This document shows, piece after piece, positions 1 through 64,000 of a stretch of 64,000 nucleotides of DNA (positions within the stretch are counted from its first letter, which is position 1; the number at the start of each line of letters is the position of its first letter). Made by a program: the position numbers and the translations under genes. The stretch spans positions 29,794 to 93,793 of the forward strand of contig RFNS01000177.1 of the NCBI GenBank assembly GCA_009927055.1, given 5' to 3'. The stretch comes from Alphaproteobacteria bacterium (GTDB lineage: Bacteria; Pseudomonadota; Alphaproteobacteria; UBA9219; RFNS01). The notes under the pieces were generated by a model. It did no database searches, had not been told where the DNA came from, and worked only from the letters and a program-made list of their open reading frames with translations.

Positions 1-593
1 ACAAGGGCCTGCACCTCTGATAATTTTTTTCCTGTCGCCTGATGATTAAGATAATTAGCCGCCATTTGCAGTTGCGCGGGCGAAAGGGGTTGCTGCGTCT
101 CAATCACCCGATTTTCGACCTGCCCATGCACCCCCACCAACACCACCAGCACCTGCCGCGGCGACAGCAGCACAAAATCAATCTGCCGCAGAGAAAAATC
201 GGTTTTGGGGGCCACCACCAAACTGGCACACGCCGCCAGCCCCGACAGCATGGTGGTGGTTTCATTCAGCACCTGCGGCAAACTTTTACCCGCCACCATC
301 GCTTGGCTCGACATTTGCTCTTGCTGCTCTTGGGTTAAATCGCCCACCTGTAGCAACCCATCGATGAACAGGCGCAACCCCAGGTCTGTGGGCATGCGGC
401 CCGCGCTGGTGTGCGGCGCAACCAAAAGCCCTCTTTCTTCCAGATCAGCCATCACCGACCGGATGCTGGCGGGTGATAAATGCATACGGGCCGAGATGAT
501 GCGGCTTCCCACAGGCTCGCCTGTTGTCAGATAACTGTCGATCAGCAGCCTGAAAACCTCACGCGCGCGGTCTGAAAGCTCAGAGATTTGCAT
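1..593 (-). CDS. hrcA: Heat-inducible transcription repressor HrcA, N-terminal part (C-terminus runs off window start)
   Basis: Reverse-complement translation from ATG at 593 gives MQISELSDRAREVFRLLIDSYLTTGEPVGSRIISARMHLSPASIRSVMADLEERGLL..., typical HrcA winged-helix N-terminus; ORF continues to position 1 without stop. Confidence 0.85.
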   Translation of the reverse strand, partial: MQISELSDRAREVFRLLIDSYLTTGEPVGSRIISARMHLSPASIRSVMADLEERGLLVAPHTSAGRMPTDLGLRLFIDGLLQVGDLTQEQQEQMSSQAMVAGKSLPQVLNETTTMLSGLAACASLVVAPKTDFSLRQIDFVLLSPRQVLVVLVGVHGQVENRVIETQQPLSPAQLQMAANYLNHQATGKKLSEVQAL

Positions 594-610
594 GAATTCT
601 ATCTAGGCCT

Positions 611-1912
611 TTGGCCGCCCTCCCTCAAGTCCTTAACAAAAGCTTAGTGATGCTGGCGCACAATACCAGCATGAGGATTATGGAATTCAGGGCCGATATC
701 AGCGATGCCGACCTGGTGCGCGAGCAGGATTTTATTTTGCGCCTGCGCCGCTGGCAGCGGCATCAGACCCCGCTGACGATGGTGAATGTGCTGCTGACCA
801 AACATCCCGCCCTGTTTGACGACAAAGAAAAAATTGCGGCTGTTTGTGCGTTTCTTGAAAACTATGCGGGCCAGCATCATGCCGAAATGCATGCCCTGAC
901 CATGGGCGATGTTTTTCTGGTTTTTCCGCCGCATCAGTTTTCAAAGCAGAAATTTTTGGCCGAATTGTCTGAGGCACTGACGCAGACATTGACATCGACC
1001 ACCCCAGATGACGTGAACAACATCATTGTCACCTACAATTTTCCGGCCGATTACACGCCGCTGCGCGAAAGTTTGAACCAGTCGATTGATGCCGTGCGCG
1101 CGCATCGCGATCTGCAGCCATCGCAAGCCACCCCGCAGCAACTTCTGCAAAGCGATTTGGCGCAAGGCAGCCTGACCGCGTGGAGCCTGAGCCAAATTGA
1201 AGGCTTGTTATCTGATCTGGATGTGAAACGATATATACGCGCGCAACCTCTTTACCGGCACACGGCGCAAGGCTGGCAGCCTATCGCCAAGGAATATTAT
1301 ATTGGCATTGAGGAATTGAAAAAAGAACGCTTCCCGCGTCTGAATGTGCGCGCGCCCGAAAGATTGTTTCTAGAGTTATGCAGCACACTGGATAAACGCC
1401 TGCTGAACGAAATTGCCCCGCAGCCCGCCTTGTGGGAAAACCAGCGCGTCCACCTTAATCTGGCGATGGAGACGGCGTTGACCGCGGGCTTTGCCCAATT
1501 CTGCAAAACGGTCGCGCGCGACAAACGCCAAAATATTGTGTTTGAATTAAACCGGTCCGATCTGCTGTTCGATTTTTCCACCACCCTGAATGTGATCGAT
1601 ATTTTGCGGCGCGAGGGGTTTGGCATTGTGCTGGATGGCATTCACCCCGAAATTCTGCCCTATTTCAACATTGGTCTGCTGCCGGTCGATGGATATAAAA
1701 TCAAGGTCAGCCGCGATCATTTCGAACCTCTGGCGCACGATGATGTGGTGCGCGCGCTTCACCATCTTCCGCACGATAAAATTATTTTCTATCGGTGCGA
1801 GCAGGAAGCGGCCCTGTCCATCGGGCAAAAACTGGGCATCGCCACCTATCAGGGTTGGCTGATTGATGATTTGGCGTTAGGGTTAGGACTCAATGCCACA
1901 GGACACCCATGA
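611..1912 (+). CDS. GGDEF-EAL tandem-domain protein with degenerate catalytic motifs in both domains (likely non-enzymatic c-di-GMP-related regulator/scaffold); start uncertain (alternative ATGs at 650/671/680)
   Basis: 433-aa ORF. Middle region reads ...ALTMGDVFLVFPP... where a GG(D/E)EF motif would sit (GGDEF -> TMGDVF). C-terminal region aligns to EAL-domain landmarks but with substitutions: FELNRSDL (EAL-start region), VLDGI in place of DDFGTG, KIKVS in place of KID, ATYQGWLI in place of (a)QGYlf. Confidence 0.55.
   Translation: MAALPQVLNKSLVMLAHNTSMRIMEFRADISDADLVREQDFILRLRRWQRHQTPLTMVNVLLTKHPALFDDKEKIAAVCAFLENYAGQHHAEMHALTMGDVFLVFPPHQFSKQKFLAELSEALTQTLTSTTPDDVNNIIVTYNFPADYTPLRESLNQSIDAVRAHRDLQPSQATPQQLLQSDLAQGSLTAWSLSQIEGLLSDLDVKRYIRAQPLYRHTAQGWQPIAKEYYIGIEELKKERFPRLNVRAPERLFLELCSTLDKRLLNEIAPQPALWENQRVHLNLAMETALTAGFAQFCKTVARDKRQNIVFELNRSDLLFDFSTTLNVIDILRREGFGIVLDGIHPEILPYFNIGLLPVDGYKIKVSRDHFEPLAHDDVVRALHHLPHDKIIFYRCEQEAALSIGQKLGIATYQGWLIDDLALGLGLNATGHP
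648..674. promoter_or_regulatory. Inverted repeat TGATGCTGG-N9-CCAGCATGA in hrcA upstream/divergent region (candidate operator; not canonical CIRCE)
   Basis: 9-bp arms with 9-bp spacer, 8/9 complementary, 55 bp upstream of hrcA ATG on opposite strand. Confidence 0.2.
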
Positions 1913-1927
1913 CGCTCTCCCATCGTC

Positions 1928-2020
1928 ATCCTCGCGCAGGCGGGGATCCACTTACCCACCCACACTTCTTGCAGAGGCGTGAAGACTCCCTATCGCCGGA
2001 ATGACGCTGTTTTGTTGTTG
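1928..2020. repeat. Copy of composite intergenic palindromic element (left hairpin CGTCATCCtcgcgcaggcGGGGATcca ... right end GCCGGAATGAC)
   Basis: Shares both end motifs with element at 11098..11215; hairpin ATCCTCGC/GCGGGGAT. Confidence 0.4.
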
Positions 2021-2088
2021 GCTGATCTTAATTTTTTACAGGTCTTTCCCCTTATGTGTCCCCACACTATCCTACACACGGAATCGTT

Positions 2089-2910
2089 ATGCCCTTCGAT
2101 CTTTCTCTTATCGCCATTCCTGCCCTGCTGCTGATTGTGGGGGGGCTTGCCGGAACTCTGGCCGGATTATTTGGCGTGGGCGGTGGCATTATCATGGTGC
2201 CGATGCTCTCCAGCGGTTTGGCCATGCTGGGCACCCAGCACGATACCGCCATGCACGTCGCTGTGGCCACATCGCTGGCCACTATCATTCCTACATCCTT
2301 AATGTCGTTTCGCACGCACATGAAGCAGGGCAGTGTTGATACAGCCATTCTGCGTGAAGCCGTGACATGGATTGTTCTGGGGGCCATGGCGGGCAGTTTT
2401 ATCGCCTCCCAAATCTCTGCAAAATATATTTCGCTGTTTTTTGTAGGCCTGTGCGGTTTTATGATCTGGCATTATCTGGCCAAAGATCACCTGAATGTCG
2501 CCCCCAGCTTTATGCCCGGCCCCATTGTGCGCGGGGTATTATGCCTTGGGATTGGGCTTTTTTCATCCATCATGGGCATTGGCGGAGGGGTTTTGGGCGT
2601 TGTGATGCTGACCGCCTTTGGCCTGCCCATTCATCGCGCTGTCTCAACCGCTGCGGCCTTTGGGTTGATTGTGGCCGTGCCCAGCACCATCATTAATGCC
2701 CTGCACGAGGTGGAGGGGTTTGTCCCCTTCGGCACCATTGGCACCATTCATCCCTTGGGCATTTTGTTACTCACCCCCACGGCCATGATCATGGCGCGCA
2801 TAGGGGCCAGGTGGGCGCATAAAATATCGGCCAAAAAACTGAAAGGTGCTTTTGTTATTCTCATCAGCATCATCGGGGCCAAGATGCTGATCAGCACTTT
2901 GATGTTTTAA
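2089..2910 (+). CDS. TauE/SafE (TSUP) family sulfite/anion exporter membrane protein
   Basis: Polytopic membrane protein with two GxGGG-containing repeats (GLFGVGGGIIMVP ... MGIGGGVLGV), 4+4 TM pattern typical of DUF81/TauE. Confidence 0.75.
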   Translation: MPFDLSLIAIPALLLIVGGLAGTLAGLFGVGGGIIMVPMLSSGLAMLGTQHDTAMHVAVATSLATIIPTSLMSFRTHMKQGSVDTAILREAVTWIVLGAMAGSFIASQISAKYISLFFVGLCGFMIWHYLAKDHLNVAPSFMPGPIVRGVLCLGIGLFSSIMGIGGGVLGVVMLTAFGLPIHRAVSTAAAFGLIVAVPSTIINALHEVEGFVPFGTIGTIHPLGILLLTPTAMIMARIGARWAHKISAKKLKGAFVILISIIGAKMLISTLMF

Positions 2911-2976
2911 TCGCAAAACCTGTCAGAAATGATTTTTTTCATCAGCCCATGCGGCGGCATGGCACAGGCCCATTTT

Positions 2977-3648
2977 TCAGAAAAGCTGGGTTATAATTTT
3001 TTGGGCGGCATCGCGCGCGTTGGGCAGTTGTGCCGGATCATGCCCAGGGTAGGCCGCCGCATGCAGCTTTGTGGCCATGGGGCCGGGGTCGTTCAGCCGC
3101 ACGTTGATGCCGCCGCCTGTTGGCTGTTCGGCTGCAAAACTTTGCAACAAACATTCAAACGCCATTTTGCTGGCACGATAGGCCGACCAATAAGCGGTGT
3201 GCGACATCAGAGATTGGCAGGTGATGCCCAAAACAAAACTGCCCGCCGCCTGTTGCAACAGCGGGGCAAGGCTGCGCAGCAGGCGGAAGTTGGCTGTGGC
3301 ATTCACCATCATGCACGTGTGCCATTCTTTGGGTGTTGTTTGCGCGGCGGGCGCAAGCTCGCCCAAATGCGCGGCGTTCAGCACCAGACCATCTAACTTG
3401 CCAAAACGTTCATACACGTGGGCGCCCAGCGCATCCAGCTGATCATGATGATCTGACATATCGCACGGCACCAGTGTCGCCTGCGGGCCGCCTGCTGCCT
3501 GAATGGCATCATCCAGCGCGGTCAATCCCCCCTGGGTGCGGGCCAGCGCGATGATGTGGTGGCCCAAAGCCCCCATCGATTCTGCCAGGGCAAAACCCAA
3601 GCCGCGCGAAGCCCCCGTGACCAGAATAATTTTTCTCTGGGACATCAA
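2977..3648 (-). CDS. Short-chain dehydrogenase/reductase (SDR) family oxidoreductase
   Basis: N-terminal TGASRGLG Rossmann motif, 223 aa; start overlaps purF stop (ATGA). Confidence 0.75.
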   Translation of the reverse strand: MMSQRKIILVTGASRGLGFALAESMGALGHHIIALARTQGGLTALDDAIQAAGGPQATLVPCDMSDHHDQLDALGAHVYERFGKLDGLVLNAAHLGELAPAAQTTPKEWHTCMMVNATANFRLLRSLAPLLQQAAGSFVLGITCQSLMSHTAYWSAYRASKMAFECLLQSFAAEQPTGGGINVRLNDPGPMATKLHAAAYPGHDPAQLPNARDAAQKIITQLF

Positions 3649-5099
3649 GCAAGCCGTTTAAGGGGCAACGCCGCCGAGGTTTGGCAGGTTGTCATATCGG
3701 TTAAGGCAATGGGATAATCGCCGCTGAAGCACGCATCGCAAAATTGCGGGGCATTGGTGTTGCGCATCGCCTCGCCCGTCGCGCGATACAACCCATCCAA
3801 CGAGATGAAAGCCAGGCTATCGACGCCAATCAGTTTTGCCATATCATCCACGCTGTGGATGTGCGCCAGAAGTTTTTCTTTTTCAGGTGTATCGATGCCG
3901 TAAAAGCAGCTGTGCCTGGTGGGTGGGCTGCTGATACGCATGTGAACTTGGCGGGCACCGGCGGCGCGCACCATTTCCACAATTTTTTTCGATGTCGTGC
4001 CGCGTACAATAGAATCATCCACCAAAATCACCCGCTTGCCCTGAATATAGCTGCGATTGGGGTTATGTTTCAGTTTCACGCCAAGGTGGCGAATGCGATC
4101 GGTCGGTTCAATAAACGTGCGGCCAACATAGTGATTGCGAATAATGCCCAGATCAAACGGCAGGCCGATTTGCTGGGCAAAGCCAATGGCCGATGGCACG
4201 CCGCTGTCGGGCACGGGCACAACCATATCGGCATCAACGGGCGCTTCAATGGCCAACTCTCGTCCAATCGCTTTGCGAATAGCATAGACCGAGCGTCCTT
4301 CCACCATGCTATCGGGGCGCGCAAAATAAATATATTCAAACACGCAGAAGCGGTGCGGTTTTTTCTGAAACGGCGTAAAACTCTGCAGGCCGGTTTGAGA
4401 AATCACCACCAGCTCGCCCGGCTCCACATCACGCACATAGGTGGCGCCGATGATATCCAGCGCGCAACTCTCGCTGGCCAGCACAAAGGAGTCATCCAGC
4501 TTGCCCAGCATCAGGGGGCGGACGCCATACGGATCACGCACGCCGATCATCGCATCGTCGGTCAGGCAGATCAGCGAATAAGCGCCTTCAATCTGATTCA
4601 GCGATGCTATTAACCGATCGACCACGCTGCTGTTCTGGTGTGTGGCCATCAGATGAATGATGGTTTCGGTATCCGTGCTCGATTGAAAAATGCTGCCCTG
4701 TTTCACTAAGGTTTGACGAATAGTCAGGGCGTTGGTCAGGTTGCCGTTGTGGGCCACAGCAAAACTGCCAAAGGCCATTTCGGCCATCAGCGGCTGAATA
4801 TTACGGCGGGCTGTTTCACCCGTGGTGGCATAACGAACGTGGCCAATGGCATGGGCGCCGTGCAGCTGATCGATGATGTTTTCATTCGCAAAGGTATCGC
4901 TGACCAACCCCAACTCATGCCGCGCAAAAAGTTTTTGACCGTTGCTGGAAATAATGCCGCAGGCTTCCTGTCCGCGATGCTGAAGGGCATGAAGGCCGAG
5001 GGCCACCAGCGCCGCCGCACTTTCATGATTGTACACGCCAAAAATGCCGCACTCCTCGCGCAGTTTGTCATCATCAAAAGGGGTCGATAAAAAATCCAT
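3645..5099 (-). CDS. purF: Amidophosphoribosyltransferase
   Basis: MDFLSTPFDDDKLREECGIFGV... N-terminal nucleophile Cys motif, PRTase motif VDDSIVRGTT, C-terminal Fe-S cysteines; canonical cvpA-purF arrangement. Confidence 0.9.
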   Translation of the reverse strand: MDFLSTPFDDDKLREECGIFGVYNHESAAALVALGLHALQHRGQEACGIISSNGQKLFARHELGLVSDTFANENIIDQLHGAHAIGHVRYATTGETARRNIQPLMAEMAFGSFAVAHNGNLTNALTIRQTLVKQGSIFQSSTDTETIIHLMATHQNSSVVDRLIASLNQIEGAYSLICLTDDAMIGVRDPYGVRPLMLGKLDDSFVLASESCALDIIGATYVRDVEPGELVVISQTGLQSFTPFQKKPHRFCVFEYIYFARPDSMVEGRSVYAIRKAIGRELAIEAPVDADMVVPVPDSGVPSAIGFAQQIGLPFDLGIIRNHYVGRTFIEPTDRIRHLGVKLKHNPNRSYIQGKRVILVDDSIVRGTTSKKIVEMVRAAGARQVHMRISSPPTRHSCFYGIDTPEKEKLLAHIHSVDDMAKLIGVDSLAFISLDGLYRATGEAMRNTNAPQFCDACFSGDYPIALTDMTTCQTSAALPLKRLA

Positions 5100-5100
5100 C

Positions 5101-5739
5101 TCAGGGTGTTTCGGGCATGGCAGGCTTGGGCACAGAGAGATCATTCAACATGTCCTCGCTCTCCTCAATTTCTTTCACGGCTTCTTCGATGTTGCGCTGC
5201 TTGGCCAGCTTCTCGATATTTTCGCCTTTCATAGAATCGGGGATCATTTCCTGAACTTGAAGGGCGATGGCCTCCAGCACCGGGCGGCTGTGCGCATTTT
5301 TCAGCGCGTCGGGCATTTTTTCTTCATCGGGCCAGATCATCAGCACCACCAAATACATCATACCCAAAATCACCACGCCGCGCAGCAGGCCAAAAACAAA
5401 ACCCAGCGAGCTATCGATGGCGGTCATGGTGCGGCCGGTGATTTTGCTGGCCCACATGTTGGTCAGCGGAATAAAAATGACCAACGAAATGGCCACCAAG
5501 ATGGCCAGCGACACCCCATCGGCCACAATGGGGCTGCTGATTTGCCCGCGCAAAAGGCCTGAGACGCCAGGAAACAAAAGGGCCGTGACAGCGCCCGCCG
5601 CAATCCACACACCAATCGAGAGCATTTCGCGCGTGAACCCGCGCATGAGCGCCAGAACACCCGATAAAATAACAAGGCCAATCACGGTCAAATCAACCCA
5701 CTGGGCCCCTTGCAACGTCATTCCGGTTTCTTCACCCAT
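5101..5739 (-). CDS. cvpA: Colicin V production protein CvpA (membrane protein)
   Basis: TM-rich N-terminus, located immediately upstream of purF as in many bacteria; ATG at 5739 has GAGGG RBS 9 nt upstream (track start 5748 is GTG). Confidence 0.8.
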   Translation of the reverse strand: MGEETGMTLQGAQWVDLTVIGLVILSGVLALMRGFTREMLSIGVWIAAGAVTALLFPGVSGLLRGQISSPIVADGVSLAILVAISLVIFIPLTNMWASKITGRTMTAIDSSLGFVFGLLRGVVILGMMYLVVLMIWPDEEKMPDALKNAHSRPVLEAIALQVQEMIPDSMKGENIEKLAKQRNIEEAVKEIEESEDMLNDLSVPKPAMPETP

Positions 5740-5764
5740 GATGTTCACCCTCGCTGATTAATGA

Positions 5765-7135
5765 TTACGCCGCCTTTTGCTTTCTGGTCAACATGGCGGG
5801 CAAATCCTGCAGCAGTGATAATGATTGAATGGCCAGATGGCCATCAAGCGCAGTTGTATATTTGCTGCCGGCCGGAATCAGGGCGCCTGTAAAACCAAGT
5901 TTGCTGGCTTCTTTCAGCCGCAAATCGGCCTGGGCGACGGGGCGAATTTCACCTGTCAGCCCCACTTCGCCAAAGGCCAGCTGCTGCGTGGGCCACGGCG
6001 TGTTAAAGTGAGCCGACAAAAGGGCCGCCGCCACAGCCAAATCGGCCGCGGGTTCTGATATTTTAATGCCCCCCGCCATGTTCAAATAAACATCGGTTTG
6101 ACCAAAGGCGATGCCAAGGCGCGTTTCAAGCACGGCCAGAATAAGATTCAGCCGCGCAAGATCCCACCCCACGCTGGCGCGGCGCGGCGTGCCATAATAG
6201 CTGGGCGAGAGAAGCGCCTGCACCTCGCACAACACGGGCCGCGTGCCTTCAAGCCCGGCAAACACAATGGTGCCGGGCACAGGCAATCGCGTTTCAGACA
6301 AAAAAAGCGCCGAAGGGTTGGTGACTTCCTGCAACCCCTCTGGCCCCATATCAAACACGCCAATTTCATCGGTGGGGCCAAAGCGGTTTTTGGCGGCGCG
6401 CAAAATGCGAAACTGGTGGCCGCGATCACCTTCAAGATACAACACCGTATCGACCATGTGTTCCAAAACCTTGGGGCCTGCAATCATCCCTTCCTTGGTT
6501 ACGTGCCCCACCAGCAGCAGCACAAAACCCATTTTTTTGGCGGCCGATATCAGCTCTAGCGCGCTGGCGCGCACCTGCGCCACGGTGCCTGGCGCACTTT
6601 CAACATTTCCCACACTCATGGTCTGAATACTGTCGACCACCACAATATCGGGCGTGGCCTGTTTCAGCGAGGCGATGATATGATCGACCGAATTTTCGGT
6701 GGCCAGCGCCAGTGGGGCTTTTTGCAGACCCAGCCGCTTGGCGCGCAAACGAATTTGGGCCACGGCCTCCTCGCCCGATAAATAAAGGCAAGGCATTTTG
6801 GCGGCCATTTTGCACATCAGCTGCAGCAGCAGGGTTGATTTGCCAATGCCAGGATCACCGCCGATGAGAATGGCCGAGGCAGGCACAAGCCCACCCCCCA
6901 ACACGCGATCGACCTCTGAAAATCCGGTGGCCTGGCGCGGCGCTTCGGGGGTGTTGTCGGTTAATTGCTCTATGGCGATTTTTCCGCCACCACGCATTTT
7001 CTGGGTCGAGGCGGTTTTGATCACTTCTTCCTGTTGCAAACTGTTCCAGCTGCCGCACGCCTCGCACTTGCCGGCCCATTTGGGGCTGGCGGCGCCACAT
7101 TGCTGGCACACATAGGCCGTGGTTGTTTTGGGCAT
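5765..7135 (-). CDS. radA: DNA repair protein RadA/Sms
   Basis: N-terminal zinc ribbon CQQCGAASPKWAGKCEACGSWNS, Walker A GDPGIGKST, KNRFG motif, C-terminal Lon-like domain. Confidence 0.9.
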   Translation of the reverse strand: MPKTTTAYVCQQCGAASPKWAGKCEACGSWNSLQQEEVIKTASTQKMRGGGKIAIEQLTDNTPEAPRQATGFSEVDRVLGGGLVPASAILIGGDPGIGKSTLLLQLMCKMAAKMPCLYLSGEEAVAQIRLRAKRLGLQKAPLALATENSVDHIIASLKQATPDIVVVDSIQTMSVGNVESAPGTVAQVRASALELISAAKKMGFVLLLVGHVTKEGMIAGPKVLEHMVDTVLYLEGDRGHQFRILRAAKNRFGPTDEIGVFDMGPEGLQEVTNPSALFLSETRLPVPGTIVFAGLEGTRPVLCEVQALLSPSYYGTPRRASVGWDLARLNLILAVLETRLGIAFGQTDVYLNMAGGIKISEPAADLAVAAALLSAHFNTPWPTQQLAFGEVGLTGEIRPVAQADLRLKEASKLGFTGALIPAGSKYTTALDGHLAIQSLSLLQDLPAMLTRKQKAA

Positions 7136-7185
7136 GCCCAAGGGTACGCTGGGGAATATCAGAAATCAATCAGGGTGCAAACCCC

Positions 7186-7779
7186 TCAGGCCAGAATATT
7201 CAGGGCCGAGGCGCCAACATCGATAAAGCTGCCGGGTGCTTTGCTTGTCAGCATGCCGGTGATGACAGTGCTTGTGGGAATGACATTGGTCGTGTTGCGT
7301 CCTGCGGGGCGTTCAACCGTTTCATAATCAAACTTGAAGGTCTTCCCCATCGATAGCTGAATGACATAGTTGGGTTCTTTCGTGCGCGACTCGCCCACCG
7401 CGCGATCAACCTTCAGCACATACAGTTTGGGCTTCACATCCAGCTTGTTGGCCTGCAAATCATCAAAACGCTGTTTCAATTCCGATCCTTCGGCCGCACC
7501 ACTGTCAGCAATCAGGCGGCCTGTGCTGCGTTCCAGTAAACGAAAACGCATATTCACTTCTTCGTTGGTGGTATAGGCCATGCCCAGCGTGCCTTTGGTT
7601 TGCACGCTGAACGAGAAATTATCTTCACGGTCATTGGCGTTATCCAGGGCGCTGGCCACGTTCAGGCGGGTAAAATTGTTGCGCAGCAGGCCAATATAGC
7701 GGGCGTTGGCCAGCGTTTCACTGCGTTCATCAACGCTGCTTCGTGCCAAAACAAATTTTTCGCTGACTCTGTCAACCAT
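7186..7779 (-). CDS. Hypothetical protein (197 aa, no signal peptide, no recognisable domain)
   Basis: Intact ORF with coding-like composition; no family recognised by eye. Confidence 0.4.
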   Translation of the reverse strand: MVDRVSEKFVLARSSVDERSETLANARYIGLLRNNFTRLNVASALDNANDREDNFSFSVQTKGTLGMAYTTNEEVNMRFRLLERSTGRLIADSGAAEGSELKQRFDDLQANKLDVKPKLYVLKVDRAVGESRTKEPNYVIQLSMGKTFKFDYETVERPAGRNTTNVIPTSTVITGMLTSKAPGSFIDVGASALNILA

Positions 7780-7917
7780 GGTTCACCCTCTGCATCATAC
7801 ATGCAAGAAAGTTGCCAAGGCCTGAAGATAGGGTAAATAAACATTAAGGCTGTATTGGCGTTGAAGAAAACACGCTCTGCGTCCATCAAAGACGCCATGA
7901 ACCGGCAGAGACATTCA

Positions 7918-7943
7918 AATTTTTAGATCACATTTTTAGATCA
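7918..7943. repeat. Tandem 2 x 13-bp repeat ATTTTTAGATCAC in intergenic region
   Basis: caaATTTTTAGATCACATTTTTAGATCACacgggg read directly. Confidence 0.5.
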
Positions 7944-8029
7944 CACGGGGCGGCCAAGGGCAGCCCGTGCCAGAATAACGCCGCTTCTTCTGAAAGATTC
8001 AGCCTTATCAGCGCCTCAACCACCCCACC

Positions 8030-8383
8030 TTACGAGGCGACGCGACCCTCATCGCCCGGTTTGCCATCTTGCAAATACTTCCGGCGATAATCCTTCAGGC
8101 GTGTCACACGCAGCGCGCGCGTGCCGTGCCTATCAAACAGTTTTTCCCATGAATGATATTCTTCTTCCGAAATACCATAGCGGTTACAGGCATCGCCCAC
8201 GCTGAGAAGCCCCCGGCGCACGGCGTTGATCACCTGCCCCTTACGCCTTGCCACCCAGCGCGTGGTGTTGGGCGGTGGCAGGTTATCCAGCTCCGATTTA
8301 TGGGCCATTGGCAAAACATTCACGCCAGCAGGTGCGGCATACCCCAAATGACTCTCTGTCATATTCTCCCCCGTTAAATGCAA
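8030..8383 (-). CDS. DUF1153-family small protein (HTH-like; common on alphaproteobacterial plasmids/near IS elements)
   Basis: ...PPPNTTRWVARRKGQVINAVRRGLLSVGDACNRYGISEEEYHSWEKLFDRHGTRALRVTRLKDYR matches the DUF1153 pattern as recalled. Confidence 0.5.
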   Translation of the reverse strand: MHLTGENMTESHLGYAAPAGVNVLPMAHKSELDNLPPPNTTRWVARRKGQVINAVRRGLLSVGDACNRYGISEEEYHSWEKLFDRHGTRALRVTRLKDYRRKYLQDGKPGDEGRVAS

Positions 8384-8487
8384 TCAATGAAAGTAATAAC
8401 AATCTAATCCCTGCAGCTTAACAAAGACCTAAATGATGGTTGCCAGGCCGTTAACCCATGACAAACAGCCAAATAACGAAGGAAAGG

Positions 8488-8562
8488 TGGTTGGGGCGCT
8501 AGGGATCGAACCTAGGAATGGCGGTACCAAAAACCGCTGCCTTACCGCTTGGCTACGCCCCA
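8488..8562 (-). tRNA. tRNA-Gln (anticodon UUG), CCA encoded
   Basis: Reverse complement TGGGGCGTAGCCAAGCGGTAAGGCAGCGGTTTTTGGTACCGCCATTCCTAGGTTCGATCCTAGCGCCCCAACCA folds as cloverleaf: U1-A72 acceptor as in E. coli tRNA-Gln, anticodon loop UUUUGGU, T-loop TTCGATC. Confidence 0.85.
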
Positions 8563-8723
8563 ATGGGTGGATGGTGAAGGTCTTTATAGCGTGTTTTAAG
8601 AAAGCTGCAATACTGTTTGCAACCCAGGCAACGCAAGCCCAGGCAAAGGGTTGAAAGTCATATCAACCTACACCCTATGTTAAAGATTCGCTGCTATTCC
8701 TTGACAATCGAAAGGCTGCACGT

Positions 8724-9182
8724 ATGCGCCAGATGCACGAGACACTGATCGACAAGACCTTTGCGGAGGGTGTCGCCCTGACGCAGGAGGCGCGCAATTA
8801 TATTGCCTATCACGATCGTGCCCCCCGCGCTGCCAATGAACTTCCGCACTGCCTGCATGTGGGCTATCAGCACACGCGCGTATCGGCCCGCCTGATTCAG
8901 GCCATGAGCTGGCTTTTGGCCATCAAAGCCCTGCTGGCTGGCGAAATCTCACAAGAGCAGTTTTCATCACCCACGTTTGCGTTTTCAGGGGGCGAGGAAT
9001 GCGCCGACCCCTCTGGCCCCGATATTGAACAACTGCCCAGCGGCCTTCGCAGCCTGCTAGAGCGCAGCTATCACCTCTACAGCCGCGTGCAACGTCTTGA
9101 TGGCATGGTGAAAGCCCGCATGATGGCCGGCGAAGTGCCCGAATTTGCCGGACACAACGTTATTCAGCTTCATTCGCTTTAG
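8724..9182 (+). CDS. DUF1465-family protein (RcdA-like, alphaproteobacterial)
   Basis: 152 aa, helical; resembles DUF1465/RcdA family by length and motifs (weak, from memory). Confidence 0.4.
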   Translation: MRQMHETLIDKTFAEGVALTQEARNYIAYHDRAPRAANELPHCLHVGYQHTRVSARLIQAMSWLLAIKALLAGEISQEQFSSPTFAFSGGEECADPSGPDIEQLPSGLRSLLERSYHLYSRVQRLDGMVKARMMAGEVPEFAGHNVIQLHSL

Positions 9183-9192
9183 TAATAGAAAG

Positions 9193-9219
9193 ATTTGGTG
9201 ATCCCGGTCGGGTTTGAAC
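9193..9219. repeat. 27-bp direct repeat duplicating the 3' end of tRNA-Lys (second copy 9304..9330) - att-site-like footprint
   Basis: ATTTGGTGATCCCGGTCGGGTTTGAAC occurs at 9193..9219 and 9304..9330; the second copy is the tRNA-Lys 3' 24 nt plus 3 nt. Confidence 0.6.
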
Positions 9220-9265
9220 TGAATGGCTTGGTTGGCGAGTGTACGAGCCTACCAAACATTCATCC

Positions 9266-9290
9266 CCGCGAAGGCGGGGACCTGCGGCAA
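9266..9290. repeat. GC hairpin CCCCGCGAAGGCGGGG (member of CCYCGCGAAGGCGGGG palindrome family; also at 42912..42935)
   Basis: Perfect 6-bp stem with GAAG loop; near-identical motif TACCCTCGCGAAGGCGGGGGC at 42912..42935. Confidence 0.45.
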
Positions 9291-9306
9291 GACGCATGCC
9301 CAAATT

Positions 9307-9381
<75 letters not shown>

Positions 9382-9481
9382 GCACCCGTTTTAACCCAGT
9401 TTGGCCAACATTCAAACACCGATTTTGCGTGAAAGTATTGGGGCATAGACTTTACCAAAACCACACGATAATTCTCTGTCT

Positions 9482-9844
9482 ATGAAAGATTGTCACGAAA
9501 CAAAGGGCCCCTTGGCCGAAGTGATGGCTGAGGTGCAAGCTTATGGAGATCGTGCCAATTCTGAGGAAGCTCTGGCCTTTACAGCCGCAAAACTTTTAGA
9601 AATCTACCTGCGCCATTCATGTCAAATGCCCCGGGCTGTGGTTCAGGTCATGAATGGAGGATTTGACCTTATGTATGGAGGAAAAGCCTTCATGGCAGTT
9701 TTTAATACTACGGCCGCGCGTGTTGTTAACCGCACCGCATTTCAACATTTTGTGGCCGACGTTGTGGCGGTTTACCCTGCCAGAAAGGAACTGGCCAAGT
9801 ATCTTGGAAAACTGAAAGTATCCGGAATACAGCTTGATCAATAG
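9482..9844 (+). CDS. Hypothetical protein (120 aa), lower-GC ORF adjacent to tRNA-Lys
   Basis: ORF only; composition lower in GC than flanks. Confidence 0.35.
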   Translation: MKDCHETKGPLAEVMAEVQAYGDRANSEEALAFTAAKLLEIYLRHSCQMPRAVVQVMNGGFDLMYGGKAFMAVFNTTAARVVNRTAFQHFVADVVAVYPARKELAKYLGKLKVSGIQLDQ

Positions 9845-9879
9845 CTGATTAATCGCCATATTCGCACCTTGAGGTTACC

Positions 9880-11055
9880 ATGGCCGTTCCCATTCAGCAG
9901 CAGGTGGATGTTGCACTTTATATTGCCAAGCAAAAGCTGGCGGGTAATAAATTTTACCCCCTGGTGCTGATGCTTGAGCCGCTGTTCAGGTGCAATCTGG
10001 CCTGCGCGGGCTGCGGGAAAATTGATTATCCTGATGAAATTTTGAACAAACGCCTTTCGTTACAAGAATGTATTGATGCGGTGGAAGAATGCGGCGCACC
10101 CATTGTGGCCATTCCGGGGGGCGAGCCTTTGCTGCACAAAGAAATGCCCGACATTGTGCGTGCACTGATTGCGCGCAAAAAATATGTCACGCTGTGCACC
10201 AACGCCCTGCTTCTGGAAAAGAAAATTGATCAATACACCCCATCGCCCTATTTCAATTGGTCCATCCACCTTGATGGCCTGAAGCCCGAGCACGATCAAT
10301 CAGTCTGCCAAGAAGGCGTGTTTGAAAAGGCCGTGGCCGCATTCAAGCTGGCCAAGCAAAAAGGTTTCCGCACCAACATTAACTGCACCCTGTTTACCAG
10401 CAACGCCAACCCACAGCGCGTGGCCGAGTTTTTTGATATGGTGACAGAAATGGGCGTGGACAACATGACCGTCAGCCCCGGCTATGCCTATGAACGCGCG
10501 CCAGACCAAGAACATTTTCTGAACCGCAAAGCCACCAAAGAACTTTTCCGCACCATTTTTGCCATGGGCAAAGAGCGTGTGAAGGCCGGCAAACCCAAAT
10601 GGCGCTTCAGCCAATCTGATTTGTATATGGATTTTTTGGCCGGCAATCAGGAATATTTGTGCACGCCGTGGGGCATGCCCACACGCAATGTGTTTGGCTG
10701 GCAAAAACCCTGCTATTTGCTGGGCGAGGGTTATACCAAAACCTATCAAGAGCTGGTGGAAACAACTGATTGGGATAGTTATGGCACCGGCCGCTATGAA
10801 AAATGCGCCGATTGCATGGTGCATTGCGGTTATGAACCCACCGCCGCAAATGATGCGTTCAGCAACCCACTGAAACTAATGACCGTGGGCATGCTGGGCA
10901 TGAAAACCGAAGGCCCCATGGCCGAAGAAATTGACATGAGCCAACAGCGCCCCGCGCAATATGTGTTCGATAAAAACGTGCAAGAAGCGGTGAGCGAATT
11001 GCACGATGCGAAGCAGAAAACATCATCCCTTCCTCAAAAAACGGCTGCGGCTTAG
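9880..11055 (+). CDS. hpnH: Hopanoid biosynthesis radical SAM protein HpnH-like (adenosylhopane synthase)
   Basis: Radical SAM CxxxCxxC (CNLACAGC) near N-terminus, about 390 aa with conserved C-terminal Cys cluster (CADCMVHCG) as in the HpnH family. Confidence 0.65.
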   Translation: MAVPIQQQVDVALYIAKQKLAGNKFYPLVLMLEPLFRCNLACAGCGKIDYPDEILNKRLSLQECIDAVEECGAPIVAIPGGEPLLHKEMPDIVRALIARKKYVTLCTNALLLEKKIDQYTPSPYFNWSIHLDGLKPEHDQSVCQEGVFEKAVAAFKLAKQKGFRTNINCTLFTSNANPQRVAEFFDMVTEMGVDNMTVSPGYAYERAPDQEHFLNRKATKELFRTIFAMGKERVKAGKPKWRFSQSDLYMDFLAGNQEYLCTPWGMPTRNVFGWQKPCYLLGEGYTKTYQELVETTDWDSYGTGRYEKCADCMVHCGYEPTAANDAFSNPLKLMTVGMLGMKTEGPMAEEIDMSQQRPAQYVFDKNVQEAVSELHDAKQKTSSLPQKTAAA

Positions 11056-11097
11056 GTTCAGTCCTTACTGATCAACAGCCACGCCGCACATACCATC

Positions 11098-11215
11098 GTC
11101 ATCCCGACGAAAGTCGGGATTCATGGATCAATCTGTACGCATAAAAAGCGGCAGATATGCCGATATATCTGTCCATGGATTCCGGCTTCCGCCGGAATGA
11201 CATTTTGTGTCAATC
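11098..11215. repeat. Composite palindromic intergenic element (hairpin ATCCCGACgaaaGTCGGGAT ... TCCATGGATTCCGGCttcGCCGGAATGACA) in convergent hpnH/ppdK spacer
   Basis: Right-hand unit TCCATGGATTCCGGC-N3-GCCGGAATGACA recurs at 45748..45780, 61981..62011 and inverted at 62137..62167. Confidence 0.5.
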
Positions 11216-11241
11216 TTGTTTTTTGGCGGTGATCATCAAAC

Positions 11242-13929
11242 CTAAGCCGCCGCCTTTTTAATCTCGGCGGGGTCGGCTTTCAAGGCCGCTTGGGCTGCTG
11301 CCAATCGCGCAATGGGCACGCGGTAAGGACTGCACGAGACATAATGCAACCCCACCGCATGACAAAAGGCCACACTGGCCGGATCACCGCCATGCTCGCC
11401 GCAAATGCCCAGCTTCAAATCATGACGTTTGCTGCGCCCGCGCTCGGCCGCCATGCGAATAAGTTCGCCCACACCTTCGGTATCCAGGCTTGCAAACGGA
11501 TCGTGCGGAAAAATATTGGCGCGCTGATAATCGGCCAAAAACATTCCGGCATCATCGCGGCTGATGCCCAGGGTTGTTTGCGTCAAATCGTTGGTGCCGA
11601 AGCTGAAAAACTGGGCATGCTTGGCCAAATCAGCTGCCCGTAAGGCTGCTCTGGGCAACTCAATCATCGTGCCGACCCAATAATCAATTGTCTTGCCCGC
11701 CGCCATCATTTCGGCAGTCATCACTTTATCCACCATCTGTTTCAAAAGGTTCATCTCCTGTTCAGTCGCAATTAATGGCAGCATAATTTCGGGCAACACC
11801 GTATGACCGTGCGCCACAGCCTGCAACGCACCGCGCGCAATGGCCTGCACCTGCATCTCATAAATTTCAGGGAAACTGATACCCAAACGGCAGCCGCGAT
11901 GCCCCAACATGGGGTTTGATTCATGCAACTCATGCACGCGCTGACGCACATAAGCCACCGTGACACCCGCCAGGCGCGCCACCTCGGCCATTTCATTTTC
12001 TGATTTTGGCAAAAACTCATGCAACGGTGGGTCGAGCAACCGAATGGTGACAGGCAACCCATCCATGATCGCAAAAAGCTCGGCAAAATCTTTGGTCTGG
12101 AAGGGGGCCAGCTTTTCCAGCGCGGCCACGCGGCTTGGCTGATCTTTCGCCACAATCATTTCGCGCATCGCTGAAATGCGCTCGGCATCAAAAAACATAT
12201 GCTCGGTGCGACACAGGCCAATGCCCTCGGCCCCAAAGCGACGCGCGGTTTCAGCATCGCGCGGCGTTTCGGCGTTCGCGCGCACGCGCAAGGTGCGCAA
12301 ACGATCGGCCCAGCCCATCAGCGTAGCAAAGTGGCCTGTTAAAGCCGGCTGAACCCGCGGCACATCGCCCATCATCACCTCGCCTGTGCTGCCATCCAGC
12401 GTGATGATATCGCCTTCCTTCAGGGTTGTGCCTTTGATATTCATGGTGCCTGCGTACTCATCCATCACCATGTCGCCAGCGCCCACCACACAGCATCGCC
12501 CCATGCCGCGCGCTACAACCGCGGCGTGGCTTGTCATGCCGCCGCGGCTTGTCAAAATACCTTTGGCCGCGTGCATGCCATGAATATCTTCGGGGCTCGT
12601 TTCGGTACGGCACAAAATAACGGCCACACCTTTGTGCGCCAGCTCCTCGGCCCGGTCGGCTGTAAAAACAACCTGCCCCGATGCAGCGCCAGGGCTGGCC
12701 GGCAACCCTTTGGTCAGCACCGTGCGTTTGGCCTTGGGATCAAGCGTGGGGTGCAATAATTGGTCGAGCGACTTTGGCTCGATCCGCAGCACAGCCTCGT
12801 TTTGGCTGATCAACCCTTCTTCCACCATCTCCACCGCGATGCGCAGAGCGGCAGGTGCCGTGCGTTTGCCCGAACGCGTTTGTAACAAATAAAGCTTGCC
12901 CTGCTGCACCGTAAATTCAATATCCTGCATATCCTTATAATGTTTTTCCAGCTGCTGGCGCACGGCGCAAAGTTGTTGAAAAACGGCGGGCATCACCTCC
13001 TCCATGGCGGGTTCGGTGGCTTTCATCTCGGCCTTGGCTTTCAGGGTAATGGGGTTGGGCGTGCGCAAACCGGCCACCACATCCTCGCCCTGCGCGTTGA
13101 CCAGATATTCGCCATAAAAAGCATTCTCGCCCGTGCTGGGGTTGCGCGTAAAGGCCACGCCCGTGCAGCAATCATTCCCCATATTGCCAAACACCATGGC
13201 CTGCACGGTCACCGCTGTGCCCCAATCGTGCGGCAAATCATGCAAGTTGCGATACGTGACGGCGCGCGGATTCATCCACGACTTAAACACCGCGCCCACC
13301 GCCGCCCATAACTGATCATCGACATTCTGCGGAAAATCTTTTCCTGTTTCTTTTTTCACAATCTGCAGATATTCGCCAATGATTTCTTTCCAGTTCTCGG
13401 CCGTCATGTCGGTATCACTGCGATAGCCGGCGTGGCGCTTCATATCATCCAGCGCTTCTTCAAACGGCGCGTGGGGCACGCCCAGCACAACACCCGCAAA
13501 CATATGAATAAACCGACGATAACTATCATACGCAAAACGCGGGTTGGCGCTGCGCTTGGCCAAACCTTCCACCGTTTCGCTGTTCAACCCCAGGTTCAGC
13601 ACCGTATCCATCATCCCCGGCATCGAGGCGCGCGCACCCGAACGCACAGACACCAGAAGCGGATTGTGCGCATCGCCCAGCGTGGCGCCCAGCTGCTGCT
13701 CAATTTTTGTCAGCGCGGTTTTCAGCTGCGCCGCAAGCTCTTGCGGAAACCGTTGGTTGTTTTGGTAAAACCAGGTGCAGGCCTCGGTGGTGATGGTAAA
13801 GCCAGGCGGCACCGGCAGCCCCAGATGCGACATCTCGGCCAGGCCCGCCCCCTTGCCCCCCAGCAGATTCTTCATATGCCCGCGGCCATCGGCCGTGCCA
13901 TTGCCAAAACCGTAAATCCACTGGGTCAT
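11242..13929 (-). CDS. ppdK: Pyruvate, phosphate dikinase
   Basis: 895 aa; N-terminal KNLLGGKGAGLAEM, phosphohistidine region GGMTSHAAVVARGMG, C-terminal PEP-utilising TIM barrel motifs. Confidence 0.9.
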   Translation of the reverse strand: MTQWIYGFGNGTADGRGHMKNLLGGKGAGLAEMSHLGLPVPPGFTITTEACTWFYQNNQRFPQELAAQLKTALTKIEQQLGATLGDAHNPLLVSVRSGARASMPGMMDTVLNLGLNSETVEGLAKRSANPRFAYDSYRRFIHMFAGVVLGVPHAPFEEALDDMKRHAGYRSDTDMTAENWKEIIGEYLQIVKKETGKDFPQNVDDQLWAAVGAVFKSWMNPRAVTYRNLHDLPHDWGTAVTVQAMVFGNMGNDCCTGVAFTRNPSTGENAFYGEYLVNAQGEDVVAGLRTPNPITLKAKAEMKATEPAMEEVMPAVFQQLCAVRQQLEKHYKDMQDIEFTVQQGKLYLLQTRSGKRTAPAALRIAVEMVEEGLISQNEAVLRIEPKSLDQLLHPTLDPKAKRTVLTKGLPASPGAASGQVVFTADRAEELAHKGVAVILCRTETSPEDIHGMHAAKGILTSRGGMTSHAAVVARGMGRCCVVGAGDMVMDEYAGTMNIKGTTLKEGDIITLDGSTGEVMMGDVPRVQPALTGHFATLMGWADRLRTLRVRANAETPRDAETARRFGAEGIGLCRTEHMFFDAERISAMREMIVAKDQPSRVAALEKLAPFQTKDFAELFAIMDGLPVTIRLLDPPLHEFLPKSENEMAEVARLAGVTVAYVRQRVHELHESNPMLGHRGCRLGISFPEIYEMQVQAIARGALQAVAHGHTVLPEIMLPLIATEQEMNLLKQMVDKVMTAEMMAAGKTIDYWVGTMIELPRAALRAADLAKHAQFFSFGTNDLTQTTLGISRDDAGMFLADYQRANIFPHDPFASLDTEGVGELIRMAAERGRSKRHDLKLGICGEHGGDPASVAFCHAVGLHYVSCSPYRVPIARLAAAQAALKADPAEIKKAAA

Positions 13930-13996
13930 GTTGCACCTTTGCTTATTTCGTGGCAGAAAAGATTTGCTTCTTTTAATCTATGCCAACGGGTTAAAC

Positions 13997-14530
13997 ATGG
14001 CAAAGTCGGGGAAAAAAAAAGAAAAACCAAGTGGTCGCAGGAAAACTGGTCCCAAGAAAACTCAAACACTGAATATTAGATTCTCTGTACTCGGCGTTAT
14101 CAAGGAATATCAGGCCGCTGCCGCAGAATCATGCGACGGCAAAGAAAATCTTTTTGGCCCCTTTCCAGAAGGAAGCGACGCACCTTATTGTATCGTCGAA
14201 CCAAAGCCGCGGTTTTACTTAAAGCTTGATGAACCTGTTCGTGTAGAGCTATTAGACGGAACACACTTGATTATTGATGAGGTGATGATTCCCCTGCACG
14301 TCCTGCATGATGGAATCAGAAAAGAAACCGCAGAGCTTTCCATTTCATTTGGTATTGGCAGCAGGGCCTATGCCGAGATTGCCTTGTCGGACAGAGAAAT
14401 AGCGTTTGTTAAGGTGGTAGAATATACAAACATTTCTAAATCCAACGCCGTAGTGCCCAAACCAGTAAGACCCGACGATCCAGTCAATGGTGGCGCCAAG
14501 GTCATCCCGTTTTCTAAACCTCGCCGCTAG
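13997..14530 (+). CDS. Hypothetical protein with highly basic N-terminus (MAKSGKKKEKPSGRRKTGPKK...), low-GC
   Basis: 177-aa ORF from ATG 13997 in an AT-rich patch between divergent ppdK and glyRS. Confidence 0.4.
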   Translation: MAKSGKKKEKPSGRRKTGPKKTQTLNIRFSVLGVIKEYQAAAAESCDGKENLFGPFPEGSDAPYCIVEPKPRFYLKLDEPVRVELLDGTHLIIDEVMIPLHVLHDGIRKETAELSISFGIGSRAYAEIALSDREIAFVKVVEYTNISKSNAVVPKPVRPDDPVNGGAKVIPFSKPRR

Positions 14531-16050
14531 TCACCAGAAAAAAACGGGCTGAGGTATTCCCTCAACCGATCCACACCCACTCTTTCCTGCTGGGCGGTGT
14601 CGCGGTGGCGCACGGTCACATCGTTTGCTGTCAGGCTATCACCATCAATGGTCAGGCAAAAAGGCGTTCCCGCTTCATCCATGCGCGCATAACGCTTGCC
14701 GATGCTTTGTTTCGCATCAAACTGCGCGGTATATTGGCCACGCAAATTATTATAAATTTTTTCGGCCATCTCAGGCATGCCATCTTTGGCCACCAGTGGG
14801 AAAATTCCCAGCTTGATGGGGGCCAGGGCCGGCTTAATCTTCAGCCATTCGGGGCTGGCGCGGCTTTCATCCACCCTATAGGCATCGCACAACACGGCCA
14901 GCACGCCGCGCGTTAGGCCCGCCGCGGGCTCAATCACATGCGGCAAATAACGCGTGTTTGTTTCAGCATCAAAATACTCCAGCTTTTGTTTGCTGTGTGT
15001 CTGATGCTGGGTCAGGTCATAATCACCACGGTGCGCCACACCTTCCAGTTCGCCAAAATGAGGGTCGGTGAAGGGATACTTAAACTCAATATCTGATGTT
15101 GCGGTGCTATAGTGCGATAATTCGTCCTTCTCATGGTCGCGGCGCAGCAGATTGTCACGCGACAAACCCATGTTCTGCCACCACTGCATGCGCGCATTCA
15201 CCCAATATTCAAACCACATCTGGCTTTCATTGGGCGGGCAGAAAAACTCCATCTCCATTTGCTCAAACTCGCGCGTGCGGAAAATAAAGTTGCGCGGCGT
15301 CACTTCGTTGCGAAAACTTTTTCCCACCTGCGCAATGCCAAACGGCGGGCGCACGCGGCTGGTATCCAGCACATTTTTGAAATTCAGAAAAATACCCTGC
15401 GCTGTTTCGGGCCGCAGATAAGCTTTGTTTTCTTCTGTTTGAATGGCCCCCAGGTACGTATGAAACATTAAATTAAAGGGGCGCGGTTCTGTCAGCGTGC
15501 CTGCATCAACCGCATCGGGGCCAATGGCGTGCATCCGCGCATCGACCGGCAGAGATGTTAAAGGAACCGCCGCCGACAAGTTAAAGGGGATCAGATCACC
15601 CCCGCCTGCTTTGGCGATCATTTTTTTTGCTTTTTTTTCCAGAGAGTCTTGGGAATCATCACCAGAGAGGGCGCACATCAAACCCAATTTTTTTTGAGCA
15701 CCCGATTTTTCATATAAAACCTCTGTGCATATCACATGATCGGCCCGATAGCGCGCTTTTGTCTCACGACAATCGACCATCAAATCGGCAAAACCTCCCA
15801 CATGCCCACTGGCCACCCATGTCTGCGGATGCTGGATAATGGCCGTATCAAGCCCCACAATGCTGACCGGCTTGCCATCAGGCCCCAGGGGAGGGCACAG
15901 CACCATATCGCGCCACCAAGCATCGCGCAGGTTGTTTTTTAACAAGGTGCCCAGCGGCCCAAAATCCCAAAAACCGTTCAGACCCCCATAAATTTCAGAG
16001 GCTGGAAAAACAAACCCACGGCGTTTACACAAGGCGACAAGATTTTGCAT
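14527..16050 (-). CDS. Glycine--tRNA ligase, alpha2 homodimeric (eukaryote/archaea-like) type
   Basis: ...LCKRRGFVFPASEIYGGLNGFWDFGPLG... class II motifs characteristic of alpha2 GlyRS; about 507 aa. Confidence 0.85.
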   Translation of the reverse strand: MQNLVALCKRRGFVFPASEIYGGLNGFWDFGPLGTLLKNNLRDAWWRDMVLCPPLGPDGKPVSIVGLDTAIIQHPQTWVASGHVGGFADLMVDCRETKARYRADHVICTEVLYEKSGAQKKLGLMCALSGDDSQDSLEKKAKKMIAKAGGGDLIPFNLSAAVPLTSLPVDARMHAIGPDAVDAGTLTEPRPFNLMFHTYLGAIQTEENKAYLRPETAQGIFLNFKNVLDTSRVRPPFGIAQVGKSFRNEVTPRNFIFRTREFEQMEMEFFCPPNESQMWFEYWVNARMQWWQNMGLSRDNLLRRDHEKDELSHYSTATSDIEFKYPFTDPHFGELEGVAHRGDYDLTQHQTHSKQKLEYFDAETNTRYLPHVIEPAAGLTRGVLAVLCDAYRVDESRASPEWLKIKPALAPIKLGIFPLVAKDGMPEMAEKIYNNLRGQYTAQFDAKQSIGKRYARMDEAGTPFCLTIDGDSLTANDVTVRHRDTAQQERVGVDRLREYLSPFFSGD

Positions 16051-16135
16051 AGCCACGATTGTAAATGAAAAGCGATGCACTGCAAGCGCATAATATCATT
16101 GACGCTTGCCCCCAACTGGTTCAGAAAATGGCTGA

Positions 16136-17139
16136 ATGTTTCTGCCCGAACACGCCCTGCACCTTGGCCTGATGGCCACGGCAGTTTTTTTGGCAAGCGC
16201 GCTCATCACGCGCTTTCTGGTGTGGTGGCTGCCCAAACTCTCGCGCCTTGATACGCCGAACGACCGCAGCCTGCACACAGCGCCCGTGCCGCGCGGCGGG
16301 GGTTGGGCCATCATCGTGCCTTTCATTCTTGTCTTTTTTCTGTGGCGCGATTTTATTCCGGCATGGCAGGAATTAATTCTGGCCACCACGGTGTTGGTTT
16401 TCATCTCATGGCTCGATGATCGGGCCCATGTACCTGCGCACTGGCGACTGTTCATCCATGTTCTTGCCTCGGCACTGGTTGTGTTGACAGCCCCGCCTGA
16501 GTGGCAGGTTTTCTCGTGGCTTGATCCGCTGCTTGAACGCGCGCTGCTGACGGTCGTGCTGGTGTGGTATATGAACCTGACCAATTTTATGGATGGCATC
16601 GATGGTTTAACCGCCACGCAAATGATGGCCATCAGCCTGGGCATTCTTTTATCAACGCTTATCATCAGCCTCGCACCCACCAGCGTGATTATGTCTGTGG
16701 CGCTGTTTGCGGCAGCCGGCGGGTTTTTGCTTTTCAACTGGCACAAGGCCAAAATTTTTATGGGCGATGTGGGCAGTGTGCCGCTTGGTTTTTTGGCTGG
16801 CTATGCGCTGCTGACTCTGGCATGGCAGGGATATGGGGCGGTGGCCCTGCTTTTGCCTGCCTACTCGGTGGCCGATGCGACCATCACACTTCTCAAACGG
16901 CTTTTTGGGGGCAAAAAAATCTGGCAGGCGCACCGCGAGCATTTTTATCAGCAAGCCACGCTGGCATGGCAGCGACACGATAAAACCGTCATCGCCATTG
17001 CCTGTGTCATGCGGCGCTGCTTCTGCTGGCATTGCTCAGCCTTGTGGTGTCGCCCATGGTGGCGCTGGCCGGCGTACTGCCTGTGGGCGGTGTTTTATAT
17101 TTTTTCTATCGTGCCGGAAAAAAACACCATGCGGCTTAA
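16136..17139 (+). pseudogene. WecA/WbpL-like UDP-HexNAc:polyprenyl-phosphate HexNAc-1-P transferase (MraY family) with apparent -1 frameshift near 16985..17010 (pseudogene or sequence error)
   Basis: Frame 2 gives N-terminal 290 aa with NLTNFMDGIDGL signature; downstream of about 17000 frame 2 becomes W/C/R-rich nonsense while frame 1 gives a plausible hydrophobic C-terminus ...HAALLLLALLSLVVSPMVALAGVLPVGGVLYFFYRAGKKHHAA* ending at TAA 17137..17139. Confidence 0.5.
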
Positions 17140-19000
17140 CCTGTCATTTCTGAAATCGTTATTGGCCGTGTCGCACGATCTGATTGTCACTGCACTGGCC
17201 CTGGTTCTGGCCTATCTTGTGCGTTATCTCGATCAGCCGCAGCCGCTGCCCATCATGGCCATGGTGCAGCATGGCGCCATTCTTCTGGCCACAGCCACTG
17301 TGGTGTATCCACTTTCGGGGCTGTATCGCGGCGTGTGGGCTTATGCGTCGGTCAATGATCTGGCCGCCATTATCCGCTCAACTTTCATCACGCTTTTGTG
17401 CTTCACAGCCATCAGCTTTCTGGCCACACGCATGGAATTTTTGCCGCGATCAGTTCCCTTCATCACCTGGTTTGTTCTGATCGCGCTGATGGGGGGCGGG
17501 CGCATGTTTTACCGCCTGCTGCGCGATGGCCGGCTGAATTTGAAATGGCAAAAAGCCGGCGCGGGCCGCACGCCTGTGATGCTGTTTGGCGCGGGCGATG
17601 AGGCCGAAATGTTTATTCGCTGGCTGGGCCATCATCCGCATGCGGCGTACGATGTTGTGGGTGTGATTGCCGAAAATGAAAAACGCGTAGGTCGCACCAT
17701 TCATGATGTACGCATTCTGGGTCAGCTGGATGATTTAGAAAACATTGTGATGCTTCTGCGCAAACAAAACCGTGCACCCACACGGTTGATCATCACCAAA
17801 GCAGCGCACCAGCTGGGCGAGCATTTTACATCACTGCTGGCCGAGCAATCGACCAAACTTGGCCTGCAACTTTCTTACATTCCTAACTTGCTGCAACTCA
17901 ATAACAGCATTGATCAACCCCAGTTGCAGGAACGCTCTCTGCAACTGTCTGATCTGCTCTCGCGCCCCGAAATTCGGCTGGAGAAAGAAAACATCGCCAG
18001 CATGCTTCAGGGGAAATGCGTGCTGATCACAGGGGCTGGCGGCAGCATTGGCAGCGAACTGGCGCGGCAGATTGAAAGCTTCAAACCATCACGGCTTGTG
18101 CTACTCGATCACAGCGAATTTGCCCTTTACAACATTCATACCGAACTGGCTGATCGACCATCGGGCACCATCTTGCATCCCATCATTGCCGATGTGCGCC
18201 AGCTTTCGCGCCTGCAGCAGGTGTTTGCCGAATTTCAGCCTACCATCGTTTTTCATGCCGCGGCCATTAAACATGTGCCACTGGCCGAAACCAATATGGC
18301 CGAAGCGGTGCGCACCAACGTGCTGGGCAGCCGCCATGTGTTTGATTTATGCGCGCTGAATAAAACATCCATCTGCGTGCTCATTTCAACAGACAAGGCG
18401 GTGGAACCGTTGAGTGTGATGGGCGCCACAAAACACGTGGCCGAGCGTCTGGCACAGGATTTTGACCTGAAAAACCCCCACACGCGTTTTGTGGCTGTGC
18501 GGTTTGGCAATGTGCTGGGGTCAACGGGTTCGGTTGTGCCGCGCTTTCAGGCGCAGATTGCGGCGGGTGGCCCTGTCACCGTGACGCACGCCGACATGAC
18601 CCGCTTTTTTATGACCGTGCCCGAAGCGGTCAGTCTTGTTTTGCAGGCATCGCATTATGGCCTCACACAAGCCACGCATGGCCGCGTGCTGGCGCTTGAT
18701 ATGGGCACACCGGTGAAGATTGCCGATCTGGCCCGTCATATGATCCGCCTTTCGGGCAAGCAACCCGATGTTGATATTGCCATTCACTACACCGGCCTGC
18801 GCGCGGGTGAAAAAATGCACGAAGCGCTGCATGGCGCCGATGAAACCCTGCATACCGCAAAAATTTCTGGCCTTTATGAAATTCAGGCGCCCGTGCGCGC
18901 GCTTTCACCTCTTTTGCTGGAACGCCTGCTGGCACTGACAGAAGATATCACCGCCAGCGCAGATGATTTACGGCAACTCTTGTTTCAACTCACGAAGTAA
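17129..19000 (+). CDS. Membrane-anchored UDP-N-acetylglucosamine 4,6-dehydratase (WbpM/PglF/CapD family)
   Basis: N-terminal TM segments then VLITGAGGSIGSEL Rossmann, ...STDKAV...NVMGATK... catalytic region, CapD-like C-terminus; ATG 17129 overlaps upstream gene stop. Confidence 0.75.
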   Translation: MRLNLSFLKSLLAVSHDLIVTALALVLAYLVRYLDQPQPLPIMAMVQHGAILLATATVVYPLSGLYRGVWAYASVNDLAAIIRSTFITLLCFTAISFLATRMEFLPRSVPFITWFVLIALMGGGRMFYRLLRDGRLNLKWQKAGAGRTPVMLFGAGDEAEMFIRWLGHHPHAAYDVVGVIAENEKRVGRTIHDVRILGQLDDLENIVMLLRKQNRAPTRLIITKAAHQLGEHFTSLLAEQSTKLGLQLSYIPNLLQLNNSIDQPQLQERSLQLSDLLSRPEIRLEKENIASMLQGKCVLITGAGGSIGSELARQIESFKPSRLVLLDHSEFALYNIHTELADRPSGTILHPIIADVRQLSRLQQVFAEFQPTIVFHAAAIKHVPLAETNMAEAVRTNVLGSRHVFDLCALNKTSICVLISTDKAVEPLSVMGATKHVAERLAQDFDLKNPHTRFVAVRFGNVLGSTGSVVPRFQAQIAAGGPVTVTHADMTRFFMTVPEAVSLVLQASHYGLTQATHGRVLALDMGTPVKIADLARHMIRLSGKQPDVDIAIHYTGLRAGEKMHEALHGADETLHTAKISGLYEIQAPVRALSPLLLERLLALTEDITASADDLRQLLFQLTK

Positions 19001-19306
19001 CGCCCGCATTGTTTCTTCCGATGCATCGGTTGCGGCGTGTGGTTCTGGCTGTCTCTGTGGTGCTGGCCCTTCATCGCGCAATTTTCCGGCACCTTCGACA
19101 ACACTCAGGGCTTCGTCAAACGCGCGGCTGAATTTTTTGTCCATTCTTCTCGCATTCTTTCATTAATCAAAGGTGATATGATTGGATTTTTATGACATAA
19201 AAAATGCTCCATACATGTGTGTGCGCCTTCTCATAACACCCTATCACAACTGGGTTAGTTTTTTGTTGCGTGGTTGCATTTTTTTGGCCCACAGCCACAA
19301 TGCCGT

Positions 19307-20299
19307 ATGCACCATTTCTATCCTCTCCTGCGTCACTTGCTGTTTATGCTGGATGCCGAGACAGCCCACAACACAACCATCGCAGCTCTCCGCAGCCCAT
19401 TTTTTCCTGCCATTCCTTTATCTCCTCACCCACGCTGGGCCACCCCACTGTGGGGGCACGCGTTGCCCCACCCTATTGGTCTGGCGGCAGGCTTTGATAA
19501 AGATGCCGAAGCGGTGGCGGGCCTTTTCAAACTTGGGTTCAGTTTTGTAGAGGTTGGCACCGTCACGCCGCAACCACAGGCGGGCAATTCGCGTCCGCGC
19601 GTTTTTCGCCTGCCGCAGCAACAGGCCGTGATCAACCGCTATGGCTTTAACAGTAAGGGATTAGATTATGTTGTGGCCAACCTGCGTCGCTATCGCCATC
19701 ACCATGGCCGCCAGGGCGTGCTGGGCGCGAATGTTGGCAAAAATAAAAACAGCGAAGGCGTGGCTGATTTTGTGACAGGGGCCAACGCCGTGGCCCCTTA
19801 TGTTGATTATATCACGCTGAATATTTCATCGCCCAACACGCCGGGCCTGCGCGATTTGCAGCACGATAACGCGCTGACCGAATTGCTGGATCGCGTTCAA
19901 ACCCATCTTTCGGCCTTAACCAGTGGGCCCAAATTGGTGCTGAAGGTGGCGCCCGATCTTGATGACGAACACATCCACCACATCGCCGCGCAGGTCATCA
20001 AATTCAAGCTTGATGGGTTGATTGCGGGCAACACAACGCTGCGGCGCGATGCTGTGCCTGATGTGTGGCAGCACGAAGCGGGCGGACTTTCTGGCGCGCC
20101 ACTTTTTGACCATGCCACCACAACGCTTCAAAAATTTTCATATCATCTGAAGGGAAAAACAACCCTGATAGGGTGCGGGGGCATTGGCACACCCCAGCAG
20201 CTTCAACAAAAACTTGCAGCGGGGGCCGATGTTGTGCAGATATACACAGGCCTTATTTATCAAGGCCCCGCGCTTCTTCACACACTCCTCTCATCATGA
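19307..20299 (+). CDS. pyrD: Dihydroorotate dehydrogenase (quinone), class 2
   Basis: GLAAGFDKDAEA..., FVEVGTVTPQPQAGN, NRYGFNS(K)G, GCGGI motifs. Confidence 0.85.
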   Translation: MHHFYPLLRHLLFMLDAETAHNTTIAALRSPFFPAIPLSPHPRWATPLWGHALPHPIGLAAGFDKDAEAVAGLFKLGFSFVEVGTVTPQPQAGNSRPRVFRLPQQQAVINRYGFNSKGLDYVVANLRRYRHHHGRQGVLGANVGKNKNSEGVADFVTGANAVAPYVDYITLNISSPNTPGLRDLQHDNALTELLDRVQTHLSALTSGPKLVLKVAPDLDDEHIHHIAAQVIKFKLDGLIAGNTTLRRDAVPDVWQHEAGGLSGAPLFDHATTTLQKFSYHLKGKTTLIGCGGIGTPQQLQQKLAAGADVVQIYTGLIYQGPALLHTLLSS

Positions 20300-21147
20300 A
20301 AATTTTATCATCCCTCGCCGATGTTGCCCACAATTATTCAGGCTTTCTGATCGATCTGTGGGGGGTCATGCACGGCGGGGCGCATGCTTTTCCGCATGCA
20401 CTGGCGGCGCTTCAACACTTACGCGCGCACAATAAAAAAATTGTTCTGCTCTCTAACGCGCCGCGCCGCGCCGCCATTGTGGCCCACAGCCTGACCCCCA
20501 AGGGCATCTCGACTGATTTGTATGATGCGGTCCTCACTTCGGGCGAGGTGACGTATCAGGCGCTTGTCAACCGCGAGGATGCGTGGATGAAAAAAATTGG
20601 CAACGCCTGTTATTTTCTTGGCGAAGAATATCATTTTGGCAGCTATCACGATTTATCGCTCACGTTTGTCGATGATATCCAAACGGCCACCTTTGTGCTG
20701 GTCACGGGCAGTTATGATCAAAACCCAGGCCTGAATGTTTTTATACCGCTGTTAAAAGAAATGGCCGCGCGGCCACTGCCCATGATTTGCGCCAACCCCG
20801 ATAAAGTCGTGATCCATCATGGTGAGGAATTGATGTGCCCTGGCACCATCGCCGATGCTTATGAAAAAATGGGGGGCGATGTGAAATATTTTGGCAAGCC
20901 AGACCCTGCCATTTTTTCGCACGCCATGACATTAATTGGAACAGCGCCCCACAACACGCTGATGATTGGCGATGGGCTGGCCACCGATATTGCGGGGGCA
21001 ATGGCCAGTGGCATGCACAGCGTGTGGATCAGCCACACAGGTATTTTCGCCAATCAGGTGCCCGATGTGATTTCAACTGCCACTGATGTGGCGCACATTC
21101 TTGGCAACGCGCAGCCCACTTACGTGCTGCAAAGGTTGTGCGTGTAA
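20296..21147 (+). CDS. HAD superfamily hydrolase, subfamily IIA
   Basis: GFLIDLWGV (DxxG motif I), ...SNA... motif II, GKP and GDxxxTD motifs; overlaps pyrD stop (ATGA). Confidence 0.65.
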   Translation: MKILSSLADVAHNYSGFLIDLWGVMHGGAHAFPHALAALQHLRAHNKKIVLLSNAPRRAAIVAHSLTPKGISTDLYDAVLTSGEVTYQALVNREDAWMKKIGNACYFLGEEYHFGSYHDLSLTFVDDIQTATFVLVTGSYDQNPGLNVFIPLLKEMAARPLPMICANPDKVVIHHGEELMCPGTIADAYEKMGGDVKYFGKPDPAIFSHAMTLIGTAPHNTLMIGDGLATDIAGAMASGMHSVWISHTGIFANQVPDVISTATDVAHILGNAQPTYVLQRLCV

Positions 21148-21202
21148 AAAATCATACGGGCGGTGTTAGAATGACGCAGGCCTGACACGGTTTCGCAACA
21201 CA

Positions 21203-23785
21203 TCACCCCACATCAACGTGCAGATTTTTATCACCGCCCACCGTCACGTTCAGCATCGCACCATCGCGCACACGCCCTGATAATAGCAGCTCGGCCAGCG
21301 GGTTTTGCAGCGTGCGTTGAATAACGCGCTTTAAGGGCCGTGCGCCATACACAGGGTCATAGCCCGCCTCGGCCAACCATGATAAAGCCTCGGCCGATAT
21401 GTTCAGCCGCAGTTTTTTATCATCCAAAAGTTTTTGCAAACGCCGTAGTTGAATATCGACAATCGTCGCCATATGGGTGCGCGACAGGCGACGGAACATG
21501 AGAATTTCATCCAGCCTGTTCAAAAATTCAGGCCTGAAATGCCGGCGCACAATCTCCATCACGTCATCGCGCACGCGGGGTGTCAGCTCGCCGCTGGCAT
21601 CGGCCGCCATCGCTTCTGAACCAAGGTTGCTGGTCAGCACCACAATCGTATTGCGAAAATCGACCACGTGCCCCTGGCCATCGGTCAGTCGTCCATCATC
21701 CAGCACCTGCAGCAGCACATTAAAAACATCGGCGTGCGCTTTCTCCACCTCATCGAACAGCACAACCTGATACGGCCTGCGGCGCACGGCTTCTGTCAGC
21801 GTGCCGCCTTCTTCATACCCCACATAGCCAGGTGGCGCGCCAAGCAATCGGGCCACAGCGTGCTTTTCCATATATTCTGACATATCGATCCGCAACAGCG
21901 CCGCATCGCTATCGAACAAAAATTCGGCCAGCGCTTTGCACAATTCTGTTTTGCCCACACCCGTGGGGCCCAGAAAAAGAAAGCTGCCAATGGGGCGCGA
22001 GGGGTCTTGCAGGCCCGCGCGCGCACGGCGCACGGCTTCGGCCACGGCTTTCACCGCGTCATCTTGCCCCACTACCCGCTTCCGCAACTGATCTTCCATC
22101 CTCATCAGACGATCACGCTCACCCTGCAGCATTTTATCGACCGGAATGCCTGTCCAGCGGCTGACCACAGAGGCGATATCGCTTTCCTTCACTACTTCAT
22201 CGAGCAGTGGATTATCGGCCTGCGCCTCGGCCTGCTTCAGCTTTTTTTCAAGATCAGGGATAATGCCATACGTCAGCTCACCCGCCCTCGTAAAATCGCC
22301 CTTGCGCTGCGCCTGCTCCAGCGCGGCGCGCGCGGCATCAATCTGCTCCTTCAGCTTTTGCGCGCTGTGGATTTGATCCTTCTCGGCCTGCCAGCGCGCT
22401 GTCAGCGCTGCGGCCTGCTGCTGCAATTCGGCCAGCTCTTTTTCCAACTTCTGCAAACGATCTTGAGACGCCGCATCGCTTTCTTTTTGCAGCGCCGCCT
22501 GCTCAATTTTCAGCTGAATAATACGCCTGTCCAACTCATCAATCGCCTCAGGCTTGCTATCAACCGCCATGCGCAGGCGCGCCGCCGCTTCATCGACCAG
22601 ATCAATCGCTTTATCGGGCAGAAAACGATCGGTGATATAGCGGTTCGATAATGTGGCCGCGGCCACAATCGCGCCATCGGTAATGCGCACGCCGTGATGC
22701 AACTCATATTTTTCTTTGAGGCCGCGCAAGATGGAGATGGTATCCTCCACCGAGGGTTGCTGCACAAAAACAGGCTGAAAACGCCGCGCCAACGCCGCGT
22801 CTTTTTCAATATATTTTCTATATTCATCCAGCGTGGTGGCCCCAATGCAATGCAACTCTCCCCGCGCCAGCGCGGGTTTCAGCATGTTGCCGGCATCCAT
22901 GGCGCCATCGGCCTTGCCAGCGCCCACCAGCGTGTGCAACTCATCGATGAACAAAATCACCTCACCCGCCGCGCCCGAAATTTCTTGCAGCACGGCTTTT
23001 AACCGCTCCTCAAACTCGCCACGGAATTTTGCACCCGCAATCAGCGCGCCAAGATCCAGCGAAAGCAGGCGCCGATCTTTCAAACTTTCGGGCACATCGC
23101 CTTTGATAATGCGTTGCGCCAGCCCCTCGGCAATGGCTGTTTTGCCCACCCCTGGCTCGCCAATCAGCACCGGATTATTTTTTGTGCGCCGCGCCAGCAC
23201 CTGAATAGCGCGCCTGATTTCTTCATCGCGCCCAATCACGGGGTCAAGCTTGTTGGCGCGTGCGGCCTCGGTTAAATCGCGTGTATATTTTTTCAGCGCT
23301 TCATAGGCCTGCTCGGCTTGGGCCGTATCGGCAGTGCGGCCTTTGCGCATGCTGGCAATGGCGGCCTTTAATTGATCGGGCGTCACCCCCGCCCCTTTCA
23401 AAATATGTCCGGCCCCCGTGCTGGCCTCCAGCGCCATGCCCAGCAGCATATATTCGGCCGCCACATATCGGTCGCCCGATTTTTTGGCCTGATCTTCGGC
23501 AGCGGCCAGGGCGCGGGCCAAATCGGTGCCCAAGTAAATTTGATCAGCATGGCCTGTCCCCTGCACGCGCGGAATTTTGGCAAGGGCGGTATCGGTCTCT
23601 GCCTCGGCCGCTTGGGGGTCGGCCCCCGCTAGGCGCAGCAGGTTAGCCGCCATGCCTTCGTTATCGGCCAGCAGTTCTTTCAGCAAATGTTCGGTCTGGA
23701 TGCGCTGATGCTGTTCGCGCAACGCGCGCATCTGTGCCGATTGCATAAAACCTTTACTGCGGTCAGTAAAAAGATCGAGATTCAT
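21203..23785 (-). CDS. clpB: ATP-dependent chaperone ClpB
   Basis: 860 aa, two AAA+ modules ([20 protein letters not shown]), long coiled-coil middle domain. Confidence 0.9.
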
Positions 23786-23859
23786 GGTGCCTACCTTCCA
23801 CCCGAAAAGTTAGGACTTCTTTTATTTCCTGCAAGGCTTGAAAAAACAGCCCCAAATAC

Positions 23860-24441
23860 CTATTGCCCCACCAGCACTTCAGACCAGTGCTGCCGCACGT
23901 TCTTCTCAAACTGCTGATCAATATCAGAGATCAGGCCGTTCATCAGGTTATTCCAGGCGGCTTGGCGCTCGGCGGGGGTGGCGTCTTCTGGCAGCGTGGT
24001 TGAGCGTGCCGCCTCTGCACTCACAAAACCGCGCTGGGCCGTTTCCGGCTTCAGCAACTGCATCTCGGCCTTCACTGTGCCTTGCCATTGCTCGCGCTGC
24101 TGGCGGGTGAAGGTGCCCTGAAGATCTTGTCGCAGGGGCAGCGGCTGCCGCACAACCTCGGCCTGCTGAATAACCAGGGTGATTTGCCCATCGGCCCCCG
24201 CGGCCTGAAGGCGCTGCTGCTGCCAGTTGTTCAGCCGTGTTTTAAGATCAGGCATCATGGTGATGGCATGGGCCGACACGCCCACCGCATTATCGGCCGC
24301 AGCAACGTGCGCCACATTTAACCGTAAGGGCGAGAGTTGAGAGAGATCATAGACAGCAGGCACCGCCGCAGGTGTTGTGGCGCACGCCGACAACGCCAGC
24401 AAAAGCACAAAGCCCAGGCCCATCAGCCGCCCGCGCATCAT
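23860..24441 (-). CDS. Hypothetical lipoprotein
   Basis: Signal peptide with lipobox LLLALSAC; start overlaps nuoD stop. Confidence 0.5.
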
Positions 24442-25652
24442 CGATCAATCTCGCCAAAAACAATATCCATGCTGCCGATGATGGCCACCGTATCGGCCAG
24501 CATGCTGCCTTTGCACATAAAATCGGATGCCTGCAGGTGGGCAAAGCCGGGACTGCGGATTTTGCAGCGATATGGTTTATTCGTGCCATCGCTGACCAAA
24601 TAAACGCCAAATTCACCCTTGGGGGCTTCTACGGCCGTATAGGTTTCGCCCGCCGGCACGTGATAACCTTCGGTATAAAGTTTGAAATGGTGGATCAGCG
24701 CTTCCATCGATTTTTTCATCTCGGCGCGGCTGGGCGGGGCGCTTTTCCGGTCATCACTTTTCACCGGCCCATCGATGCCGGGCAGGGCCGACAAGCATTG
24801 CTGCATGATTTTCAGGCTTTGGCGCATTTCTTCAACACGCACCAGATATCGCGCATAACAATCGCCCGTTTTGCCCACAGGCACGTCAAAGTCCATTGTG
24901 TCGTACACATCGTAGGGCTGGCTTTTCCGCAAATCCCACGCCACGCCGCTGGCCCGCAGCATAGGGCCACTGAATCCCCACGCAATCGCATCAGCCGCTT
25001 TCACAATGCCCACATCAATGGTGCGTTGGCGGAAGATGCGGTTATCGGTGAGTAATTCTTCCAGATCGGCCAAAAATTTTGGAAAGCGCGCGCACCACGC
25101 CACCATATCGTCCAGCAATCCTTTGGGCAGATCTTGGTGTACGCCGCCGGGCCTGAAATAATTGGCGTGCATGCGGGCGCCTGAGACGCGCTCGTAAAAC
25201 TCCATCAACTCCTCGCGCTGTTCAAACGCCCACAGCGAGGGGGTGACCGCGCCAACATCAATCGCAAAGGTGGTGACATTCAGCAGGTGATTAAGAATGC
25301 GCGTGACTTCTGAAAACAGCACCCGAATATATTGCGCGCGCAACGGCGGCGTAATTTTCAACAACTTTTCAACCGCCAGCGCAAAGGCATGCTCTTGACA
25401 CATGGGGCTGACATAATCGAGCCGGTCAAAATAAGGGATGGCCTGAAGATAGGTTTTGTGCTCGATCAGCTTTTCAGTGCCGCGATGCAGCAGGCCAATG
25501 TGCGGGTCGGCGCGTTCTACCACTTCGCCATCCATTTCTAAAATCAGGCGCAGCACGCCGTGCGCGGCAGGGTGCTGTGGCCCAAAGTTCATGGTGAAGT
25601 TGCGAATTTTTTTTGTGCTGTCGTCGGCGGGCTTTTCTTGGGGCAGAGTCAT
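24438..25652 (-). CDS. nuoD: NADH-quinone oxidoreductase subunit D
   Basis: [16 protein letters not shown]..., 404 aa, typical 49-kDa subunit. Confidence 0.9.
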
Positions 25653-25729
25653 GCCATTTATTTACGCCAACTCTCTCTGAACCACAAATGGGTTGACGGT
25701 GTGGGGCTTTTTTATCACCTTAGGGGCGC

Positions 25730-26482
25730 ATGCCCACCCCACCCTTGGTTACCGTTGCTGTGCCCAGTTTTCAGCAAGGCCGTTTTCTGGCCGATGCGCT
25801 TGATTCTATCTTGTCGCAACATGTGTCGGTTGAAATTTTTCTGGCCGATGGCGGATCAACCGACCAGACGCCAGAGATCATCAAAAAATACGCCCCCCAT
25901 CTGGCAGGCTGGCGCAGTGAGCGTGATGGCGGCCAGGCCAATGCCATTAACTGGGCCATGGCCCAGGGCACGGCCCCATTTGTGTGCTGGCTGAACAGCG
26001 ATGATGCCTTTGCTGCCAATGGGTTATCAACATTGCTTGATGCATTACAGAAGAACAGTGATTGGGCCATGGCCTATGGCAAGGTGATGAATACCGATGC
26101 AACCCTGACCCCCACCAGCGCTGTGTGGGTTCAATCGTTCAGCCGCTCAAAAATGGCGCAGCGCTGCATCATCAGCCAACCCGGCACCCTGATGCGGCGC
26201 ACGGCATGGGAAGCCGTGGGCGGCGTGAACGGCGCCCTTCATATGGCGATGGACTATGACTTGTGGTGGAAACTGTCAACGCAGGGGCCTTTGGGCCACG
26301 TGCCACGTCTTGTGGCCTATAACCGGGTCCACCCAGAGACAAAAACAAATTCAAAGCGCGTGCAACATTATGTTGAAGCCATGAAGGTGGTGCGCCAGCA
26401 TTATGGGCATGTGCCCCTCAAATGGTGGCTTTACTGGCCTTATGCGGTATGGTTCAAATCACTCCTTAACCCCCAACGTTGA
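25730..26482 (+). CDS. Family 2 glycosyltransferase (GT-A fold)
   Basis: VTVAVPSFQQGRFL...DGGSTDQT...WLNSDD (DxD) pattern; paralog of 27439..28656. Confidence 0.7.
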   Translation: MPTPPLVTVAVPSFQQGRFLADALDSILSQHVSVEIFLADGGSTDQTPEIIKKYAPHLAGWRSERDGGQANAINWAMAQGTAPFVCWLNSDDAFAANGLSTLLDALQKNSDWAMAYGKVMNTDATLTPTSAVWVQSFSRSKMAQRCIISQPGTLMRRTAWEAVGGVNGALHMAMDYDLWWKLSTQGPLGHVPRLVAYNRVHPETKTNSKRVQHYVEAMKVVRQHYGHVPLKWWLYWPYAVWFKSLLNPQR

Positions 26483-26490
26483 GACACTGC

Positions 26491-27432
26491 ATGGGCGCTG
26501 TCACCTTTTCAATCGATGAAAGACTGCTGGAAATACTTCAAAACAACGGCCGCCTAGATGCGTTTGTGGAAACCGGCACCTTCAAAGGTGATAGCGCGCT
26601 TCTTGCCTCAAAGTATGCCAAAAACGTTTACTCAGTCGAATGGTCAGAAAAGCTCTATGCAGAGGCCTCTGACAAATTGCGTGGTGTGGCGAATATCGCA
26701 TTAACCCAAGGCACATCACCCAACTTCCTGATGACATTAAAAAGCAGGCTTGCTGAACGTCAGATTGTGTATTTTTTAGATGCACATTGGTGCGTTCATG
26801 CCAACACCGCTGGGGAAGAATCGCAATGCCCGCTCTTGGAAGAGTTGAAAAGCATCGGCAGCTTAAAAAGTCGTGATATTGTCATCATCGATGATGCAAG
26901 GCTTTTTTTATGCTCCCCCCCTGCTCCTCATCATGTCACCGATTGGCCAAAACTGCACGACATCATTACAGCCCTTCAGCGCCTGAGCGCCTCTCATCGT
27001 CTCGCCGTCTGCAATGATATGATTTTATTTTATCCGGAGGATATGGAAACGCTCCTGTCAACCTATGCCATCAACCACGGCATTGACTGGCTTCACATCA
27101 TGCACCAAAACCGCGCCATTCAAAATGAGCACATCACCAAAGAGCACTTTTTTGCCGAGCAACGGCGATTGATTCAACTTGCACACGAAAAAGATGCCCT
27201 GATCCACCGGTATGAGGCGATATTCCAATCTTCTGCCAGCCTCAGCGATATTCACCCCGGCTTTATCTCAGAAATCCGCCGGCTTAACCATGAAGTTGCT
27301 TACTATCAGTCGCTCAGCAACGCCTACAAAGTTTATAGCGGCGGCGCCTTCAGTCAGTTGAAGGTGCAAGTGACAGCCGCGCTTGCCCGGTTAGGTCAAC
27401 GCTTGTCTCACCTGATCAGACGCACGTCTTGA
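26491..27432 (+). CDS. Class I SAM-dependent O-methyltransferase-like protein (family-3 OMT-like N-terminal domain) with C-terminal coiled-coil extension; start uncertain (TTG 26479 in track)
   Basis: FVETGTFKGDSALLAS (SAM motif I-like), ...VYFLDAHW..., ...DIVIIDDARLF... resemble the O-methyltransferase family-3 pattern. Confidence 0.45.
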   Translation: MGAVTFSIDERLLEILQNNGRLDAFVETGTFKGDSALLASKYAKNVYSVEWSEKLYAEASDKLRGVANIALTQGTSPNFLMTLKSRLAERQIVYFLDAHWCVHANTAGEESQCPLLEELKSIGSLKSRDIVIIDDARLFLCSPPAPHHVTDWPKLHDIITALQRLSASHRLAVCNDMILFYPEDMETLLSTYAINHGIDWLHIMHQNRAIQNEHITKEHFFAEQRRLIQLAHEKDALIHRYEAIFQSSASLSDIHPGFISEIRRLNHEVAYYQSLSNAYKVYSGGAFSQLKVQVTAALARLGQRLSHLIRRTS

Positions 27433-27438
27433 AAAGTC

Positions 27439-28656
27439 GTGACTGGACAAGTGACTGTTAAGCAGCCTATATCCTTTTCAGGAAAAAAACTTAAGCAAAA
27501 CACCCATCTTGGTGCAAAAAATATGACCAAACCTCAACTCCTTTCATCATCCGAACACACGACATCTCCAATCCAGGAGGATGAGGTTTTGAGCACAAAT
27601 GTTTTGTCGCGACTCCAAGAAGTGACAAAACATCTTGAAAAAATTGATACCCAATTGACCAAAAATAACAAGCACCTTGAGAATATAGAAGGTTTGATAT
27701 GCTCGAAAATGAATTCGTCGGCTGCCAACAAAACTTCTTCACTTGTAAAGCGCCTTTTCTGGCCGCGCTTGGGCAACTTGAACCAATCGCCGCCTTGCCA
27801 ACTTCTGCTTGATGACAGCTATTTCAAAACTTCGCCCCCCCCGAAGGCGCCAAAAATTTCTCTTGTCACGCCATCGTTTCGGCAAGGCGCCTTTATCGAA
27901 CGAACAATCCTCAGCATCCTTCATCAGGATTATCCCAATCTTGAATATATTGTTCAGGATGGTGGATCGACCGATGATACCGTTGCGCATCTAAAAAAAT
28001 ATGAACATCGCCTGACATCGTGGGTGAGCGAAAAAGATGGCGGACAAACCAACGCCATTAATCGCGGCTTTGCCAAAACGGACGGCGAGATTATGGGCTG
28101 GCTCAACTCCGATGATCTGCTGCTGCCAGGCAGCCTGAACACGGTTGCCAACTTTTTTGCCCAAAACCCGCATGTGGACGTGGTCTATGGCCACCGCATC
28201 CTGATTAATGAGCATGACCATCAGATTGGGCGCTGGATCATGCCCAACCACAATCACGATGTTTTATCGTGGGCCGATTTTATTCCACAAGAAACCATGT
28301 TCTGGCGGCGCAGCCTGTGGGAAAAAGTGGGCGCCAGCCTGGATGAAAACTTTAAGTTCGCCATGGATTGGGATTTGATCCTGCGTTTTCGGAAAGCGGG
28401 CGCAAAGTTTGTGCGAATCCCCCGTTTTCTTGGCGCCTTTCGCATCCATTCTGCCCAAAAAACCTCGGCTGTTATTTCTGATATCGGCTTTAAGGAAATG
28501 GATATTCTACGCAAACGGGAAATTGGCTACGTTCCAGGTTATCCGGAAATACGCAAAAATCTGCTGATCTATATCTTGGAACATATTGCGCTGGATTACT
28601 CTTACCGCCTGTCGAGAAATTTCAAACCGCGCAAACCTTTTATGGTGATGGCCTAG
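27439..28656 (+). CDS. Family 2 glycosyltransferase with about 140-aa low-complexity/coiled-coil N-terminal extension (GTG start in track; alternative ATG about 27523)
   Basis: C-terminal 260 aa parallel 25730..26482 (VTPSFRQGAFIERTILSILHQ...DGGSTDDT...WLNSDD); N-terminal region low-GC. Confidence 0.65.
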   Translation: MTGQVTVKQPISFSGKKLKQNTHLGAKNMTKPQLLSSSEHTTSPIQEDEVLSTNVLSRLQEVTKHLEKIDTQLTKNNKHLENIEGLICSKMNSSAANKTSSLVKRLFWPRLGNLNQSPPCQLLLDDSYFKTSPPPKAPKISLVTPSFRQGAFIERTILSILHQDYPNLEYIVQDGGSTDDTVAHLKKYEHRLTSWVSEKDGGQTNAINRGFAKTDGEIMGWLNSDDLLLPGSLNTVANFFAQNPHVDVVYGHRILINEHDHQIGRWIMPNHNHDVLSWADFIPQETMFWRRSLWEKVGASLDENFKFAMDWDLILRFRKAGAKFVRIPRFLGAFRIHSAQKTSAVISDIGFKEMDILRKREIGYVPGYPEIRKNLLIYILEHIALDYSYRLSRNFKPRKPFMVMA

Positions 28657-28660
28657 ATTC

Positions 28661-31519
28661 ATGCTGGCTCTCGCACTCAGTTTTTTGTTGCTTATTTATT
28701 TCTCGATGGTCGGTTTTAGCGCGCTTGGTTTCACGCAATTAAGACAACGATTGATGATTAAACTGCTGCTGGCCCCTGCGGTGGGAATTGGGTTGGTGAT
28801 GGTCCCCATCAACCTGCTTCATTTTTTTAATTTACCTATCAGCACCATCTGCTGGCCTGTTTTTATGGCCACAATTTTTATCGCTATCTTGCTTCTGTTA
28901 AGGCAAAAACCTATTATCCACACGCATCACGTCATACGCGTGGGGCTCATTGCCCTCGCCGCCTTGCTGGTGGTGGGGTGGCCCATGTTGCTGTTCGGGC
29001 TTGACTGGCTTAGCTACACCAACGATGACATGGCCAATTATGTTCTGGGGGCGCAGCGTTGTCTGCTGCACGGCCTTCAAGACAGGCCACCTGCCACTGC
29101 ATTCTCAGAGCACACCGACTACACCGCCTTTTTCTGGTTCATGCATTGGTTTGGCGGGCACCGCGTGGGATCGGAGCAGATGATCGCCTATTTCTGGGGA
29201 TTAACCGGGCTAAACGGGCACCAGCTGTTTGTACCGATGATGAACTGCTTTCACATGGCGTTGGTCATGGCGGCCGGCGGGCTTGTGTCGGCCAATTTTT
29301 CGGGCTCACGGCAGGCTTATGTCACTCTTATTCTCATGGCTTTATCACCCCTCACAGGATTGGGCACCCTCTTTCAGCTGATCGCGCAACTGATGGGTTT
29401 ACCCGTTTTATGCGCTCTGCTGGCTCTCTCACACCGACTGGCACGGCCGACATCCTCGCACTTGGTCGGCCATATCTTGATCACCGCCTTGTTGTTCGGG
29501 GGTCTTTGCATCATTTACCCCGAAACCCTACCGTTTTATGTTCTCAGTGTCATTGTTTTTCTGCTGGCCATGACATGGCGCCGCGGGCGCACTCAAAACA
29601 CCTTACGCCTGCTCATCATTGGTAGCATCATTGCCTTGGGGAGCCTGCTGTTACTGAACGTCACTTTGGCGAACATTGTGCATTTCATGATCACGCAGGC
29701 ACAGTCGGGATCGAGCGCCCATGTGGTGCGTGGGCTGATCTTACCTTATTTCATGCTACCCACAGGGTTGCCCACTTTTTGGGGGATTTTGCCACTCACC
29801 GCCCATCTTCCCCTGCCCGACATCCTGAAAGATGTCGTGATGAATGGAATGATTCTTGTGGCCATAGCTCTTTTTGGTATCTTGCTCTGGCAACTGTTCA
29901 AACAAATAAAAAAACAAACCGTCTGCGCCATCACATCTCTTGTGATGCTTCTGCTGGGGGGTTATCTGTTCTACCAAGTTAGTGATTTTGGTCTTTTCAA
30001 GCTGTCGATGTTTATCCAGCCTTTTGTGCTGGGTGTCATGGCGATCTGGCTTTGTGAAAAGAAAAAACTTTTTTCTCCTCGCCGACAAAAAATCGTTCTG
30101 TTGCTGCTGTTGGTTCCAACCTTGGTGACTTATGGCGGCTATACGCTACGCAGCACGGGCACGATCAGCGGCAGTGCCAATGATGTGCCGCTTGCTAGCC
30201 TTAAAAAGGTCAACCAGCAATTTGCACAAACCATGGAAGAGGCCAAAGAAAAAGGCCTGAATCTTTTATGGTCAGATGCATCATGTACTGTGCTGGCTAA
30301 GTTTCAATCATTATACGCGCTGGGTGAATCTTTCCTCCTCCCCTCGCGGGATTTTCTGGGGAAACTTTTGGATCAAGCCACAGGCAAGCCTTCACCCCTC
30401 ATGAGTGAGGAAGATATTCGTGCAGGCCATGAGCTCGATCAGATTCACATCCATCAACGTCGCGTCCATCTGATGGATAATCATTCTGTTGTTAACCGGT
30501 TCAAGGTTGTCAACAACCTGGGCGATGAATTATCGCGGCGCGCCTTAATCACAACCAACCAATCACAAAGCTTTTATAATGCTTATTATGCCAACCATGA
30601 TGACGCCCCTTACTTTAGAATAGATACAAAACCGCGCAATCATCTTGTGTTTGTTTTTTCTGATTTCGGCAACCACTATTACCTGCATGATGTTAAAAAA
30701 ATTTCGTATTTTGAGTTAGAGCGAGACCCGATGTTTCCCGGCCGCCAGTTTGCAAGCATGGGGCAGTATCTTGTATTCTTTATGGTTGGCGCGCCCCAGC
30801 AACCCCGCGTTTTAATGGAACTGACCAGCACCATTCTTAAACACAAAGGCAGCCAGTTGCCCCAGCCCGTCATCTCAGGAACAGAGGAAACGGTGATGCC
30901 GTTTGTGGGGCGCGGCTCTGGCCGCATGGTCAGCGCGCCTGTGCAAGGCAAAATGATTGAAGGCGCGCCCTTTCTGGCCTTCGATATGCAATCGCCCCCC
31001 GAGCGCATGCCCATTCACCGCACAGGCCTGATGAACCTGTATCACCCTGAAATACCGCTTGATCTGCGTAACATCAGCGTGTTTGGACGCGATGTATCGA
31101 TTATCGACGACGAGGATTATGGCGCGTGGCAACGACCATCGTGGCTTGAAAAATTTCCGGCCGATCTGTCGCACAAACATCTGGAATATTCGGGCATTTA
31201 TGAGGATGGATGGCTGTCTGAACACAGTTTGTTTGTTTTATCACGCCCCGATAAAAATTCAGTCCTGCACATTCAAGGATTGATCCCTTTGGTAAAAAAT
31301 AGCCAATTCAGCACAACTCTGACTGTAAAAATAAATGGGAAGAATATGTTGGAACAACAATTAGCTTTGGGCGAGTTTCACTTCCGCATCCCGTCCGATC
31401 AGTTGCCCGAAAGCACAAGCTACCGCATTGAACTCATTTTCTCTGCCGCCCAGAAGCTGCCAGGCGATGATGCCCGCGTGGCCGTGGGCCAGCTGCACGC
31501 CATCGGGTTCAGGCCCTGA
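28661..31519 (+). CDS. Large polytopic membrane protein, putative GT-C-fold glycosyltransferase (YfhO/ArnT-like architecture: 12-15 TM N-terminal half plus about 450-aa extracytoplasmic C-terminal domain)
   Basis: 952 aa; many TM helices to about residue 480; conserved acidic pair in first extracytoplasmic loop (WLSYTNDDMANY); immediately followed by GtrB-like and GtrA-like genes. Confidence 0.45.
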   Translation: MLALALSFLLLIYFSMVGFSALGFTQLRQRLMIKLLLAPAVGIGLVMVPINLLHFFNLPISTICWPVFMATIFIAILLLLRQKPIIHTHHVIRVGLIALAALLVVGWPMLLFGLDWLSYTNDDMANYVLGAQRCLLHGLQDRPPATAFSEHTDYTAFFWFMHWFGGHRVGSEQMIAYFWGLTGLNGHQLFVPMMNCFHMALVMAAGGLVSANFSGSRQAYVTLILMALSPLTGLGTLFQLIAQLMGLPVLCALLALSHRLARPTSSHLVGHILITALLFGGLCIIYPETLPFYVLSVIVFLLAMTWRRGRTQNTLRLLIIGSIIALGSLLLLNVTLANIVHFMITQAQSGSSAHVVRGLILPYFMLPTGLPTFWGILPLTAHLPLPDILKDVVMNGMILVAIALFGILLWQLFKQIKKQTVCAITSLVMLLLGGYLFYQVSDFGLFKLSMFIQPFVLGVMAIWLCEKKKLFSPRRQKIVLLLLLVPTLVTYGGYTLRSTGTISGSANDVPLASLKKVNQQFAQTMEEAKEKGLNLLWSDASCTVLAKFQSLYALGESFLLPSRDFLGKLLDQATGKPSPLMSEEDIRAGHELDQIHIHQRRVHLMDNHSVVNRFKVVNNLGDELSRRALITTNQSQSFYNAYYANHDDAPYFRIDTKPRNHLVFVFSDFGNHYYLHDVKKISYFELERDPMFPGRQFASMGQYLVFFMVGAPQQPRVLMELTSTILKHKGSQLPQPVISGTEETVMPFVGRGSGRMVSAPVQGKMIEGAPFLAFDMQSPPERMPIHRTGLMNLYHPEIPLDLRNISVFGRDVSIIDDEDYGAWQRPSWLEKFPADLSHKHLEYSGIYEDGWLSEHSLFVLSRPDKNSVLHIQGLIPLVKNSQFSTTLTVKINGKNMLEQQLALGEFHFRIPSDQLPESTSYRIELIFSAAQKLPGDDARVAVGQLHAIGFRP

Positions 31520-31558
31520 TCACTTGCCATGATGCGTGGCTTTATTTATCGATAAGAG

Positions 31559-32509
31559 ATGACTCGCGAAGCCCCCAACCCCCTGCTGTCGGTTGTTGTT
31601 CCTGTCTATAAGGAGGAAAACAGCATTAAGCCTTTTCTGGCGCGCATAGAGCCTGTGTGCCAAAAAATTGCCGGCGATTCTTATGAAATTATCTTTTCAC
31701 TCGATCCATCGCCCGACAAAACCGAAGATGTGATTATGGCCGAAATTCAGCGCAACCCCCATATTCGGCTGCTTGTTTTCTCGCGGAGGTTTGGGCAACC
31801 GGCCGCCACCATGGCGGGCATTTTGTCATCGCAAGGGCAACACTGCGTGGCGATTGATGTTGACCTGCAAGACCCGCCCGAATTGATTGAAACCATGTTC
31901 CAAAAACTGGGCGAGGGGTTTGAAGTGGTTTATGCCCAGCGCCGCACGCGCGAGGGCGAAACGTGGGTGAAAAAAACCATTGCTGAATTCGGTTATGCGG
32001 TCATCAATAAACTGAGTGATGTTAAAATCCCCCGCAACACGGGCGATTTTCGCATCATGACACGCCGCGTGGTGGAAGAACTGCGCCGCCTGAACGAAAC
32101 GCACGGCTTTTTGCGCGGGCTGGTGGCGTTTGTGGGCTTTAAGCAGGCCGCAGTGTTATACGATCGCGATGCACGCTTTGCTGATGTGGGCAAATATAAT
32201 CGCCTGACAGGTTCTTTCAAAATTGGCCTGAACGGTCTGGTTGGGTTCAGCAGTCGGCCCCTTCAGTTTATGTCGCTGATTGGTTTTTGCTTCGCCATGA
32301 TTGGCTTTTTGCTGGGGGCCTGGTACGTTTTCCAAAAAATTGTGGGTATTGAACTCACCCCCGGTCTTTCAACCACTGTGCTGGTTGTCACGTTCTTTTC
32401 TGGCGTACAGCTGCTGGCGCTGGGGCTGATGGGCGAATATGTGGGCCGCATTTATGACGAAGTGAAACGCCGCCCCGCCTATATTGTCGATCGCAAGGTC
32501 AATTTTTAA
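31559..32509 (+). CDS. Polyprenyl-phosphate glycosyltransferase (GtrB/CsbB/ArnC/DPM1-like GT2 with C-terminal TM pair)
   Basis: LSVVVPVYKEE...DDGS-like region, DVDLQDPPE (DxD), C-terminal two TM helices; 316 aa. Confidence 0.75.
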   Translation: MTREAPNPLLSVVVPVYKEENSIKPFLARIEPVCQKIAGDSYEIIFSLDPSPDKTEDVIMAEIQRNPHIRLLVFSRRFGQPAATMAGILSSQGQHCVAIDVDLQDPPELIETMFQKLGEGFEVVYAQRRTREGETWVKKTIAEFGYAVINKLSDVKIPRNTGDFRIMTRRVVEELRRLNETHGFLRGLVAFVGFKQAAVLYDRDARFADVGKYNRLTGSFKIGLNGLVGFSSRPLQFMSLIGFCFAMIGFLLGAWYVFQKIVGIELTPGLSTTVLVVTFFSGVQLLALGLMGEYVGRIYDEVKRRPAYIVDRKVNF

Positions 32510-32916
32510 TGATGGCGCTTATCAGGGAAAATCTGCGCCGGCCGGCGGTGCGATATATCTTGGTGGGCGTCACCAACACAACTTTCGCATGGCTGCTCAT
32601 GAACCTCACGCTGGGCCCGCTGGCCATGAGCCCGGCCGCCGGCATGGCCATCGTTTTTGCTTTAACGGCCATTTTTCATTTTATCGCCAATCGGCAGTTC
32701 ACCTTTCAAAGCAAGGGCAAGTGGCAGCATGATGTGCTGCGGTATCTTATCCTTTTGGGTGTCAATTACTTATCAACAACCGCCCTCACCCAATGGTTGA
32801 CCGATTTGTCGCTGCCGCTATTAATCATCACAACAGCCGCAACGGTGTGGAGCGCGCTGCTGGGCTTTGCGGGGGGCAAATTTTTTGTTTTTCGCAACGC
32901 ATCGTCATCTCTTTGA
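32509..32916 (+). CDS. GtrA-family small membrane protein (polyprenyl-P-sugar flippase-like)
   Basis: 135 aa, 4 TM, RYILVGVTNTTFAWLL... typical GtrA fold; start overlaps upstream stop (TAATG). Confidence 0.7.
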   Translation: MMALIRENLRRPAVRYILVGVTNTTFAWLLMNLTLGPLAMSPAAGMAIVFALTAIFHFIANRQFTFQSKGKWQHDVLRYLILLGVNYLSTTALTQWLTDLSLPLLIITTAATVWSALLGFAGGKFFVFRNASSSL

Positions 32917-32925
32917 GCGAAAAAC

Positions 32926-33888
32926 ATGACACAAAAAAAATATTTGGTCACCGGCGCCGCGGGCTTTATTGGCAGCACGCTGGTCGATCGTCTGCTGCGT
33001 GATGGTCACACCGTGGTGGGGATTGATAATTTTTCAACAGGACAGCGCCGCTTTCTTGAAAAGGCGCAACCCACCCCCCGCTTCACACTGATCGAGATTG
33101 ACCTGCTGCACGGCAATATTGTGCCGCATTTTGCGGGGGTTGATGGCGTGTTTCATCTGGCCGCCAATGCCGATGTGCGCTTTGGCACCGATGCCCCGCG
33201 CCGCGATTTAGAGCAAAACACCATCGTTACCCACAACGTGCTGGAAGCGATGCGACAAAACGGCGTGACACAGATTGGTTTTTCATCCACCGGCTCGGTT
33301 TATGGTGAGGCCAGGCAAATCCCCACGCCAGAGGATGGCCCCTTCCCCATCCAAACATCGCTTTATGGCGCCTCAAAACTGGCGGGCGAAGGGCTGATTG
33401 CGGCCTATGCCGAAGGTTTTGGTTTTAAGGCGTGCATTTTCCGTTTCGTCTCGGTGCTGGGGCCGCGTTACACGCACGGCCACGTGTTTGATTTTGTCCA
33501 GCAGTTGAAAAAAGACCCCGCCAACCTGCGCGTGCTGGGCAATGGCAAGCAACGCAAATCGTACATGCATGTCGATGACTGTGTCGATGCCATTTTGCTG
33601 GCGACCGAAAAATCGACCGAGAAGGTGGGCGTGTTTAATCTGGGCTGCCCCGAATATTGTGAAGTGAACGACAGCATTGGGTGGATCACCGCCCGCATGG
33701 GCCTGAATCCGCAGCTGAATTATACGGGCGGCGAACGTGGGTGGATTGGCGATAATCCGTTCATCTTCCTTGATGTACAAAAAATTCTGGCCCTAGGCTG
33801 GAATCCCAAATACACTATTCGCCAAGGCGTTGAAGCGACAGTTGATTTTCTGACGAACAATCTTTGGGTTTATGAGGCGCGATCATGA
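32926..33888 (+). CDS. NAD-dependent epimerase/dehydratase (extended SDR, UDP-sugar 4-epimerase/decarboxylase-like)
   Basis: VTGAAGFIGSTLVDRLL Rossmann motif, YxxxK present (YGASKLAGE). Confidence 0.75.
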   Translation: MTQKKYLVTGAAGFIGSTLVDRLLRDGHTVVGIDNFSTGQRRFLEKAQPTPRFTLIEIDLLHGNIVPHFAGVDGVFHLAANADVRFGTDAPRRDLEQNTIVTHNVLEAMRQNGVTQIGFSSTGSVYGEARQIPTPEDGPFPIQTSLYGASKLAGEGLIAAYAEGFGFKACIFRFVSVLGPRYTHGHVFDFVQQLKKDPANLRVLGNGKQRKSYMHVDDCVDAILLATEKSTEKVGVFNLGCPEYCEVNDSIGWITARMGLNPQLNYTGGERGWIGDNPFIFLDVQKILALGWNPKYTIRQGVEATVDFLTNNLWVYEARS

Positions 33889-34006
33889 AGGGTGTTGATC
33901 ATGCCTTAGGCCAACAAACACCTCATCACGCGGCCTGTTTGCCCAACGATGATGGCACGCTGCGCTGCATTGTGCCGGCCGATCGCGGCAAAAAATGGGG
34001 GAACTG

Positions 34007-34993
34007 ATGCGCGTAGGCATTGTGGGCTGTGGGTTGATTGGCCAAAAACGCGCCAAGGCGCTGGCGGGCGCGCATCTCACCATGTGCGCCGATGTGGTGA
34101 TGGATCGCGCCGCCGCACTGGCCAAAACCGCCAAGGCCGAGGCGACCGATGACTGGCAAAAACTGGTGACAAGCCCCCATGTTGATGTGGTTGTGGTGGC
34201 CACGCGGCATGATGTGCTGGCCCCCATAACCCGCGCCGCCATCGACAACGGCAAGCACGTTCTGGTTGAAAAACCGGCCGCACGACACACCACCGAACTG
34301 GCGGGCCTGGCCGATGCGGCCAAGCAAAAAAAGGTTTGCGTGCGCGTGGGGTTTAATCATCGCTATCATCGCGCTTTCCAAAAAGCACGGCAGATTGTGG
34401 ACAGCGGCGCGCTGGGCGAGATGATGTTTATTCGCGCGCGCTATGGCCACGGCGGGCGCGTGGGATACGATAAAGAATGGCGGGCTGATCCCGCGCTCTC
34501 TGGTGGGGGCGAGCTGATTGACCAAGGCGTGCACCTGATTGATCTGGCTGGGTGGTTTCTGGGAAATTTCCCCCACGTTGATGGTTTTGCGCACACATAT
34601 TTTTGGCAAATGCCGGTTGATGATAACGGCTTTATGATTTTGCGGACAGAAAAAAACCAGGTGGCCTTCTTGCATGCCAGCTGCACCGAATGGAAAAACA
34701 CTTTTTCGTTCGAAATGTATGGCCGCACCGGCAAACTTCATATCGAAGGTTTGGGCGGCAGCTATGGCGTTGAGCGTCTGACGCACTATGCCATGCAGCC
34801 CGAAATGGGCCCGCCGCCCACCGAAGCGTGGGAGTATCCGATGGCCGATAACTCGTGGGATGTTGAAATGGCCGAATTTCTGGCCGATATTCAGCAGGGG
34901 CGCACACCGGCCGCCGGCCTTGCAGAGGCCGAGGCCGCCCTGACAGTTGTTCAAAAAATCTACGAAAGGTCTGGATATGATCATCGCCCGTAG
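34007..34993 (+). CDS. Gfo/Idh/MocA family NAD(P)-dependent sugar oxidoreductase
   Basis: MRVGIVGCGLIGQKRAKAL..., EKP motif (VLVEKPAA). Confidence 0.75.
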   Translation: MRVGIVGCGLIGQKRAKALAGAHLTMCADVVMDRAAALAKTAKAEATDDWQKLVTSPHVDVVVVATRHDVLAPITRAAIDNGKHVLVEKPAARHTTELAGLADAAKQKKVCVRVGFNHRYHRAFQKARQIVDSGALGEMMFIRARYGHGGRVGYDKEWRADPALSGGGELIDQGVHLIDLAGWFLGNFPHVDGFAHTYFWQMPVDDNGFMILRTEKNQVAFLHASCTEWKNTFSFEMYGRTGKLHIEGLGGSYGVERLTHYAMQPEMGPPPTEAWEYPMADNSWDVEMAEFLADIQQGRTPAAGLAEAEAALTVVQKIYERSGYDHRP

Positions 34994-35957
34994 TCCCCTT
35001 CGCGTCACCCTTGGCGGCGGCGGCACCGATTTGCCTTCGTATTATCGCGAACACGAAGGATTTTTGATCGCCGCGGCGATTGATAAATATGTTTATGTCA
35101 CCGTCATGCGGCCATTTACGCCCGGAATTTTTTTGAAATACTCGCAACTTGAAAATGTGCCGCAGCCCGATGACGTGAAGCACCCCATTGTGCGCGAAGC
35201 CCTGCACATCATGAAAGAGCCCGTGCCGCAGGTTGAAATTACCACGCTGGCCGATATTCCTTCGGGTACGGGGCTTGGCTCATCGGGCAGTTTTACAACA
35301 GCCCTGATGAAGGCCCTGTATATGCATCACAAAAAACTTATTTTGCCGGCCGAGCTGGCCGAACTGGCATGCCACATTGAGATTGACCGATTGAAGGAGC
35401 CGGTGGGCAAGCAAGATCAATACATCGCGGCCTATGGCGGCATTACCTGCTTTACCTTCTGCCGCGATGATAAAGTGCAGGCGCGCCCCCTCAACATCAA
35501 TTCAGAAACGATGTTTGATCTGGAAGATAATTTGCTGCTGTTCTTCACCGGTTTTTCGCGCAGCGCCGGCAGCATTTTGAAAGACCAGAACACCAAAACG
35601 CAGCAAAATAATAACGATATGATTGCCAACCTGAATTATGTGAAAGACCTTGGCCTGCGCAGTCAAAAGGCGCTGGAAGCCGGCAACGCGCGCGAATTTG
35701 GCGCCCTGATGCACGAACATTGGGAGCACAAGAAAAAACGCAGCGGCGGCATGAGCAACCCCAAAATTGACGAATGGTATGAACTGGGCATGACAAGCGG
35801 CGCGGTGGGTGGCAAGCTGGTGGGCGCGGGCGGCGGTGGCTTCCTTATGTTCTATGCCGAGGATAGAAACAAACTGAAACATGCGATGGTGAAAGCGGGG
35901 CTGGAAGAAGTCCGTTTTCGGTTTGATTTTGAAGGCACAAAAATTGTGTTGAACTGA
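34977..35957 (+). CDS. GHMP kinase, D-glycero-alpha-D-manno-heptose 7-phosphate kinase (HddA-like)
   Basis: ARSPLRVTLGGGGTDLPSYY..., GHMP motif PSGTGLGSSGSFTTAL; positioned with gmhA/gmhB/nucleotidyltransferase. Confidence 0.65.
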   Translation: MIIARSPLRVTLGGGGTDLPSYYREHEGFLIAAAIDKYVYVTVMRPFTPGIFLKYSQLENVPQPDDVKHPIVREALHIMKEPVPQVEITTLADIPSGTGLGSSGSFTTALMKALYMHHKKLILPAELAELACHIEIDRLKEPVGKQDQYIAAYGGITCFTFCRDDKVQARPLNINSETMFDLEDNLLLFFTGFSRSAGSILKDQNTKTQQNNNDMIANLNYVKDLGLRSQKALEAGNAREFGALMHEHWEHKKKRSGGMSNPKIDEWYELGMTSGAVGGKLVGAGGGGFLMFYAEDRNKLKHAMVKAGLEEVRFRFDFEGTKIVLN

Positions 35958-36661
35958 TGATCCCCGTTGCCATTTTGGCGGGTGGGCTGGCCACGCGCCT
36001 TCGCCCCATCACCACAACCATCCCCAAGGCTTTGGCCGAAGTAGCGGGCCACCCCTTTATTCATTGGCAGCTGCAAGATCTTGCGGTGCAGGGCGCGCAC
36101 GATGTGGTGATGCTGGTGGGCTATTTGGGCGAGCAGATTGAAAAAGAAATTGGCAACGGCCACCAATACGGCCTGAACATTCGCTATGTTTTTGATGGGC
36201 CAACACTGCTGGGCACCGGCGGCGCGTTGCGTCAGGCCCTGCCGCTGCTGGGCGATGCGTTTTTTGTGCTGTATGGCGATTCCTTTTTGCAGGTCAATTA
36301 TCAGGCGGTGGAGGCGGCCTTTATCAAAAGCGGCCAGCGCGCCCTGATGACCGTGTTAAAAAACGGCAACCAATGGGACAAAAGCAATGCAACCTTCAGC
36401 GGCGGCCAACTGATTGAATATAATAAGAAAAGCCCCACACCCGCCATGACCTATATCGATTATGGCCTCAGCATTTTAACCCGCCAGGCCCTTGAAGACT
36501 GGCACGAAAACGGTGTGTTTGATCTGGCCAGTTTGTTTCACTATCTTTCGGTGAGCGGACAATTGGCGGGTTTTGAGGTGTTTGAGCGTTTCTATGAAAT
36601 CGGCACCCCGCAATCACTCGCCGAAGCCAACGCATACTTTTCATCAAAGAGGAAACCATGA
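35957..36661 (+). CDS. Sugar-1-phosphate nucleotidyltransferase (HddC-like D-glycero-alpha-D-manno-heptose 1-phosphate guanylyltransferase)
   Basis: AILAGGLATRLRPITTTIPKAL... NTP_transferase signature, 234 aa. Confidence 0.65.
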   Translation: MIPVAILAGGLATRLRPITTTIPKALAEVAGHPFIHWQLQDLAVQGAHDVVMLVGYLGEQIEKEIGNGHQYGLNIRYVFDGPTLLGTGGALRQALPLLGDAFFVLYGDSFLQVNYQAVEAAFIKSGQRALMTVLKNGNQWDKSNATFSGGQLIEYNKKSPTPAMTYIDYGLSILTRQALEDWHENGVFDLASLFHYLSVSGQLAGFEVFERFYEIGTPQSLAEANAYFSSKRKP

Positions 36662-37287
36662 CCTACGCCGCGCAACACATTCAAGAATCCATTCAGATTT
36701 TACAAAAAATTGATGCCGCCGCGATTGAACGCATGGCCGATGAGCTGGCCGCACTCCGCGCGCGCGGTGGACGACTGATTTTTCTGGGCGTGGGCGGCAG
36801 TGCGGGCAACTGCGGTCATGCCGTCAATGATTTTAGAAAAATTGTGGGCATCGAAAGTTATGCCCCCACCGATAATGTTTCAGAACTCACCGCGCGCACC
36901 AACGATGAAGGCTGGGCCAGCATTTTTATCGAGTGGTTGAAGGTTAGCAAACTGAACAACAATGATGCGGTTTTTGTTTTCTCGGTTGGCGGCGGCAATA
37001 TTGAAAAAAACATCAGCCCCAATTTGGTCACGGCCCTTCAACACGCCAAAAGTGTGGGTGCAAAAATTTTGGGCGTGGTGGGGCGCGATGGCGGCTATAC
37101 CGCCCAGGTGGCCGATGCCTGCGTGATTGTGCCCACCGTGAACAATGATAACGTCACACCCCACAGCGAGGCGTTTCAGGCCGTGGTGTGGCATTTGCTG
37201 GTGTCGCATCCCAAACTGAAAGCCAACCAAACAAAATGGGAAAGCGCCACAGGTTCGCCCGCGGTTTCTACAGCCAAAGTGGCCTAA
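36658..37287 (+). CDS. gmhA: Sedoheptulose-7-phosphate isomerase (SIS domain, GmhA)
   Basis: SIS domain GVGGSAGNCGHAVNDF..., ...FSVGGGN... Confidence 0.75.
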   Translation: MTYAAQHIQESIQILQKIDAAAIERMADELAALRARGGRLIFLGVGGSAGNCGHAVNDFRKIVGIESYAPTDNVSELTARTNDEGWASIFIEWLKVSKLNNNDAVFVFSVGGGNIEKNISPNLVTALQHAKSVGAKILGVVGRDGGYTAQVADACVIVPTVNNDNVTPHSEAFQAVVWHLLVSHPKLKANQTKWESATGSPAVSTAKVA

Positions 37288-37290
37288 GCG

Positions 37291-37824
37291 TTGACGCGCG
37301 CCGTTTTTCTTGATCGTGATGGTGTGCTGAATGCCTCGCTGGTGCGCGATGGCCAGCCCTTTCCGCCCGCCACCCTTGATGAGCTGGATATTTTGCCAGG
37401 CGTGCCCGAAGCGCTGCACAAACTGCATCATGCCGGTTTTCTTTTGCTGGTGTGCACCAATCAACCCGATATTGCGCGCGGCAAAACCAAACTGGCCGAT
37501 GTGCAAAAAATCCACGCGCACATGATGCAGACATTGCCGCTGGATGATGTTTTTATGTGCCCGCATGATGGGGGCGATGGTTGCGCGTGCCGCAAGCCCA
37601 AACCAGGCATGATTGTGCAAGGGGCCGAGAAATGGGGCGTTGACCCCCGCCAAAGCTTTATGGTGGGCGACCGCTGGCGCGATGTGGCGGCGGGCCAGGC
37701 CGCCGGTTGCACCAATTATTTTATCAACTATAACTACAACGAATCCCAGCCGCAGCCCCCTTTTTTTGAGGTTGCCTCACTTCTGGAGGCCGCGGATCAT
37801 ATCCTCTCTAACCCGGTCACATGA
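37291..37824 (+). CDS. gmhB: D,D-heptose 1,7-bisphosphate phosphatase (HAD-IIIA, GmhB)
   Basis: TTG start; AVFLDRDGVLN (DxDGT/V motif), CxHxxxxGCxCRKP zinc-binding insertion typical of GmhB. Confidence 0.7.
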   Translation: MTRAVFLDRDGVLNASLVRDGQPFPPATLDELDILPGVPEALHKLHHAGFLLLVCTNQPDIARGKTKLADVQKIHAHMMQTLPLDDVFMCPHDGGDGCACRKPKPGMIVQGAEKWGVDPRQSFMVGDRWRDVAAGQAAGCTNYFINYNYNESQPQPPFFEVASLLEAADHILSNPVT

Positions 37825-37831
37825 GGGCCCC

Positions 37832-38548
37832 ATGCCAAGCATCCATGAACTGAACGTGAAAATTTTTGCCGATGGTGCCGATAAAACAGGCATGCTGGAC
37901 ATGGCGGCGAAGGATCATATCAAAGGCCTGACCACCAACCCCACGCTGATGAATAAAGCCGGCATCAAAGATTATGAAGCCTTTGCGAAAGATATTTTGT
38001 CGGTCATTCAAACCAAACCTATTTCGTTTGAAGTTTTTTCAGATGATTTTGCCGATATGGAACGTCAGGCTCACAAAATCGCCAGCTGGGCCGATAATGT
38101 TTATGTAAAAATCCCCATCACCAACACAAAAGGTGAAAGCGCGGCACCGCTGGTGGCCAAACTGGCGCAACAAAGAATAAAACTGAACATCACCGCGCTG
38201 ATGACGCTTGATCAGGTGAAAACCGTTGTGGCTGCGGTGCAACCCGATGTGCCCAGCTATATCTCTGTTTTTGCGGGCCGCATTGCCGATACGGGCATCG
38301 ACCCCCTGCCCCTCATGCAGGCCTCGATTACGGCGATGAAGGCCAAACCCGCTTCTGAGCTGATCTGGGCCAGCCCGCGCGAACTGCTGAACGTTTTTCA
38401 GGCCGATGCGATTGGCTGCCACATTATTACCGTGACCAACGATATTTTGAAAAAATTATCGCTGGTGGGGTATGACCTGAACACCTATTCGCTGGATACC
38501 GTGAAAATGTTTTATAACGATGCGACGGCGGCGGGTTTTAAGCTATGA
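37832..38548 (+). CDS. Transaldolase/fructose-6-phosphate aldolase family (short TalC/FSA type)
   Basis: FADGAD..., TTNPTL, KIPIT (Schiff-base Lys), [16 protein letters not shown] motifs; GAGGG RBS. Confidence 0.7.
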
Positions 38549-39627
38549 AAAAAGCACTGATCACAGGCATTACGGGGCAGGATGGCGCCTATTTGGCTGA
38601 GTTTTTACTTGGCAAAGGGTATGAAGTTCACGGCGTCAAGCGTCGCAGCTCGCTGTTTAATACGCAGCGCATCGACCACATTTATCAAGACCCGCACGAA
38701 AAAGACCGCAGGCTGTTTCTCTATCACGGCGATATGACCGACAGCCTAAGTTTGCTGCGTGTTGTGCAGCGCGTTCAGCCCGATGAGATTTATAATCTTG
38801 CCGCGCAAAGCCACGTGGCCGTTAGTTTTGAAGAACCTGAATATACCGCGAATTCCGATGCGCTGGGCGCCCTCCGCCTCCTGGAAGCCATTCGCATTTT
38901 AGGGTTAGAGAAAAAAACACGCTTTTATCAGGCCAGCACGTCTGAACTTTATGGGTTGGTGCAAGAAATTCCGCAAAAAGAAACCACACCGTTTTATCCG
39001 CGCAGCCCCTATGCCGTGGCCAAGCTTTATGCCTACTGGATTACGGTCAACTACCGCGAAGCCTATGGCATGTATGCCTGCAACGGCGTGCTGTTTAACC
39101 ACGAAAGCCCGCTGCGTGGCGAAACATTTGTGACGCGCAAAATCACGCGGGCTATCTCGCGCATTTATTTGGGCCTGCAAGATTGTTTGTATATGGGCAA
39201 CCTGAACGCCAAGCGCGATTGGGGCCACGCGCGCGATTATATCGAGATGCAATGGCTGATGCTGCAGCAAAAACAGCCCGAAGATTTTGTCATCGCCACC
39301 GGTGTTCAGGCCAGCGTGCGCGATTTTATAGAAATGTCGGCGGCCGAAGTGGGCATCAAACTCACATGGCGCGGTCATGGTGTTGATGAAAAAGGCTATG
39401 ATCAAAACGACAAATGCATTGTGGCGGTTGATCCGCGCTATTTCCGCCCAACCGAGGTGGATACTCTTTTGGGCGATGCGACCAAGGCGCGCGTCAAACT
39501 TGGCTGGCAACCCAAAATTACTCTTGAAGAACTGGTGAAGGAAATGATGCAGGCCGACGTGATATCGGCCAAACGTGATGACCTGATTAAAAAGCACGGC
39601 TATGCCGTGTTCAACCACAACGAATAG
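38545..39627 (+). CDS. gmd: GDP-mannose 4,6-dehydratase
   Basis: [21 protein letters not shown]..., [17 protein letters not shown], 360 aa. Confidence 0.85.
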
Positions 39628-39629
39628 CC

Positions 39630-40601
39630 ATGGACGCCAACACAAAAATTTATGTGGCAGGACACCGCGGGCTGGCGGGGTCGGCCATTGTGCGCGGCCT
39701 TCAACGTGCCGGTTATTCAAACATTATCACGCGCACGCATGCCGAGCTTGATTTAACCCTCCCCCAACCAACAGATGATTTTTTTAGCACCACAAAGCCC
39801 GATGTTGTTTTTCTGGCCGCCGCCAAGGTGGGCGGCATTGTGGCCAACAACACTTATCCGGCTGATTTTTTGCGCGAAAACCTGGCCATTCAGAACAACG
39901 TGATTGATGCCGCGCATCGTCATGGCGTGGCGCGGCTTGTTTTTCTTGGCTCCAGCTGCATTTACCCGCGCGATTGTCCGCAGCCAATCAAAGAAAATTA
40001 TCTGCTCACAGGCCCGCTGGAGGCCACCAACAGCGCCTATGCTCTGGCCAAAATTTCAGGCGTTGAAATGTGCCGCGCTTATAATCAGCAGCATGGCACG
40101 CATTTTTTGGCTGCCATGCCCACCAATCTTTATGGACCTGGCGATAATTATGATTTGCAGCATTCGCACGTGCTGCCCGCCCTTATTCGCAAGGCGCACG
40201 AAGCCAAACAGGCCGGCGCCGCCGACATGGTGGTGTGGGGCACAGGCACACCGAAGCGCGAGCTGCTTTATTCTGATGATCTGGCCGATGCGCTGGTCAT
40301 GCTGATGCAGCTGCCCCCGCCTGCTTTTCAAAAAATATTGACCGATGAACGCTGGCCCCTCATCAACGTGGGCTGCGGCGAGGATTTAACCATCCGCGAA
40401 CTGGCGCAATTAGCCATTGAACAAGTTGGCTTCAGCGGTCAGCTGCGTTTTGACACCACACGGCCCGATGGCACCCCCCGCAAGGTGATGGATGTCTCGC
40501 GCATCAAGGCGCTGGGCTGGTCGCCAAAAATTTCTCTGGCGCACGGCATCAGCCTCGCCTATGCCGATTATCTGCAGCGCAGCCAAAAACAGGCAGCGTA
40601 A
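39630..40601 (+). CDS. fcl: GDP-L-fucose synthase (GDP-4-keto-6-deoxy-D-mannose 3,5-epimerase/4-reductase)
   Basis: KIYVAGHRGLAGSAIVR..., SSCIYP, YALAKISG catalytic triad context; 323 aa. Confidence 0.85.
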   Translation: MDANTKIYVAGHRGLAGSAIVRGLQRAGYSNIITRTHAELDLTLPQPTDDFFSTTKPDVVFLAAAKVGGIVANNTYPADFLRENLAIQNNVIDAAHRHGVARLVFLGSSCIYPRDCPQPIKENYLLTGPLEATNSAYALAKISGVEMCRAYNQQHGTHFLAAMPTNLYGPGDNYDLQHSHVLPALIRKAHEAKQAGAADMVVWGTGTPKRELLYSDDLADALVMLMQLPPPAFQKILTDERWPLINVGCGEDLTIRELAQLAIEQVGFSGQLRFDTTRPDGTPRKVMDVSRIKALGWSPKISLAHGISLAYADYLQRSQKQAA

Positions 40602-40711
40602 TTACTGCGTTAACACAGAAATATGCCTCAGTTGTCGCGGCGCATGACGCACATCAGGGCATGGCAAAGTGCACAAAATATGGTTCGCTGTTTGCATCAG
40701 TTCGGCTTCAG

Positions 40712-40888
40712 TCATACCACCTTTTTACTGGTTTTACTGGCCCCTGTGACATAAACATTCAACACAAATTCAGCGCCACCAAACTGTTTTGGGTCAACCT
40801 TCTCGCCATAACCTATCACGGCTTCTATGCCATGAGCTAACAGCGCCGCTCTGATTTCTCGTTCATAAAACTCGGTGTTTTTTTGCAT
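40712..40888 (-). CDS. Small hypothetical protein (58 aa) with strong AAGGAG RBS, low-GC spacer between glycan island and nuoC
   Basis: ATG 40888 preceded 8 nt by AAGGAG; MQKNTEFYEREIRAALLAHGIEAVIGYGEKVDPKQFGGAEFVLNVYVTGASKTSKKVV. Confidence 0.35.
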   Translation of the reverse strand: MQKNTEFYEREIRAALLAHGIEAVIGYGEKVDPKQFGGAEFVLNVYVTGASKTSKKVV

Positions 40889-40934
40889 TGTTATCTCCTT
40901 CGAATGCTTTATTAAACAATAGTCACACAACAAA

Positions 40935-41501
40935 TCAACGGCGCGAAACAACCGGCCTTGTCCCCTTTTCATCGCCGGGCAGCATCACATCGGTCATGCC
41001 AGCCCAGGGCGAGAGATTATCGAAGTTCCTAAAATCCTGCACCAGCTTCACGGGTTCATAGACCACGCGCTTTTGCTCGTCATCGTAACGAACTTCAACA
41101 AAGCCTGTCAGCGGAAAATCTTTCCGCAGGGGGTGCCCTTCAAAGCCATAATCGGTCAGAATGCGCCGCAAATCGGGGTGGCCCGAAAACTTGATGCCGT
41201 ACATATCCCAGCACTCGCGCTCAAACCACCCCGCAGCGGGATAAAGCCCCACAATGCTGGGCACGGGTGTGTTTTCGTCGGTGCACACCTTGACGCGCAG
41301 GCGGGTGTTGCGGCGCAGAGAAAGCAGGTGATACACAACCTCAAACCGCTGCTCACGCTCGGGGTAATCAACCCCACAAATATCGATCAGTTGATCGAAT
41401 TGCGTGGCGGGGTCATCGCGCAAACGTATCATTTCTGATAACAAATCTTCTACAGTAACAATCAAAGTTTGTTCGTTTGTGTCCATTAACTCGTTCATCA
41501 T
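40935..41501 (-). CDS. nuoC: NADH-quinone oxidoreductase subunit C
   Basis: 30-kDa subunit motifs (...[14 protein letters not shown]..., [22 protein letters not shown]). Confidence 0.85.
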
Positions 41502-42058
41502 GCACCATCACCCCGCACAATCACTGTCTTGCCACCACGGCGTATTTTCCTGTGCAACTGCATAATGCCATAAATCAGGGCCTCGGCGCTGGGGGGGCAG
41601 CCGGGTACATACACATCGACCGGCACAATGCGATCGCACCCACGCACGACAGAATAAGAATAATGATAATAGCCGCCGCCGTTGGCGCAGCTGCCCATGC
41701 TGATGACCCAGCGCGGCTCCGGCATCTGGTCATAAACCTTGCGCAGCGCGGGCGCCATTTTGTTGGTCAGGGTGCCGGCCACAATCATCACATCTGATTG
41801 ACGGGGTGAGGCGCGCGGCATCATGCCGAATCTGTCCAAATCATACCGGCTCATGTAGGCGTGGATCATCTCAACCCCGCAGCACGCCAAGCCAAAGGTC
41901 ATGGGCCACATGCTGCCTGTGCGGGCCCAGTTAAACAGCTCATCCAGCTTGGCCAGCAAAAAGCCTTTTTTCTCGACCGTATCATTGATATGGCTTGTCA
42001 CAGCCTCGGCCCCCGTGATGACGGGCATGGTGGGGGGCAAATCATGGGTGCGGATCAT
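41498..42058 (-). CDS. nuoB: NADH-quinone oxidoreductase subunit B
   Basis: [27 protein letters not shown] motifs for the N2 Fe-S cluster. Confidence 0.9.
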
Positions 42059-42061
42059 GGC

Positions 42062-42385
42062 TTAATTCTTAAACTCAAACACAAAATGTCGCAACAGGCC
42101 CGCATCACGAAAGCCGCAGGCGGTGTGGGCGGCGGCCGAGGCATCGTTCTCTGGCTCGGTATCAGAGGCGATGGCCAAAAAACCCATGTTTTTGGCATGG
42201 TCTATCAACTTTTCCATCAGCTGACGTCCCACCCCCTGCTGACGATAGGCCGGATCGACCCAAAAACCCTCGACATACATCACGGGGCTTTCCAGCGTGC
42301 CAAAGGCATGGCTGCGGGGCTGATAGTGCACATAGCCCACGCGCTTGTCGCCATCAAAAATTTCAAAGGATTCGTATTTGTGCAC
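42062..42385 (-). CDS. Short GNAT-family N-acetyltransferase (107 aa; lacks usual N-terminal third) inserted between nuoA and nuoB
   Basis: Motif A (V..A..RQQGVGRQLMEKL) then GF...; bounded 6 nt from nuoA stop. Confidence 0.55.
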   Translation of the reverse strand: MHKYESFEIFDGDKRVGYVHYQPRSHAFGTLESPVMYVEGFWVDPAYRQQGVGRQLMEKLIDHAKNMGFLAIASDTEPENDASAAAHTACGFRDAGLLRHFVFEFKN

Positions 42386-42391
42386 GGTGGC

Positions 42392-42760
42392 CTATTCCCA
42401 CTCCAGCGCGCCCTTTTTCCATTCATAGATAAACCCGATGGTAAGAACGCCCAAAAATATCATGACCGACCAAAAAGCCGCCACCCCGCCTTCAAACAAA
42501 CTGACCGACCACGGGAACAAAAACGCCACTTCCAAATCGAAAATAATAAACAGAATGGCAACCAGATAAAACCGCACATCGAAACGGCGGCGCGCATCGC
42601 TGAAGGCTTCAAAGCCGCATTCGTACGCCGAGACTTTTTCAGGATCAGGTTTCTGTTTGGCCAGCACAAACGAAAGGCCAGAGGCCGCCAGCGCCACCCC
42701 CAGCGCCACCGCCAGGAAGACCAGAATGGGGAGATATTGAACAGCGATATCAGAAAGCAT
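42392..42760 (-). CDS. nuoA: NADH-quinone oxidoreductase subunit A
   Basis: 122 aa, 3 [14 protein letters not shown]... motif. Confidence 0.85.
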
Positions 42761-42958
42761 GATTCATGCTAACCCAAGCCACGCAACGGCGCAAACCTCA
42801 TGAGGTGAGGAATCATTTAATATAGACTGTTGTGCCTGCGGAGGCAGGCCCCCATCACCCGCATGAAATGCAAAAAATGAAGTATGTGTGATGGGCCCCT
42901 GCTGGAGTTTACCCTCGCGAAGGCGGGGGCAGGGGCTTCAGTCTTTTCCTATGCTTTT

Positions 42959-44380
42959 TTATGAAGTGCTGCCCCTCATCCGCGATGACCAGCTTTGCGC
43001 CACCCCCATGCCCAAAATGGTGGCATAAGTTACGCTGATGGCGGGGATTTGCAGGCTGAAATCGACCACACTGTGCAGCCCCACCTGCACGCTGACGGCC
43101 AGGGCCAGAATAGGGAAAATCGCATCGCGCTGGCGTTCCATCGCGCCCATTAAACAACGCCACACCAAATACGCCAACGCGGCCAGCACCAGAATGGCCA
43201 TGGGCAGGCCCAAATCAAACGCCAGCTCTAAATAATCGTTATGCGTTTTGTGCACCCACCCTTCGACCGAAGGATCGCGATACAATCGGAAAGCCTGATC
43301 AAAATTGCCAAAGCCATGACCAAACCACGGGTTATTCAAAATGGCCTGCCATGTCAGTTCATAGACGCGCCAACGGTAAGGCACATCGCTGGCCAAGGCG
43401 CTGCCCGAAAGGCGTTCAAGCAACCCCGCCCCGCCCAGCGCCAACCCAAACAGTGCCAGCCCCACCATGCCCAGCGCCAGCAACCCCGCCGTGACCACCG
43501 AAAGTTTTCGGTTAAGGCTGAACGCCAGCACCAAAACCACCAGCCCCGCCATGGTGCTGAAAAAACCGGCGCGACTGTCAGAATAAATCAGCGCCACCAG
43601 CAGCACCAGCGGCAGCAAAACCCACACAAGCTCGCGCCCCACAAAGCGCTGCAACAAATCGTGCCAGAAGTTTTTTTTGTCAATCTCATCCCACGCGTGG
43701 CGCCAGCGCCGGAGCACAAAAGCCACCGCCGCCAAAAAGCCCATGCCCGCATAGGTGGCATAAGAATTGCGGTTGATAAATGTGCTGGTCAGGTTATCGA
43801 TGTATCGGGTTTTCTCCATCCACAAAATCATGTTCAGGCCCATAAATTCCATGCTCAAACCGTACAGAGCATAAAGAACACCCGCAAAAATAATCATGCG
43901 CAACAGCAGGTGCGCATCATCGGCGTGCGCGGCAACAGAAAGCGCCATAAAAAAAACCACGGCATACATGCCAAACCGCAGCACGCTGGTGTACGTCGCC
44001 GTCGGATCAAGCGCGATGCGTGGTGTGAGTGAAAAAGTTTGATCGGTTTGCGATAAAATTTTCTGCGCCTCCAGCCACAGAGGGTGCGCCCACTCGGCCG
44101 CATGCCAGCCGGTGGTCTGCCACAGGGCGAACGCCATCACCATCACCGCCACGATGCCTGTCAGCACAAGCCCTGTCTGACATTTTAAGGCACACAGCTG
44201 CGGTTGCCGCCACACCGCCACGCCATAAAGGGCGGCCAGCGCGCCCATCGCAACGGCCATCAGCGCCGCCGACCATAAACGGTTGGCCCCCAACGGCAGG
44301 GGCGCCAGCAGCAGCACAAGGCACAGGCCAATTACTGCCAGCCTGACAAGCAATGTGGGCAAATCAGAACGCCATGTCAT
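42959..44380 (-). CDS. O-antigen ligase/polymerase family membrane protein (Wzy_C/WaaL-like)
   Basis: 473 aa, about 12 TM, periplasmic loop with HKTHNDYLELAFDLG (H-N-D-Y-L signature of O-antigen ligase family). Confidence 0.7.
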   Translation of the reverse strand: MTWRSDLPTLLVRLAVIGLCLVLLLAPLPLGANRLWSAALMAVAMGALAALYGVAVWRQPQLCALKCQTGLVLTGIVAVMVMAFALWQTTGWHAAEWAHPLWLEAQKILSQTDQTFSLTPRIALDPTATYTSVLRFGMYAVVFFMALSVAAHADDAHLLLRMIIFAGVLYALYGLSMEFMGLNMILWMEKTRYIDNLTSTFINRNSYATYAGMGFLAAVAFVLRRWRHAWDEIDKKNFWHDLLQRFVGRELVWVLLPLVLLVALIYSDSRAGFFSTMAGLVVLVLAFSLNRKLSVVTAGLLALGMVGLALFGLALGGAGLLERLSGSALASDVPYRWRVYELTWQAILNNPWFGHGFGNFDQAFRLYRDPSVEGWVHKTHNDYLELAFDLGLPMAILVLAALAYLVWRCLMGAMERQRDAIFPILALAVSVQVGLHSVVDFSLQIPAISVTYATILGMGVAQSWSSRMRGSTS

Positions 44381-44462
44381 GGCCCATCATGCGATAAAGT
44401 GTCGCGCGGGGCAAAAGCCTTTCATCTCTTGACAAATTGGCGCAATCCGCCAGCCTTCGCGC

Positions 44463-45668
44463 ATGAAAAAATATCGCACCCTCGATGATCTGAATGCCGC
44501 AGGCCAGACCGTGCTGGTTCGGGCCGATTTGAACGTGCCCATCGATAGCGCGACGGGCGTTGTGCGCGATGCCACGCGCATCATCCGCCTGGCCCCCACC
44601 ATGGTCGAGTTGGCTAATCAGGGCGCCAGGGTTGTGGTGATCTCGCACTTTGGTCGGCCGCAGGGGCATGAGAAACAATATACACTAGAAAAAATTTCCC
44701 TGGCGTTCGCCCATGCGCTCAATCGTGAGGTAAAGTTTTTCCCCGATACCATTGGCGATGGCGTGCGCAGGGAAATTTCCCATATGAAGAATGGCGATAT
44801 TCTGGTTTTAGAAAACACACGCTTTTATAAAGAAGAAGAAGCCAACGATGCGGCCTTTGCCGCGCAATTAGCCTCGCTGGCCAATGTCTATGTGAACGAT
44901 GCGTTTTCATGCGCGCACCGCGCGCACGCCAGCACGGCCGGTGTGGCCCACCATTTGCCCAGCTATGCCGGCCGCCTGATGCAAGCCGAACTGGAAGCGC
45001 TTTCAACAGCGCTGGAAAACCCCAAACGCCCCGTGCTGGCTGTGGTGGGGGGCAGTAAAATTTCAACCAAACTTTCGCTGCTGAATAACCTGATCGCCAA
45101 GGTCAACAGTCTGGCGCTGGGCGGTGCCATGGCCAACACCATGCTGCTGGCCAGGGGGCAGAACATTGCCAAATCGCTGGCCGAACACGATATGCTGGAT
45201 ATCGCACGCGATATTATGACCACAGCCAGCAAACAGAATTGTGAAATTCTGCTGCCCATCGATGCCTGTGCCGGCAAAAAACTGGCGCCCGATCAGCCCG
45301 TGCGCATGGTCACGCTGGATAAGCTGGAGGCCGATGAAATGATTTTGGATATCGGCCCGCAATCGATCACCGCCCTGCAACGCAAGCTGACAAGCTGCCG
45401 CACGGTGTTGTGGAATGGCCCCTTGGGCGCCTTTGAAATCAAGCCGTTTGATACGGGCACCAACATGGTGGCCCAGGCCGTGGCCGAACGCAGCACGGCA
45501 GGACAACTTGTCTCTGTCGCGGGCGGGGGCGATACGGTGGCCGCCCTTAACGCCGCGGGCGTGGCTGATCATTTCACTTATCTTTCGACCGCTGGCGGCG
45601 CATTTCTGGAATGGTTGGAAGGCAAAGAATTGCCCGGCGTCAAAGCCCTGCTGCTGCAACGCGCCTAG
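44463..45668 (+). CDS. pgk: Phosphoglycerate kinase
   Basis: VLVRADLNVP..., SHFGRP, N- and C-domain motifs; 401 aa. Confidence 0.9.
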   Translation: MKKYRTLDDLNAAGQTVLVRADLNVPIDSATGVVRDATRIIRLAPTMVELANQGARVVVISHFGRPQGHEKQYTLEKISLAFAHALNREVKFFPDTIGDGVRREISHMKNGDILVLENTRFYKEEEANDAAFAAQLASLANVYVNDAFSCAHRAHASTAGVAHHLPSYAGRLMQAELEALSTALENPKRPVLAVVGGSKISTKLSLLNNLIAKVNSLALGGAMANTMLLARGQNIAKSLAEHDMLDIARDIMTTASKQNCEILLPIDACAGKKLAPDQPVRMVTLDKLEADEMILDIGPQSITALQRKLTSCRTVLWNGPLGAFEIKPFDTGTNMVAQAVAERSTAGQLVSVAGGGDTVAALNAAGVADHFTYLSTAGGAFLEWLEGKELPGVKALLLQRA

Positions 45669-45747
45669 GGTTAGAATACATCAAGAGCACGGCTGTGCCT
45701 GCGGAATCAGGTATCCAGTTTTTGCTTTGTTTTTCTGCGTTACTTTT

Positions 45748-45780
45748 TGTCCATGGATTCCGGCTTCCGCCGGAATGACA
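45748..45780. repeat. Palindromic repeat unit TCCATGGATTCCGGCttcCGCCGGAATGACA in convergent pgk/HAD spacer
   Basis: Same unit as 11184..11215 and 61981..62011. Confidence 0.5.
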
Positions 45781-45820
45781 TGATTTTTTCTCAGCTACCC
45801 ATCTTCATGATGGATTCAGC

Positions 45821-46414
45821 TTACACCACCACTTTGTTCTGCACTGCCTCAAACATTCCCTGGTCGGCGGGCCAGTTGCCATAGGCCCATGTTTCGGTAA
45901 ACGGCCCGTGTTTTTCTATATAATCTTGTACGCGCTTTTTTTTGCGATCGCGCACGCAGTTGCCGTTCACAAAACGTTCGCCATAACACCCATCGGCCCC
46001 CACCTCAATCTCGGTGCACAAAATATCGTGATGCGGCAGCGCACGACACAAGGTGGGCAAATAAATATTCATGCCGCCGCTTGCAATCACAATCCTGTCG
46101 CCGGCAGCATCATGCTGTTTCAGACGATGTACGATCTCATCATTCCATACCACCTTGGCGCACAAACGCGCGATGGCGGGTTCCATCTCTTGCGGCGTGC
46201 GGCCTGTTAAAACGCGCCTGACCATCCACGCCTTCAAATAAGTTTTGCGGCTCGTATCGGCCGATGCGGATGAGAAATTTTTTCCTATCATCGATAGCAT
46301 CGCCAGCGCGCTGTAAATGATCATGCGCGGCCAACCAACCAGCTGCACAAAAAAATCAAAATTACTGTCATGGGTGATCAGTGTATGATCAAAATCGAAG
46401 AAAACCGCGCGCAT
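45821..46414 (-). CDS. HAD superfamily hydrolase (subfamily IB-like)
   Basis: RAVFFDFDHTLI (DxDxT), ...ASGG... , C-terminal Asp pair region. Confidence 0.6.
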   Translation of the reverse strand: MRAVFFDFDHTLITHDSNFDFFVQLVGWPRMIIYSALAMLSMIGKNFSSASADTSRKTYLKAWMVRRVLTGRTPQEMEPAIARLCAKVVWNDEIVHRLKQHDAAGDRIVIASGGMNIYLPTLCRALPHHDILCTEIEVGADGCYGERFVNGNCVRDRKKKRVQDYIEKHGPFTETWAYGNWPADQGMFEAVQNKVVV

Positions 46415-46420
46415 GATCAA

Positions 46421-47737
46421 TCAGGCCGACTGGGCGGGCAGCAGCACCGCCTGCACAGGTTGATTTTTTGAAAGCCCCATCAACGCACCGCAATGCGGGC
46501 ACAGCGCGCGCCAATCGGGCGTGGCGGTGTTGCATTGGCTGCATTCCCATGCCACGGCGGGCGGCACATGCACGGCTTTTTCCAGCCAGTTTTTGGCGGC
46601 AAGATGATCACCGCGCTCGGCCTCCTCCAGCTGTGCCAGTTGCTGATACACCCACTGATCGGGTTGCAACTGTTCAAGCCTGAACAGGTGCCGGCGCGCC
46701 TCGCCCCACAATTTAGCCCGCTGCGCTGTCGTGGCCAGCAGCCAGTGGCTGGCTACATCATCGGCCGCGTGGCCCGTAAATTTTTGTGCGCGGCGATGCT
46801 GCACCAACGCATCATCGGGCTGAAGCAAATGCGCCAGAAGCTTCGCGATTTCAAGATCAGGCTCCTTACGAAACTGATCGGCCAGCAAACGCAGCGCGCG
46901 TTCGCGCTTGCCATTCGCGGCCAGAGCGCGCGCCATCACCATCATCACCGGCGGCCAGTCTGATTGAAGTTTGCGCGCATCCTCGGCCGCCTGAAGGGCT
47001 GTCGTATGATCGGCCACCGCCAGAGCATTTTCGGCACGCGCCAGGGCCACCGCCGCCTGCCGCTGCAACGCATCGCGCGCCCCCAGCTGGCGATGCACAT
47101 AGGCCTGACGCAGCGCATTGCCCGCGGCATTCCAATTTTGCTCGCGCAGAGAAATCTCATACGTCACCATGTGCAGCCACGGCACATCGGCGCGGCGCTG
47201 GCCCAGCTCGGCCGCCAGTTTTTTGGCTTCAGCCACATCGCCTTTGCGCAACGCCAGATTAATCAACCCCCGATACCCCAGCACGGCGCTGTCGGCTTCC
47301 AGCAGCAACTGTCTGAAATGCTCGGCCGATTTTTCTTCATGGCCCGATAAATCGGCCGCCTGCGCCAGCAACAATTGTGTCAGCGGTTTGCCTGGCAGAA
47401 GATGCTGCACGGCTTTTGCTTTTTGTGTGGCCAGCTTGGTATCGCCCGAAGCCACGGCGATTAATCCTTCCAGCAATCGCTGCTGCCCTTTTTCCAGCCG
47501 CTGCAGCCGATTTTTTTCACGCCACAGGCGCGGGCCATCAAGAAACCAGCGCAAGGCGCGGTACACCACCAAACATAACGCCACCAGAATAAAAATGGCC
47601 GCGGTAAAAAACGCCGCCGATGTACGCACTTCATAGCCCAGCCAGTGCAGCACCACATTGCCGGGATTCGTGGCCAACCACACGGCCAAGGCCGTGGCCA
47701 GCACAATTTTGATGATAAAGGCCAGATATTGCCACAT
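46421..47737 (-). CDS. hemY: HemY-like protein (N-terminal membrane anchor plus TPR; heme biosynthesis-associated)
   Basis: Two N-terminal TM helices then TPR-rich domain; position downstream of hemC-hemD-hemX as in alphaproteobacteria. Confidence 0.65.
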   Translation of the reverse strand: MWQYLAFIIKIVLATALAVWLATNPGNVVLHWLGYEVRTSAAFFTAAIFILVALCLVVYRALRWFLDGPRLWREKNRLQRLEKGQQRLLEGLIAVASGDTKLATQKAKAVQHLLPGKPLTQLLLAQAADLSGHEEKSAEHFRQLLLEADSAVLGYRGLINLALRKGDVAEAKKLAAELGQRRADVPWLHMVTYEISLREQNWNAAGNALRQAYVHRQLGARDALQRQAAVALARAENALAVADHTTALQAAEDARKLQSDWPPVMMVMARALAANGKRERALRLLADQFRKEPDLEIAKLLAHLLQPDDALVQHRRAQKFTGHAADDVASHWLLATTAQRAKLWGEARRHLFRLEQLQPDQWVYQQLAQLEEAERGDHLAAKNWLEKAVHVPPAVAWECSQCNTATPDWRALCPHCGALMGLSKNQPVQAVLLPAQSA

Positions 47738-47740
47738 GAT

Positions 47741-48835
47741 TTAGGGTTCCATCACAGCGGCAGGGGGCGATAGATTTTCAGTTCCTTTCGTGGCGGCGCC
47801 TTCCATTTTTTCGGGCATAGAGAATGCCCCTGCTGCCTCCCCCGTCTCTCCCTGCAATGCTTCCTGCGGCTCTCCCTGCAGGGCGCGGCTGATGTCTCTC
47901 AGCGTCGTTTCTAATTGATCACGCGCCTCGGCATCCCTCAGCCATTCTTGCAGGGGTTCGCCCGCATCGCCCGGCAAGGCCTGTACGGCGGCAATGGCTT
48001 CGGCCAGCTCGCCCCGCTGCAGGTGGGCATCAATCTCGAACAACACACGCTCAGGCCCGCCCGATTGACCATCCAGCTGCATGCGCCGCACGCTGATCAC
48101 GCCCTGAAGCTCGGCCAGCACTCTGTCCCACCACTGGGGCGCTTCGGCCAAGCGCAGTTTTTGGAGCGTGGCCCCCGCCAGCACATTAAACCGCTGGCCC
48201 AGCGCCTCACGCGTGGCCACACCGGCCTGGGCATGTTCTTTCATCTGCTGGCAAAGTTGTTCAACATCCTGCCTGTCAGATACCGACTGGCAAAAACTTT
48301 TCCATTCACGTTCAAAAGGGCGCGAGGTTGAGGCCACCTGCCGCAAATCGAGGTACGACAGCAACTGCACCCGCTGACGCTCAATCTCCTCGCGCTCGTA
48401 CTTCACCTGGCTTTCCTTCAGGGCGTTCAGCTCTTGCTCCAAAATCAATAAATTCTCTTGGGTTTTTGTGACGTCGGCGCCTGTGCCGCCTGCCAGTTTT
48501 TCTTCCAGCGCCGCCACCTGCCCGGCCAGCGATGCCAGCTGACTGTTATCAATGGCTCCGGCCGCAATGGCGACGCGATTATTCAAACTTTCCAGCTGGC
48601 GCTGCATGTTTTCCAGCGTGGCGGTATCAGGCGCGATGCCTTCTGCCTGGTCAGGCGCTGTTTGTTTGGCTGTTATCTGTGCGGCCTCTGGCAGCCATGC
48701 CGGAAAAAAATGCACAACCACCCACGGCTGAGCCAGCGCCACAACAGCCAGCACAAAGGCCAAAACACCCACCACGCCCGATTTTTTTGGGGCGGCAGAA
48801 AGTGGCGGCGTGGGTTTTTCTGTGGGTTCGGTCAT
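47741..48835 (-). CDS. HemX-like/mitofilin-like membrane-anchored coiled-coil protein
   Basis: Single N-terminal TM, long coiled coil; conserved position between hemD and hemY. Confidence 0.5.
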   Translation of the reverse strand: MTEPTEKPTPPLSAAPKKSGVVGVLAFVLAVVALAQPWVVVHFFPAWLPEAAQITAKQTAPDQAEGIAPDTATLENMQRQLESLNNRVAIAAGAIDNSQLASLAGQVAALEEKLAGGTGADVTKTQENLLILEQELNALKESQVKYEREEIERQRVQLLSYLDLRQVASTSRPFEREWKSFCQSVSDRQDVEQLCQQMKEHAQAGVATREALGQRFNVLAGATLQKLRLAEAPQWWDRVLAELQGVISVRRMQLDGQSGGPERVLFEIDAHLQRGELAEAIAAVQALPGDAGEPLQEWLRDAEARDQLETTLRDISRALQGEPQEALQGETGEAAGAFSMPEKMEGAATKGTENLSPPAAVMEP

Positions 48836-49581
48836 GGTGTTTCAGACAGTGTATGATGCAAAAGTTGCAGCAGTTTTTCTTCCTCTGGTTGTGCCGGAGT
48901 CAGGACCTTTTGCCAAGCCAGCACGCCTGCCGCCCTAGCCACAGCCGGTGAAAGACAAAACGCCATCATCCCCCTGCATTGTTGTTGCTGATGAATGGCC
49001 GAAAGCCCGCGCACCAGCGCCTCGGCCGTGCGCGCCGAATACAGCAGCACAGCCTGCCACGGCGGTTGGGCCCACAGCGTGATCATCTCATCATCCCATT
49101 CTGTCACCATTGTGGCCGAATAGACAGGCCATGTGTGCACGATATGATTTTTTTCCTGAAGGCTGGTCAACGGCTCGGCCGTGCGATGCTCGCCCCCTAC
49201 CCACAAAAAATGTCTTGGCGCAGAATATGTTGCCACAATTTTTTTGGCTAAAACGTCACCATCCTCTGCGATGGCTGCGATGTTTTTGAATCCGGCCGCG
49301 GCCGCCGCCTCGGCCGTTTTTTGCCCCACAATATAACAAGGCACCTCGCATAAATCGTGCGGCGGGTGCCAAAAACAAAAACTGTTCTGACTGGTGATGA
49401 TGATGGCATCAGCGCGCACACCTTCTGGCCTTGGCGCATGGGTGGGGGCAAGGTGCAGCAGCGGCTGATGATACACCACAAAGCCGCGCTGTTTCAGCGC
49501 ATCGATGGTGCTGGCCGCCGCGGGCATGGGCCGCGTCAACAGCACACCCTTTGCGCTGGCGTTCATCAGGGTGTCCACCAC
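48832..49581 (-). CDS. hemD: Uroporphyrinogen-III synthase
   Basis: About 250 aa, ...GVLLTRP... start, position immediately after hemC with overlapping stop/start. Confidence 0.6.
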   Translation of the reverse strand: MVDTLMNASAKGVLLTRPMPAAASTIDALKQRGFVVYHQPLLHLAPTHAPRPEGVRADAIIITSQNSFCFWHPPHDLCEVPCYIVGQKTAEAAAAAGFKNIAAIAEDGDVLAKKIVATYSAPRHFLWVGGEHRTAEPLTSLQEKNHIVHTWPVYSATMVTEWDDEMITLWAQPPWQAVLLYSARTAEALVRGLSAIHQQQQCRGMMAFCLSPAVARAAGVLAWQKVLTPAQPEEEKLLQLLHHTLSETP

Positions 49582-50507
49582 GGCGCTTTGGCCAGCATAT
49601 CGTGCGCGAGGTGACGGCCCAGATTCGCCGCCTCGTGGCGGGGGGCAGCCCTTGTCTCACGCAGCTGATGTGTACCATCCACCGACGCCACAAAACCTGT
49701 CAGGGTTATCTGATCACCCTCCAGCGTCGCCAGGCCGCCAATGGGGGTCTGGCAACTGCCGTTCAAAGCCGCCACAAAAGCACGCTCGGCCGCCACGCAC
49801 ACCGCCGTTTCGGCATGATTAATCTCTGCCATCATCGCGGCGATATCTTCATCGCTTTCCCTGATCTCCATCGCGATGACCCCCTGGCCCACTGCCGGCA
49901 CCATCTGATTAACAGGAATAATGCTGGTCACGCGATCGATATGCCCAAGGCGGGCCAGCCCCGCATACGCCATAACGGCCGCCGGCACCTGCCCGCGCCA
50001 CAACTTCTCCAGCCGCGTGTCGACATTGCCGCGCAATGGCACCACCTGCAGATCGGGCCGCATGGCCAAAAGTTGTGCCTTGCGCCGCACGCTGGCTGTG
50101 CCCACCACACTGCCTTGCGGCAGCTGATCAAGGGTGGCGGCAAAGGGCGATAAAAACGCATCGCGCGCATCGTGCCGGGGCAGATAGGCGGCCAGCGTTA
50201 ATCCCTTGGGTGAAAAATTCTCCATATCCTTCAGAGAATGCACAGCAATATCGATCACATTGCTCTGGAGGGCCTGCTGAAGTTCTTTGGCAAAAAGCCC
50301 CTTGTGCCCGCCCATATGTGTTAAGCATTGCTCGCCCTGATCGGGCCGCCATTCGCCCGAGGTGCTGATGGGCACAAGCTTCATCGCCGCCTCATGCGCC
50401 AGCCCCGGCACCGCCGCACGCAGGGCAGACATGCATTCGGCCGCCATGGTTTGGGCCAAAAGACTGGGGCGCGTGCCCACACGAAGGGGGAATCTGGAAA
50501 AAGTCAT
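49566..50507 (-). CDS. hemC: Hydroxymethylbilane synthase (porphobilinogen deaminase)
   Basis: LRVGTRPSLLAQ..., LRGNVDTRLEKL, dipyrromethane cofactor Cys region. Confidence 0.85.
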   Translation of the reverse strand: MTFSRFPLRVGTRPSLLAQTMAAECMSALRAAVPGLAHEAAMKLVPISTSGEWRPDQGEQCLTHMGGHKGLFAKELQQALQSNVIDIAVHSLKDMENFSPKGLTLAAYLPRHDARDAFLSPFAATLDQLPQGSVVGTASVRRKAQLLAMRPDLQVVPLRGNVDTRLEKLWRGQVPAAVMAYAGLARLGHIDRVTSIIPVNQMVPAVGQGVIAMEIRESDEDIAAMMAEINHAETAVCVAAERAFVAALNGSCQTPIGGLATLEGDQITLTGFVASVDGTHQLRETRAAPRHEAANLGRHLAHDMLAKAPWWTP

Positions 50508-50968
50508 GTGAAAGAATATTTCTTAACAGAGATTAGGGAGGGATCAAAACCGTCGTGGCATGGAAAAACTGAAAATCCTGCGACAATAGAAGCCCATCAT
50601 TATCGGTCGTGTCTTGTTTACCTAAGCCAGCCTGTCCATCTGCCGGCCTCTGTTTTCTGAGCTGCTGGTATTTTCTTTGCTATTTTTGTTCTGTCTGTGC
50701 TGCGTGGCCGGTTTTTCGGGCGGTTCGCTGGCGCGTTTGGTCATGGGCACGGCCTGATGCGGCACGGCCTGAAAAAGCTGCTGCTGAGGCTGTTGCTGCT
50801 GCAAGGGCAGGTTTTGAGCCTGCGGCGGCGGTGTGATCTGGTTAATGTGCATTTATCCATCCCCTGAAAAATTAACAATAAAAAATAATCTGTGCGCCTA
50901 TAATTCTAACATTAATTGCGTGAAGGGAACCTTAACCAATAAGAGGTGAGATAAGGCAGCAAAACGAC

Positions 50969-52117
50969 GTGGAAATGCAACACATTAGCCCCTCACAGAT
51001 GAATCAGCTGCTCGCGCTGGCGCGTGATAATTCGGGCACGGGGCGTCGTCACCTTGTTTCTGAAATTTCGTCGCACTTTTTGCCCGATCATGTGCGCCTG
51101 TCTGATCGCGAGATTGAACTGCTTCACGCCATTGTCGATGAACTGATCAGGTCGGGCGATACAACCGTCAAGCGCGATCTGGCCGAATGCGCGGCGATCA
51201 GCGCCAAAATTTCGCGCCACACGCTGCTGATGCTGGTGGCCGATCGCATTGACGTGGCCGAACCTGTTTTATCGAAATCAAAAAAACTGAGCGATGATGA
51301 CTTAGTGCGTGTGATTGCCGAGCATGGGCGCGATCATGCCAAAGCCATTGCCACGCGCGAAAGCATCAGCGCGGCGGTTGTGGATGCGCTGGTGATCACG
51401 GGCGATGTGGACGTGATGACCATGGTGGCCAAAAATCTTGGCGCCGTTATTTCAGATGACGCCATGCGCATCATGACCGAAGCCGCCCGCTTTGCCGAGC
51501 AGTTGCGGGGCCCCATTTCAGCGCGGCCAGAACTGAAACCAGAGCAGGCCACGCAAATTTACTGGTGGCTGTCGGGCGATATGCGCCGCAGTTTGCTGAA
51601 GCGTTTTGGGCTGAACCCCCATCAATCTGAGCAGGCGCTGCAAAACACCATTGAAGAACTTTTGGCCCACCACCAGCTGGCCAAAACCGATGATGCGGCG
51701 ATGAATCAGGTGGCCGATTGGCTGCTGGAGCGCGAAGCGGTGAACCCCAAAAGCCTGACACAGGTGCTGCGCCTGGGTTTTTTCCGGCTGTTCAACATTC
51801 TTATGGCGCGCATCACGGCCCTGCCGCAAAATGCTGTTGATACGGTTGTGCTTGAATCGGGCGGGCGCTCGCTTGCGGCGCTGTGCAAGGCGCTGGGGGC
51901 CGATAAACCGTGCTTTGTGTCTATTTTTCTTCTCTCGCGCGGCAGCAGGCCCGGCGAGCAGATTGTGCACCCGCGCGAGCTTTCAATGGCCATCGCCGCG
52001 TTCGATCGCGTGACACCCACCATCGCCCAGCAATTGCTGCAAACCTGGCGCCGCGACCCCAGTTATTTGTTGCGCAGCCAAGATACGTTGACCGACGTGG
52101 AAACCGCGGCGCGATAG
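50969..52117 (+). CDS. DUF2336-family protein (alphaproteobacterial, repeat-rich helical)
   Basis: 382 aa helical protein resembling DUF2336 by length and repetitive leucine-rich helices (from memory). Confidence 0.45.
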   Translation: MEMQHISPSQMNQLLALARDNSGTGRRHLVSEISSHFLPDHVRLSDREIELLHAIVDELIRSGDTTVKRDLAECAAISAKISRHTLLMLVADRIDVAEPVLSKSKKLSDDDLVRVIAEHGRDHAKAIATRESISAAVVDALVITGDVDVMTMVAKNLGAVISDDAMRIMTEAARFAEQLRGPISARPELKPEQATQIYWWLSGDMRRSLLKRFGLNPHQSEQALQNTIEELLAHHQLAKTDDAAMNQVADWLLEREAVNPKSLTQVLRLGFFRLFNILMARITALPQNAVDTVVLESGGRSLAALCKALGADKPCFVSIFLLSRGSRPGEQIVHPRELSMAIAAFDRVTPTIAQQLLQTWRRDPSYLLRSQDTLTDVETAAR

Positions 52118-52132
52118 TCGATAAAACCTTTA

Positions 52133-52897
52133 TCAACTGCGTTGCACGAACCAGAATCCCCTATCCCAAACAATATGACTTGGCGTCAAACCAAGCGATG
52201 GCGCGTCATCCTTCAATCTCTCAAAGAGTTCCTTACTTGCGCCTGTAATCATGACGGCTGGTACAGTCTGACGCTTTAATTCAAATCTGCTTTTAGCATA
52301 TCTAAACGCCCTCATCATCAGATGATCCCGTCTATCCACCACTTTGATTAAGCCTATCCCTTGATAATCAAAGCCCGACAAAATCCCATGGCTGGCCCTT
52401 ATCTTCTCAACAATGCTGTCTTTAAGAGGACGAAGCCCTCCGATAGACTCATGACCATCTTGAAAAACTAATATCGTCTCAAAATTTTCTGATGGCGGCA
52501 GCCTGCGCAGAACTGGAGATTTTTTCAGTTGGTCAACAAACCTTTCTAAACTTCTATCTTCACGACGAGCTTCAAGTGTATATGCCCCTGAAAACACACT
52601 GACATCACTTAAAATACTGACCGCGCGAAAGAGATTTTTGTCATCGGTACGCTGCGCCATCTCCAGCACAGCGTTTCCATAACGAGCAAACGGCCATAGA
52701 AATGGTTTTAACGCTTCATAAATTCCTTTTTTTCCTTCTGCCCCGCGTAACAGCGGCAAATGATGTGTGATAAGATTTGCCATACGATCATTGATATTTG
52801 CATGAATATTTGCCTGCAACAGGGCATTGGCCACAACGTCACACGCCCATGCAATTGTGCCGGCGCTGTGCCCACCTAAGAGATTATTGTCTGACAT
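52133..52897 (-). CDS. Hypothetical protein, low-GC (possible degraded hydrolase remnant)
   Basis: 254-aa ORF in AT-rich patch; GGHSAG (GxSxG-like) at residues 8-13, too N-terminal for an intact alpha/beta hydrolase. Confidence 0.35.
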   Translation of the reverse strand: MSDNNLLGGHSAGTIAWACDVVANALLQANIHANINDRMANLITHHLPLLRGAEGKKGIYEALKPFLWPFARYGNAVLEMAQRTDDKNLFRAVSILSDVSVFSGAYTLEARREDRSLERFVDQLKKSPVLRRLPPSENFETILVFQDGHESIGGLRPLKDSIVEKIRASHGILSGFDYQGIGLIKVVDRRDHLMMRAFRYAKSRFELKRQTVPAVMITGASKELFERLKDDAPSLGLTPSHIVWDRGFWFVQRS

Positions 52898-52967
52898 TTT
52901 TTATCCACTCTGTTTACGATGAAGGAAACGCAAAATAATTATCCTTACAAACAATAAAGTCAACCCA

Positions 52968-54389
52968 CTAAAACCCACTCGCAATACGTTCTACCAGCTG
53001 TTTCACGGTGGGGATGAAGCCGTTCGAGTAAAACGGATCGCGCGCAAAGCGATAGGCGTTGTGGCCGCTGAACATCAGGTTATCATTCACGCTGCCATCG
53101 TGGCTGATGTTTTGCAGCGTTTTTTGAATACAGAAACTGCGCGGATCAGGCTTGCGGCCTGTGCTGTTCCCCTCGTGCTGCGACCAGTTGGAAAAATGAC
53201 ACGCCGACAGGCACCCCATGCACCCGCCCTGATCGGCCAGAATTTGTTTGGCGTTTTCAGGCGTCACAAAAATAAGGGTTTGGTCGGGGGTGTGCAGCGC
53301 TTTGCTGAAACCCTGTGCGCGCCATTCAAACATGCGGGCTTCATCGGCCGGCGTGATGTAAACAGGCTTGCCCACGGCCGAAATTTGATAAGGCTGGGTA
53401 TGTTCGCCCACCGCTTCGGGCACATAGGCGATTTGCCGTTCGCTGCGCGCAATCAAATCCTGCAAGAAATCATTCCGCACGGCCGACGAATAAAAACCGG
53501 TGGGCGAGAATTTGTTCAAAAACACATCGCCTTCTTTCAGCGTCAGCAATTTTTCTTTCCACGCGTTGCTGATGGGACTTTCCTGCGTGACCAGCGGGCG
53601 CGTGCCAAACTGAAACGCGATGGGGCCAATTTCTGGGTTATCCAGCCACTTTTCCCATTCCGAAACCCACCACACCCCCCCCGCCATCACAATGGGCGTA
53701 TCGTGCAGGCCCACCTCTTTCATATAATCACGCAAGGCTTTCACACGCGGATAGGGGTCTTGCGGCACATCTGGGTCTTCGCTGTTCGACAAACCGTTGT
53801 GGCCGCCGGCGCGCCACGGGTCTTCATACACCACGGCGCCCAGCTTATCGCTGACCTTATGAAAAGCGCGCAGCCAAAGTGCACGAAACGCCCGCGCCGA
53901 CGACACAATGGGGTAATAATGCACGTTAAATCTGGCCGCAATTTCAGCCAGCTTATAGGGCATGCCGGCCCCACAGGTAATACCATGAATAAGCCCCTTG
54001 GCGCCTTCTAATATACCATGAAGCACACGCTCGGCCCCGCCCATTTCCCACAACACGTTCATGTGAATGCGACCCTGGCCACTGGCAATATCCCACGCCT
54101 TGCGCGCCTGGGTAATGCCGCCTTGAATGGCGTATTTTATCAGCTCTTCGTGCCGCGCCTTGCGATCTTTGCCATGATAGATTTGGGGGATGATGCGCCC
54201 CTGCTCATCATAACTGTCGGCGTTCACGCCCGAAAACGTGCCCACGCCACCCGCCGCCGCCCAAGCCCCCGTGCTGGCCCCATTGCTGATGGAAATACCC
54301 TTGCCACCTTCGATAAGAGGAAGCACCTCTTTACCAGAGATCACCAACGATTTTAATGCTTTCATAGGTGTATTTATGGCGGGATTCAT
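52968..54389 (-). CDS. Nitronate monooxygenase / 2-nitropropane dioxygenase-like FMN-dependent oxidoreductase (long form)
   Basis: TIM-barrel NMO motifs (...PIVMAGGV... , GGITQ...) with C-terminal CMGCLSAC cluster; about 473 aa. Confidence 0.65.
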   Translation of the reverse strand: MNPAINTPMKALKSLVISGKEVLPLIEGGKGISISNGASTGAWAAAGGVGTFSGVNADSYDEQGRIIPQIYHGKDRKARHEELIKYAIQGGITQARKAWDIASGQGRIHMNVLWEMGGAERVLHGILEGAKGLIHGITCGAGMPYKLAEIAARFNVHYYPIVSSARAFRALWLRAFHKVSDKLGAVVYEDPWRAGGHNGLSNSEDPDVPQDPYPRVKALRDYMKEVGLHDTPIVMAGGVWWVSEWEKWLDNPEIGPIAFQFGTRPLVTQESPISNAWKEKLLTLKEGDVFLNKFSPTGFYSSAVRNDFLQDLIARSERQIAYVPEAVGEHTQPYQISAVGKPVYITPADEARMFEWRAQGFSKALHTPDQTLIFVTPENAKQILADQGGCMGCLSACHFSNWSQHEGNSTGRKPDPRSFCIQKTLQNISHDGSVNDNLMFSGHNAYRFARDPFYSNGFIPTVKQLVERIASGF

Positions 54390-54406
54390 GGCGCATGACA
54401 ACCGCG

Positions 54407-54693
54407 CTATAAATGTCTTTCAAAATCCATGTGACCGTGCAAAACGCGAACAACAATAATATTTTTCCCCTGCTTTTTATAAAAAACAACGTGCGAACCG
54501 ACAAGGCGCCGATAATATCCCAGCCGCACATCAGCGCACGATTGCCCAAGAGAGGGATGTTGATGAACCCGCGTCATGTCATCGACAATCCTTGTGACAT
54601 ATTCTTCGGCCTGTTGCAGTCCCCACTATTGGGCTGTGTAATCCCATATCTGGCTTAAATCATCTTCTGCTTTGGGCGTGAGCGAAGGGCCAT
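54407..54693 (-). pseudogene. parE: parE-like toxin gene, inactivated by 1-nt deletion near start and an in-frame TAG (amber) stop
   Basis: ATG overlapping parD stop (TAATGG) gives MALRSRPKQKMI* in frame 1. Frame 3 reads ...LTPKAEDDLSQIWDYTAQ-TAG-WGLQQAEEYVTRIVDDMTRVHQHPSLGQSCADVRLGYYRRLVGSHVVFYKKQGKNIIVVRVLHGHMDFERHL, collinear with Caulobacter ParE1; the TAG sits where the conserved Arg of the (Q)RWG motif would be. Confidence 0.7.
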
Positions 54694-54932
54694 TATTTTT
54701 TCTTGCGTTTTTTGGCGATAAATTGATGCGCATTAAAACGCACAGGTTTGCCGCTTTCTTCCCCCTCAATCAGGGCGGCGCGCAAAGCACCAAGGCGTAT
54801 TTCCTGATCTTCCAGAAGGCGCAACCCCGCCCGCACAACATCGCTGGCCGAACCGAAACGTCCCGCCGAAACCTGCTGCTGAATAAATGCCGCGAAGTGA
54901 TCGCCAATCGTGATTGATGTGTTTTTGGACAT
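54693..54932 (-). CDS. parD: ParD-family type II antitoxin (ParD1-like)
   Basis: MSKNTSITIGDHFAAFIQQQVSAGRFGSASDVVRAGLRLLEDQEIRLGALRAALIEGEESG... closely matches ParD1/COG3609 antitoxins. Confidence 0.8.
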   Translation of the reverse strand: MSKNTSITIGDHFAAFIQQQVSAGRFGSASDVVRAGLRLLEDQEIRLGALRAALIEGEESGKPVRFNAHQFIAKKRKKK

Positions 54933-55044
54933 TGCCCCCTCTGTCTTTGCACAAAGTACCAAAAAGTACCATAACATGGTATCTTTGGCAAGGGCTGTTT
55001 GCATAAATATTTTCTTGACCTTGGTTCAAATTATTCCGCATAAT

Positions 55045-55122
55045 GTGGGTGTGAGCACGCTTTTACCCCTTCTTCTCCTGCGACTGCTGCGCAGTGTTTT
55101 GCTGCCCCTTGGGGCGCGATAA
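55045..55122 (+). promoter_or_regulatory. Candidate leucine-rich leader peptide (attenuator) upstream of leuA: (M)GVSTLLPLLLLRLLRSVLLPLGAR*
   Basis: In-frame GTG starts at 55045/55051; 11 Leu codons in 23; followed by GCCCCTTGGGGCGCG hairpin plus TAATTTTTAT about 60 nt before leuA ATG. Confidence 0.35.
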
Positions 55123-55182
55123 TTTTTATGGCCCTTGGCCACCCTCCAAAATATACCAACCATCAAACAGAGAGAAAAAAAC

Positions 55183-56739
55183 ATGTCTGCCACCCCTATT
55201 ATTATTTTTGATACCACCCTGCGTGATGGTGAACAATCGCCGGGCGCCGCCATGACGCTGGAGGAAAAAGTGCGCATTGCCCGCGTGCTGGATGAGTTGC
55301 GTGTGGATGTGGTCGAGGCCGGGTTCCCCATCGCCAGCGAGGGCGATTTTATGGCCGTGCAGGCGGTGGCGCGCGCATTGCAGCACGCCGTGCCTTGTGG
55401 TCTTGCCCGCGCTGCGAAAGCCGATATTGAACGCGCCGCGGAAGCACTGAAAGTATCGCCACGTTTTCGCATCCACACCTTCATCAGCACCTCGCCCCTG
55501 CATATGAAATTTAAGCTGCAGATGGAACCTGATCGTGTCTTGGAAAAAGTGAAAGAAAGTGTGGCACTGGCCCGCAAACTGACCGATGATGTAGAATGGT
55601 CTGCCGAAGATGCCAGCCGCACCGAGCATGATTTTTTATGTCGCTGTGTCGAAACGGCGATTAAGGCGGGTGCCCGCACCATCAATATTCCTGATACGGT
55701 GGGTTACAGCGTGCCCCAAGAATATGAGGCGTTGATCAACATGCTGGCCAACCGCGTGCCAAATATCGATCAGGCCATTCTCAGCACTCATTGTCATAAC
55801 GATCTTGGGCTGGCTGTCGCCAATTCGCTGTCAGGTGTTTTGGGTGGCGCGCGGCAGGTTGAGTGCACCCTGAATGGTCTTGGCGAGCGCGCGGGCAACG
55901 CCGCTCTGGAAGAAATTGTGATGGCCATGAAAACACGACCCGATTTTCTGCCCTATACCTGCAACATCCACACCGAGGTGATTACCAAAGCCAGTCGTTT
56001 GGTTTCCAGCATCACGGGTTTTGTGGTGCAGCCGAACAAAGCCATTGTGGGGGCCAACGCCTTTGCGCACGAAAGCGGCATTCATCAAGATGGCATGATT
56101 AAAAACAAACACACCTATGAAATTATGACGCCCGAAAGCGTGGGCCTGACCAAATCATCGCTCAAGCTTGGCAAACTGTCGGGGCGCAATGCGTTTAAGA
56201 CGAAACTGCATGAACTGGGCTATGACCTGGGCGACAACGCGCTGGAGGATGCCTTCAAACGCTTCAAAGATTTGGCCGATGCCAAGCGCGACATTTGGGA
56301 TGAAGATATTATCGCGCTGGTGGATGATGAAATGGCCCGCAGCATGGATCGCGCCAAATTTGTGGGGCTTGAATTGCGCGCCGGCACGCGCGGCCCCGCC
56401 GAAGCCACGATGGAGATTGACGTGGATGGCGCCGTGCGCGCCACCAAAGCCTTTGGCAACGGGCCGGTCGATGCCATTTTTAACGCGGTGAGTGATTTGC
56501 TGCCCCACGATGGCAAACTGATTTTATTTCAGATTGGGGCCATCACCACAGGGGCCGATGCACAGGCCGAAGTGACCGTGAGGCTGGAAGAAAACGGCCG
56601 CACCGTGAACGGCCAGGGCACCGACCACGATACCATGGTGGCCGCCGCACGCGCCTATATTCACGCTGTCAACAAACTGGCCATCAAGCGCCAGAAAAGC
56701 GAACCACCAGTGTTGACCGAAAAAATGCGGGCGGTGTGA
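55183..56739 (+). CDS. leuA: 2-isopropylmalate synthase
   Basis: [15 protein letters not shown]..., HxH motif ([11 protein letters not shown]), C-terminal LeuA dimerisation/regulatory domain; alternative upstream ATG 55135. Confidence 0.85.
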
Positions 56740-56743
56740 TTAT

Positions 56744-57013
56744 CTATCGCCGCTCTGTCAGTTTTTCATTCAACCAATATTTGATCAGCGACTGATAAGG
56801 AATATCGCGTTTATTGGCGGCTATTTTAATCGACTCCAGCAAACTGAGCGGCAGTCGCAAAGAAATCGCCGTGGTCGTGGGTTTCAGATTGGGCATGCGT
56901 GTGCGTTTGGCTTTTGACCAGTCGAAATAATCGGTTGAATCGTGCTTCTCCCAAAAGCGTCTTTCCGCCGCTTCGCTGGAGAATTTTGGCACCGTCTTAA
57001 GTTTTTTCGTCAT
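56744..57013 (-). CDS. brnA: BrnA antitoxin (type II TA, RHH/CopG-like)
   Basis: MTKKLKTVPKFSSEAAERRFWEKHDSTDYFDWSKAKRTRMPNLKPTTTAISLRLPLSLLESIKIAANKRDIPYQSLIKYWLNEKL matches BrnA family. Confidence 0.75.
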   Translation of the reverse strand: MTKKLKTVPKFSSEAAERRFWEKHDSTDYFDWSKAKRTRMPNLKPTTTAISLRLPLSLLESIKIAANKRDIPYQSLIKYWLNEKLTERR

Positions 57014-57299
57014 AAATCGCACGCTCCTTCCGGTGCATAGGTCTGGCTGAGATGATACGCAAAAGTGTTTTATTTTTCCGCAATGTAAAGGTAAGGTGCA
57101 ACCGTTTACCTTCATCTGTCTGACCGAGAGCATGAAACCTTTCTTCGTTAGCGCTATGTATCACATCAGTGCCCACAACTAACGGTTCATTCAGCATCAC
57201 TTCCTCAGCTTCTCTGGATGTAATACCGTGCTTCTGCCAGTTTTTGCTGACATTTCCGGCATCCCTGTTAAACCCTCGTACATTCTCCCAATCGATCAT
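56997..57299 (-). CDS. brnT: BrnT toxin (DUF497/RelE-fold ribonuclease)
   Basis: MIDWENVRGFNRDAGNVSKNWQKHGITSREAEEV... ...RIISARPMHRKERAIYDE; toxin-first order overlapping brnA by 17 nt. Confidence 0.7.
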   Translation of the reverse strand: MIDWENVRGFNRDAGNVSKNWQKHGITSREAEEVMLNEPLVVGTDVIHSANEERFHALGQTDEGKRLHLTFTLRKNKTLLRIISARPMHRKERAIYDEKT

Positions 57300-57334
57300 A
57301 AGTTGTATATGATGAAAATATACCTAAAACAAGG

Positions 57335-57802
57335 TTAAAACGGTATCTCATCATCCAAATCGCGGGGGGCGTTGCGACTGTTGTCTGATAAGCTGCCGGC
57401 ATCGCCGCCAAAATCATCATTCGCACCAAGGGTGCCGCCACCACCGCCACCACGACTATCCAGCAAAGTCAGCTCGCCCCTGTAGGGGCGCAGCACCACT
57501 TCGGTGGAATATTTTTCTTGGCCACTTTGGTCGGTCCATTTGCGGGTTTCTAGCTGGCCTTCAATGTAAACCTTGCTGCCTTTTTTCAAATATTTTTCAA
57601 CAATCCCCACCAAGTTATCATTCAACACCGAAATGCGATGCCACTCGGTGCGCTCTTTTTTCTCGCCGGATGCTTTGTCTTTCCAGCTTTCCGACGTGGC
57701 GATAGAAAAACTGGCCACGCGCCCGCCGTTGTTAAAGGCCCGAATTTCAGGATCGCGCCCCAGATTGCCCACCAGAATCACTTTATTCACACTGCCTGCC
57801 AT
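57335..57802 (-). CDS. ssb: Single-stranded DNA-binding protein
   Basis: [21 protein letters not shown]... OB fold, Gly-rich linker, C-terminal acidic tail DDEIPF. Confidence 0.85.
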
Positions 57803-57992
57803 GGTTGTCTCCCTGTTTGTTTCTGGCCCAAGCACAGCACAGTTTGTGGGCAAAATCCAATGGTGGTTAAGACCCCTTTACCCAACAAGTTGTGGATATT
57901 TTTGGCCGTCAGCAAGTTCCTATGAAATTAATAAACATTTAGACAAATGATGGTGAAATGATAACATATTCACTGAACCATAGGGGGAAGAG

Positions 57993-58118
57993 ATGGCAAG
58001 AACTGATTTATCGCAAGTGAATGCAAATATGGGTGCGATACCACCTACCCCGCAAATGACTGGCGCAGGACAACCTCCCCAACCTAGCGCAATACCAGAT
58101 CAACAACCGCAACCTTAG
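57993..58118 (+). CDS. Candidate small ORF (41 aa, Pro/Gln-rich) with strong GGGGGAAG RBS
   Basis: MARTDLSQVNANMGAIPPTPQMTGAGQPPQPSAIPDQQPQP*; AT-rich spacer between ssb and gpt. Confidence 0.25.
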   Translation: MARTDLSQVNANMGAIPPTPQMTGAGQPPQPSAIPDQQPQP

Positions 58119-58162
58119 TTCATCTATACGGAATCTGATTGCAGCCCAGCTTCAGATGACTT

Positions 58163-58609
58163 CTACAAATCCCACGGGAAATCAATCCACGTATCTTGTG
58201 ATACTTCAGTAATAAACGTATCCACCAACGGGCGGCCAGCGGGCTTGGCATAAACGGTGGCCAAGTGTGCGGCAGGCAGCCGCTGGCGTATCAAGCGCGC
58301 GGTGGCCCCTGTATCCACCAAATCATCCACCACCACAAAGCCTGCGCCATCGCCCACAAAACTGGCCACGGGTTTAAGCACCTGCAACGCGCCCTGCTGC
58401 TGCCCTTCATAACTGGCAATGCACAGCGTTTCGATGGTGCGAATGTTCAACTCGCGCGCTACAATGGCCGCAGGGGCGAGGCCCCCGCGCGTAATGGCCA
58501 CCAGGCCATTCCACGGCCCGCGCTCCATCAGCCGCCAGGCCAGCGCGCGCGTATCGCGGTGCAAATCGGCCCAACTGACAGGAAAACGTTTATGTTCAGA
58601 TTTAGTCAT
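58163..58609 (-). CDS. gpt: Xanthine-guanine phosphoribosyltransferase
   Basis: 148 aa, PRPP-binding motif [12 protein letters not shown]. Confidence 0.8.
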
Positions 58610-58647
58610 GGTTGACCTTTGATGATGATCACTTCATGTACCAAAGG

Positions 58648-59232
58648 ATGCCGAAAATTGAAACTCTGGTGCTGGCCACCCACAACGCGGGCAAGGTGGC
58701 CGAGATGACCCCCGCCCTTTTATCTATCGCCGAATGCGTGGTGAGTGCGGCCACCCTGGGCCTGCCCGAGCCCGCTGAAACAGGGCATGATTTTTTATCG
58801 AATGCGCGTATCAAGGCGCACGCCGCCTGCAGGGCCAGCAACCTGCCCGCCCTGGCCGATGATAGCGGATTGTGCGTGGCAGCCTTAAACGGCGCGCCTG
58901 GGCTTTATTCGGCATGGTGGGCGGGGCCGCAGAAAAATTTTTTGGCGGCCATGATGCAGGTGAACACGTTGTTGGGGAAAAACACCAACCGACGCGCCAG
59001 TTTTGTGGCCACGCTTGTGTTGATGTGGCCTGATGGACGCGAGGTGGTGGCCGAAGGCAGGGTGGATGGTGACGTGGTATGGCCCCCACGCGGCGCGGGC
59101 GGCCATGGGTATGATCCGCTTTTTGTGCCAGAGGGTGATACGCGCACTTTTGCCGAAATGACCGTGACAGAAAAAAGCCAATACAGCCATCGCGCGCGGG
59201 CGCTGAAAGCCTTGGTTGATCAACTCTCATGA
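58648..59232 (+). CDS. rdgB: Non-canonical purine NTP pyrophosphatase (RdgB/HAM1)
   Basis: LVLATHNAGKVAEM..., SHRARAL C-terminal motif; conserved rdgB-hemW pairing. Confidence 0.8.
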   Translation: MPKIETLVLATHNAGKVAEMTPALLSIAECVVSAATLGLPEPAETGHDFLSNARIKAHAACRASNLPALADDSGLCVAALNGAPGLYSAWWAGPQKNFLAAMMQVNTLLGKNTNRRASFVATLVLMWPDGREVVAEGRVDGDVVWPPRGAGGHGYDPLFVPEGDTRTFAEMTVTEKSQYSHRARALKALVDQLS

Positions 59233-60377
59233 CCCCCCTCGCCCTCTATATCCACTGGCCATTTTGCCTTAAAAAATGCCCCTATTGCGATTTTAACAGC
59301 CACGTGCGCGAAGGTATTGACGTGGCCGCATGGCAGCAGGCCTATATCAGGGAAATTTCCCACTATGCCCAACACCTGCCCCGCCGCACCCTTGGCAGTG
59401 TTTTTTTTGGCGGCGGCACACCCAGCCTGATGCCGCCCACGCTGGTCGAGGCGATCCTCAACACCATCGCGCAGCACTGGCCCATGGCGCACGATGTTGA
59501 AGTGACGCTGGAAGCCAACCCCACCAGCGCCGAGGCGGAAAAGTTCAAGGCCTTCAGGGCTGCCGGGGTGAACCGGTTATCGCTGGGCATTCAGGCGTTG
59601 GATGATGCCACGCTGCACTGGCTGGGCCGCACACACAGCGCGCAGCAAGCCAGGCAGGCGCTGACATGGGCCGCCCACATTTTTCCGCGATATAGTTTTG
59701 ATCTGATTTATGCGCGCGCCAACCACACGCTATCTGATTGGCAAAAGGAATTGCAGCAGGCCCTTGGCATGGCGGGCGGGCATATGTCGCTGTATCAACT
59801 GACGCTGGAACCGCACACGGCCTTTTATGCGCGCGCGCAAGGCGGCGAGATTTTAACGGCCAGCGACGATATGGCGGCCGATATGTATGAGATGACGCAG
59901 GATATGATGAATGCCGCCGGCATGCCCGCCTATGAAATTTCAAACCACGCGGCGGCCGGACATGAAAGCCGGCACAACACAGCCTATTGGCAGTATGATG
60001 ATTATGTGGGCATTGGCCCCGGCGCCCATGGCCGCTTTCGTGATGAGGCGGGCACGGTGTGGGCCACCGTGGATGAACCACAGCCCGAAGCATGGCTGAC
60101 CAAGGTGCAGGCCAGCGGCCTTGGCCAAAGAAGTTGCGAGGTTGTTGATGACCCCACGCAACGCACCGAAGCCTTGCTGATGGGCCTGCGTCTCTCACGC
60201 GGTATTAATCGTGCCGCGTGGCGCGAGAGATTTGGGCAGGATGTGCTGGCATGCCTGAACGAGGCCGCCCTCGCCCCCCTCCTCACCGCCGGGTTTGCCA
60301 CGATTAACGATGATCAACTCTGTTTAACAAGCGCAGGGATGATGAGAGGGGATGGAGTTTTGAGGAGGTTAGTGTAA
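59229..60377 (+). CDS. hemW: Radical SAM heme chaperone HemW (HemN-like, oxygen-independent coproporphyrinogen oxidase family)
   Basis: LYIHWPFCLKKCPYCDFNS radical SAM CxxxCxxC, GGGTPS motif; start overlaps rdgB stop. Confidence 0.8.
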   Translation: MTPLALYIHWPFCLKKCPYCDFNSHVREGIDVAAWQQAYIREISHYAQHLPRRTLGSVFFGGGTPSLMPPTLVEAILNTIAQHWPMAHDVEVTLEANPTSAEAEKFKAFRAAGVNRLSLGIQALDDATLHWLGRTHSAQQARQALTWAAHIFPRYSFDLIYARANHTLSDWQKELQQALGMAGGHMSLYQLTLEPHTAFYARAQGGEILTASDDMAADMYEMTQDMMNAAGMPAYEISNHAAAGHESRHNTAYWQYDDYVGIGPGAHGRFRDEAGTVWATVDEPQPEAWLTKVQASGLGQRSCEVVDDPTQRTEALLMGLRLSRGINRAAWRERFGQDVLACLNEAALAPLLTAGFATINDDQLCLTSAGMMRGDGVLRRLV

Positions 60378-60989
60378 CCCCAATCTATACTCATCCCCTT
60401 CACTAGGACTCCGTACTGGCCTAGAGGGAGTAGGGGAAGATAGACCAGCCACAATTTCATCACGTGGTTTTTTTCTTTGCACAACATCACCCGGACGTAT
60501 GTGAGTTTCTAGCGGAGTTGATGGCAAAAACCGACCAGCAACTCTCACGCTGCCTACCCCTGCGGTAGGTTCAACAACTGGTTTTGCAGCTACATTGTGA
60601 CGCAAGGCAATCCCAGGGTCGCCTTCGTTGACCAAATGCCTCACAGGCCCTGTTGAGAGAGGAAAATTTTCTACAGCTGCTGCAATTCTTTGGGCTCTCA
60701 ACGCCTCATTCGCTGCTGCGACAACTTTTGAATCACCGCCCGTGATCGCCGTCAAATCGCCTATCGAAAGCTCACCCGTACCCTCCGCCAATATCGCATT
60801 GGCAGGACCAGATTTTTTATGATCAATATTATTTCTATTGGCCGCGGCCCAATGACCGGCCGCAACATGGGGATCGGTGAGATCGGTTGTTTGCCGCGAT
60901 CCAGCCGCGGCGGCCATCATCAAAAACATCCCCCATCCTCCCACACTTTGGGGGGGAGGCCAAGATGTAAGTGTTTGTTTTAGTTTCAC
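60369..60989 (-). CDS. Hypothetical protein, possible secreted (internal MFLMMAAAAGS signal-like start), low-GC
   Basis: ORF only. Confidence 0.3.
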   Translation of the reverse strand: MKLKQTLTSWPPPQSVGGWGMFLMMAAAAGSRQTTDLTDPHVAAGHWAAANRNNIDHKKSGPANAILAEGTGELSIGDLTAITGGDSKVVAAANEALRAQRIAAAVENFPLSTGPVRHLVNEGDPGIALRHNVAAKPVVEPTAGVGSVRVAGRFLPSTPLETHIRPGDVVQRKKPRDEIVAGLSSPTPSRPVRSPSEGDEYRLGLH

Positions 60990-61087
60990 GCGTGCAGCGA
61001 TGTTGGTAAGGGCCGGAGCGCCCCCACATTGCCAAATCAGCGGCGGGGGCGTTATGGTTAACGCCTCTTGACCCAGAGAGGTACCCC

Positions 61088-61669
61088 ATGGCCAGCCAGG
61101 CGCGCTATCACACGGTTTCTATTATTCTTCACTGGTTGATGGCGGTGCTGATTATTGGCATGTGGCTGCTGGGCAAGGCCATGGCCGATGATGACTGGGG
61201 CGCCTTGTTGGGCGTGGTGGCCGAAGATAAAGGCAGCCTTTATGCGCTGCACAAGGCCACGGGCATGCTGCTGCTGTGCCTGACAGTGGTGCGCATGGCC
61301 TGGCGCATGACGCACAAACCACCCGCCCTGCCCGCCGCATTGCCCAAACACATCGCCATGGCGGCAGCGGCCGTGCACGCCCTGATGTATGGGCTGATGC
61401 TGGGTCTGCCGCTGACAGGCTGGATCATGAGTTCGGCCAACCCCACGCGCCCGCCCATCAGCCAATATGGTTTGTTTGATTGGCCGCGCCTTCCGGTTGA
61501 AAATTTTGTGGCCGATGCCGCCGGTGCAGGCCGCCTGATGAACCAATCGCATGAATTTCTCAGCACTCTTTTGGCGCTTCTGCTGGCGCTGCATGTGGGG
61601 GCTGTGGTGTATCACACTGTCATCCGACGCGATGGCATGCTCTCGCGCATGGTGCCAGCACGACGCTGA
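61088..61669 (+). CDS. Cytochrome b561 family membrane protein
   Basis: SIILHWLMAVLIIG... His-containing 4-TM pattern typical of CybB. Confidence 0.75.
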   Translation: MASQARYHTVSIILHWLMAVLIIGMWLLGKAMADDDWGALLGVVAEDKGSLYALHKATGMLLLCLTVVRMAWRMTHKPPALPAALPKHIAMAAAAVHALMYGLMLGLPLTGWIMSSANPTRPPISQYGLFDWPRLPVENFVADAAGAGRLMNQSHEFLSTLLALLLALHVGAVVYHTVIRRDGMLSRMVPARR

Positions 61670-61695
61670 GAAAAAATTTTCAATTGGCCGCATCT

Positions 61696-61968
61696 ATGGC
61701 TTATGTTGTGTACATTCTTGCCAGTCAGAAACGCGGAACACTCTACGTGGGTGTGACCAATAATCTGTCACAACGGCTTGAACAGCATCGCCATGGCCGT
61801 ATAAGCAGTTTTACAAAACGATATAAAGTTTTTCGGCTTGTGTATGCCGAAGAATATGCCGTGGTGACAGAGGCCATTCAACGCGAAAAAACAATTAAAG
61901 AGTGGCGGCGACAATGGAAGATTGAATTGATCGAGAGCATCAACCCCGACTGGAAAGAACTGTCTTGA
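61696..61968 (+). CDS. GIY-YIG nuclease family protein (YhbQ-like)
   Basis: YVVYILASQKRGTLYVGVTNNLSQRLEQH... GIY...YVG motif. Confidence 0.7.
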   Translation: MAYVVYILASQKRGTLYVGVTNNLSQRLEQHRHGRISSFTKRYKVFRLVYAEEYAVVTEAIQREKTIKEWRRQWKIELIESINPDWKELS

Positions 61969-61980
61969 TGGCCATTTCAG

Positions 61981-62167
61981 TCCATGGATTCCGGCGTGCG
62001 CCGGAATGACACAATGATAACGATTGGTTTTGTTCTGACCATATTATTTTTGTTCTGACCATCTTGGTTGAGGATCATTTTTTCAAGCAGAACAATGCAT
62101 CATCATAACAAACCATCACAACAAAAAATGTCATTCCGGCGCACGCCGGAATCCATGGAGCGCTTGC
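61981..62167. mobile_element. MITE-like element: 31-bp terminal inverted repeats TCCATGGATTCCGGCGTGCGCCGGAATGACA flanking about 125-bp AT-rich core with internal direct repeat TTTGTTCTGACCAT x2
   Basis: 61981..62011 and its reverse complement at 62137..62167 read directly; core contains two copies of tttgttctgaccat. Confidence 0.5.
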
Positions 62168-62191
62168 CACGTTCATCACAACATCACCATC

Positions 62192-63163
62192 TCAGACCGC
62201 CAGCAAAGCGGATAAAGCCATTTTGGGGCGGGCGCCGTGGTGCTGAATAATATGCCCGGCACAGAGATGCCCCACGCGCGCAGCCTTGGGCAACGGCATG
62301 TTCTGGCACAGGCCAAACAAAAAGCCAGCGGCAAACATATCGCCCGCCCCTGTGGTATCAACCACATGTGACACACGCTCGGCCGGGCTGTGCAGCGTTT
62401 CTTCGGCCGCGCTGACAATGGCGCCTTTTTCACTTTGCGTGCACACCACAAGGCGGGCATGACGGCGGGCCGAGGCCACGGCCTTCTGCACATCGGCGGC
62501 TGGAAAAAGCGTCATCAACTCTTGCTCATTCGCAAACAACACATCAATGCCCATCATCAAATAATCACGAAACAATGGCGTGTGGCGCGCAATCAGCCAG
62601 CTATCTGACAGTGTCAGGGCGACCTGCACACCATGGCTTTTGGCCAGGGTCATCGTTTTGGCCAGCGCCTCGCGCGGCTTGGGCAAATCAAACGGATAAC
62701 CTTCCAGATACACCATGCGATACTGGGAAATTTCCCCGTCCTTGATATCTTCGTCGGTCAAATTTTCGCACGCGCCCAAAAAAGTATTCATGCTGCGCTG
62801 CGCATCGGGCGTGACCACCGAAAGGCAGCGGCCCGTGGCGGGGCCCGTTTTGGCGGCTGAGGTGTTAAACTGCACGCCCTGCGCTGTTAAATCGTGCCTG
62901 AAAATTTTGCCCAGCTGGTCATCGCGCACTTTGCCAACAAAGCCGGCCTTGCCACCCAAACTGGCCAGGCCCGCCGCCGTGTTGGCGGCCGATCCGCCCG
63001 AAACCTCCACCGCCGGCCCCACGCGCGCATAAAGCGCTTCGGCGCGCGCTTCATCAACCAAAGTCATGACGCCTTTCATCACATCGTTTGCGGCCAGCCA
63101 TGCATCATCCACATCGGCCACCACATCGACCAGCGCATTCCCCACAGCCAGAACATCACGCAT
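62192..63163 (-). CDS. PfkB-family kinase (adenosine kinase-like)
   Basis: VLAVGNALVDV..., GGSAANTAAG, C-terminal DTTGAGD motif. Confidence 0.65.
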   Translation of the reverse strand: MRDVLAVGNALVDVVADVDDAWLAANDVMKGVMTLVDEARAEALYARVGPAVEVSGGSAANTAAGLASLGGKAGFVGKVRDDQLGKIFRHDLTAQGVQFNTSAAKTGPATGRCLSVVTPDAQRSMNTFLGACENLTDEDIKDGEISQYRMVYLEGYPFDLPKPREALAKTMTLAKSHGVQVALTLSDSWLIARHTPLFRDYLMMGIDVLFANEQELMTLFPAADVQKAVASARRHARLVVCTQSEKGAIVSAAEETLHSPAERVSHVVDTTGAGDMFAAGFLFGLCQNMPLPKAARVGHLCAGHIIQHHGARPKMALSALLAV

Positions 63164-63806
63164 GTTTTTTCTCCTTCGCGTTGCAGTATGCGGCAATCGT
63201 ACACGTGGCGCAACGTGGCGCGCGCGCCGTGCACACATACCGCCCATGTAAAATCAGCCAATGGTGGCCATGCGTCAGCCATTTTTGGGGAATAATTTTC
63301 AGCATATCCCTCTCTACATCATCGGGCTTTTTGGCGTTGCTGAAACCCAAACGATGCGCCACCCGAAACACATGCGTATCCACCGGCATGGTCAGGTGGC
63401 CAAACGCACAATTCAGCACCACGTTGGCAGTTTTGCGCCCCACGCCTGGCAGTTGCCTCAGTTCATCATGCGTGGCGGGCACTGCGCCATTAAATTTTTC
63501 CATCAACCCACGACACAGCGCCAGCACGTTTTTTGTTTTCGTGTTGACAAAATTGATGCTCCTCAAATAGGTCTTCAGTTTTTCTTCGCCAAGAGCCAGC
63601 ATTTTTTCGGGCGTATCGGCCACCTTGAACAAATCTTGCGTCGCTTTATTCACGCCCTTATCGGTCATTTGTGCCGATAAAACCACCGCCACCAGCAGGG
63701 TAAAATTGTTGGTATAGACAAGCTCGGTACGGGGTGCCGGGTTCGCGGCCGATAAAATCTCAAAAATACGATTAATGCGTTGCGAAACAGATTTTTTGAC
63801 AGGCAT
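63156..63806 (-). CDS. nth: Endonuclease III
   Basis: HhH-GPD (LPGVGRKTANVV), 4Fe-4S CxxxxxxCxxCxxxxxC at C-terminus. Confidence 0.85.
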   Translation of the reverse strand: MPVKKSVSQRINRIFEILSAANPAPRTELVYTNNFTLLVAVVLSAQMTDKGVNKATQDLFKVADTPEKMLALGEEKLKTYLRSINFVNTKTKNVLALCRGLMEKFNGAVPATHDELRQLPGVGRKTANVVLNCAFGHLTMPVDTHVFRVAHRLGFSNAKKPDDVERDMLKIIPQKWLTHGHHWLILHGRYVCTARAPRCATCTIAAYCNAKEKKHA

Positions 63807-63849
63807 GACAGGATGATCCACAGTTTTGCCGCCAGCGCAAGGAGGCCGC

Positions 63850-64000
63850 ATGCTGCACTTTCCGCGACACGTTGCGTTTTATTCTCTGCCCGCCCATTCC
63901 ACCGTGGTGTGGGAGAAGCACGACACCCCCATCGGCCCCTTAATGCTGGGCATGGTGGATGATTTTGTGGCCTATCTCAGCTGCATCACATGGCCTTTGG
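63850..64000 (+). CDS. Partial ORF (N-terminus), possible methylated-DNA--protein-cysteine methyltransferase (Ogt/Ada N-domain)
   Basis: GGAGG RBS; ...WEKHDTPIGPLMLGMVDD... resembles Ogt N-terminal T-P-L-G-P-L motif; runs off window end. Confidence 0.4.
   Translation, partial: MLHFPRHVAFYSLPAHSTVVWEKHDTPIGPLMLGMVDDFVAYLSCITWPL

Follow-up and report, generated by a model that had tools for sequence, protein, structure and literature searches.

In this study, we find that a 952-aa protein encoded in a 64,000-nucleotide stretch of DNA (the window; gene at 28661..31519, + strand, ATG start) is probably a GT-C-fold integral-membrane glycosyltransferase that belongs to a large unnamed family and acts as the transferase in a Gtr/Arn-like module for extracytoplasmic glycosylation. 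It is the GT-C family that is new; the kind of system is already known, as periplasmic three-component glycosylation in O-antigen loci, including systems whose GT-C enzyme carries C-terminal CBMs, is established and widespread (PMC11127046). The preliminary description of this DNA had regarded the module as an undescribed system, which holds for the GT-C family, unnamed in databases, but not for three-component periplasmic glycosylation as such. Its functional interpretation finds support in the predicted fold and in the genomic context.

The gene lies in an island of + strand genes with intergenic gaps ranging from -4 to 39 nt. The island opens with a soluble GT2 glycosyltransferase of 250 aa (25730..26482; PF00535 at 1.2e-19, no hydrophobic segments), which is followed by a methyltransferase-like protein of 317 aa, or 313 aa by gene callers (26479..27432; weak Pfam and NCBIfam methyltransferase matches), and by the soluble GT2 glycosyltransferase GT2b (27439..28656; PF00535 at 2.3e-23), the start of which possibly lies later (355 or 377 aa by gene callers). 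The three open reading frames proposed earlier as a module are all present on the + strand, namely the gene of the 952-aa protein, a GtrB-like gene (31559..32509) and a GtrA-like gene (32509..32916), with spacings of 39 and then -1 nt, the start of the GtrA-like gene overlapping the gtrB stop codon; their products are the only membrane proteins of the island. Downstream are a NAD-dependent NDP-sugar 4-epimerase (32926..33888; PF01370 at 9.5e-51) and, in the same operon-like block, a set of sugar-nucleotide genes (33995..40601, + strand; Pfam and NCBIfam assignments). The first part of this block encodes a GFO/IDH/MocA oxidoreductase, an HddA-like kinase, an HddC-like nucleotidyltransferase and GmhA (SIS domain), and the rest encodes GmhB, a transaldolase, Gmd (595 bits against a cut-off of 415) and an Fcl-like synthase (452 against a cut-off of 500). 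The island of the window lacks wzm/wzt, wzx and wzy, which we count against the preferred explanation as regards the route of the acceptor to the periplasm. A separate Wzy_C ligase-like gene is also present nearby in the window. The source record is a MAG labelled 'Alphaproteobacteria bacterium', in which the 952-aa protein (NBX73609.1) is annotated as "hypothetical".

The identification of the two small partners was borne out. The GtrB-like protein (316 aa) consists of an N-terminal GT2 (GT-A) domain (PF00535 at 4.1e-23) followed by two C-terminal TM helices (240-258 and 274-292), and the solved GtrB sll0501 (1e-72, residues 10-311) and ArnC (about 1e-37, residues 5-312) both align with it at full length, which places it among the GtrB/ArnC-type polyprenyl-phosphate glycosyltransferases. 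Its best NCBIfam model was PgfS (1.1e-68, 232 bits against an equivalog cut-off of 500), and the ArnC model scored 1.3e-42 (146 bits against 529); equivalog-level identity to PgfS or ArnC, enzymes of known sugar specificity, was thus not reached, and because both scores fall below the cut-offs the donor sugar is not assignable. The GtrA-like protein, a small multi-TM protein of 135 aa, belongs to the GtrA family (PF04138 at 8.8e-14, 52.2 bits against a gathering cut-off of 26.1, covering 117/117 profile positions) and is a putative flippase, a role that is taken from the literature and is proven for no GtrA (PMC11127046).

The 952-aa protein has 14 predicted TM helices within residues 1-497 (membrane domain 28661..30151, + strand, from AF2 secondary structure, hydropathy and K/R distribution), and then a soluble region of 455 aa (residues 498-952; 30152..31516, + strand), in agreement with the 12-15 helices and roughly 450-aa domain described previously. 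The N-terminus is predicted to lie outside, and hydropathy together with the positive-inside pattern likewise places the C-terminal domain, which has CBM-like folds, outside the cytoplasm; the cytoplasmic location that had been named as an argument against a GT-C role is therefore not what the prediction indicates. The topology comes from simple hydropathy and a positive-inside count, which we regard as a weakness of the preferred explanation. In the predicted structure, the C-terminal region appears to begin with a small alpha/beta subdomain, behind which lie two beta-sandwich (CBM-like) domains, and it holds a conserved LEYSGxYEDGW motif at residues 841-851. Family members are about 950-1,250 aa long, the longer homologs carrying extra copies of the CBM-like domain.

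The predicted structure of the membrane domain matches solved GT-C enzymes. The structural matches of the protein include AftA, AftD and AftB, as well as PIG-U and GAB1, which are non-catalytic GT-C-fold subunits, and BcsB domains. The resemblance to YfhO, ArnT and AftD that had been suggested stands for the fold, but not for membership of any of these families. The Pfam search proposed for YfhO, PMT_2 and DUF families gave no match for the 952-aa protein or for 38 relatives; no Pfam family at all was found for the protein at E <= 0.1, and none of the 38 family members matched YfhO (PF09586) at E <= 10. Moreover, an NCBIfam search returned no ArnT/PMT_2 match, and a PDB sequence search with the single sequence and with a 53-sequence profile returned no match, solved ArnT and PMT included. 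We therefore rejected membership of YfhO (PF09586), for want of an HMM match, and of ArnT/PMT_2 (PF13231 and relatives; CAZy GT83 and GT39), to which the resemblance is in fold only; an AftD/DUF3367-type assignment was likewise discarded, as neither the family HMM nor the solved AftD sequence matched. Wzy_C, polymerase and transporter HMMs and folds also gave no match, and a Wzy/O-antigen ligase or transporter identity, which had been named as the finding that would speak against a GT-C enzyme, was rejected. No sequence relationship to any characterised GT-C is detectable, and we count this against the preferred explanation.

The motif YTNDDMANY occupies residues 119-127. Among 53 homologs, D123 is invariant and the other positions of NDDMANY (N121-Y127; 29021..29041, + strand) are at least 90% conserved; R168, Q243, Y286, E288 and K447 are likewise invariant in the 53 sequences. 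The positive-inside pattern assigns all invariant polar residues to the predicted periplasmic side, within loops or at the ends of helices. NDDMANY lies six residues past the helix at 88-115 and opens a 78-residue external loop with short helices. The acidic pair had been placed in the first external loop; the motif is present and the loop is predicted to be external, but it follows helix 4 and is only the first large external loop. Helices 1-3 are N-terminal to the apparent canonical GT-C TM1, to which we infer that helix 4 (residues 88-115) is equivalent. Judging from this conservation, D122 and D123 are candidate catalytic acids.

The family is widespread, with 2,274 clusters at 50% identity and 333 matches among species genomes in at least eight phyla. 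Its hosts are mostly diderm bacteria, and it is also found in Chloroflexia; phage and plasmid collections gave no match. Synteny was examined in 81 loci, 44 of which are well flanked (at least 6 kb on each side). GT2b is the most conserved genomic partner, with an ortholog (at least 40% identity) in 49/81 loci, usually as the gene immediately preceding the large one, and in 28/44 of the well-flanked ones. Epimerase orthologs (58-72% identity) occur in 34/81 loci. In the well-flanked subset, the GtrB ortholog is present in 20 of the 44 loci (25/44 if any GtrB-like gene is counted), the epimerase ortholog in 20/44, and both together in 17/44. The usual order on a single strand is GT2b, GT-C, GtrB and epimerase, in Proteobacteria, Opitutaceae and other phyla, so that the module context proposed for the window, with linkage to GtrB orthologs, holds across phyla. 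A lipid-sugar synthase, a flippase candidate and a GT-C protein are thus adjacent in the window, and their linkage is conserved in relatives, although only partly for the flippase. Two observations count against the preferred explanation: GtrA is nearby in only 14/81 loci, and a GtrB-like gene is missing within 6-8 kb in 19/44 well-flanked loci. Related loci are often of the wzm/wzt O-antigen type, and those of Yersinia alsatica and Opitutaceae carry in addition wzm, wzt (Wzt_C domain) and methyltransferases. With the methyltransferase-like protein of the window as query, tblastn gave 41-42% identical matches covering at least half of the query in loci L039 and L002; one of these loci, L039, holds a Methyltransf_23 ORF at 11748-12695.

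Taken together, the preferred explanation would operate as follows. The adjacent SDR 4-epimerase would yield a particular NDP-sugar in the cytoplasm; its closest solved relatives are 3EHE (6.5e-81, with an identity of roughly one half over the aligned residues as judged by eye), 8RDG (2.9e-72) and 3ICP, and the GDP-sugar-preferring Gal4E subgroup includes 3EHE, 8RDG and 3AW9 (PMC12171764). The epimerase probably makes the sugar nucleotide for the GtrB-like enzyme, and the streptococcal Pgf system similarly combines an epimerase and GT-C enzymes with a GtrB-like one (PMC12041528). The GtrB-type GT2 would move the sugar of the NDP-sugar onto undecaprenyl phosphate at the inner membrane face, and the lipid-linked sugar would be brought, in the presumed direction, to the periplasmic face by the GtrA-family protein or, where GtrA is absent, by another flippase. 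There the GT-C enzyme would take the sugar off its lipid carrier and attach it to a polysaccharide, catalysis perhaps depending on the acidic NDD motif at the large external loop and on the periplasm-facing R168, Y286/E288 and K447. The polysaccharide may be held by the C-terminal CBM-like domains; there are precedents in Emb and AftD and in the GT136 enzyme, the CBM of which binds the unmodified O-antigen backbone (PMC11127046). As acceptor, the most likely candidate is the glycan for which the co-conserved soluble GT2 directly upstream makes the backbone; PDB relatives of this GT2 are the GT-A domains of chondroitin and heparosan synthases. In relatives, this glycan would be an ABC-transporter (wzm/wzt) dependent O-antigen-type polymer, often with heptose.

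It is conceivable, but unlikely, that the 952-aa protein is a GT-C enzyme that works processively or adds several sugars, like the mycobacterial Emb/Aft arabinosyltransferases, and that the GtrB product is built into an oligomeric or polymeric periplasmic branch or cap. The Aft structural matches favor this, the two or more CBM-like domains recall the CBM-bearing Emb and AftD (PMC11127046), and a dedicated, highly conserved epimerase-GtrB supply would fit bulk sugar use. However, the sequence has no feature that separates single from multiple additions, and most described GtrB-type three-component systems of O-antigen loci add single residues (PMC11127046). A GT-C of the oligosaccharyltransferase or ligase kind we consider rather improbable. 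The adjacent GT2 would then make an Und-PP-glycan, Wzm/Wzt would export it, and the 952-aa protein would attach it whole to a final acceptor (e.g., a protein, lipid or cell-wall component), leaving the GtrB module separate or auxiliary. Wherever the GtrB ortholog occurs in a locus, the large protein is the sole GT-C candidate, and something must consume the GtrB product; in addition, no sequence similarity between the C-terminal domain and solved oligosaccharyltransferases could be detected, in fold the domain resembles CBMs and not the peripheral domain of STT3, PglB or AglB, and the nearby Wzy_C gene would offer a separate ligase.

A different acceptor is implied if the protein resembles ArnT or Rhizobium RgtA-D and places a GtrB-made sugar (e.g., galacturonic acid) on lipid A or the LPS core rather than on a polysaccharide, and this we regard as quite improbable. 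The linkage to a polymer-type GT2 and the frequent wzm/wzt with Wzt_C indicate a polysaccharide, the CBM-like domains suggest a glycan chain as acceptor, and the family is present in Chloroflexia, which are not known to have LPS. Finally, the matches to PIG-U, GAB1 and BcsB would fit a protein of GT-C fold that is no enzyme but serves as a scaffold, in export or in chain handling, much like PIG-U/GAB1 or the BcsB-like proteins that guide glycans in the periplasm. Such a role seems very improbable in view of the invariant acidic motif and the several invariant external charged residues; their conservation in thousands of sequences is what one expects of an active site.

Compared with known systems, the module shares with GtrA/GtrB/GtrC of Shigella and Salmonella, which is phage-borne, the adjacency of a GtrB-type GT2 with two C-terminal TM helices, a GtrA and a polytopic transferase, and presumably also an O-antigen-type acceptor. 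It differs in its larger transferase with 14 TM helices and a periplasmic region of three subdomains, in having no matches in phage or plasmid collections, in the conserved NDP-sugar 4-epimerase and soluble GT2, and in that GtrA is missing from most related loci. In contrast to ArnC/ArnE-ArnF/ArnT, which adds Ara4N to lipid A, the transferase has three extra N-terminal helices and no PMT_2/ArnT sequence match, the flippase candidate is of GtrA and not ArnE/F type, and the large CBM-like region suggests a polysaccharide acceptor and not lipid A. The Gram-positive CsbB/GtcA/YfhO and Pgf systems (PgfS, the epimerase PgfE, PgfM1/PgfM2) also combine a GtrB-like GT2, GtrA/GtcA and GT-C, and Pgf too has a dedicated epimerase (PMC12041528); here, however, the GT-C is not of the YfhO family, the hosts are mostly diderm, and the loci are O-antigen-like polysaccharide loci instead of serving teichoic acid or protein glycosylation. 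Mycobacterial AftD, AftA and EmbA-C differ in showing no sequence similarity, in their donor-synthesis pathway and in a wholly different phylogenetic range, though they share the large size of the GT-C enzyme, the extra TM helices, the periplasmic CBM-type domains and the use of polyprenyl-phosphate sugars. With the GT136 family, found in the pentofuranose system ORF15/ORF14/ORF12 of Citrobacter youngae (Kelly et al. 2024, PMC11127046), no sequence relation was detected; its donor comes from a PRPP-dependent synthase and not a GtrB-type GT2, its flippase is MATE-type, its epimerase acts on the lipid-linked sugar, and the enzyme has 11 TM helices and an Asp before or after TM1. That system nonetheless also modifies an ABC-transporter-dependent O-antigen in the periplasm after polymerisation, through a GT-C that founded a new family and binds the unmodified backbone by way of a C-terminal CBM, with an auxiliary epimerase setting the identity of the sugar (PMC11127046).

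In this study, we propose that the 952-aa predicted membrane protein encoded at 28661-31519 (+) is probably the GT-C arm of a module, moving a sugar loaded by GtrB onto a periplasmic glycan. The proposal is based on a confidently predicted GT-C fold, on residues that are invariant and lie, like a conserved acidic motif, on the predicted outer face, on CBM-like domains, and on synteny, conserved across phyla, of the large gene with genes for a polymer-type GT2, a GtrB ortholog and an NDP-sugar 4-epimerase. The three ORFs of the module were found where the preliminary description had placed them, at 28661-31519, 31559-32509 and 32509-32916, all on the forward strand of a contig from a metagenome-assembled 'Alphaproteobacteria bacterium', and encode the large protein (NBX73609.1, annotated as hypothetical in GenBank), a 316-aa GtrB-like protein with a PF00535 GT2 domain (4.1e-23) and a 135-aa GtrA-family protein (Pfam match of 52 bits against a cut-off of 26). 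The GtrB-like protein can be aligned from end to end with ArnC (about 1e-37) and with GtrB sll0501 (1e-72), for which a crystal structure exists, and its C-terminus forms two hydrophobic helices like those of GtrB/ArnC enzymes. Judged by sequence, the 316-aa and 135-aa proteins belong to the GtrB and GtrA families, respectively, and the GtrB ortholog falls below the equivalog cut-off of every model of known specificity. With gaps of -4 to 39 nt between its genes, the module is part of an operon-like run of 15 closely spaced genes on one strand (25730-40601, +), which opens with a GT2 gene, a methyltransferase-like gene and a second, soluble GT2 gene (27439-28656, here GT2b) and continues after the module with sugar-nucleotide genes. 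These comprise the GDP-heptose pathway genes for GmhA, an HddA-like protein, GmhB and an HddC-like protein, together with genes for a transaldolase, Gmd and an Fcl-like protein. The large protein, GtrB and GtrA are the only membrane proteins of this island, and a search of it for wzm and wzt found neither.

The large protein belongs to an extensive family. Scans of its sequence against Pfam and NCBIfam at E <= 0.1 gave no match, no meaningful PDB sequence match came from the single sequence or from a 53-sequence profile, and 38 family members compared with Pfam at E <= 10 yielded neither YfhO, PMT_2 nor any shared family. A word-indexed search recovered 55 full-length homologs, contigs sampled at one genome per species gave 333 confirmed matches, and an exhaustive profile search returned 2,274 cluster representatives (50% identity) at E <= 1e-3, of which 955 reached E <= 1e-30; among the 150 matches listed from the latter search, almost every one is about 930-1,290 aa long and aligns end to end. 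The family reaches at least eight phyla, its carriers including Alpha-, Beta- and Gammaproteobacteria (among them Yersinia alsatica IP38850, a Legionella MAG and an Asaia MAG), Opitutaceae, Bryobacteraceae and other Acidobacteriota, Tepidisphaerales, Chloroflexia, filamentous cyanobacteria and Vulcanimicrobiota. At the level of fold, a confident structure prediction assigns the large protein to the GT-C class. In an uncultured gammaproteobacterium the large gene occurs as two tandem paralogs (locus L049, 5057-7975 and 8001-10841), which are 28% and 31% identical to the query. The 954-aa ORF at 16136-19000 had also been considered as a paralog, and it is unrelated.

Hydropathy and a positive-inside count gave a self-consistent topology in which residues 1-497, with the N-terminus outside, hold 14 hydrophobic helices and the remaining 455 residues are soluble. 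The loops at 20-34, 81-93, 256-267, 303-316, 411-419 and 463-477 are rich in K/R (6 K/R in 463-477) and are placed inside, and the parts placed outside are loop 113-190, region 336-391 and the C-terminal domain, which agrees with the earlier expectation that the large C-terminal domain is not cytoplasmic. The YTNDDMANY string corresponds to residues 119-127, in which D123 is invariant among 53 sequences and conservation is 90% or higher at N121, D122, M124, A125, N126 and Y127. Elsewhere in the membrane domain W116, R168, Q243, Y286, E288, K447 and P454 are invariant in the same set, and conserved blocks are found at 286-292 (YPExxPF), 362-375 (PYxxxPxGxxxxWG) and 442-455 (DFGLxKLxMxxQPF). All invariant polar residues fall on the periplasmic face of the predicted topology, as expected for an extracytoplasmic active site. 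The NDD motif starts six residues past helix 88-115 and opens a 78-residue loop with short helices, an arrangement that mimics TM1 and external loop 1 of GT-C enzymes; we infer that helix 88-115 corresponds to GT-C TM1, in which case the three preceding helices would be an N-terminal addition.

The predicted periplasmic domains of the large protein are CBM-like. The last beta-sandwich domain (residues about 811-951, with a YSGxYEDGW motif) occurs as tandem duplicates at the C-terminus of longer homologs, and in some loci it is also encoded separately, 2.5-5 kb from the large gene. Copies of this domain are found in the fetched loci L001 (12866-13291), L008 (10866-11243), L034 (10869-11234), L022 (2938-3354), L036 (9973-10347) and L072 (13297-13665). 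Being duplicated and separately encoded, it behaves as a mobile CBM-like module.

The proteins of the window locus were compared with 81 fetched loci that carry homologs of the large gene, and with a subset of 44 loci having at least 6 kb on both sides. The steadiest neighbour of the large gene is the soluble GT2b rather than GtrB: a GT2b ortholog (>= 40% identity) is present in 49 of the 81 loci, usually directly upstream and sometimes directly downstream, and a GtrB ortholog (50-74% identity) lies downstream on the same strand in 39-40, followed by an SDR epimerase ortholog (58-72% identity) in 34. In the 44 well-flanked loci, GT2b was found in 28, the GtrB ortholog in 20 (25 when any GtrB-like gene is counted), the epimerase in 20, GtrB and epimerase together in 17, Wzt in 10, GmhA in 9, HddA in 8 and a UDP-glucose dehydrogenase-like gene in 5. 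A GtrA-family ORF is near the large gene in only 14/81 loci; an apparent GT-C/GtrA fusion in locus L017 proved to be two genes in different frames. Two loci were read from end to end. The locus of Y. alsatica IP38850 (L039) consists of wzm, wzt (with Wzt_C), GT2, the large gene, gtrB, a methyltransferase gene, gtrA, the epimerase gene, a second methyltransferase gene, an SDR gene, a GFO/IDH/MocA gene, hddA and hddC. That of an Opitutaceae member consists of wzm, wzt (with Wzt_C), a methyltransferase gene, a GT9-GT2 fusion, the large gene (1,217 aa), gtrB, a further methyltransferase gene and the epimerase gene. Both loci are of the O-antigen type, depend on an ABC transporter and carry machinery for terminal methylation. 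In Opitutaceae (L066, 5118-7952) the GT2b ortholog carries a fused GT9 heptosyltransferase domain, and in a locus from Chloroflexia (L009, 12550-15390, -) it carries a fused GT4 domain; such multidomain glycosyltransferases are typical backbone polymerases in ABC-transporter-dependent pathways. In the Chloroflexia locus, a sulfotransferase gene adjoins the large gene. A cyanobacterial variant of the module occurs in Phormidium tenue FACHB-886 (L011, 6520-10886), where GtrA is followed by a short 279-aa GT2, whose tblastn alignment covers only residues 10-131 of the window GtrB, at 30% identity, and downstream by the large gene and several multidomain glycosyltransferases. A DNA search of complete E. 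coli genomes with the Yersinia large gene, aimed at a known O-antigen structure, gave no match.

In the proposed mechanism, the epimerase would supply a specific NDP-sugar, GtrB would transfer the sugar to undecaprenyl phosphate, and the lipid-linked sugar would be moved across the membrane by GtrA or, in loci lacking it, by another flippase. The GT-C enzyme would then transfer the sugar in the periplasm to a glycan whose backbone is built by the co-conserved GT2, with the CBM-like domains binding this acceptor. The logic is common to GtrABC, ArnC/ArnT, CsbB/GtcA/YfhO, the streptococcal Pgf system (PMC12041528) and the GT136 O-antigen system of Citrobacter youngae (Kelly et al., 2024; PMC11127046). 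One of the two main rivals is that the large protein makes multiple additions or polymerises, as Emb and Aft do; the other is that it modifies lipid A or core in the manner of ArnT/Rgt. The preliminary description had likened the protein to YfhO, ArnT and AftD, and sequence tests for membership in the YfhO, ArnT/PMT_2 and AftD families failed in each case.

With regard to the donor, the epimerase of the window (32926-33888) points to GDP-sugars. It matches Archaeoglobus GalE-1 (3EHE, 6.5e-81) and Pyrococcus PhGal4E_1 (8RDG, 2.9e-72), roughly half of the aligned residues matching in each, as judged by eye; the latter was crystallised with GDP-L-fucose, and the subgroup of both is described as GDP-sugar-preferring and highly promiscuous (PMC12171764). 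The bacterial epimerases (the window protein and its orthologs, in 34 loci) are 58-72% identical across phyla and form a clade closest to this archaeal GDP-sugar 4-epimerase subgroup, with a GGxRGWxGD segment kept; their substrates appear to be unstudied. GDP-heptose and GDP-6-deoxyhexose pathways are encoded in the window and in about a fifth of the related loci. However, a UDP-glucose 6-dehydrogenase-like gene lies directly downstream of the epimerase gene in locus L001 and has homologs in 8-9 of the 81 loci, which would fit a uronic-acid donor, so that there are two conflicting donor leads. A more far-reaching version of the proposal, suggested by the affinity of the epimerase and by the GDP-heptose and GDP-6-deoxyhexose genes around the module in many loci, seems unlikely to us: the large protein would represent a new CAZy-level GT-C family with an unusual, conserved donor, in which the GtrB ortholog loads Und-P from a GDP-heptose or GDP-6-deoxyhexose C4-epimer and the large enzyme acts as a periplasmic heptosyl- or deoxyhexosyl-transferase, possibly polymerising, on glycans that ABC transporters export, across at least eight phyla. 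If true, polyprenyl-phosphate donors of this kind, with a GDP-sugar-derived C4-epimer on Und-P, would be a previously undescribed class. The co-conserved 4-epimerase provides a handle on the identity of the sugar.

The module had been presented as an undescribed system. This holds for its GT-C family and its combination of features; it does not hold for the kind of system, since periplasmic systems of this type have been explicitly called widespread (PMC11127046). The GT-C of the GT136 system likewise has a C-terminal CBM, which binds the unmodified O-antigen backbone (PMC11127046). Kelly et al. note that no further epimerase was known to them from systems that build O-antigen side chains (PMC11127046), which makes the conserved epimerase a modest point of interest. 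In a literature survey of incomplete coverage, taking in three-component systems, GT137-142 and ABC-transporter-dependent systems with a GT-C, we found no characterised member of the family. Distinctive features are the three extra N-terminal helices and three-subdomain periplasmic region predicted for the large protein and, in the module, a pairing with a soluble GT2 that we regard as obligatory, a dedicated NDP-sugar 4-epimerase and an optional GtrA. If the assignment is correct, a function would be gained for a membrane family of roughly 1,000 residues and >2,000 clusters, annotated only as hypothetical, in Proteobacteria, Verrucomicrobiota, Acidobacteriota, Planctomycetota, Chloroflexota, cyanobacteria and others. 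A new glycosyltransferase family would then probably be established, and a widespread, unrecognised periplasmic decoration step in O-antigen-like glycans would be implied. No concept would be overturned and the result is not conceptually surprising, the three-component logic being well established. The prediction is directly testable in Y. alsatica IP38850, a culturable carrier.

The 15-kb glycan island (25730-40601, +) lies between nuoD (24438-25652, -) and nuoC/nuoB (40935-42058, -), splitting the NADH dehydrogenase genes on the opposite strand. Horizontal acquisition is suggested by the GC content, 0.49-0.51 at 26-32 kb against 0.54-0.58 in most bins on either side. Each junction recurs in at least five assemblies made independently from different samples, which excludes an assembly chimera. 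A Gtr-like mobile-element origin was rejected: homologs are absent from the phage and plasmid collections, and neither flanking repeats nor tRNA genes were found at the island edges. Beyond nuoD, a 193-aa ORF with no Pfam match is followed by clpB and not by nuoE. The 954-aa protein encoded at 16136-19000 (+) joins a polyprenyl-phosphate sugar-phosphate transferase domain of the GT4/WecA-WbpL type to a Polysacc_synt_2 (PglF/WbpM-type) dehydratase domain, and could be a glycan-initiating enzyme in this host. Just past nuoB, a membrane protein of the Wzy_C (O-antigen ligase) family (42959-44380, -; 1.1e-21) is a candidate WaaL-type ligase for the island glycan.

Follow-up and report, generated by a model that had tools for sequence, protein, structure and literature searches.

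Two described routes make activated higher sugars with enzymes of the kinds encoded at this locus. The lincosamide GDP-octose route of Streptomyces lincolnensis (Lmb) and S. caelestis (Ccb) uses a transaldolase (R), an isomerase (N), a kinase (P), a phosphatase (K) and a guanylyltransferase (O) (PMC4351081, Table 2 and S1; PMC12945683, Table 1), with an epimerase (M), a nucleotide-sugar dehydrogenase (L) and an NAD(P) oxidoreductase (Z) as further members (PMC4351081, PMC12945683). LmbZ is described only as a 'dehydrogenase' or 'NAD(P)-dependent oxidoreductase' (PMC4351081, PMC12945683). In a 2015 comparison, the best non-lincosamide matches came from Acidobacteria for CcbK, CcbO and CcbZ and from Sorangium for CcbN and CcbP, and the closest non-lincosamide relative of CcbR (222 aa) was a Cellulomonas 'putative transaldolase' with 47% identity (PMC4351081). 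The length and this relative suggest that LmbR/CcbR is an ordinary small transaldolase. The steps after GDP-octose are those of LmbM, LmbL, LmbZ and LmbS.

The GDP-heptose route (GmhA, HddA, GmhB, HddC) of Aneurinibacillus thermoaerophilus, Campylobacter jejuni, Yersinia pseudotuberculosis and Burkholderia pseudomallei (WcbL/M/N) has the same four steps as the locus described here and provides the nearest solved homologues. In the DmhA/DmhB and WcbK/DdahA systems, as here, a Gmd-family dehydratase and an Fcl-family reductase are encoded beside heptose-type activation genes.

Organization of the surface-glycan island

The window, the whole 64-kb stretch of DNA analysed, contains a 15-gene, 15-kb surface-glycan island (25730-40601) lying between nuoC and nuoD.

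25730-26482, + strand: GT2 glycosyltransferase GT2a (PF00535), first gene of the island
26479-27432, + strand: 317-aa protein of unknown function (no match in Pfam or NCBIfam, no transmembrane segment predicted)
27439-28656, + strand: GT2 glycosyltransferase GT2b (PF00535, residues 141-265)
28661-31519, + strand: 952-aa membrane glycosyltransferase of GT-C fold (AF2 model, Foldseek, transmembrane prediction)
31559-32509, + strand: polyprenyl-phosphate glycosyltransferase GT2c of ArnC/PgfS/GtrB type (PF00535)
32509-32916, + strand: GtrA-family small membrane protein, lipid-linked sugar translocation (PF04138)
32926-33888, + strand: GalE-like SDR epimerase/dehydratase (tailoring), first gene of the conserved cassette (PF01370)
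33995-34993, + strand: GFO/IDH/MocA NAD(P) oxidoreductase (tailoring), sugar 3-dehydrogenase-like (PF01408, PF22725)
34977-35957, + strand: GHMP sugar-phosphate kinase, anomeric C1 kinase of the HddA/LmbP class (PF00288, PF08544)
35957-36661, + strand: sugar-1-phosphate nucleotidyltransferase of the HddC/LmbO class (PF00483)
36658-37287, + strand: SIS-domain ketose/aldose phosphate isomerase of a subfamily distinct from GmhA (PF13580)
37291-37824, + strand: HAD-IIIA phosphatase of the GmhB/LmbK class, terminal phosphate removal (TIGR01662, TIGR01656)
37832-38548, + strand: 238-aa transaldolase, proposed first committed step of the cassette (PF00923, TIGR02134)
38545-39627, + strand: canonical GDP-mannose 4,6-dehydratase Gmd (TIGR01472)
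39630-40601, + strand: GDP-L-fucose synthase Fcl, WcaG-like (NF047922, full length)

The preliminary description covered the last seven genes (34977-40601), all of which were found on the + strand at these coordinates. The junctions between them range from -17 to +7 nt, indicating that the seven genes form one tight operon. However, the unit extends further upstream than 34977, with the conserved cassette starting at 32926 and the glycan island as a whole at 25730. The seven genes are the back half of a higher-sugar cassette followed by a separate, ordinary GDP-fucose gene pair, that is, two functional units within one surface-glycan island. The complete cassette (32926-38548) is composed of the SDR and the GFO oxidoreductase (32926-34993) and the five genes through the transaldolase. 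We favor, with a probability of roughly 0.45, a C3-transferring, Lmb-like cassette with undecaprenyl phosphate (Und-P) delivery and an octose-type product, accompanied by the separate GDP-fucose pair.

Enzymes, distribution and proposed product of the cassette

The transaldolase scores 337.6 bits with TIGR02134 ('transald_staph', cutoff 281.95) and 78.6 bits with the TalC/FSA family model TIGR00875 (cutoff 245.95). A transaldolase had thus been recognized correctly in the cluster, but its placement in the TalC/FSA family does not hold. The catalytic residues of the T. acidophilum transaldolase are all present (Asp, Glu, Lys, Asn/Thr, Ser-x-Phe-x-x-Arg and Ser/Arg), and the Phe in place of Tyr in the Ser-x-Phe-x-x-Arg motif points to a transaldolase rather than an FSA aldolase. 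Its homologues share 61-76% identity across phyla. The SIS-HAD pair is followed by the transaldolase in 45 of 46 related loci, which were anchored on the isomerase and not on the transaldolase. Fusions of the transaldolase and the isomerase exist in both orders, TAL-SIS (for example, protein P0179) and SIS-TAL, and the two enzymes are also found with two alternative back ends for activation, one using an HldE-like fusion and the other a KdsB-like cytidylyltransferase. In L083, a distant cluster of actinobacterial type, a transaldolase from a different subfamily has been recruited. Judged from these comparisons, the transaldolase is a core part and the most constant member of the conserved cassette, rather than the incidental local supplier of sedoheptulose-7-phosphate that had been suggested.

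The enzyme classes and the order of the chemistry (isomerase, C1 kinase, terminal phosphatase, nucleotidyltransferase) were assigned correctly in the preliminary description. Its GDP-heptose route is borne out insofar as heptose enzymes are the solved proteins closest to the kinase, phosphatase and isomerase; however, all four proteins score below the curated GDP/ADP-heptose cutoffs. The isomerase scores 45.8 bits with the gmhA model TIGR00441 (cutoff 209.45), the kinase 157 bits with HddA (600), the nucleotidyltransferase 84.5 bits with HddC (300) and the phosphatase 127 and 95.9 bits with the GmhB models (178 and 149.6). The phosphatase is above the cutoffs of TIGR01656 (129 bits) and TIGR01662 (90.7 bits) and matches PDB GmhB entries with 69-94 bits. 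The PDB matches of the kinase are 3k85 (166 bits), WcbL (149-153 bits) and C. jejuni HddA (125 bits). The best match of the nucleotidyltransferase is MurU, a UTP user (129 bits with the model, cutoff 250; 106 bits in the PDB vs. 62-63 bits for HddC), and GDP as the nucleotide is an assumption. Of 150 family representatives, 16 have this enzyme fused with a SIS domain. Compared with B. pseudomallei GmhA, the isomerase retains His64 and His183, has Asp and Glu in place of Glu68 and Gln175, respectively, and has a phosphate loop extended by an insertion of 6 aa. The signature of the subfamily is conserved across 171 sequences, and by sequence the cassette isomerase is a subfamily far outside GmhA.

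The best PDB match of the SDR is the archaeal GalE-like protein 3ehe (275 bits), and its counterparts occupy a fixed position in related loci with 58-72% identity. The nearest solved relatives of the GFO oxidoreductase are levoglucosan dehydrogenase, DgpA and KijD10, and its counterparts in related loci are 57-73% identical. The canonical cassette of other genomes also has a TIGR03026 nucleotide-sugar dehydrogenase, which with an adh_short gene occupies the site of the 106-nt gap 5' of the GFO gene; this pair is absent from the window's copy. Across many phyla, the cassette members in related loci are 55-84% identical, and the gene spacing is fixed in over 100 loci. The carriers include Alpha-, Beta- and Gammaproteobacteria, Chlorobiaceae, CPR, Cyanobacteria, Chloroflexota, Verrucomicrobiota, Acidobacteriota (L065, L073, L077 and P0205) and others; strains of Yersinia alsatica, Rhizobium tubonense, R. 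jaguaris and Polynucleobacter are among them. The cassette is concluded to be horizontally mobile.

The five activation enzymes belong to the same families and follow the same chemical logic as those of the Lmb/Ccb route, including a dedicated transaldolase as an integral first step. The SDR and the GFO oxidoreductase parallel LmbM and LmbZ, which we take to be a GFO/IDH/MocA family member, and the nucleotide-sugar dehydrogenase found in canonical cassettes but not in the window resembles LmbL. The likeness to LmbR/N/P/K/O (and M/Z) is one of enzyme family, not demonstrated orthology. LmbR/CcbR apparently belongs to another transaldolase subfamily, whereas the cassette enzyme is TIGR02134. The cassette is also devoid of the aminotransferase, thiol or NRPS chemistry of the lincosamide route, and it occurs in many phyla, whereas the Lmb/Ccb route occurs in Streptomyces. 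The Lmb product enters an antibiotic, whereas that of the cassette would enter a cell-envelope glycan via Und-P, GtrA and the GT-C enzyme.

In the Lmb-like reading, the transaldolase would transfer a C3 unit from fructose-6-phosphate or sedoheptulose-7-phosphate to an aldose phosphate, and the resulting ketose phosphate would be converted to an aldose phosphate by the GmhA-like but distinct isomerase. The kinase would then place a phosphate on C1, the phosphatase would remove the terminal phosphate, the nucleotidyltransferase would form the NDP-sugar, and the SDR and the GFO oxidoreductase would tailor it. The preferred acceptor, ribose-5-phosphate, would give an octose-type (C8) sugar, not D-glycero-D-manno-heptose. 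Between seven and eight carbons we lean only slightly to the octose, as the kinase, phosphatase and isomerase each have heptose enzymes as their closest solved relatives and TIGR02134 is a general transaldolase family whose simple product could be sedoheptulose-7-phosphate. In addition, common as the cassette is, we know of no report of an unbranched octose from the cell-surface glycan of a bacterium.

A plain GDP-D-glycero-alpha-D-manno-heptose route catalyzed by divergent GmhA, HddA, GmhB and HddC is a serious, if somewhat doubtful, competitor. Here the transaldolase would only boost or guarantee the supply of sedoheptulose-7-phosphate and the SDR and the GFO oxidoreductase would tailor a heptose, while the separate GDP-L-fucose branch and the Und-P, GtrA and GT-C delivery would be kept. 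Such a route accords with the closest characterised kinases (3k85, WcbL and HddA), phosphatase (GmhB) and isomerase (GmhA), with HddC among the transferase matches, with the JGI label of isomerase family members (D-sedoheptulose 7-phosphate isomerase), with the HldE-like back-end variant, as in the ADP-heptose route, and with the commonness of heptoses in bacterial glycans; moreover, the narrow NCBIfam cutoffs of HddA and HddC could miss a true distant orthologue. However, one would not expect an obligate transaldolase, very strongly conserved and in some cases forming a fusion protein with the isomerase, in a route based on sedoheptulose-7-phosphate, since any cell with a transketolase already has this compound, and to our knowledge the known heptose clusters carry no transaldolase. 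The isomerase, with its changed catalytic residue and phosphate loop, falls far below the cutoff of a GmhA model that is a broad equivalog model, and the canonical tailoring set (nucleotide-sugar dehydrogenase, GFO oxidoreductase and GalE-like SDR) matches LmbL/Z/M and no known heptose-modifying set. The cassette proteins thus depart from the GDP-heptose route in their scores, isomerase subfamily, obligatory transaldolase and tailoring enzymes.

Another acceptor (for example, arabinose-5-phosphate, a hexose-6-phosphate or a deoxy- or amino-sugar phosphate) or another product class (a ketose or a branched sugar) is unlikely. The transaldolase-isomerase module does feed three activation systems, including the KdsB-like cytidylyltransferase with an HpcH/HpaI aldolase, which implies diverse downstream chemistry, and the tailoring genes vary widely between loci. 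However, no particular alternative acceptor has positive support, and the logic of the kinase, phosphatase and transferase fits an aldose with a terminal phosphate, as in the heptose and octose routes.

The gmd-fcl pair

Gmd scores 595.5 bits with the equivalog model TIGR01472 (cutoff 415), and its PDB scores are 616 bits with 7kf3, 592 bits with E. coli 1db3 and 112 bits with the C. jejuni GDP-heptose 4,6-dehydratase 7us5. By these scores, Gmd is firmly a canonical GDP-mannose 4,6-dehydratase, on the true-Gmd side of the comparison with the solved heptose dehydratase. Fcl aligns over its full length with NF047922 at 451.9 bits, slightly under the cutoff of 500. The NCBI names agree (NBX73619, Gmd; NBX73620, GDP-L-fucose synthase). 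The pair resembles the adjacent gmd and fcl (wcaG) genes for GDP-L-fucose in E. coli colanic acid synthesis, although no manB, manC or gmm adjoins it here. The reported absence of manB and manC from the locus was confirmed among the ORFs of at least 340 aa in the 64-kb window; these genes commonly lie elsewhere in alphaproteobacterial genomes.

Only about one related locus in ten has the pair beside the cassette; it is missing from ~90%. Where present, it is accompanied by its own GT2 transferase: GT2a homologues (55-58% identity) lie directly 3' of gmd-fcl in L003, L129, L151 and L010, and in L010 gmd-fcl is on the opposite strand. Its rarity, the strand in L010 and its own GT2a-type transferase fit an independent fucose branch outside the cassette. 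A functional link between Gmd and the cassette may nevertheless exist, given the 4-nt overlap between the end of the transaldolase gene and the start of gmd, and given that a minority of related loci also have gmd immediately after the transaldolase gene (L013, L129/130 and L151; nearby in L106). The proposal that Gmd and Fcl turn GDP-D-glycero-D-manno-heptose from the cassette into GDP-6-deoxy-heptose, as DmhA/DmhB or WcbK (DdahA) do, could draw on this gene order, on the window's want of manB and manC and on the Fcl-like reductase of C. jejuni that acts on heptose derivatives, but the canonical Gmd, the ~90% of cassettes with no gmd-fcl and the usual position of manB and manC make it very improbable. 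In the favored reading, the pair (38545-40601) would convert GDP-mannose made elsewhere in the genome to GDP-L-fucose, which a cytoplasmic transferase acting on the same glycan (probably GT2a) would use.

Proposed lipid-carrier delivery to the cell envelope

GT2c aligns over its full length, below cutoff, with the NCBIfam models of PgfS (231.7 bits) and ArnC (146 bits) and has C-terminal transmembrane helices at residues 240-292. Copies with 70-76% identity lie beside the cassette, mostly upstream, in eight related loci (L001, L010, L011, L015, L033, L072, L116 and L157). The stop of GT2c and the start of gtrA share 1 nt. The 952-aa protein has no Pfam match, and its 55 homologues are all labelled 'hypothetical'. 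Residues 1-500 are predicted to contain about 13 transmembrane helices, a soluble domain makes up the rest, and D123 is invariant within an N-D-D-M-A-N-Y loop. The top 13 PDB matches of its AF2 model (pLDDT 88, pTM 0.91) in Foldseek are all GT-C enzymes (AftA, AftD, PglB, STT3 and DPY19). A homologue with 35% identity occurs in L164 in the same gene order (large protein, GT2, GtrA, SDR). Modelled in this way, the 952-aa protein is probably a periplasmic transferase of a lipid-linked sugar.

The Shigella phage GtrA/GtrB/GtrC, ArnC/ArnT and Streptococcus mutans PgfS/PgfM systems likewise combine a GT2 enzyme with C-terminal transmembrane helices, a member of the GtrA family and a GT-C-fold transferase that is large and polytopic, all side by side. 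Here, however, the GT-C family is unnamed and the donor would be a product of the dedicated higher-sugar cassette and not UDP-glucose or UDP-Ara4N. GT2c, GtrA and the 952-aa protein upstream of the cassette indicate lipid-carrier delivery, in which GT2c would load the sugar onto Und-P, GtrA would assist the flipping of the lipid-linked sugar and, on the periplasmic side, the GT-C enzyme would transfer it to an envelope glycan. The cassette would represent a widespread, so far undescribed system for making an activated sugar of seven or eight carbons, beginning with its own transaldolase.

Layout of the island and its surroundings

The seven genes of the preliminary description are all present on the + strand at 34977-40601 and are tightly packed, neighbours overlapping by up to 17 nt or standing at most 7 nt apart. 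At a rough probability of 0.7, the locus combines a transaldolase-first cassette making an NDP-activated higher sugar with lipid-carrier delivery and a separate GDP-fucose branch.

Genes of the seven-gene set (coordinates, strand, product)
34977-35957, +, GHMP kinase
35957-36661, +, NTP-transferase
36658-37287, +, SIS-domain isomerase
37291-37824, +, HAD-IIIA phosphatase
37832-38548, +, transaldolase, 238 aa
38545-39627, +, Gmd
39630-40601, +, Fcl

They form the 3' end of an island of 15 genes, all on one strand (25730-40601). The eight genes before them encode, in this order, a GT2 glycosyltransferase, a 317-aa protein of unknown function, a second GT2, a 952-aa protein without a Pfam match, a third GT2 (316 aa), GtrA, a GalE-like SDR and a GFO/IDH/MocA oxidoreductase (GFO). 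The island lies on the strand opposite to the flanking nuoC (40935-41501, -) and nuoD (24438-25652, -), and its GC content of 0.523 is only slightly under that of the flanks (~0.55). Direct or inverted repeats and tRNA genes were not found at the island ends, and a mobile element bounded by either was thus rejected. A terminator scan 3' of fcl gave a single weak minus-strand match, not above chance expectation. The window proteins are deposited in NCBI as NBX73597-NBX73626.

The nuo cluster is fragmented. The 15-kb island, on the opposite strand, separates nuoD from nuoA (42392-42760), a GNAT acetyltransferase gene (42062-42385), nuoB (41498-42058) and nuoC, all on the - strand. The next genes after nuoD are a 193-aa ORF without a Pfam match (23860-24441, -) and clpB (21203-23785, -), not nuoE-N. 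The 333-nt spacer between fcl and nuoC holds a small ORF (40712-40972, -) listed with 86 aa, or ~58 aa from an internal ATG, for which a search for a significant family match gave none. An O-antigen ligase/Wzy_C membrane protein (PF04932; 42959-44380, -) is encoded just past nuoA, near the glycan island. Farther away, a 954-aa protein (16136-19000, +) is a fusion of a polyprenyl-phosphate sugar-1-P transferase of the WecA/WbpL type (PF00953) and a Polysacc_synt_2 4,6-dehydratase of the PglF/WbpM type (PF02719). The transferase half is of the GT4 type, and the fusion may start the synthesis of a bacillosamine- or QuiNAc-type glycan. A radical-SAM protein with DUF3463 (9880-11055, +) is presumably HpnH-like, which would suggest hopanoid side-chain synthesis. 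The gene row hemC-hemD-mitofilin-like (PF09731)-HemY_N (46421-50507, -) is typical of Alphaproteobacteria.

Enzymes and distribution of the cassette

The cassette extends from the SDR to the transaldolase (32926-38548). The transaldolase passes the TIGR02134 model (337.6 bits vs. a cutoff of 281.95) and stays below the cutoff of the FSA/TalC model (78.6 bits vs. 245.95), so that its earlier label of TalC/FSA type was slightly off. All catalytic residues of the Thermoplasma transaldolase are kept, Schiff-base Lys, Glu and Phe among them, and the enzyme is predicted to be catalytically competent. FSA aldolases carry Gln and Tyr at the positions where transaldolases have Glu and Phe. Since the window enzyme has the transaldolase pair, Glu and Phe, its identity as an FSA aldolase was rejected.

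The isomerase scores 45.8 bits against the GmhA equivalog TIGR00441, below the cutoff of 209.45. Comparison with the B. pseudomallei GmhA (51.6 bits) showed that His64 and His183 are kept, whereas the catalytic Glu68 is replaced by Asp and Gln175 by Glu, and that the phosphate-binding loop carries a 6-aa insertion (S-V-G-G-G-N-I-E-K-N-I-S vs. S-T-S-G-K-S of GmhA). An HMMER search with the isomerase gave 412 cluster representatives below 1e-30, and the Asp, the Glu and the loop insertion are kept across 171 family members. Judged from its sequence, the window isomerase is not GmhA.

The GHMP kinase reaches 157.3 bits with the HddA model NF049969, whose cutoff of 600 is narrow, and its best PDB matches are of the HddA type (3k85, 166 bits; WcbL, 149-153 bits; 4n3o, 125 bits). 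The phosphatase passes only HAD-IIIA domain models and falls below the cutoffs of the GmhB models (NF006506, 127 bits vs. 178; TIGR00213, 95.9 bits vs. 149.6), with PDB matches to GmhB at 69-94 bits. The transferase scores 84.5 bits against the HddC model NF049965 (cutoff 300) and higher, 129 bits, against the MurU model; the PDB matches are 106 bits for MurU vs. 62-63 bits for HddC. Since MurU gives the best scores, GDP as the activating nucleotide is only putative. The GDP-heptose route proposed for these genes was thus borne out in part: heptose enzymes are the nearest solved relatives, but the scores stay under the GmhA, GmhB and HddC cutoffs and miss the narrow HddA cutoff. In comparison with the GDP-D-glycero-alpha-D-manno-heptose pathway, the cassette differs in its non-GmhA isomerase and its obligatory transaldolase.

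Relatives of the transaldolase number in the thousands in the databases, with ~75% identity among the best 120 listed. A locus scan with the transaldolase, limited to a single genome for each species, yielded 80 loci (61-74% identity), among them an Asaia MAG, Rhizobium tubonense, Yersinia alsatica, Legionella, Chlorobiaceae, CPR bacteria and Pelagibacteraceae, as well as Leptolyngbya, Caldilinea, Verrucomicrobiota, Acidobacteriota and Bacteroidota. The cassette, as defined by tblastn of the window proteins against the fetched loci and by clustering of the locus ORFs, is present in more than 100 fetched loci of Proteobacteria, Chlorobiaceae, CPR, Cyanobacteria, Chloroflexota, Verrucomicrobiota, Acidobacteriota and Bacteroidota. 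Its proteins in other phyla are 55-84% identical to those of the window, and its cultured carriers include Y. alsatica IP38850, R. tubonense CCBAU 85046, R. jaguaris and Polynucleobacter sp. MWH-Svant-W18. The canonical order, with fixed spacing, is SDR-[nucleotide-sugar dehydrogenase, TIGR03026]-[adh_short]-GFO-GHMP kinase-nucleotidyltransferase (NT)-isomerase (SIS)-phosphatase (HAD)-transaldolase (TAL). The five 3' genes from the kinase to the transaldolase form the constant core, whereas the tailoring genes vary: the dehydrogenase position is taken by a methyltransferase or left vacant in some loci, and CPR bacteria and Chlorobium have other tailoring sets. The window has only the SDR and the GFO, a form shared with a single fetched locus (L050) among those examined. 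The non-coding 106 nt between the two genes (33889-33994), where most cassettes hold the dehydrogenase and adh_short (2.2 kb), may be a deletion scar. No published description of the cassette was found in the literature searched, nor did a search for published heptose or octose glycan clusters with a transaldolase give anything relevant. Database labels of the cassette parts are either generic or those of heptose enzymes.

Because the first scan used the transaldolase itself as its anchor, a second scan of metagenome contigs was performed with the isomerase as the probe. Of 46 loci that extend far enough downstream, 45 have the phosphatase and the transaldolase directly 3' of the isomerase; in the remaining one (L099), a large membrane protein occupies their position. 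Among 150 isomerase-family representatives, NT-SIS (16), SIS-HAD (11) and HAD-SIS (7) fusions occur, together with one TAL-SIS (P0179) and one SIS-TAL (P0215) fusion protein. The transaldolase is a core component of the cassette.

The highly conserved SIS-(HAD)-TAL genes are also found in other settings. An HldE-like variant, seen in Legionella, Verrucomicrobiota and Bacteroidia (loci L016, L047, L035, L064, L052), includes a 533-aa reversed fusion of a cytidylyltransferase-like domain and PfkB; its partners are SDRs, a GFO-like protein and a nucleotide-sugar dehydrogenase. In a second variant, seen in Caulobacter and Bacteroidota (loci L023, L024, L027, L031, L046), the genes are accompanied by a KdsB-like cytidylyltransferase, an HpcH/HpaI aldolase, a D-2-hydroxyacid dehydrogenase, a methyltransferase and a GFO; this set hints at a novel CMP-activated sugar acid. 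A locus of an actinobacterial-type MAG (L083, 6213-14909) has the order SDR-transaldolase-GHMP kinase-HAD/SIS-carbamoyltransferase-GT2-SDR. Its isomerase is of the same subfamily as that of the window, whereas its transaldolase is of the ordinary 222-aa type with 31% identity to the window enzyme. Here, a transaldolase of another subfamily has been recruited independently into a like pathway.

Putative delivery of the sugar on a lipid carrier

The 316-aa GT2 (31559-32509) aligns over its full length with PgfS (231.7 bits) and ArnC (146 bits), both under the equivalog cutoffs, and has C-terminal transmembrane helices at 240-292. The next gene encodes GtrA (PF04138, 52.2 bits vs. 26.1). The 952-aa protein (28661-31519) has ~13 membrane helices followed by a soluble domain, and its invariant D123, in an N-D-D-M-A-N-Y loop, gives the first external loop an acidic motif. 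Its AF2 model, calculated with 42 homologues in the alignment, has a pLDDT of 88 and a pTM of 0.91. A Foldseek comparison with solved structures showed that the 13 best matches are all GT-C enzymes, among them AftA, AftD, PglB, STT3 and DPY19 (probability 1.00, E values of 2.8e-6 to 1.2e-3), which use polyprenyl-phosphate-linked donors. By its predicted fold, the 952-aa protein is a polytopic GT-C transferase. A fetched locus with a 35%-identical homologue (L164) shows the same order, big protein-GT2-GtrA-SDR-dehydrogenase-adh_short-...-GFO-GHMP kinase. As in known GtrA/GtrB/GT-C systems, all three parts are present in the window: a GT2 with a C-terminal anchor, GtrA and a GT-C protein. The likeness of the GT2 to PgfS and ArnC, the GtrA gene, the GT-C fold and the gene order of the related locus thus argue for delivery on a lipid carrier. 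The most probable route is transfer of the sugar to undecaprenyl phosphate, flipping, and attachment on the periplasmic side.

The family of the 952-aa protein comprises 55 homologues (P0422-P0475; loci L164, L165, L166), all annotated as "hypothetical" and without a Pfam model, which share a conserved C-terminal β-rich periplasmic domain of ~450 aa. Its members sit in glycan clusters both with and without the cassette. A GT-C glycosyltransferase family linked to the cassette, so far without a name, is thus newly recognised.

Candidate products of the cassette

Family assignments of the lincosamide sugar genes of Streptomyces lincolnensis (Lmb) and S. caelestis (Ccb) were taken from PMC4351081 with its S1 file and from PMC12945683, in which the later Lmb steps are assigned to the LmbM epimerase, the LmbL nucleotide-sugar dehydrogenase, the LmbZ NAD(P) oxidoreductase and the LmbS aminotransferase. 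Compared by family rather than by sequence, the five families of LmbR/N/P/K/O, which are respectively transaldolase, SIS isomerase, GHMP kinase, HAD phosphatase and nucleotidyltransferase, are contiguous in the window (34977-38548). At the same family level, the canonical cassette has eight of the nine Lmb families, with the adh_short reductase where Lmb has the aminotransferase, and the window copy has seven. The families of LmbM, LmbL and LmbZ, the last of which we take to be a GFO/IDH/MocA protein, are all present in the canonical cassette of other genomes, whereas the window copy combines SDR and GFO but lacks an LmbL-like gene. The best non-lincosamide matches in the 2015 analysis were acidobacterial for CcbK, CcbO and CcbZ and from Sorangium for CcbN and CcbP (PMC4351081); the best matches of the Ccb proteins include Solibacter usitatus ABJ81431, Acidobacterium capsulatum ACO34012 and Sorangium CAN93908/AGP37028. 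Acidobacteriota carry the cassette, which together with the acidobacterial matches is suggestive, though not proof, of a link to the Lmb route. The 222-aa CcbR has a Cellulomonas "putative transaldolase" as its closest relative (47%; PMC4351081). LmbR/CcbR therefore looks like an ordinary small transaldolase of a subfamily other than TIGR02134, and the window and Lmb/Ccb transaldolases are probably not orthologous. A 280-aa LmbN-like candidate (P0258) was rejected as a HAD/SIS overlap in an unrelated cluster, and a word-index search with a Curtobacterium family member (P0267) returned no Streptomyces or Lmb entry.

Every cell with transketolase has sedoheptulose-7-P at hand, and a heptose route can therefore do without a transaldolase. 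Octulose-8-P must be made, and LmbR forms it from ribose-5-P. A C8, Lmb-type product is tentatively proposed, at somewhat short of even odds, on three grounds: the transaldolase is obligatory, the isomerase is not GmhA, and the match to Lmb holds at the family level. Against a C8 sugar speak the heptose enzymes as the nearest solved relatives, the restriction of the Lmb likeness to the family level and the absence, to our knowledge, of unbranched octoses from bacterial surface glycans. A plain D,D-heptose is possible, if rather doubtful: the obligatory transaldolase argues against its simple synthesis from the existing sedoheptulose-7-P pool. That the cassette serves another acceptor or makes another class of sugar is unlikely.

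Highly improbable is the 6-deoxy-heptose that Gmd and Fcl had been suggested to make from GDP-heptose in the manner of DmhA/WcbK. Gmd passes the equivalog test for GDP-mannose 4,6-dehydratase (TIGR01472, 595.5 bits vs. a cutoff of 415) and reaches 616 and 592 bits with solved GDP-mannose dehydratases, the latter with the E. coli enzyme (1db3), whereas the solved C. jejuni GDP-D-glycero-D-manno-heptose 4,6-dehydratase (7us5) gives only 112.5 bits. By score it sides with true Gmd and not with the DmhA/WcbK-type clade of GDP-6-deoxy-heptose synthesis, and is a canonical GDP-mannose 4,6-dehydratase. Fcl gives a full-length alignment with NF047922, the model of GDP-L-fucose synthase, at a score just under the cutoff (451.9 bits vs. 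500), and bears the name GDP-L-fucose synthase in NCBI. As had been stated, no manB/manC as a source of GDP-mannose is present, among ORFs of at least 340 aa across the 64-kb window. The gmd/fcl pair adjoins the cassette in about one tenth of the ~160 loci obtained with either probe (L003, L010 on the opposite strand, L013, L077, L106, L129/130, L151, L156), and where present it is followed by a GT2 with 55-58% identity to the first island gene (25730-26482). This points to gmd-fcl-transferase as a putative unit separate from the cassette, and gmd/fcl as a cassette member was rejected on the comparative grounds of rarity and its own GT2. With a canonical Gmd and a gmd/fcl pair separable across loci, the 6-deoxy-heptose idea is not supported, and it keeps its slight chance because gmd overlaps the transaldolase gene by 4 nt and the adjacency recurs. 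A false lead is removed, as the Gmd/Fcl pair here is ordinary.

For the C8 product, the transaldolase would add a C3 unit to ribose-5-P to form octulose-8-P, which the isomerase would convert to octose-8-P; isomerase, kinase, phosphatase and nucleotidyltransferase together would lead from octulose-8-P to an NDP-octose. In the canonical cassette, the LmbM/L/Z-like enzymes and the reductase may modify the NDP-octose, speculatively to an 8-deoxy-octose. The sugar would then pass via undecaprenyl phosphate, GtrA and the GT-C family onto surface glycans. As a tentative proposal, the cassette could thereby be a counterpart, in the cell envelope, of the lincomycin sugar pathway, which may even have evolved from it.

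If the product is a heptose, the cassette would represent a distinct second lineage of heptose-activating enzymes, with the obligatory transaldolase still unexplained, and the automatic label "sedoheptulose 7-phosphate isomerase" would be only roughly right. An octose as the product would be without precedent in primary cell-envelope biosynthesis; it would also account for the origin of the lincosamide sugar genes, and unbranched octoses would be a widespread, so far overlooked component of bacterial surfaces.

Follow-up and report, generated by a model that had tools for sequence, protein, structure and literature searches.

An intact parD antitoxin gene joined to a doubly disrupted parE pseudogene in an alphaproteobacterium

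Introduction

The locus described here has its closest described counterparts in ParD1–ParE1 of Caulobacter vibrioides (3KXE) and the ParDE1 complex 8C24, in which members of the same two protein families are encoded in the order parD–parE with overlapping stop and start codons. A parDE locus in a decayed state is known from Caulobacter crescentus, where, as cited in PMC7354431, parE is a pseudogene and ParD is left as an orphan. Decay of chromosomal toxin–antitoxin (TA) modules by nonsense mutation has been reviewed, with ccdO157 of E. coli among the cases (PMC7167474), and a two-step decay model has been put forward for Photorhabdus, in which pseudogenes affecting only the toxin (N = 185) outnumber those affecting only the antitoxin (N = 8) (PMC13617665). 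Orphan antitoxins have been discussed as possible anti-addiction modules, a role that is as yet undemonstrated (PMC7354431), and the chromosomal ccd of Erwinia chrysanthemi has been found experimentally to neutralise CcdB of the F plasmid (Saavedra De Bast et al. 2008, as cited in PMC7167474 and PMC7354431).

The parDE locus of this study lies in a window of 64 kb (64,000 nucleotides, the whole stretch of DNA that was analysed) from an uncultured alphaproteobacterium. It agrees with 3KXE and 8C24 in the length of ParE (about 95 aa) and in the conserved residues of this protein; unlike them, its parE is untranslatable, owing to a frameshift and an amber codon, and the tail of its ParD is divergent. 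In family and in state it resembles the C. crescentus locus, to which we liken it by published description, but it belongs to another organism and represents an independent event. As in ccdO157 and Photorhabdus, the toxin was hit by nonsense or frameshift mutation before any loss of the antitoxin; unlike those cases, the locus offers a single time point, from which we infer the trajectory. With eroded TA islets it shares the setting of a small module placed among core genes and free of mobile-element genes on either side.

Results

An intact parD gene with an atypical toxin-binding tail

Pfam, TIGR02606 and six-frame translation together define a parD open reading frame (ORF) of 79 aa on the minus strand, running from an ATG at 54932..54930 to a TAA at 54695..54693. 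Its product matches Pfam PF03693 (ParD_antitoxin) with 110.8 bits over residues 1–77 (cut-off 21) and TIGR02606 with 95.4 bits (cut-off 46.2), which places it, at full length and above the curated thresholds, in the ParD antitoxin family of the ParD1-3-4 type. It agrees with its 31 closest relatives at all 28 columns in which these do not vary, the N-terminal ribbon–helix–helix and dimerisation residues among them, and of the solved structures it comes nearest to Caulobacter ParD1 (3KXE chain C, E = 3.5e-25). An earlier note on this DNA, made from the letters and their translations, had described the antitoxin as intact and ParD1-type, and these matches bear it out: judged by its sequence, the encoded product is a ParD1-type ribbon–helix–helix antitoxin, and parD looks functional.

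The sole change at a near-invariant position, Asp67 to Asn, lies in the C-terminal tail. While the N-terminal part of the protein is typical, the toxin-binding tail (residues 62–76) reads GKPVRFNAHQFIA against a family consensus of GEPEPFDFDAFLA, an identity of 40%, which is lower than that of 57 of the 60 ParDs that have intact partners (survey described below). Loci with and without an intact parE showed no significant difference in this respect (Mann–Whitney p = 0.18); only the tail at this locus is low. The atypical tail is a weak hint that would fit either private co-evolution or relaxed constraint.

A candidate operator upstream of parD

The sequence upstream of parD contains a putative promoter and operator at 54955..54991 on the minus strand, marked by an inverted repeat (I1) and a direct repeat (D3). 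On that strand a –35-like TTGCCA (54991..54986) is followed by a half-site TACCA (54981..54977) and by two half-sites TGGTAC set 10 nt apart (54971..54966 and 54961..54956). A strict sigma-70 scan returned no minus-strand promoter site upstream of parD. Closer to the gene, the ribosome-binding site, AGAGGGGG (54935..54942, minus strand), could be read from the sequence, with its GAGG core 5 nt 5' of the ATG.

The half-sites have counterparts among relatives. Of 79 related loci, 73 carry the hexamer TACCAA/TTGGTA in the 110 nt that precede parD, where by our own estimate chance would account for about 5%, and the usual form of the pair among relatives is GTACCAA-N4-6-TTGGTA. We therefore regard the TACCA/TGGTA cluster as a candidate operator that is common across the ParD family and has been kept at this locus, and the control region of parD as a whole looks intact at the sequence level. 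The conserved GTACCAA-N-TTGGTA pattern upstream of these parD genes offers a ready candidate operator for studies of ParD autoregulation. In the parDE system of plasmid RK2, ParD alone suffices for autorepression, so an orphan ParD would be expected to hold down its own promoter.

Two lesions in parE

The stop codon of parD overlaps the ancestral start of parE (ATG, 54693..54691, minus strand), which shares its first base with the last base of the stop (TAATG), so that parD is joined to the parE remnant directly downstream. The same overlap is present in the intact homologues L018, L030 and L049. Translation from this ATG gives a dead frame of 12 codons, MALRSRPKQKMI, closed by a TAA at 54657..54655 (54655..54693 in all). 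The N-terminus of homologous ParE proteins consists of Met plus three to five residues followed by L(S/T)P; here 8 nt lie between the ATG and Leu-5, where a multiple of three is required, which places the frameshift lesion within GCCCTTCG (54683..54690, minus strand). This arrangement would be explained most simply by the loss of one nucleotide from either the CCC or the TT run, the exact base being ambiguous. From the Leu codon at 54682 onwards, in the –1 frame relative to the parE ATG, the remnant resumes as LTPKAEDDLSQIWDYTAQ (54629..54682, minus strand), which matches positions 5–22 of a ParE HMM that we built from 19 aligned ParE homologues. Mapped from an AlphaFold2 model of the closest intact homologue (P0002), this N-terminal segment would correspond to the end of strand β0 and most of helix α1. 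The nearest ATG, GTG or TTG in the ParE-like frame lies 17 codons upstream, inside parD, and is not preceded by a Shine–Dalgarno motif.

The second lesion is an in-frame amber codon, TAG, at 54626..54628 on the minus strand, at the xWG position that ends helix α1. Among the 19 closest homologues, the residue in this column is H, R, Q, E or N; in 8C24 and 3KXE, the two nearest ParE1 proteins of solved structure, it is Arg. Since Q occurs in this column, one CAG-to-TAG change would have been sufficient, and we infer from the codons that the amber arose by a single C-to-T transition. Downstream of it, the C-terminal segment (54407..54625, minus strand) comprises 72 codons (54625..54410), from WGLQQAEEY to VVRVLHGHMDFERHL, and a natural TAG stop (54409..54407). 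It matches positions 25–96 of the ParE HMM with 92.9 bits and ends at the family-normal ...FERHL.

Six-frame translation confirmed what the earlier note had said about the two frames, namely that the overlapping parE start opens a frame that runs into a stop and that the conserved sequence sits in another. Its other particulars needed correction. A frame-breaking indel had been suspected at a T-run near 54680; the indel is there, but there is no real T-run and the site is the C3/T2 stretch at 54690..54683. The TAG, placed at about 54624 although it occupies 54628..54626, had been taken to replace the conserved Arg of a (Q)RWG motif; the TAG itself stands, but the column is variable among the 19 homologues rather than a conserved Arg. 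Likewise, the C-terminal codons are ParE-like as claimed, although they number 72 and not 70.

Apparently, nothing resembling a complete toxin can be made from this sequence. No uninterrupted ParE ORF of about 95–100 codons with a usable start is present, and the longest translatable piece is 56 aa. The operon does not combine a translatable toxin with its cognate antitoxin, as a functional type II TA module does, and parE, damaged twice independently, is a pseudogene.

The remnant compared with intact ParE homologues

The 19 ParE homologues, which are 42–53% identical, align without gaps over both lesion sites. Against this alignment the remnant retains all 15 invariant and all 10 near-invariant columns. 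When both lesions were repaired in silico, the resulting 95-aa product matched Pfam ParE_toxin (PF05016) with 76.1 bits over profile positions 3–89, showing similarity across the whole domain and falling within the range of ten intact homologues (70.2–85.7 bits). The repaired protein also matched the solved toxins 8C24 chain A (E = 1.2e-20) and 3KXE chain A (E = 4.2e-19). Its score on our own ParE HMM (131.5 bits, higher than for 58 of the 60 intact homologues) was set aside as biased, because this HMM had been built from the best matches of the query itself, and the Pfam scores were used instead.

Because the remnant shows no drift beyond the two lesions, the knockout of parE was probably recent, although continued selection on the sequence would also fit such a lack of drift. 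The conserved columns and the score of the repaired protein thus lend support to the earlier suggestion of a recently decayed toxin beside a retained antitoxin. No intact allele was found in the JGI metagenome contigs, which were scanned with the TAG codon wild-carded, and in the protein database, identical copies aside, identity did not exceed 54% for any ParE and 73% for any ParD. Dating the decay by synteny was attempted and given up: the closest homologues of the downstream gene have neither parDE nor leuA nearby, leaving no orthologous locus for comparison.

Genomic neighbourhood and origin of the module

On one side of the parDE module lies leuA, in divergent orientation, and on the other a gene for a 465-aa nitronate-monooxygenase-like protein (NMO). 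The ATG of the NMO gene, at 54365, lies 41 nt past the stop of the remnant on the same strand, and no terminator-like site was found between parD and the NMO gene. The GC content across parDE is 0.475–0.50, compared with 0.55–0.57 in the flanking genes. In relatives, the closest NMO homologues (about 77–78% identical) are preceded by a GDPD gene. Because the GC content of parDE is lower than that of its flanks and the neighbours of NMO differ in relatives, the module was probably acquired horizontally, and it sits at a lineage-specific junction.

A profile search of the 64-kb window revealed no second ParD or ParE, and hence no partner for cross-talk. On the opposite strand of the locus, the plus-strand ORFs had no Pfam match, and no Rfam match was obtained, so that no antisense gene or RNA element was detected over it. 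A promoter-like site is present inside the remnant, at 54483..54456. An intact brnT/brnA pair lies on the far side of leuA.

Probable decay of the toxin before the antitoxin

Taken together, the locus is very probably a horizontally acquired, chromosomal type II module of the ParDE1 type that has been caught midway through decay, with parD and its operator intact and probably autoregulated, and with no ParE being made. According to this model, parD would still be transcribed from its own promoter, and ParD, as a ribbon–helix–helix oligomer, would bind the TACCA/TGGTA operator and repress its own transcription. Ribosomes that finish parD at the TAA could restart at the overlapping ATG but would produce only the 12 residues of MALRSRPKQKMI. 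Without ParE, gyrase would not be poisoned, and neither post-segregational killing nor addiction would follow.

The order of loss follows from the nature of the module: the toxin must have been the first to go, since a cell deprived of the antitoxin would be killed by a toxin that still worked. The earlier note had raised selection against toxin activity as a possibility; loss of the toxin first is also the expected neutral route, and it makes the orphan parD most simply a leftover that has yet to erode. The locus is therefore an ordinary and well-documented stage of TA decay, and one more clean example in which the toxin went first. Its importance lies mostly at the level of annotation, as one more eroding chromosomal TA module whose toxin appears freshly killed.

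Possible retention of ParD by selection

It is unlikely, though conceivable, that the orphan ParD has instead been kept by selection, either as an anti-addiction antitoxin against ParE toxins of plasmids or phages or as a recruited regulator, for example of the NMO gene. If either were true, the good state of parD and its operator would be due to selection and not to recency. The ORF, the ribosome-binding site and the operator half-sites are indeed all undamaged, as selection on ParD would have it; however, neutral decay, too, leads one to expect just this picture of a sound parD next to a parE that has only lately been killed.

The anti-addiction role has been proposed for orphan antitoxins in general (PMC7354431), but at this locus there is no obvious incoming partner toxin, because a search of 72,556 plasmid records with the repaired toxin gave matches that were all below 60%, the best ParE reaching no more than 51% identity. 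Nor does the window hold a second ParE or ParD, and a tail that is 40% identical to the consensus is a poor fit to broad cross-neutralisation. What the locus has in common with the ccd of E. chrysanthemi is a chromosomal antitoxin that might, in principle, act against a related toxin brought in on a mobile element; here, the plasmid ParEs are at most 51% identical.

For a regulatory role, the lineage-specific junction, the shared strand, the 41-nt gap and the lack of a terminator-like site between parD and NMO are favourable. Since relatives have a different gene upstream of NMO, it is plausible that NMO at this locus is transcribed from the parD promoter or from within the remnant. However, the promoter-like site inside the remnant could drive NMO without any involvement of ParD. 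Neither role has positive support at this locus, and we favour neutral, toxin-first decay.

Residual products of the parE remnant

The 56-aa ORF mentioned above (MTRVHQHP...FERHL; 54407..54577, minus strand; P0001) is annotated in GenBank as 'RelE/ParE family toxin', on gene calls in the assemblies L003 and L005. That this ORF yields a functional mini-toxin or a ParD-binding fragment is very unlikely. In its favour, it is predicted by gene callers, it begins with an ATG that has an AAGGA motif about 11 nt upstream, and it keeps the C-terminal region of the family, scoring 39.5 bits on Pfam ParE. However, the spacing between this Shine–Dalgarno-like motif and the ATG is suboptimal, the Pfam match covers profile positions 37–89 only, and all the other proteins among the best 120 matches listed are 95–101 aa long.

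The structural model argues in the same direction. In the AlphaFold2 model of P0002 (pLDDT 92.6), strand β0 spans residues 4–7, helix α1 residues 9–26 and helix α2 residues 28–47, and three strands occupy residues 63–88. The first codon of the 56-aa ORF corresponds to Met42 of P0002, which leaves it with the last six residues of α2. Placed on this model through the alignment, it would be without β0, α1 and 14 of the 20 residues of α2, that is, without nearly all of the helical hairpin that is predicted to pack on the sheet in the ParE fold. We therefore take the 56-aa ORF to be a pseudogene fragment, as the modelled fold suggests; counts of toxins should leave out the GenBank entry for a 'RelE/ParE family toxin' found here.

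It is less probable still that full-length ParE is made at a low level by a –1 ribosomal frameshift just after the start combined with read-through of the amber codon. The remnant is otherwise perfectly conserved, as if it were still translated, which would suit such recoding. However, the sequence at the shift site, GCC-CTT-C (54690..54683), is not a slippery heptamer of the form X-XXY-YYZ, and the shift would have to occur no more than three codons from initiation. The terminator of parE itself, at the conserved ...FERHL end, is also TAG, and because TAG terminates parE at its family-normal C-terminus, this codon is a working stop in the organism. In addition, two independent rare events would have to combine. 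Within the window, a slippery site joined to a read-through context or a suppressor tRNA, the combination expected of programmed recoding, was not found; no suppressor tRNA gene is present, the only tRNA genes being tRNA-Gln(TTG) and tRNA-Lys(CTT), in agreement with the earlier judgement that a suppressor-tRNA context was unlikely.

Other decayed homologues, moreover, carry their stops and frameshifts at scattered positions, which speaks against a conserved recoding site and makes the amber site at the present locus nothing special. We had considered the amber column as a hotspot or recoding site and rejected it: L064 and L015 have in-frame stops near xWG at other columns (Trp24 and Gln28), and further lesions are found elsewhere.

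Lesions shared across assemblies

Throughout parD and the parE remnant, both lesions included, the window has the very same sequence (100% identity) as five other assemblies. These comprise one ENA reassembly, the Logan single-run assemblies of SRR8075950 and SRR8075935, and two GenBank MAGs ('Alphaproteobacteria bacterium'). Four of the five differ from the window by two SNPs in the adjacent leuA (55833 and 55905), and the fifth, L005, ends short of these positions. At least two haplotypes therefore carry the dead parE, and both lesions are fixed in the sampled population. An intact 95-aa frame on resequencing had been named as the observation that would overturn the pseudogene; none of the six assemblies, on two haplotypes, has an intact parE, and the lesions are real.

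Runs as short as C3 and T2 are not prone to error in Illumina sequencing, the platform that we assume here. The idea that the real gene is an intact parE and that its lesions are sequencing or assembly errors, which could appeal to the metagenome-assembled source and to the short C3/T2 runs adjoining the indel, is thus highly improbable, as the two lesions differ in kind (an indel and a substitution) and recur in all six assemblies, two of them independent single-run assemblies, on both haplotypes.

Disrupted parE genes beside related parD genes

The frequency of this state was surveyed in the best 80 ParD-relative loci of species-representative genomes, of which 79 were evaluable, by scanning the DNA downstream of parD with the ParE HMM. 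In 60 of the 79 loci, parE is intact and has a start codon. It is frameshifted, interrupted by stop codons or truncated in 12 loci, and has a lesion within the first ~10 codons in a further three (a frameshift in L027, TGA at codon 4 in L076 and TAG at codon 2 in L079). Three others (L031, L038 and L055) have lost parE by deletion down to its first 10–20 codons, and one (L045) gave only a weak and divergent match. Thus, 18–19 of the 79 loci (23–24%) have no intact parE beside an intact parD. Because the loci were picked by their similarity to ParD, these counts show that the state is common and not that antitoxins outlive toxins.

Assembly errors in MAGs could inflate the number of disrupted genes, but an intact parE is also missing from the loci of three isolates, Neorhizobium galegae (L044), Devosia nitrariae (L077) and Paracoccus yeei (L055). 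That about a quarter of the 79 ParD1-type loci have no intact parE calls for caution in TA censuses that count toxins and antitoxins separately.

Two of the closest relatives of the present ParD are orphans as well. Three assemblies have a frameshifted parE behind P0127 (72% identical), and P0125 (71%) has only a 3-codon parE remnant downstream. At L011, the gene for a 71%-identical ParD is followed by a gene for a 272-aa PDZ-domain protein, which was considered as a new partner of ParD and rejected. Its N-terminus resembles a signal peptide, and a 3-codon remnant of the parE start, ATGACAGGCTAG, precedes it; judging from these sequence features, the PDZ protein is a neighbour left in place by the deletion of parE and not a new toxin.

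Candidate operator of ParD1-type antitoxins

Inspection of the 110 nt upstream of ParD1-type antitoxin genes (loci L012-L091) revealed a conserved inverted repeat, GTACCAA-N4-6-TTGGTA(C/T), which in the window lies at 54955..54982, upstream of parD. The hexamer of the repeat was found in 73 of the 79 evaluable ParD-relative loci from species-representative genomes, and the range of the repeat extends across Alphaproteobacteria, some Actinomycetota and other phyla. The repeat is likely a family-wide ParD operator.

Orphan ParD loci and parE remnants

Two of the closest relatives of the window ParD are orphans too. Downstream of one (72% identity) lies a frameshifted parE left unannotated by every gene caller (2743..3031 in L008/L009/L010). 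Behind the other (71% identity) are a 3-codon remnant of the parE start (L011, 315..336) and, after it, a gene whose PDZ-domain product has an N-terminus resembling a signal peptide. A further parE remnant, in a Rhodospirillaceae MAG (L037, 2400..2560), ends after position 48 of the ParE profile HMM. Beyond this remnant, the sequence resembles an oppositely oriented tRNA gene, which suggests that parE was truncated there at the edge of a tRNA-associated integration or deletion. Among intact ParE proteins, the closest, P0002, is 54% identical and comes from a normal overlapping parD-parE pair (L006, 1..2794); this pair directly adjoins a type III CRISPR cas10 gene.

Population variants around leuA

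The parD gene and the parE remnant showed no differences among the window and all five other assemblies of its population. Four of these five differ from the window at two SNPs in leuA (55833 and 55905), and therefore at least two haplotypes exist, each carrying the dead toxin. One MAG assembly, L003 (GCA_010031005.1), lacks 261 nt that are present in the window (55092..55352) and in the other assemblies. The absent stretch takes in part of the intergenic region between leuA and parD together with the 5' end of leuA, which shortens the called leuA product from 518 aa to 460 aa. No long repeat was obvious at the gap junction, and the gap reflects either a genuine deletion variant or an assembly error.

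Genes flanking the decayed parDE

Downstream of the parE remnant, on the minus strand, lies the nitronate monooxygenase (NMO)-like gene (52968..54365). In its closest relatives (L092-L095), a GDPD gene precedes NMO; in the window, it comes after parD and the parE remnant, from which it is separated by 41 nt that contain no terminator. Transcription of NMO in the window may be driven by the parD promoter or by a promoter-like site within the remnant (54483..54456). Downstream of NMO, the GC content of 52200..52999 is 0.425-0.44 versus about 0.56 nearby. This stretch, which may be another acquired islet, encodes a 254-aa protein according to ENA gene calls, and the protein had no Pfam match.

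Just past leuA, an apparently intact pair of brnT and a brnA/CopG-type antitoxin gene (56744..57299, minus strand) forms a second small TA islet, at most 2.5 kb from the decayed parDE. The brnT gene spans 57299..56997 (100 aa), although gene callers differ on its start (66 aa versus 100 aa), and the antitoxin gene, 89 aa by gene calls, has its stop at 56744. The brnT/brnA pair lies in another low-GC patch, with a GC content of 0.445-0.47.
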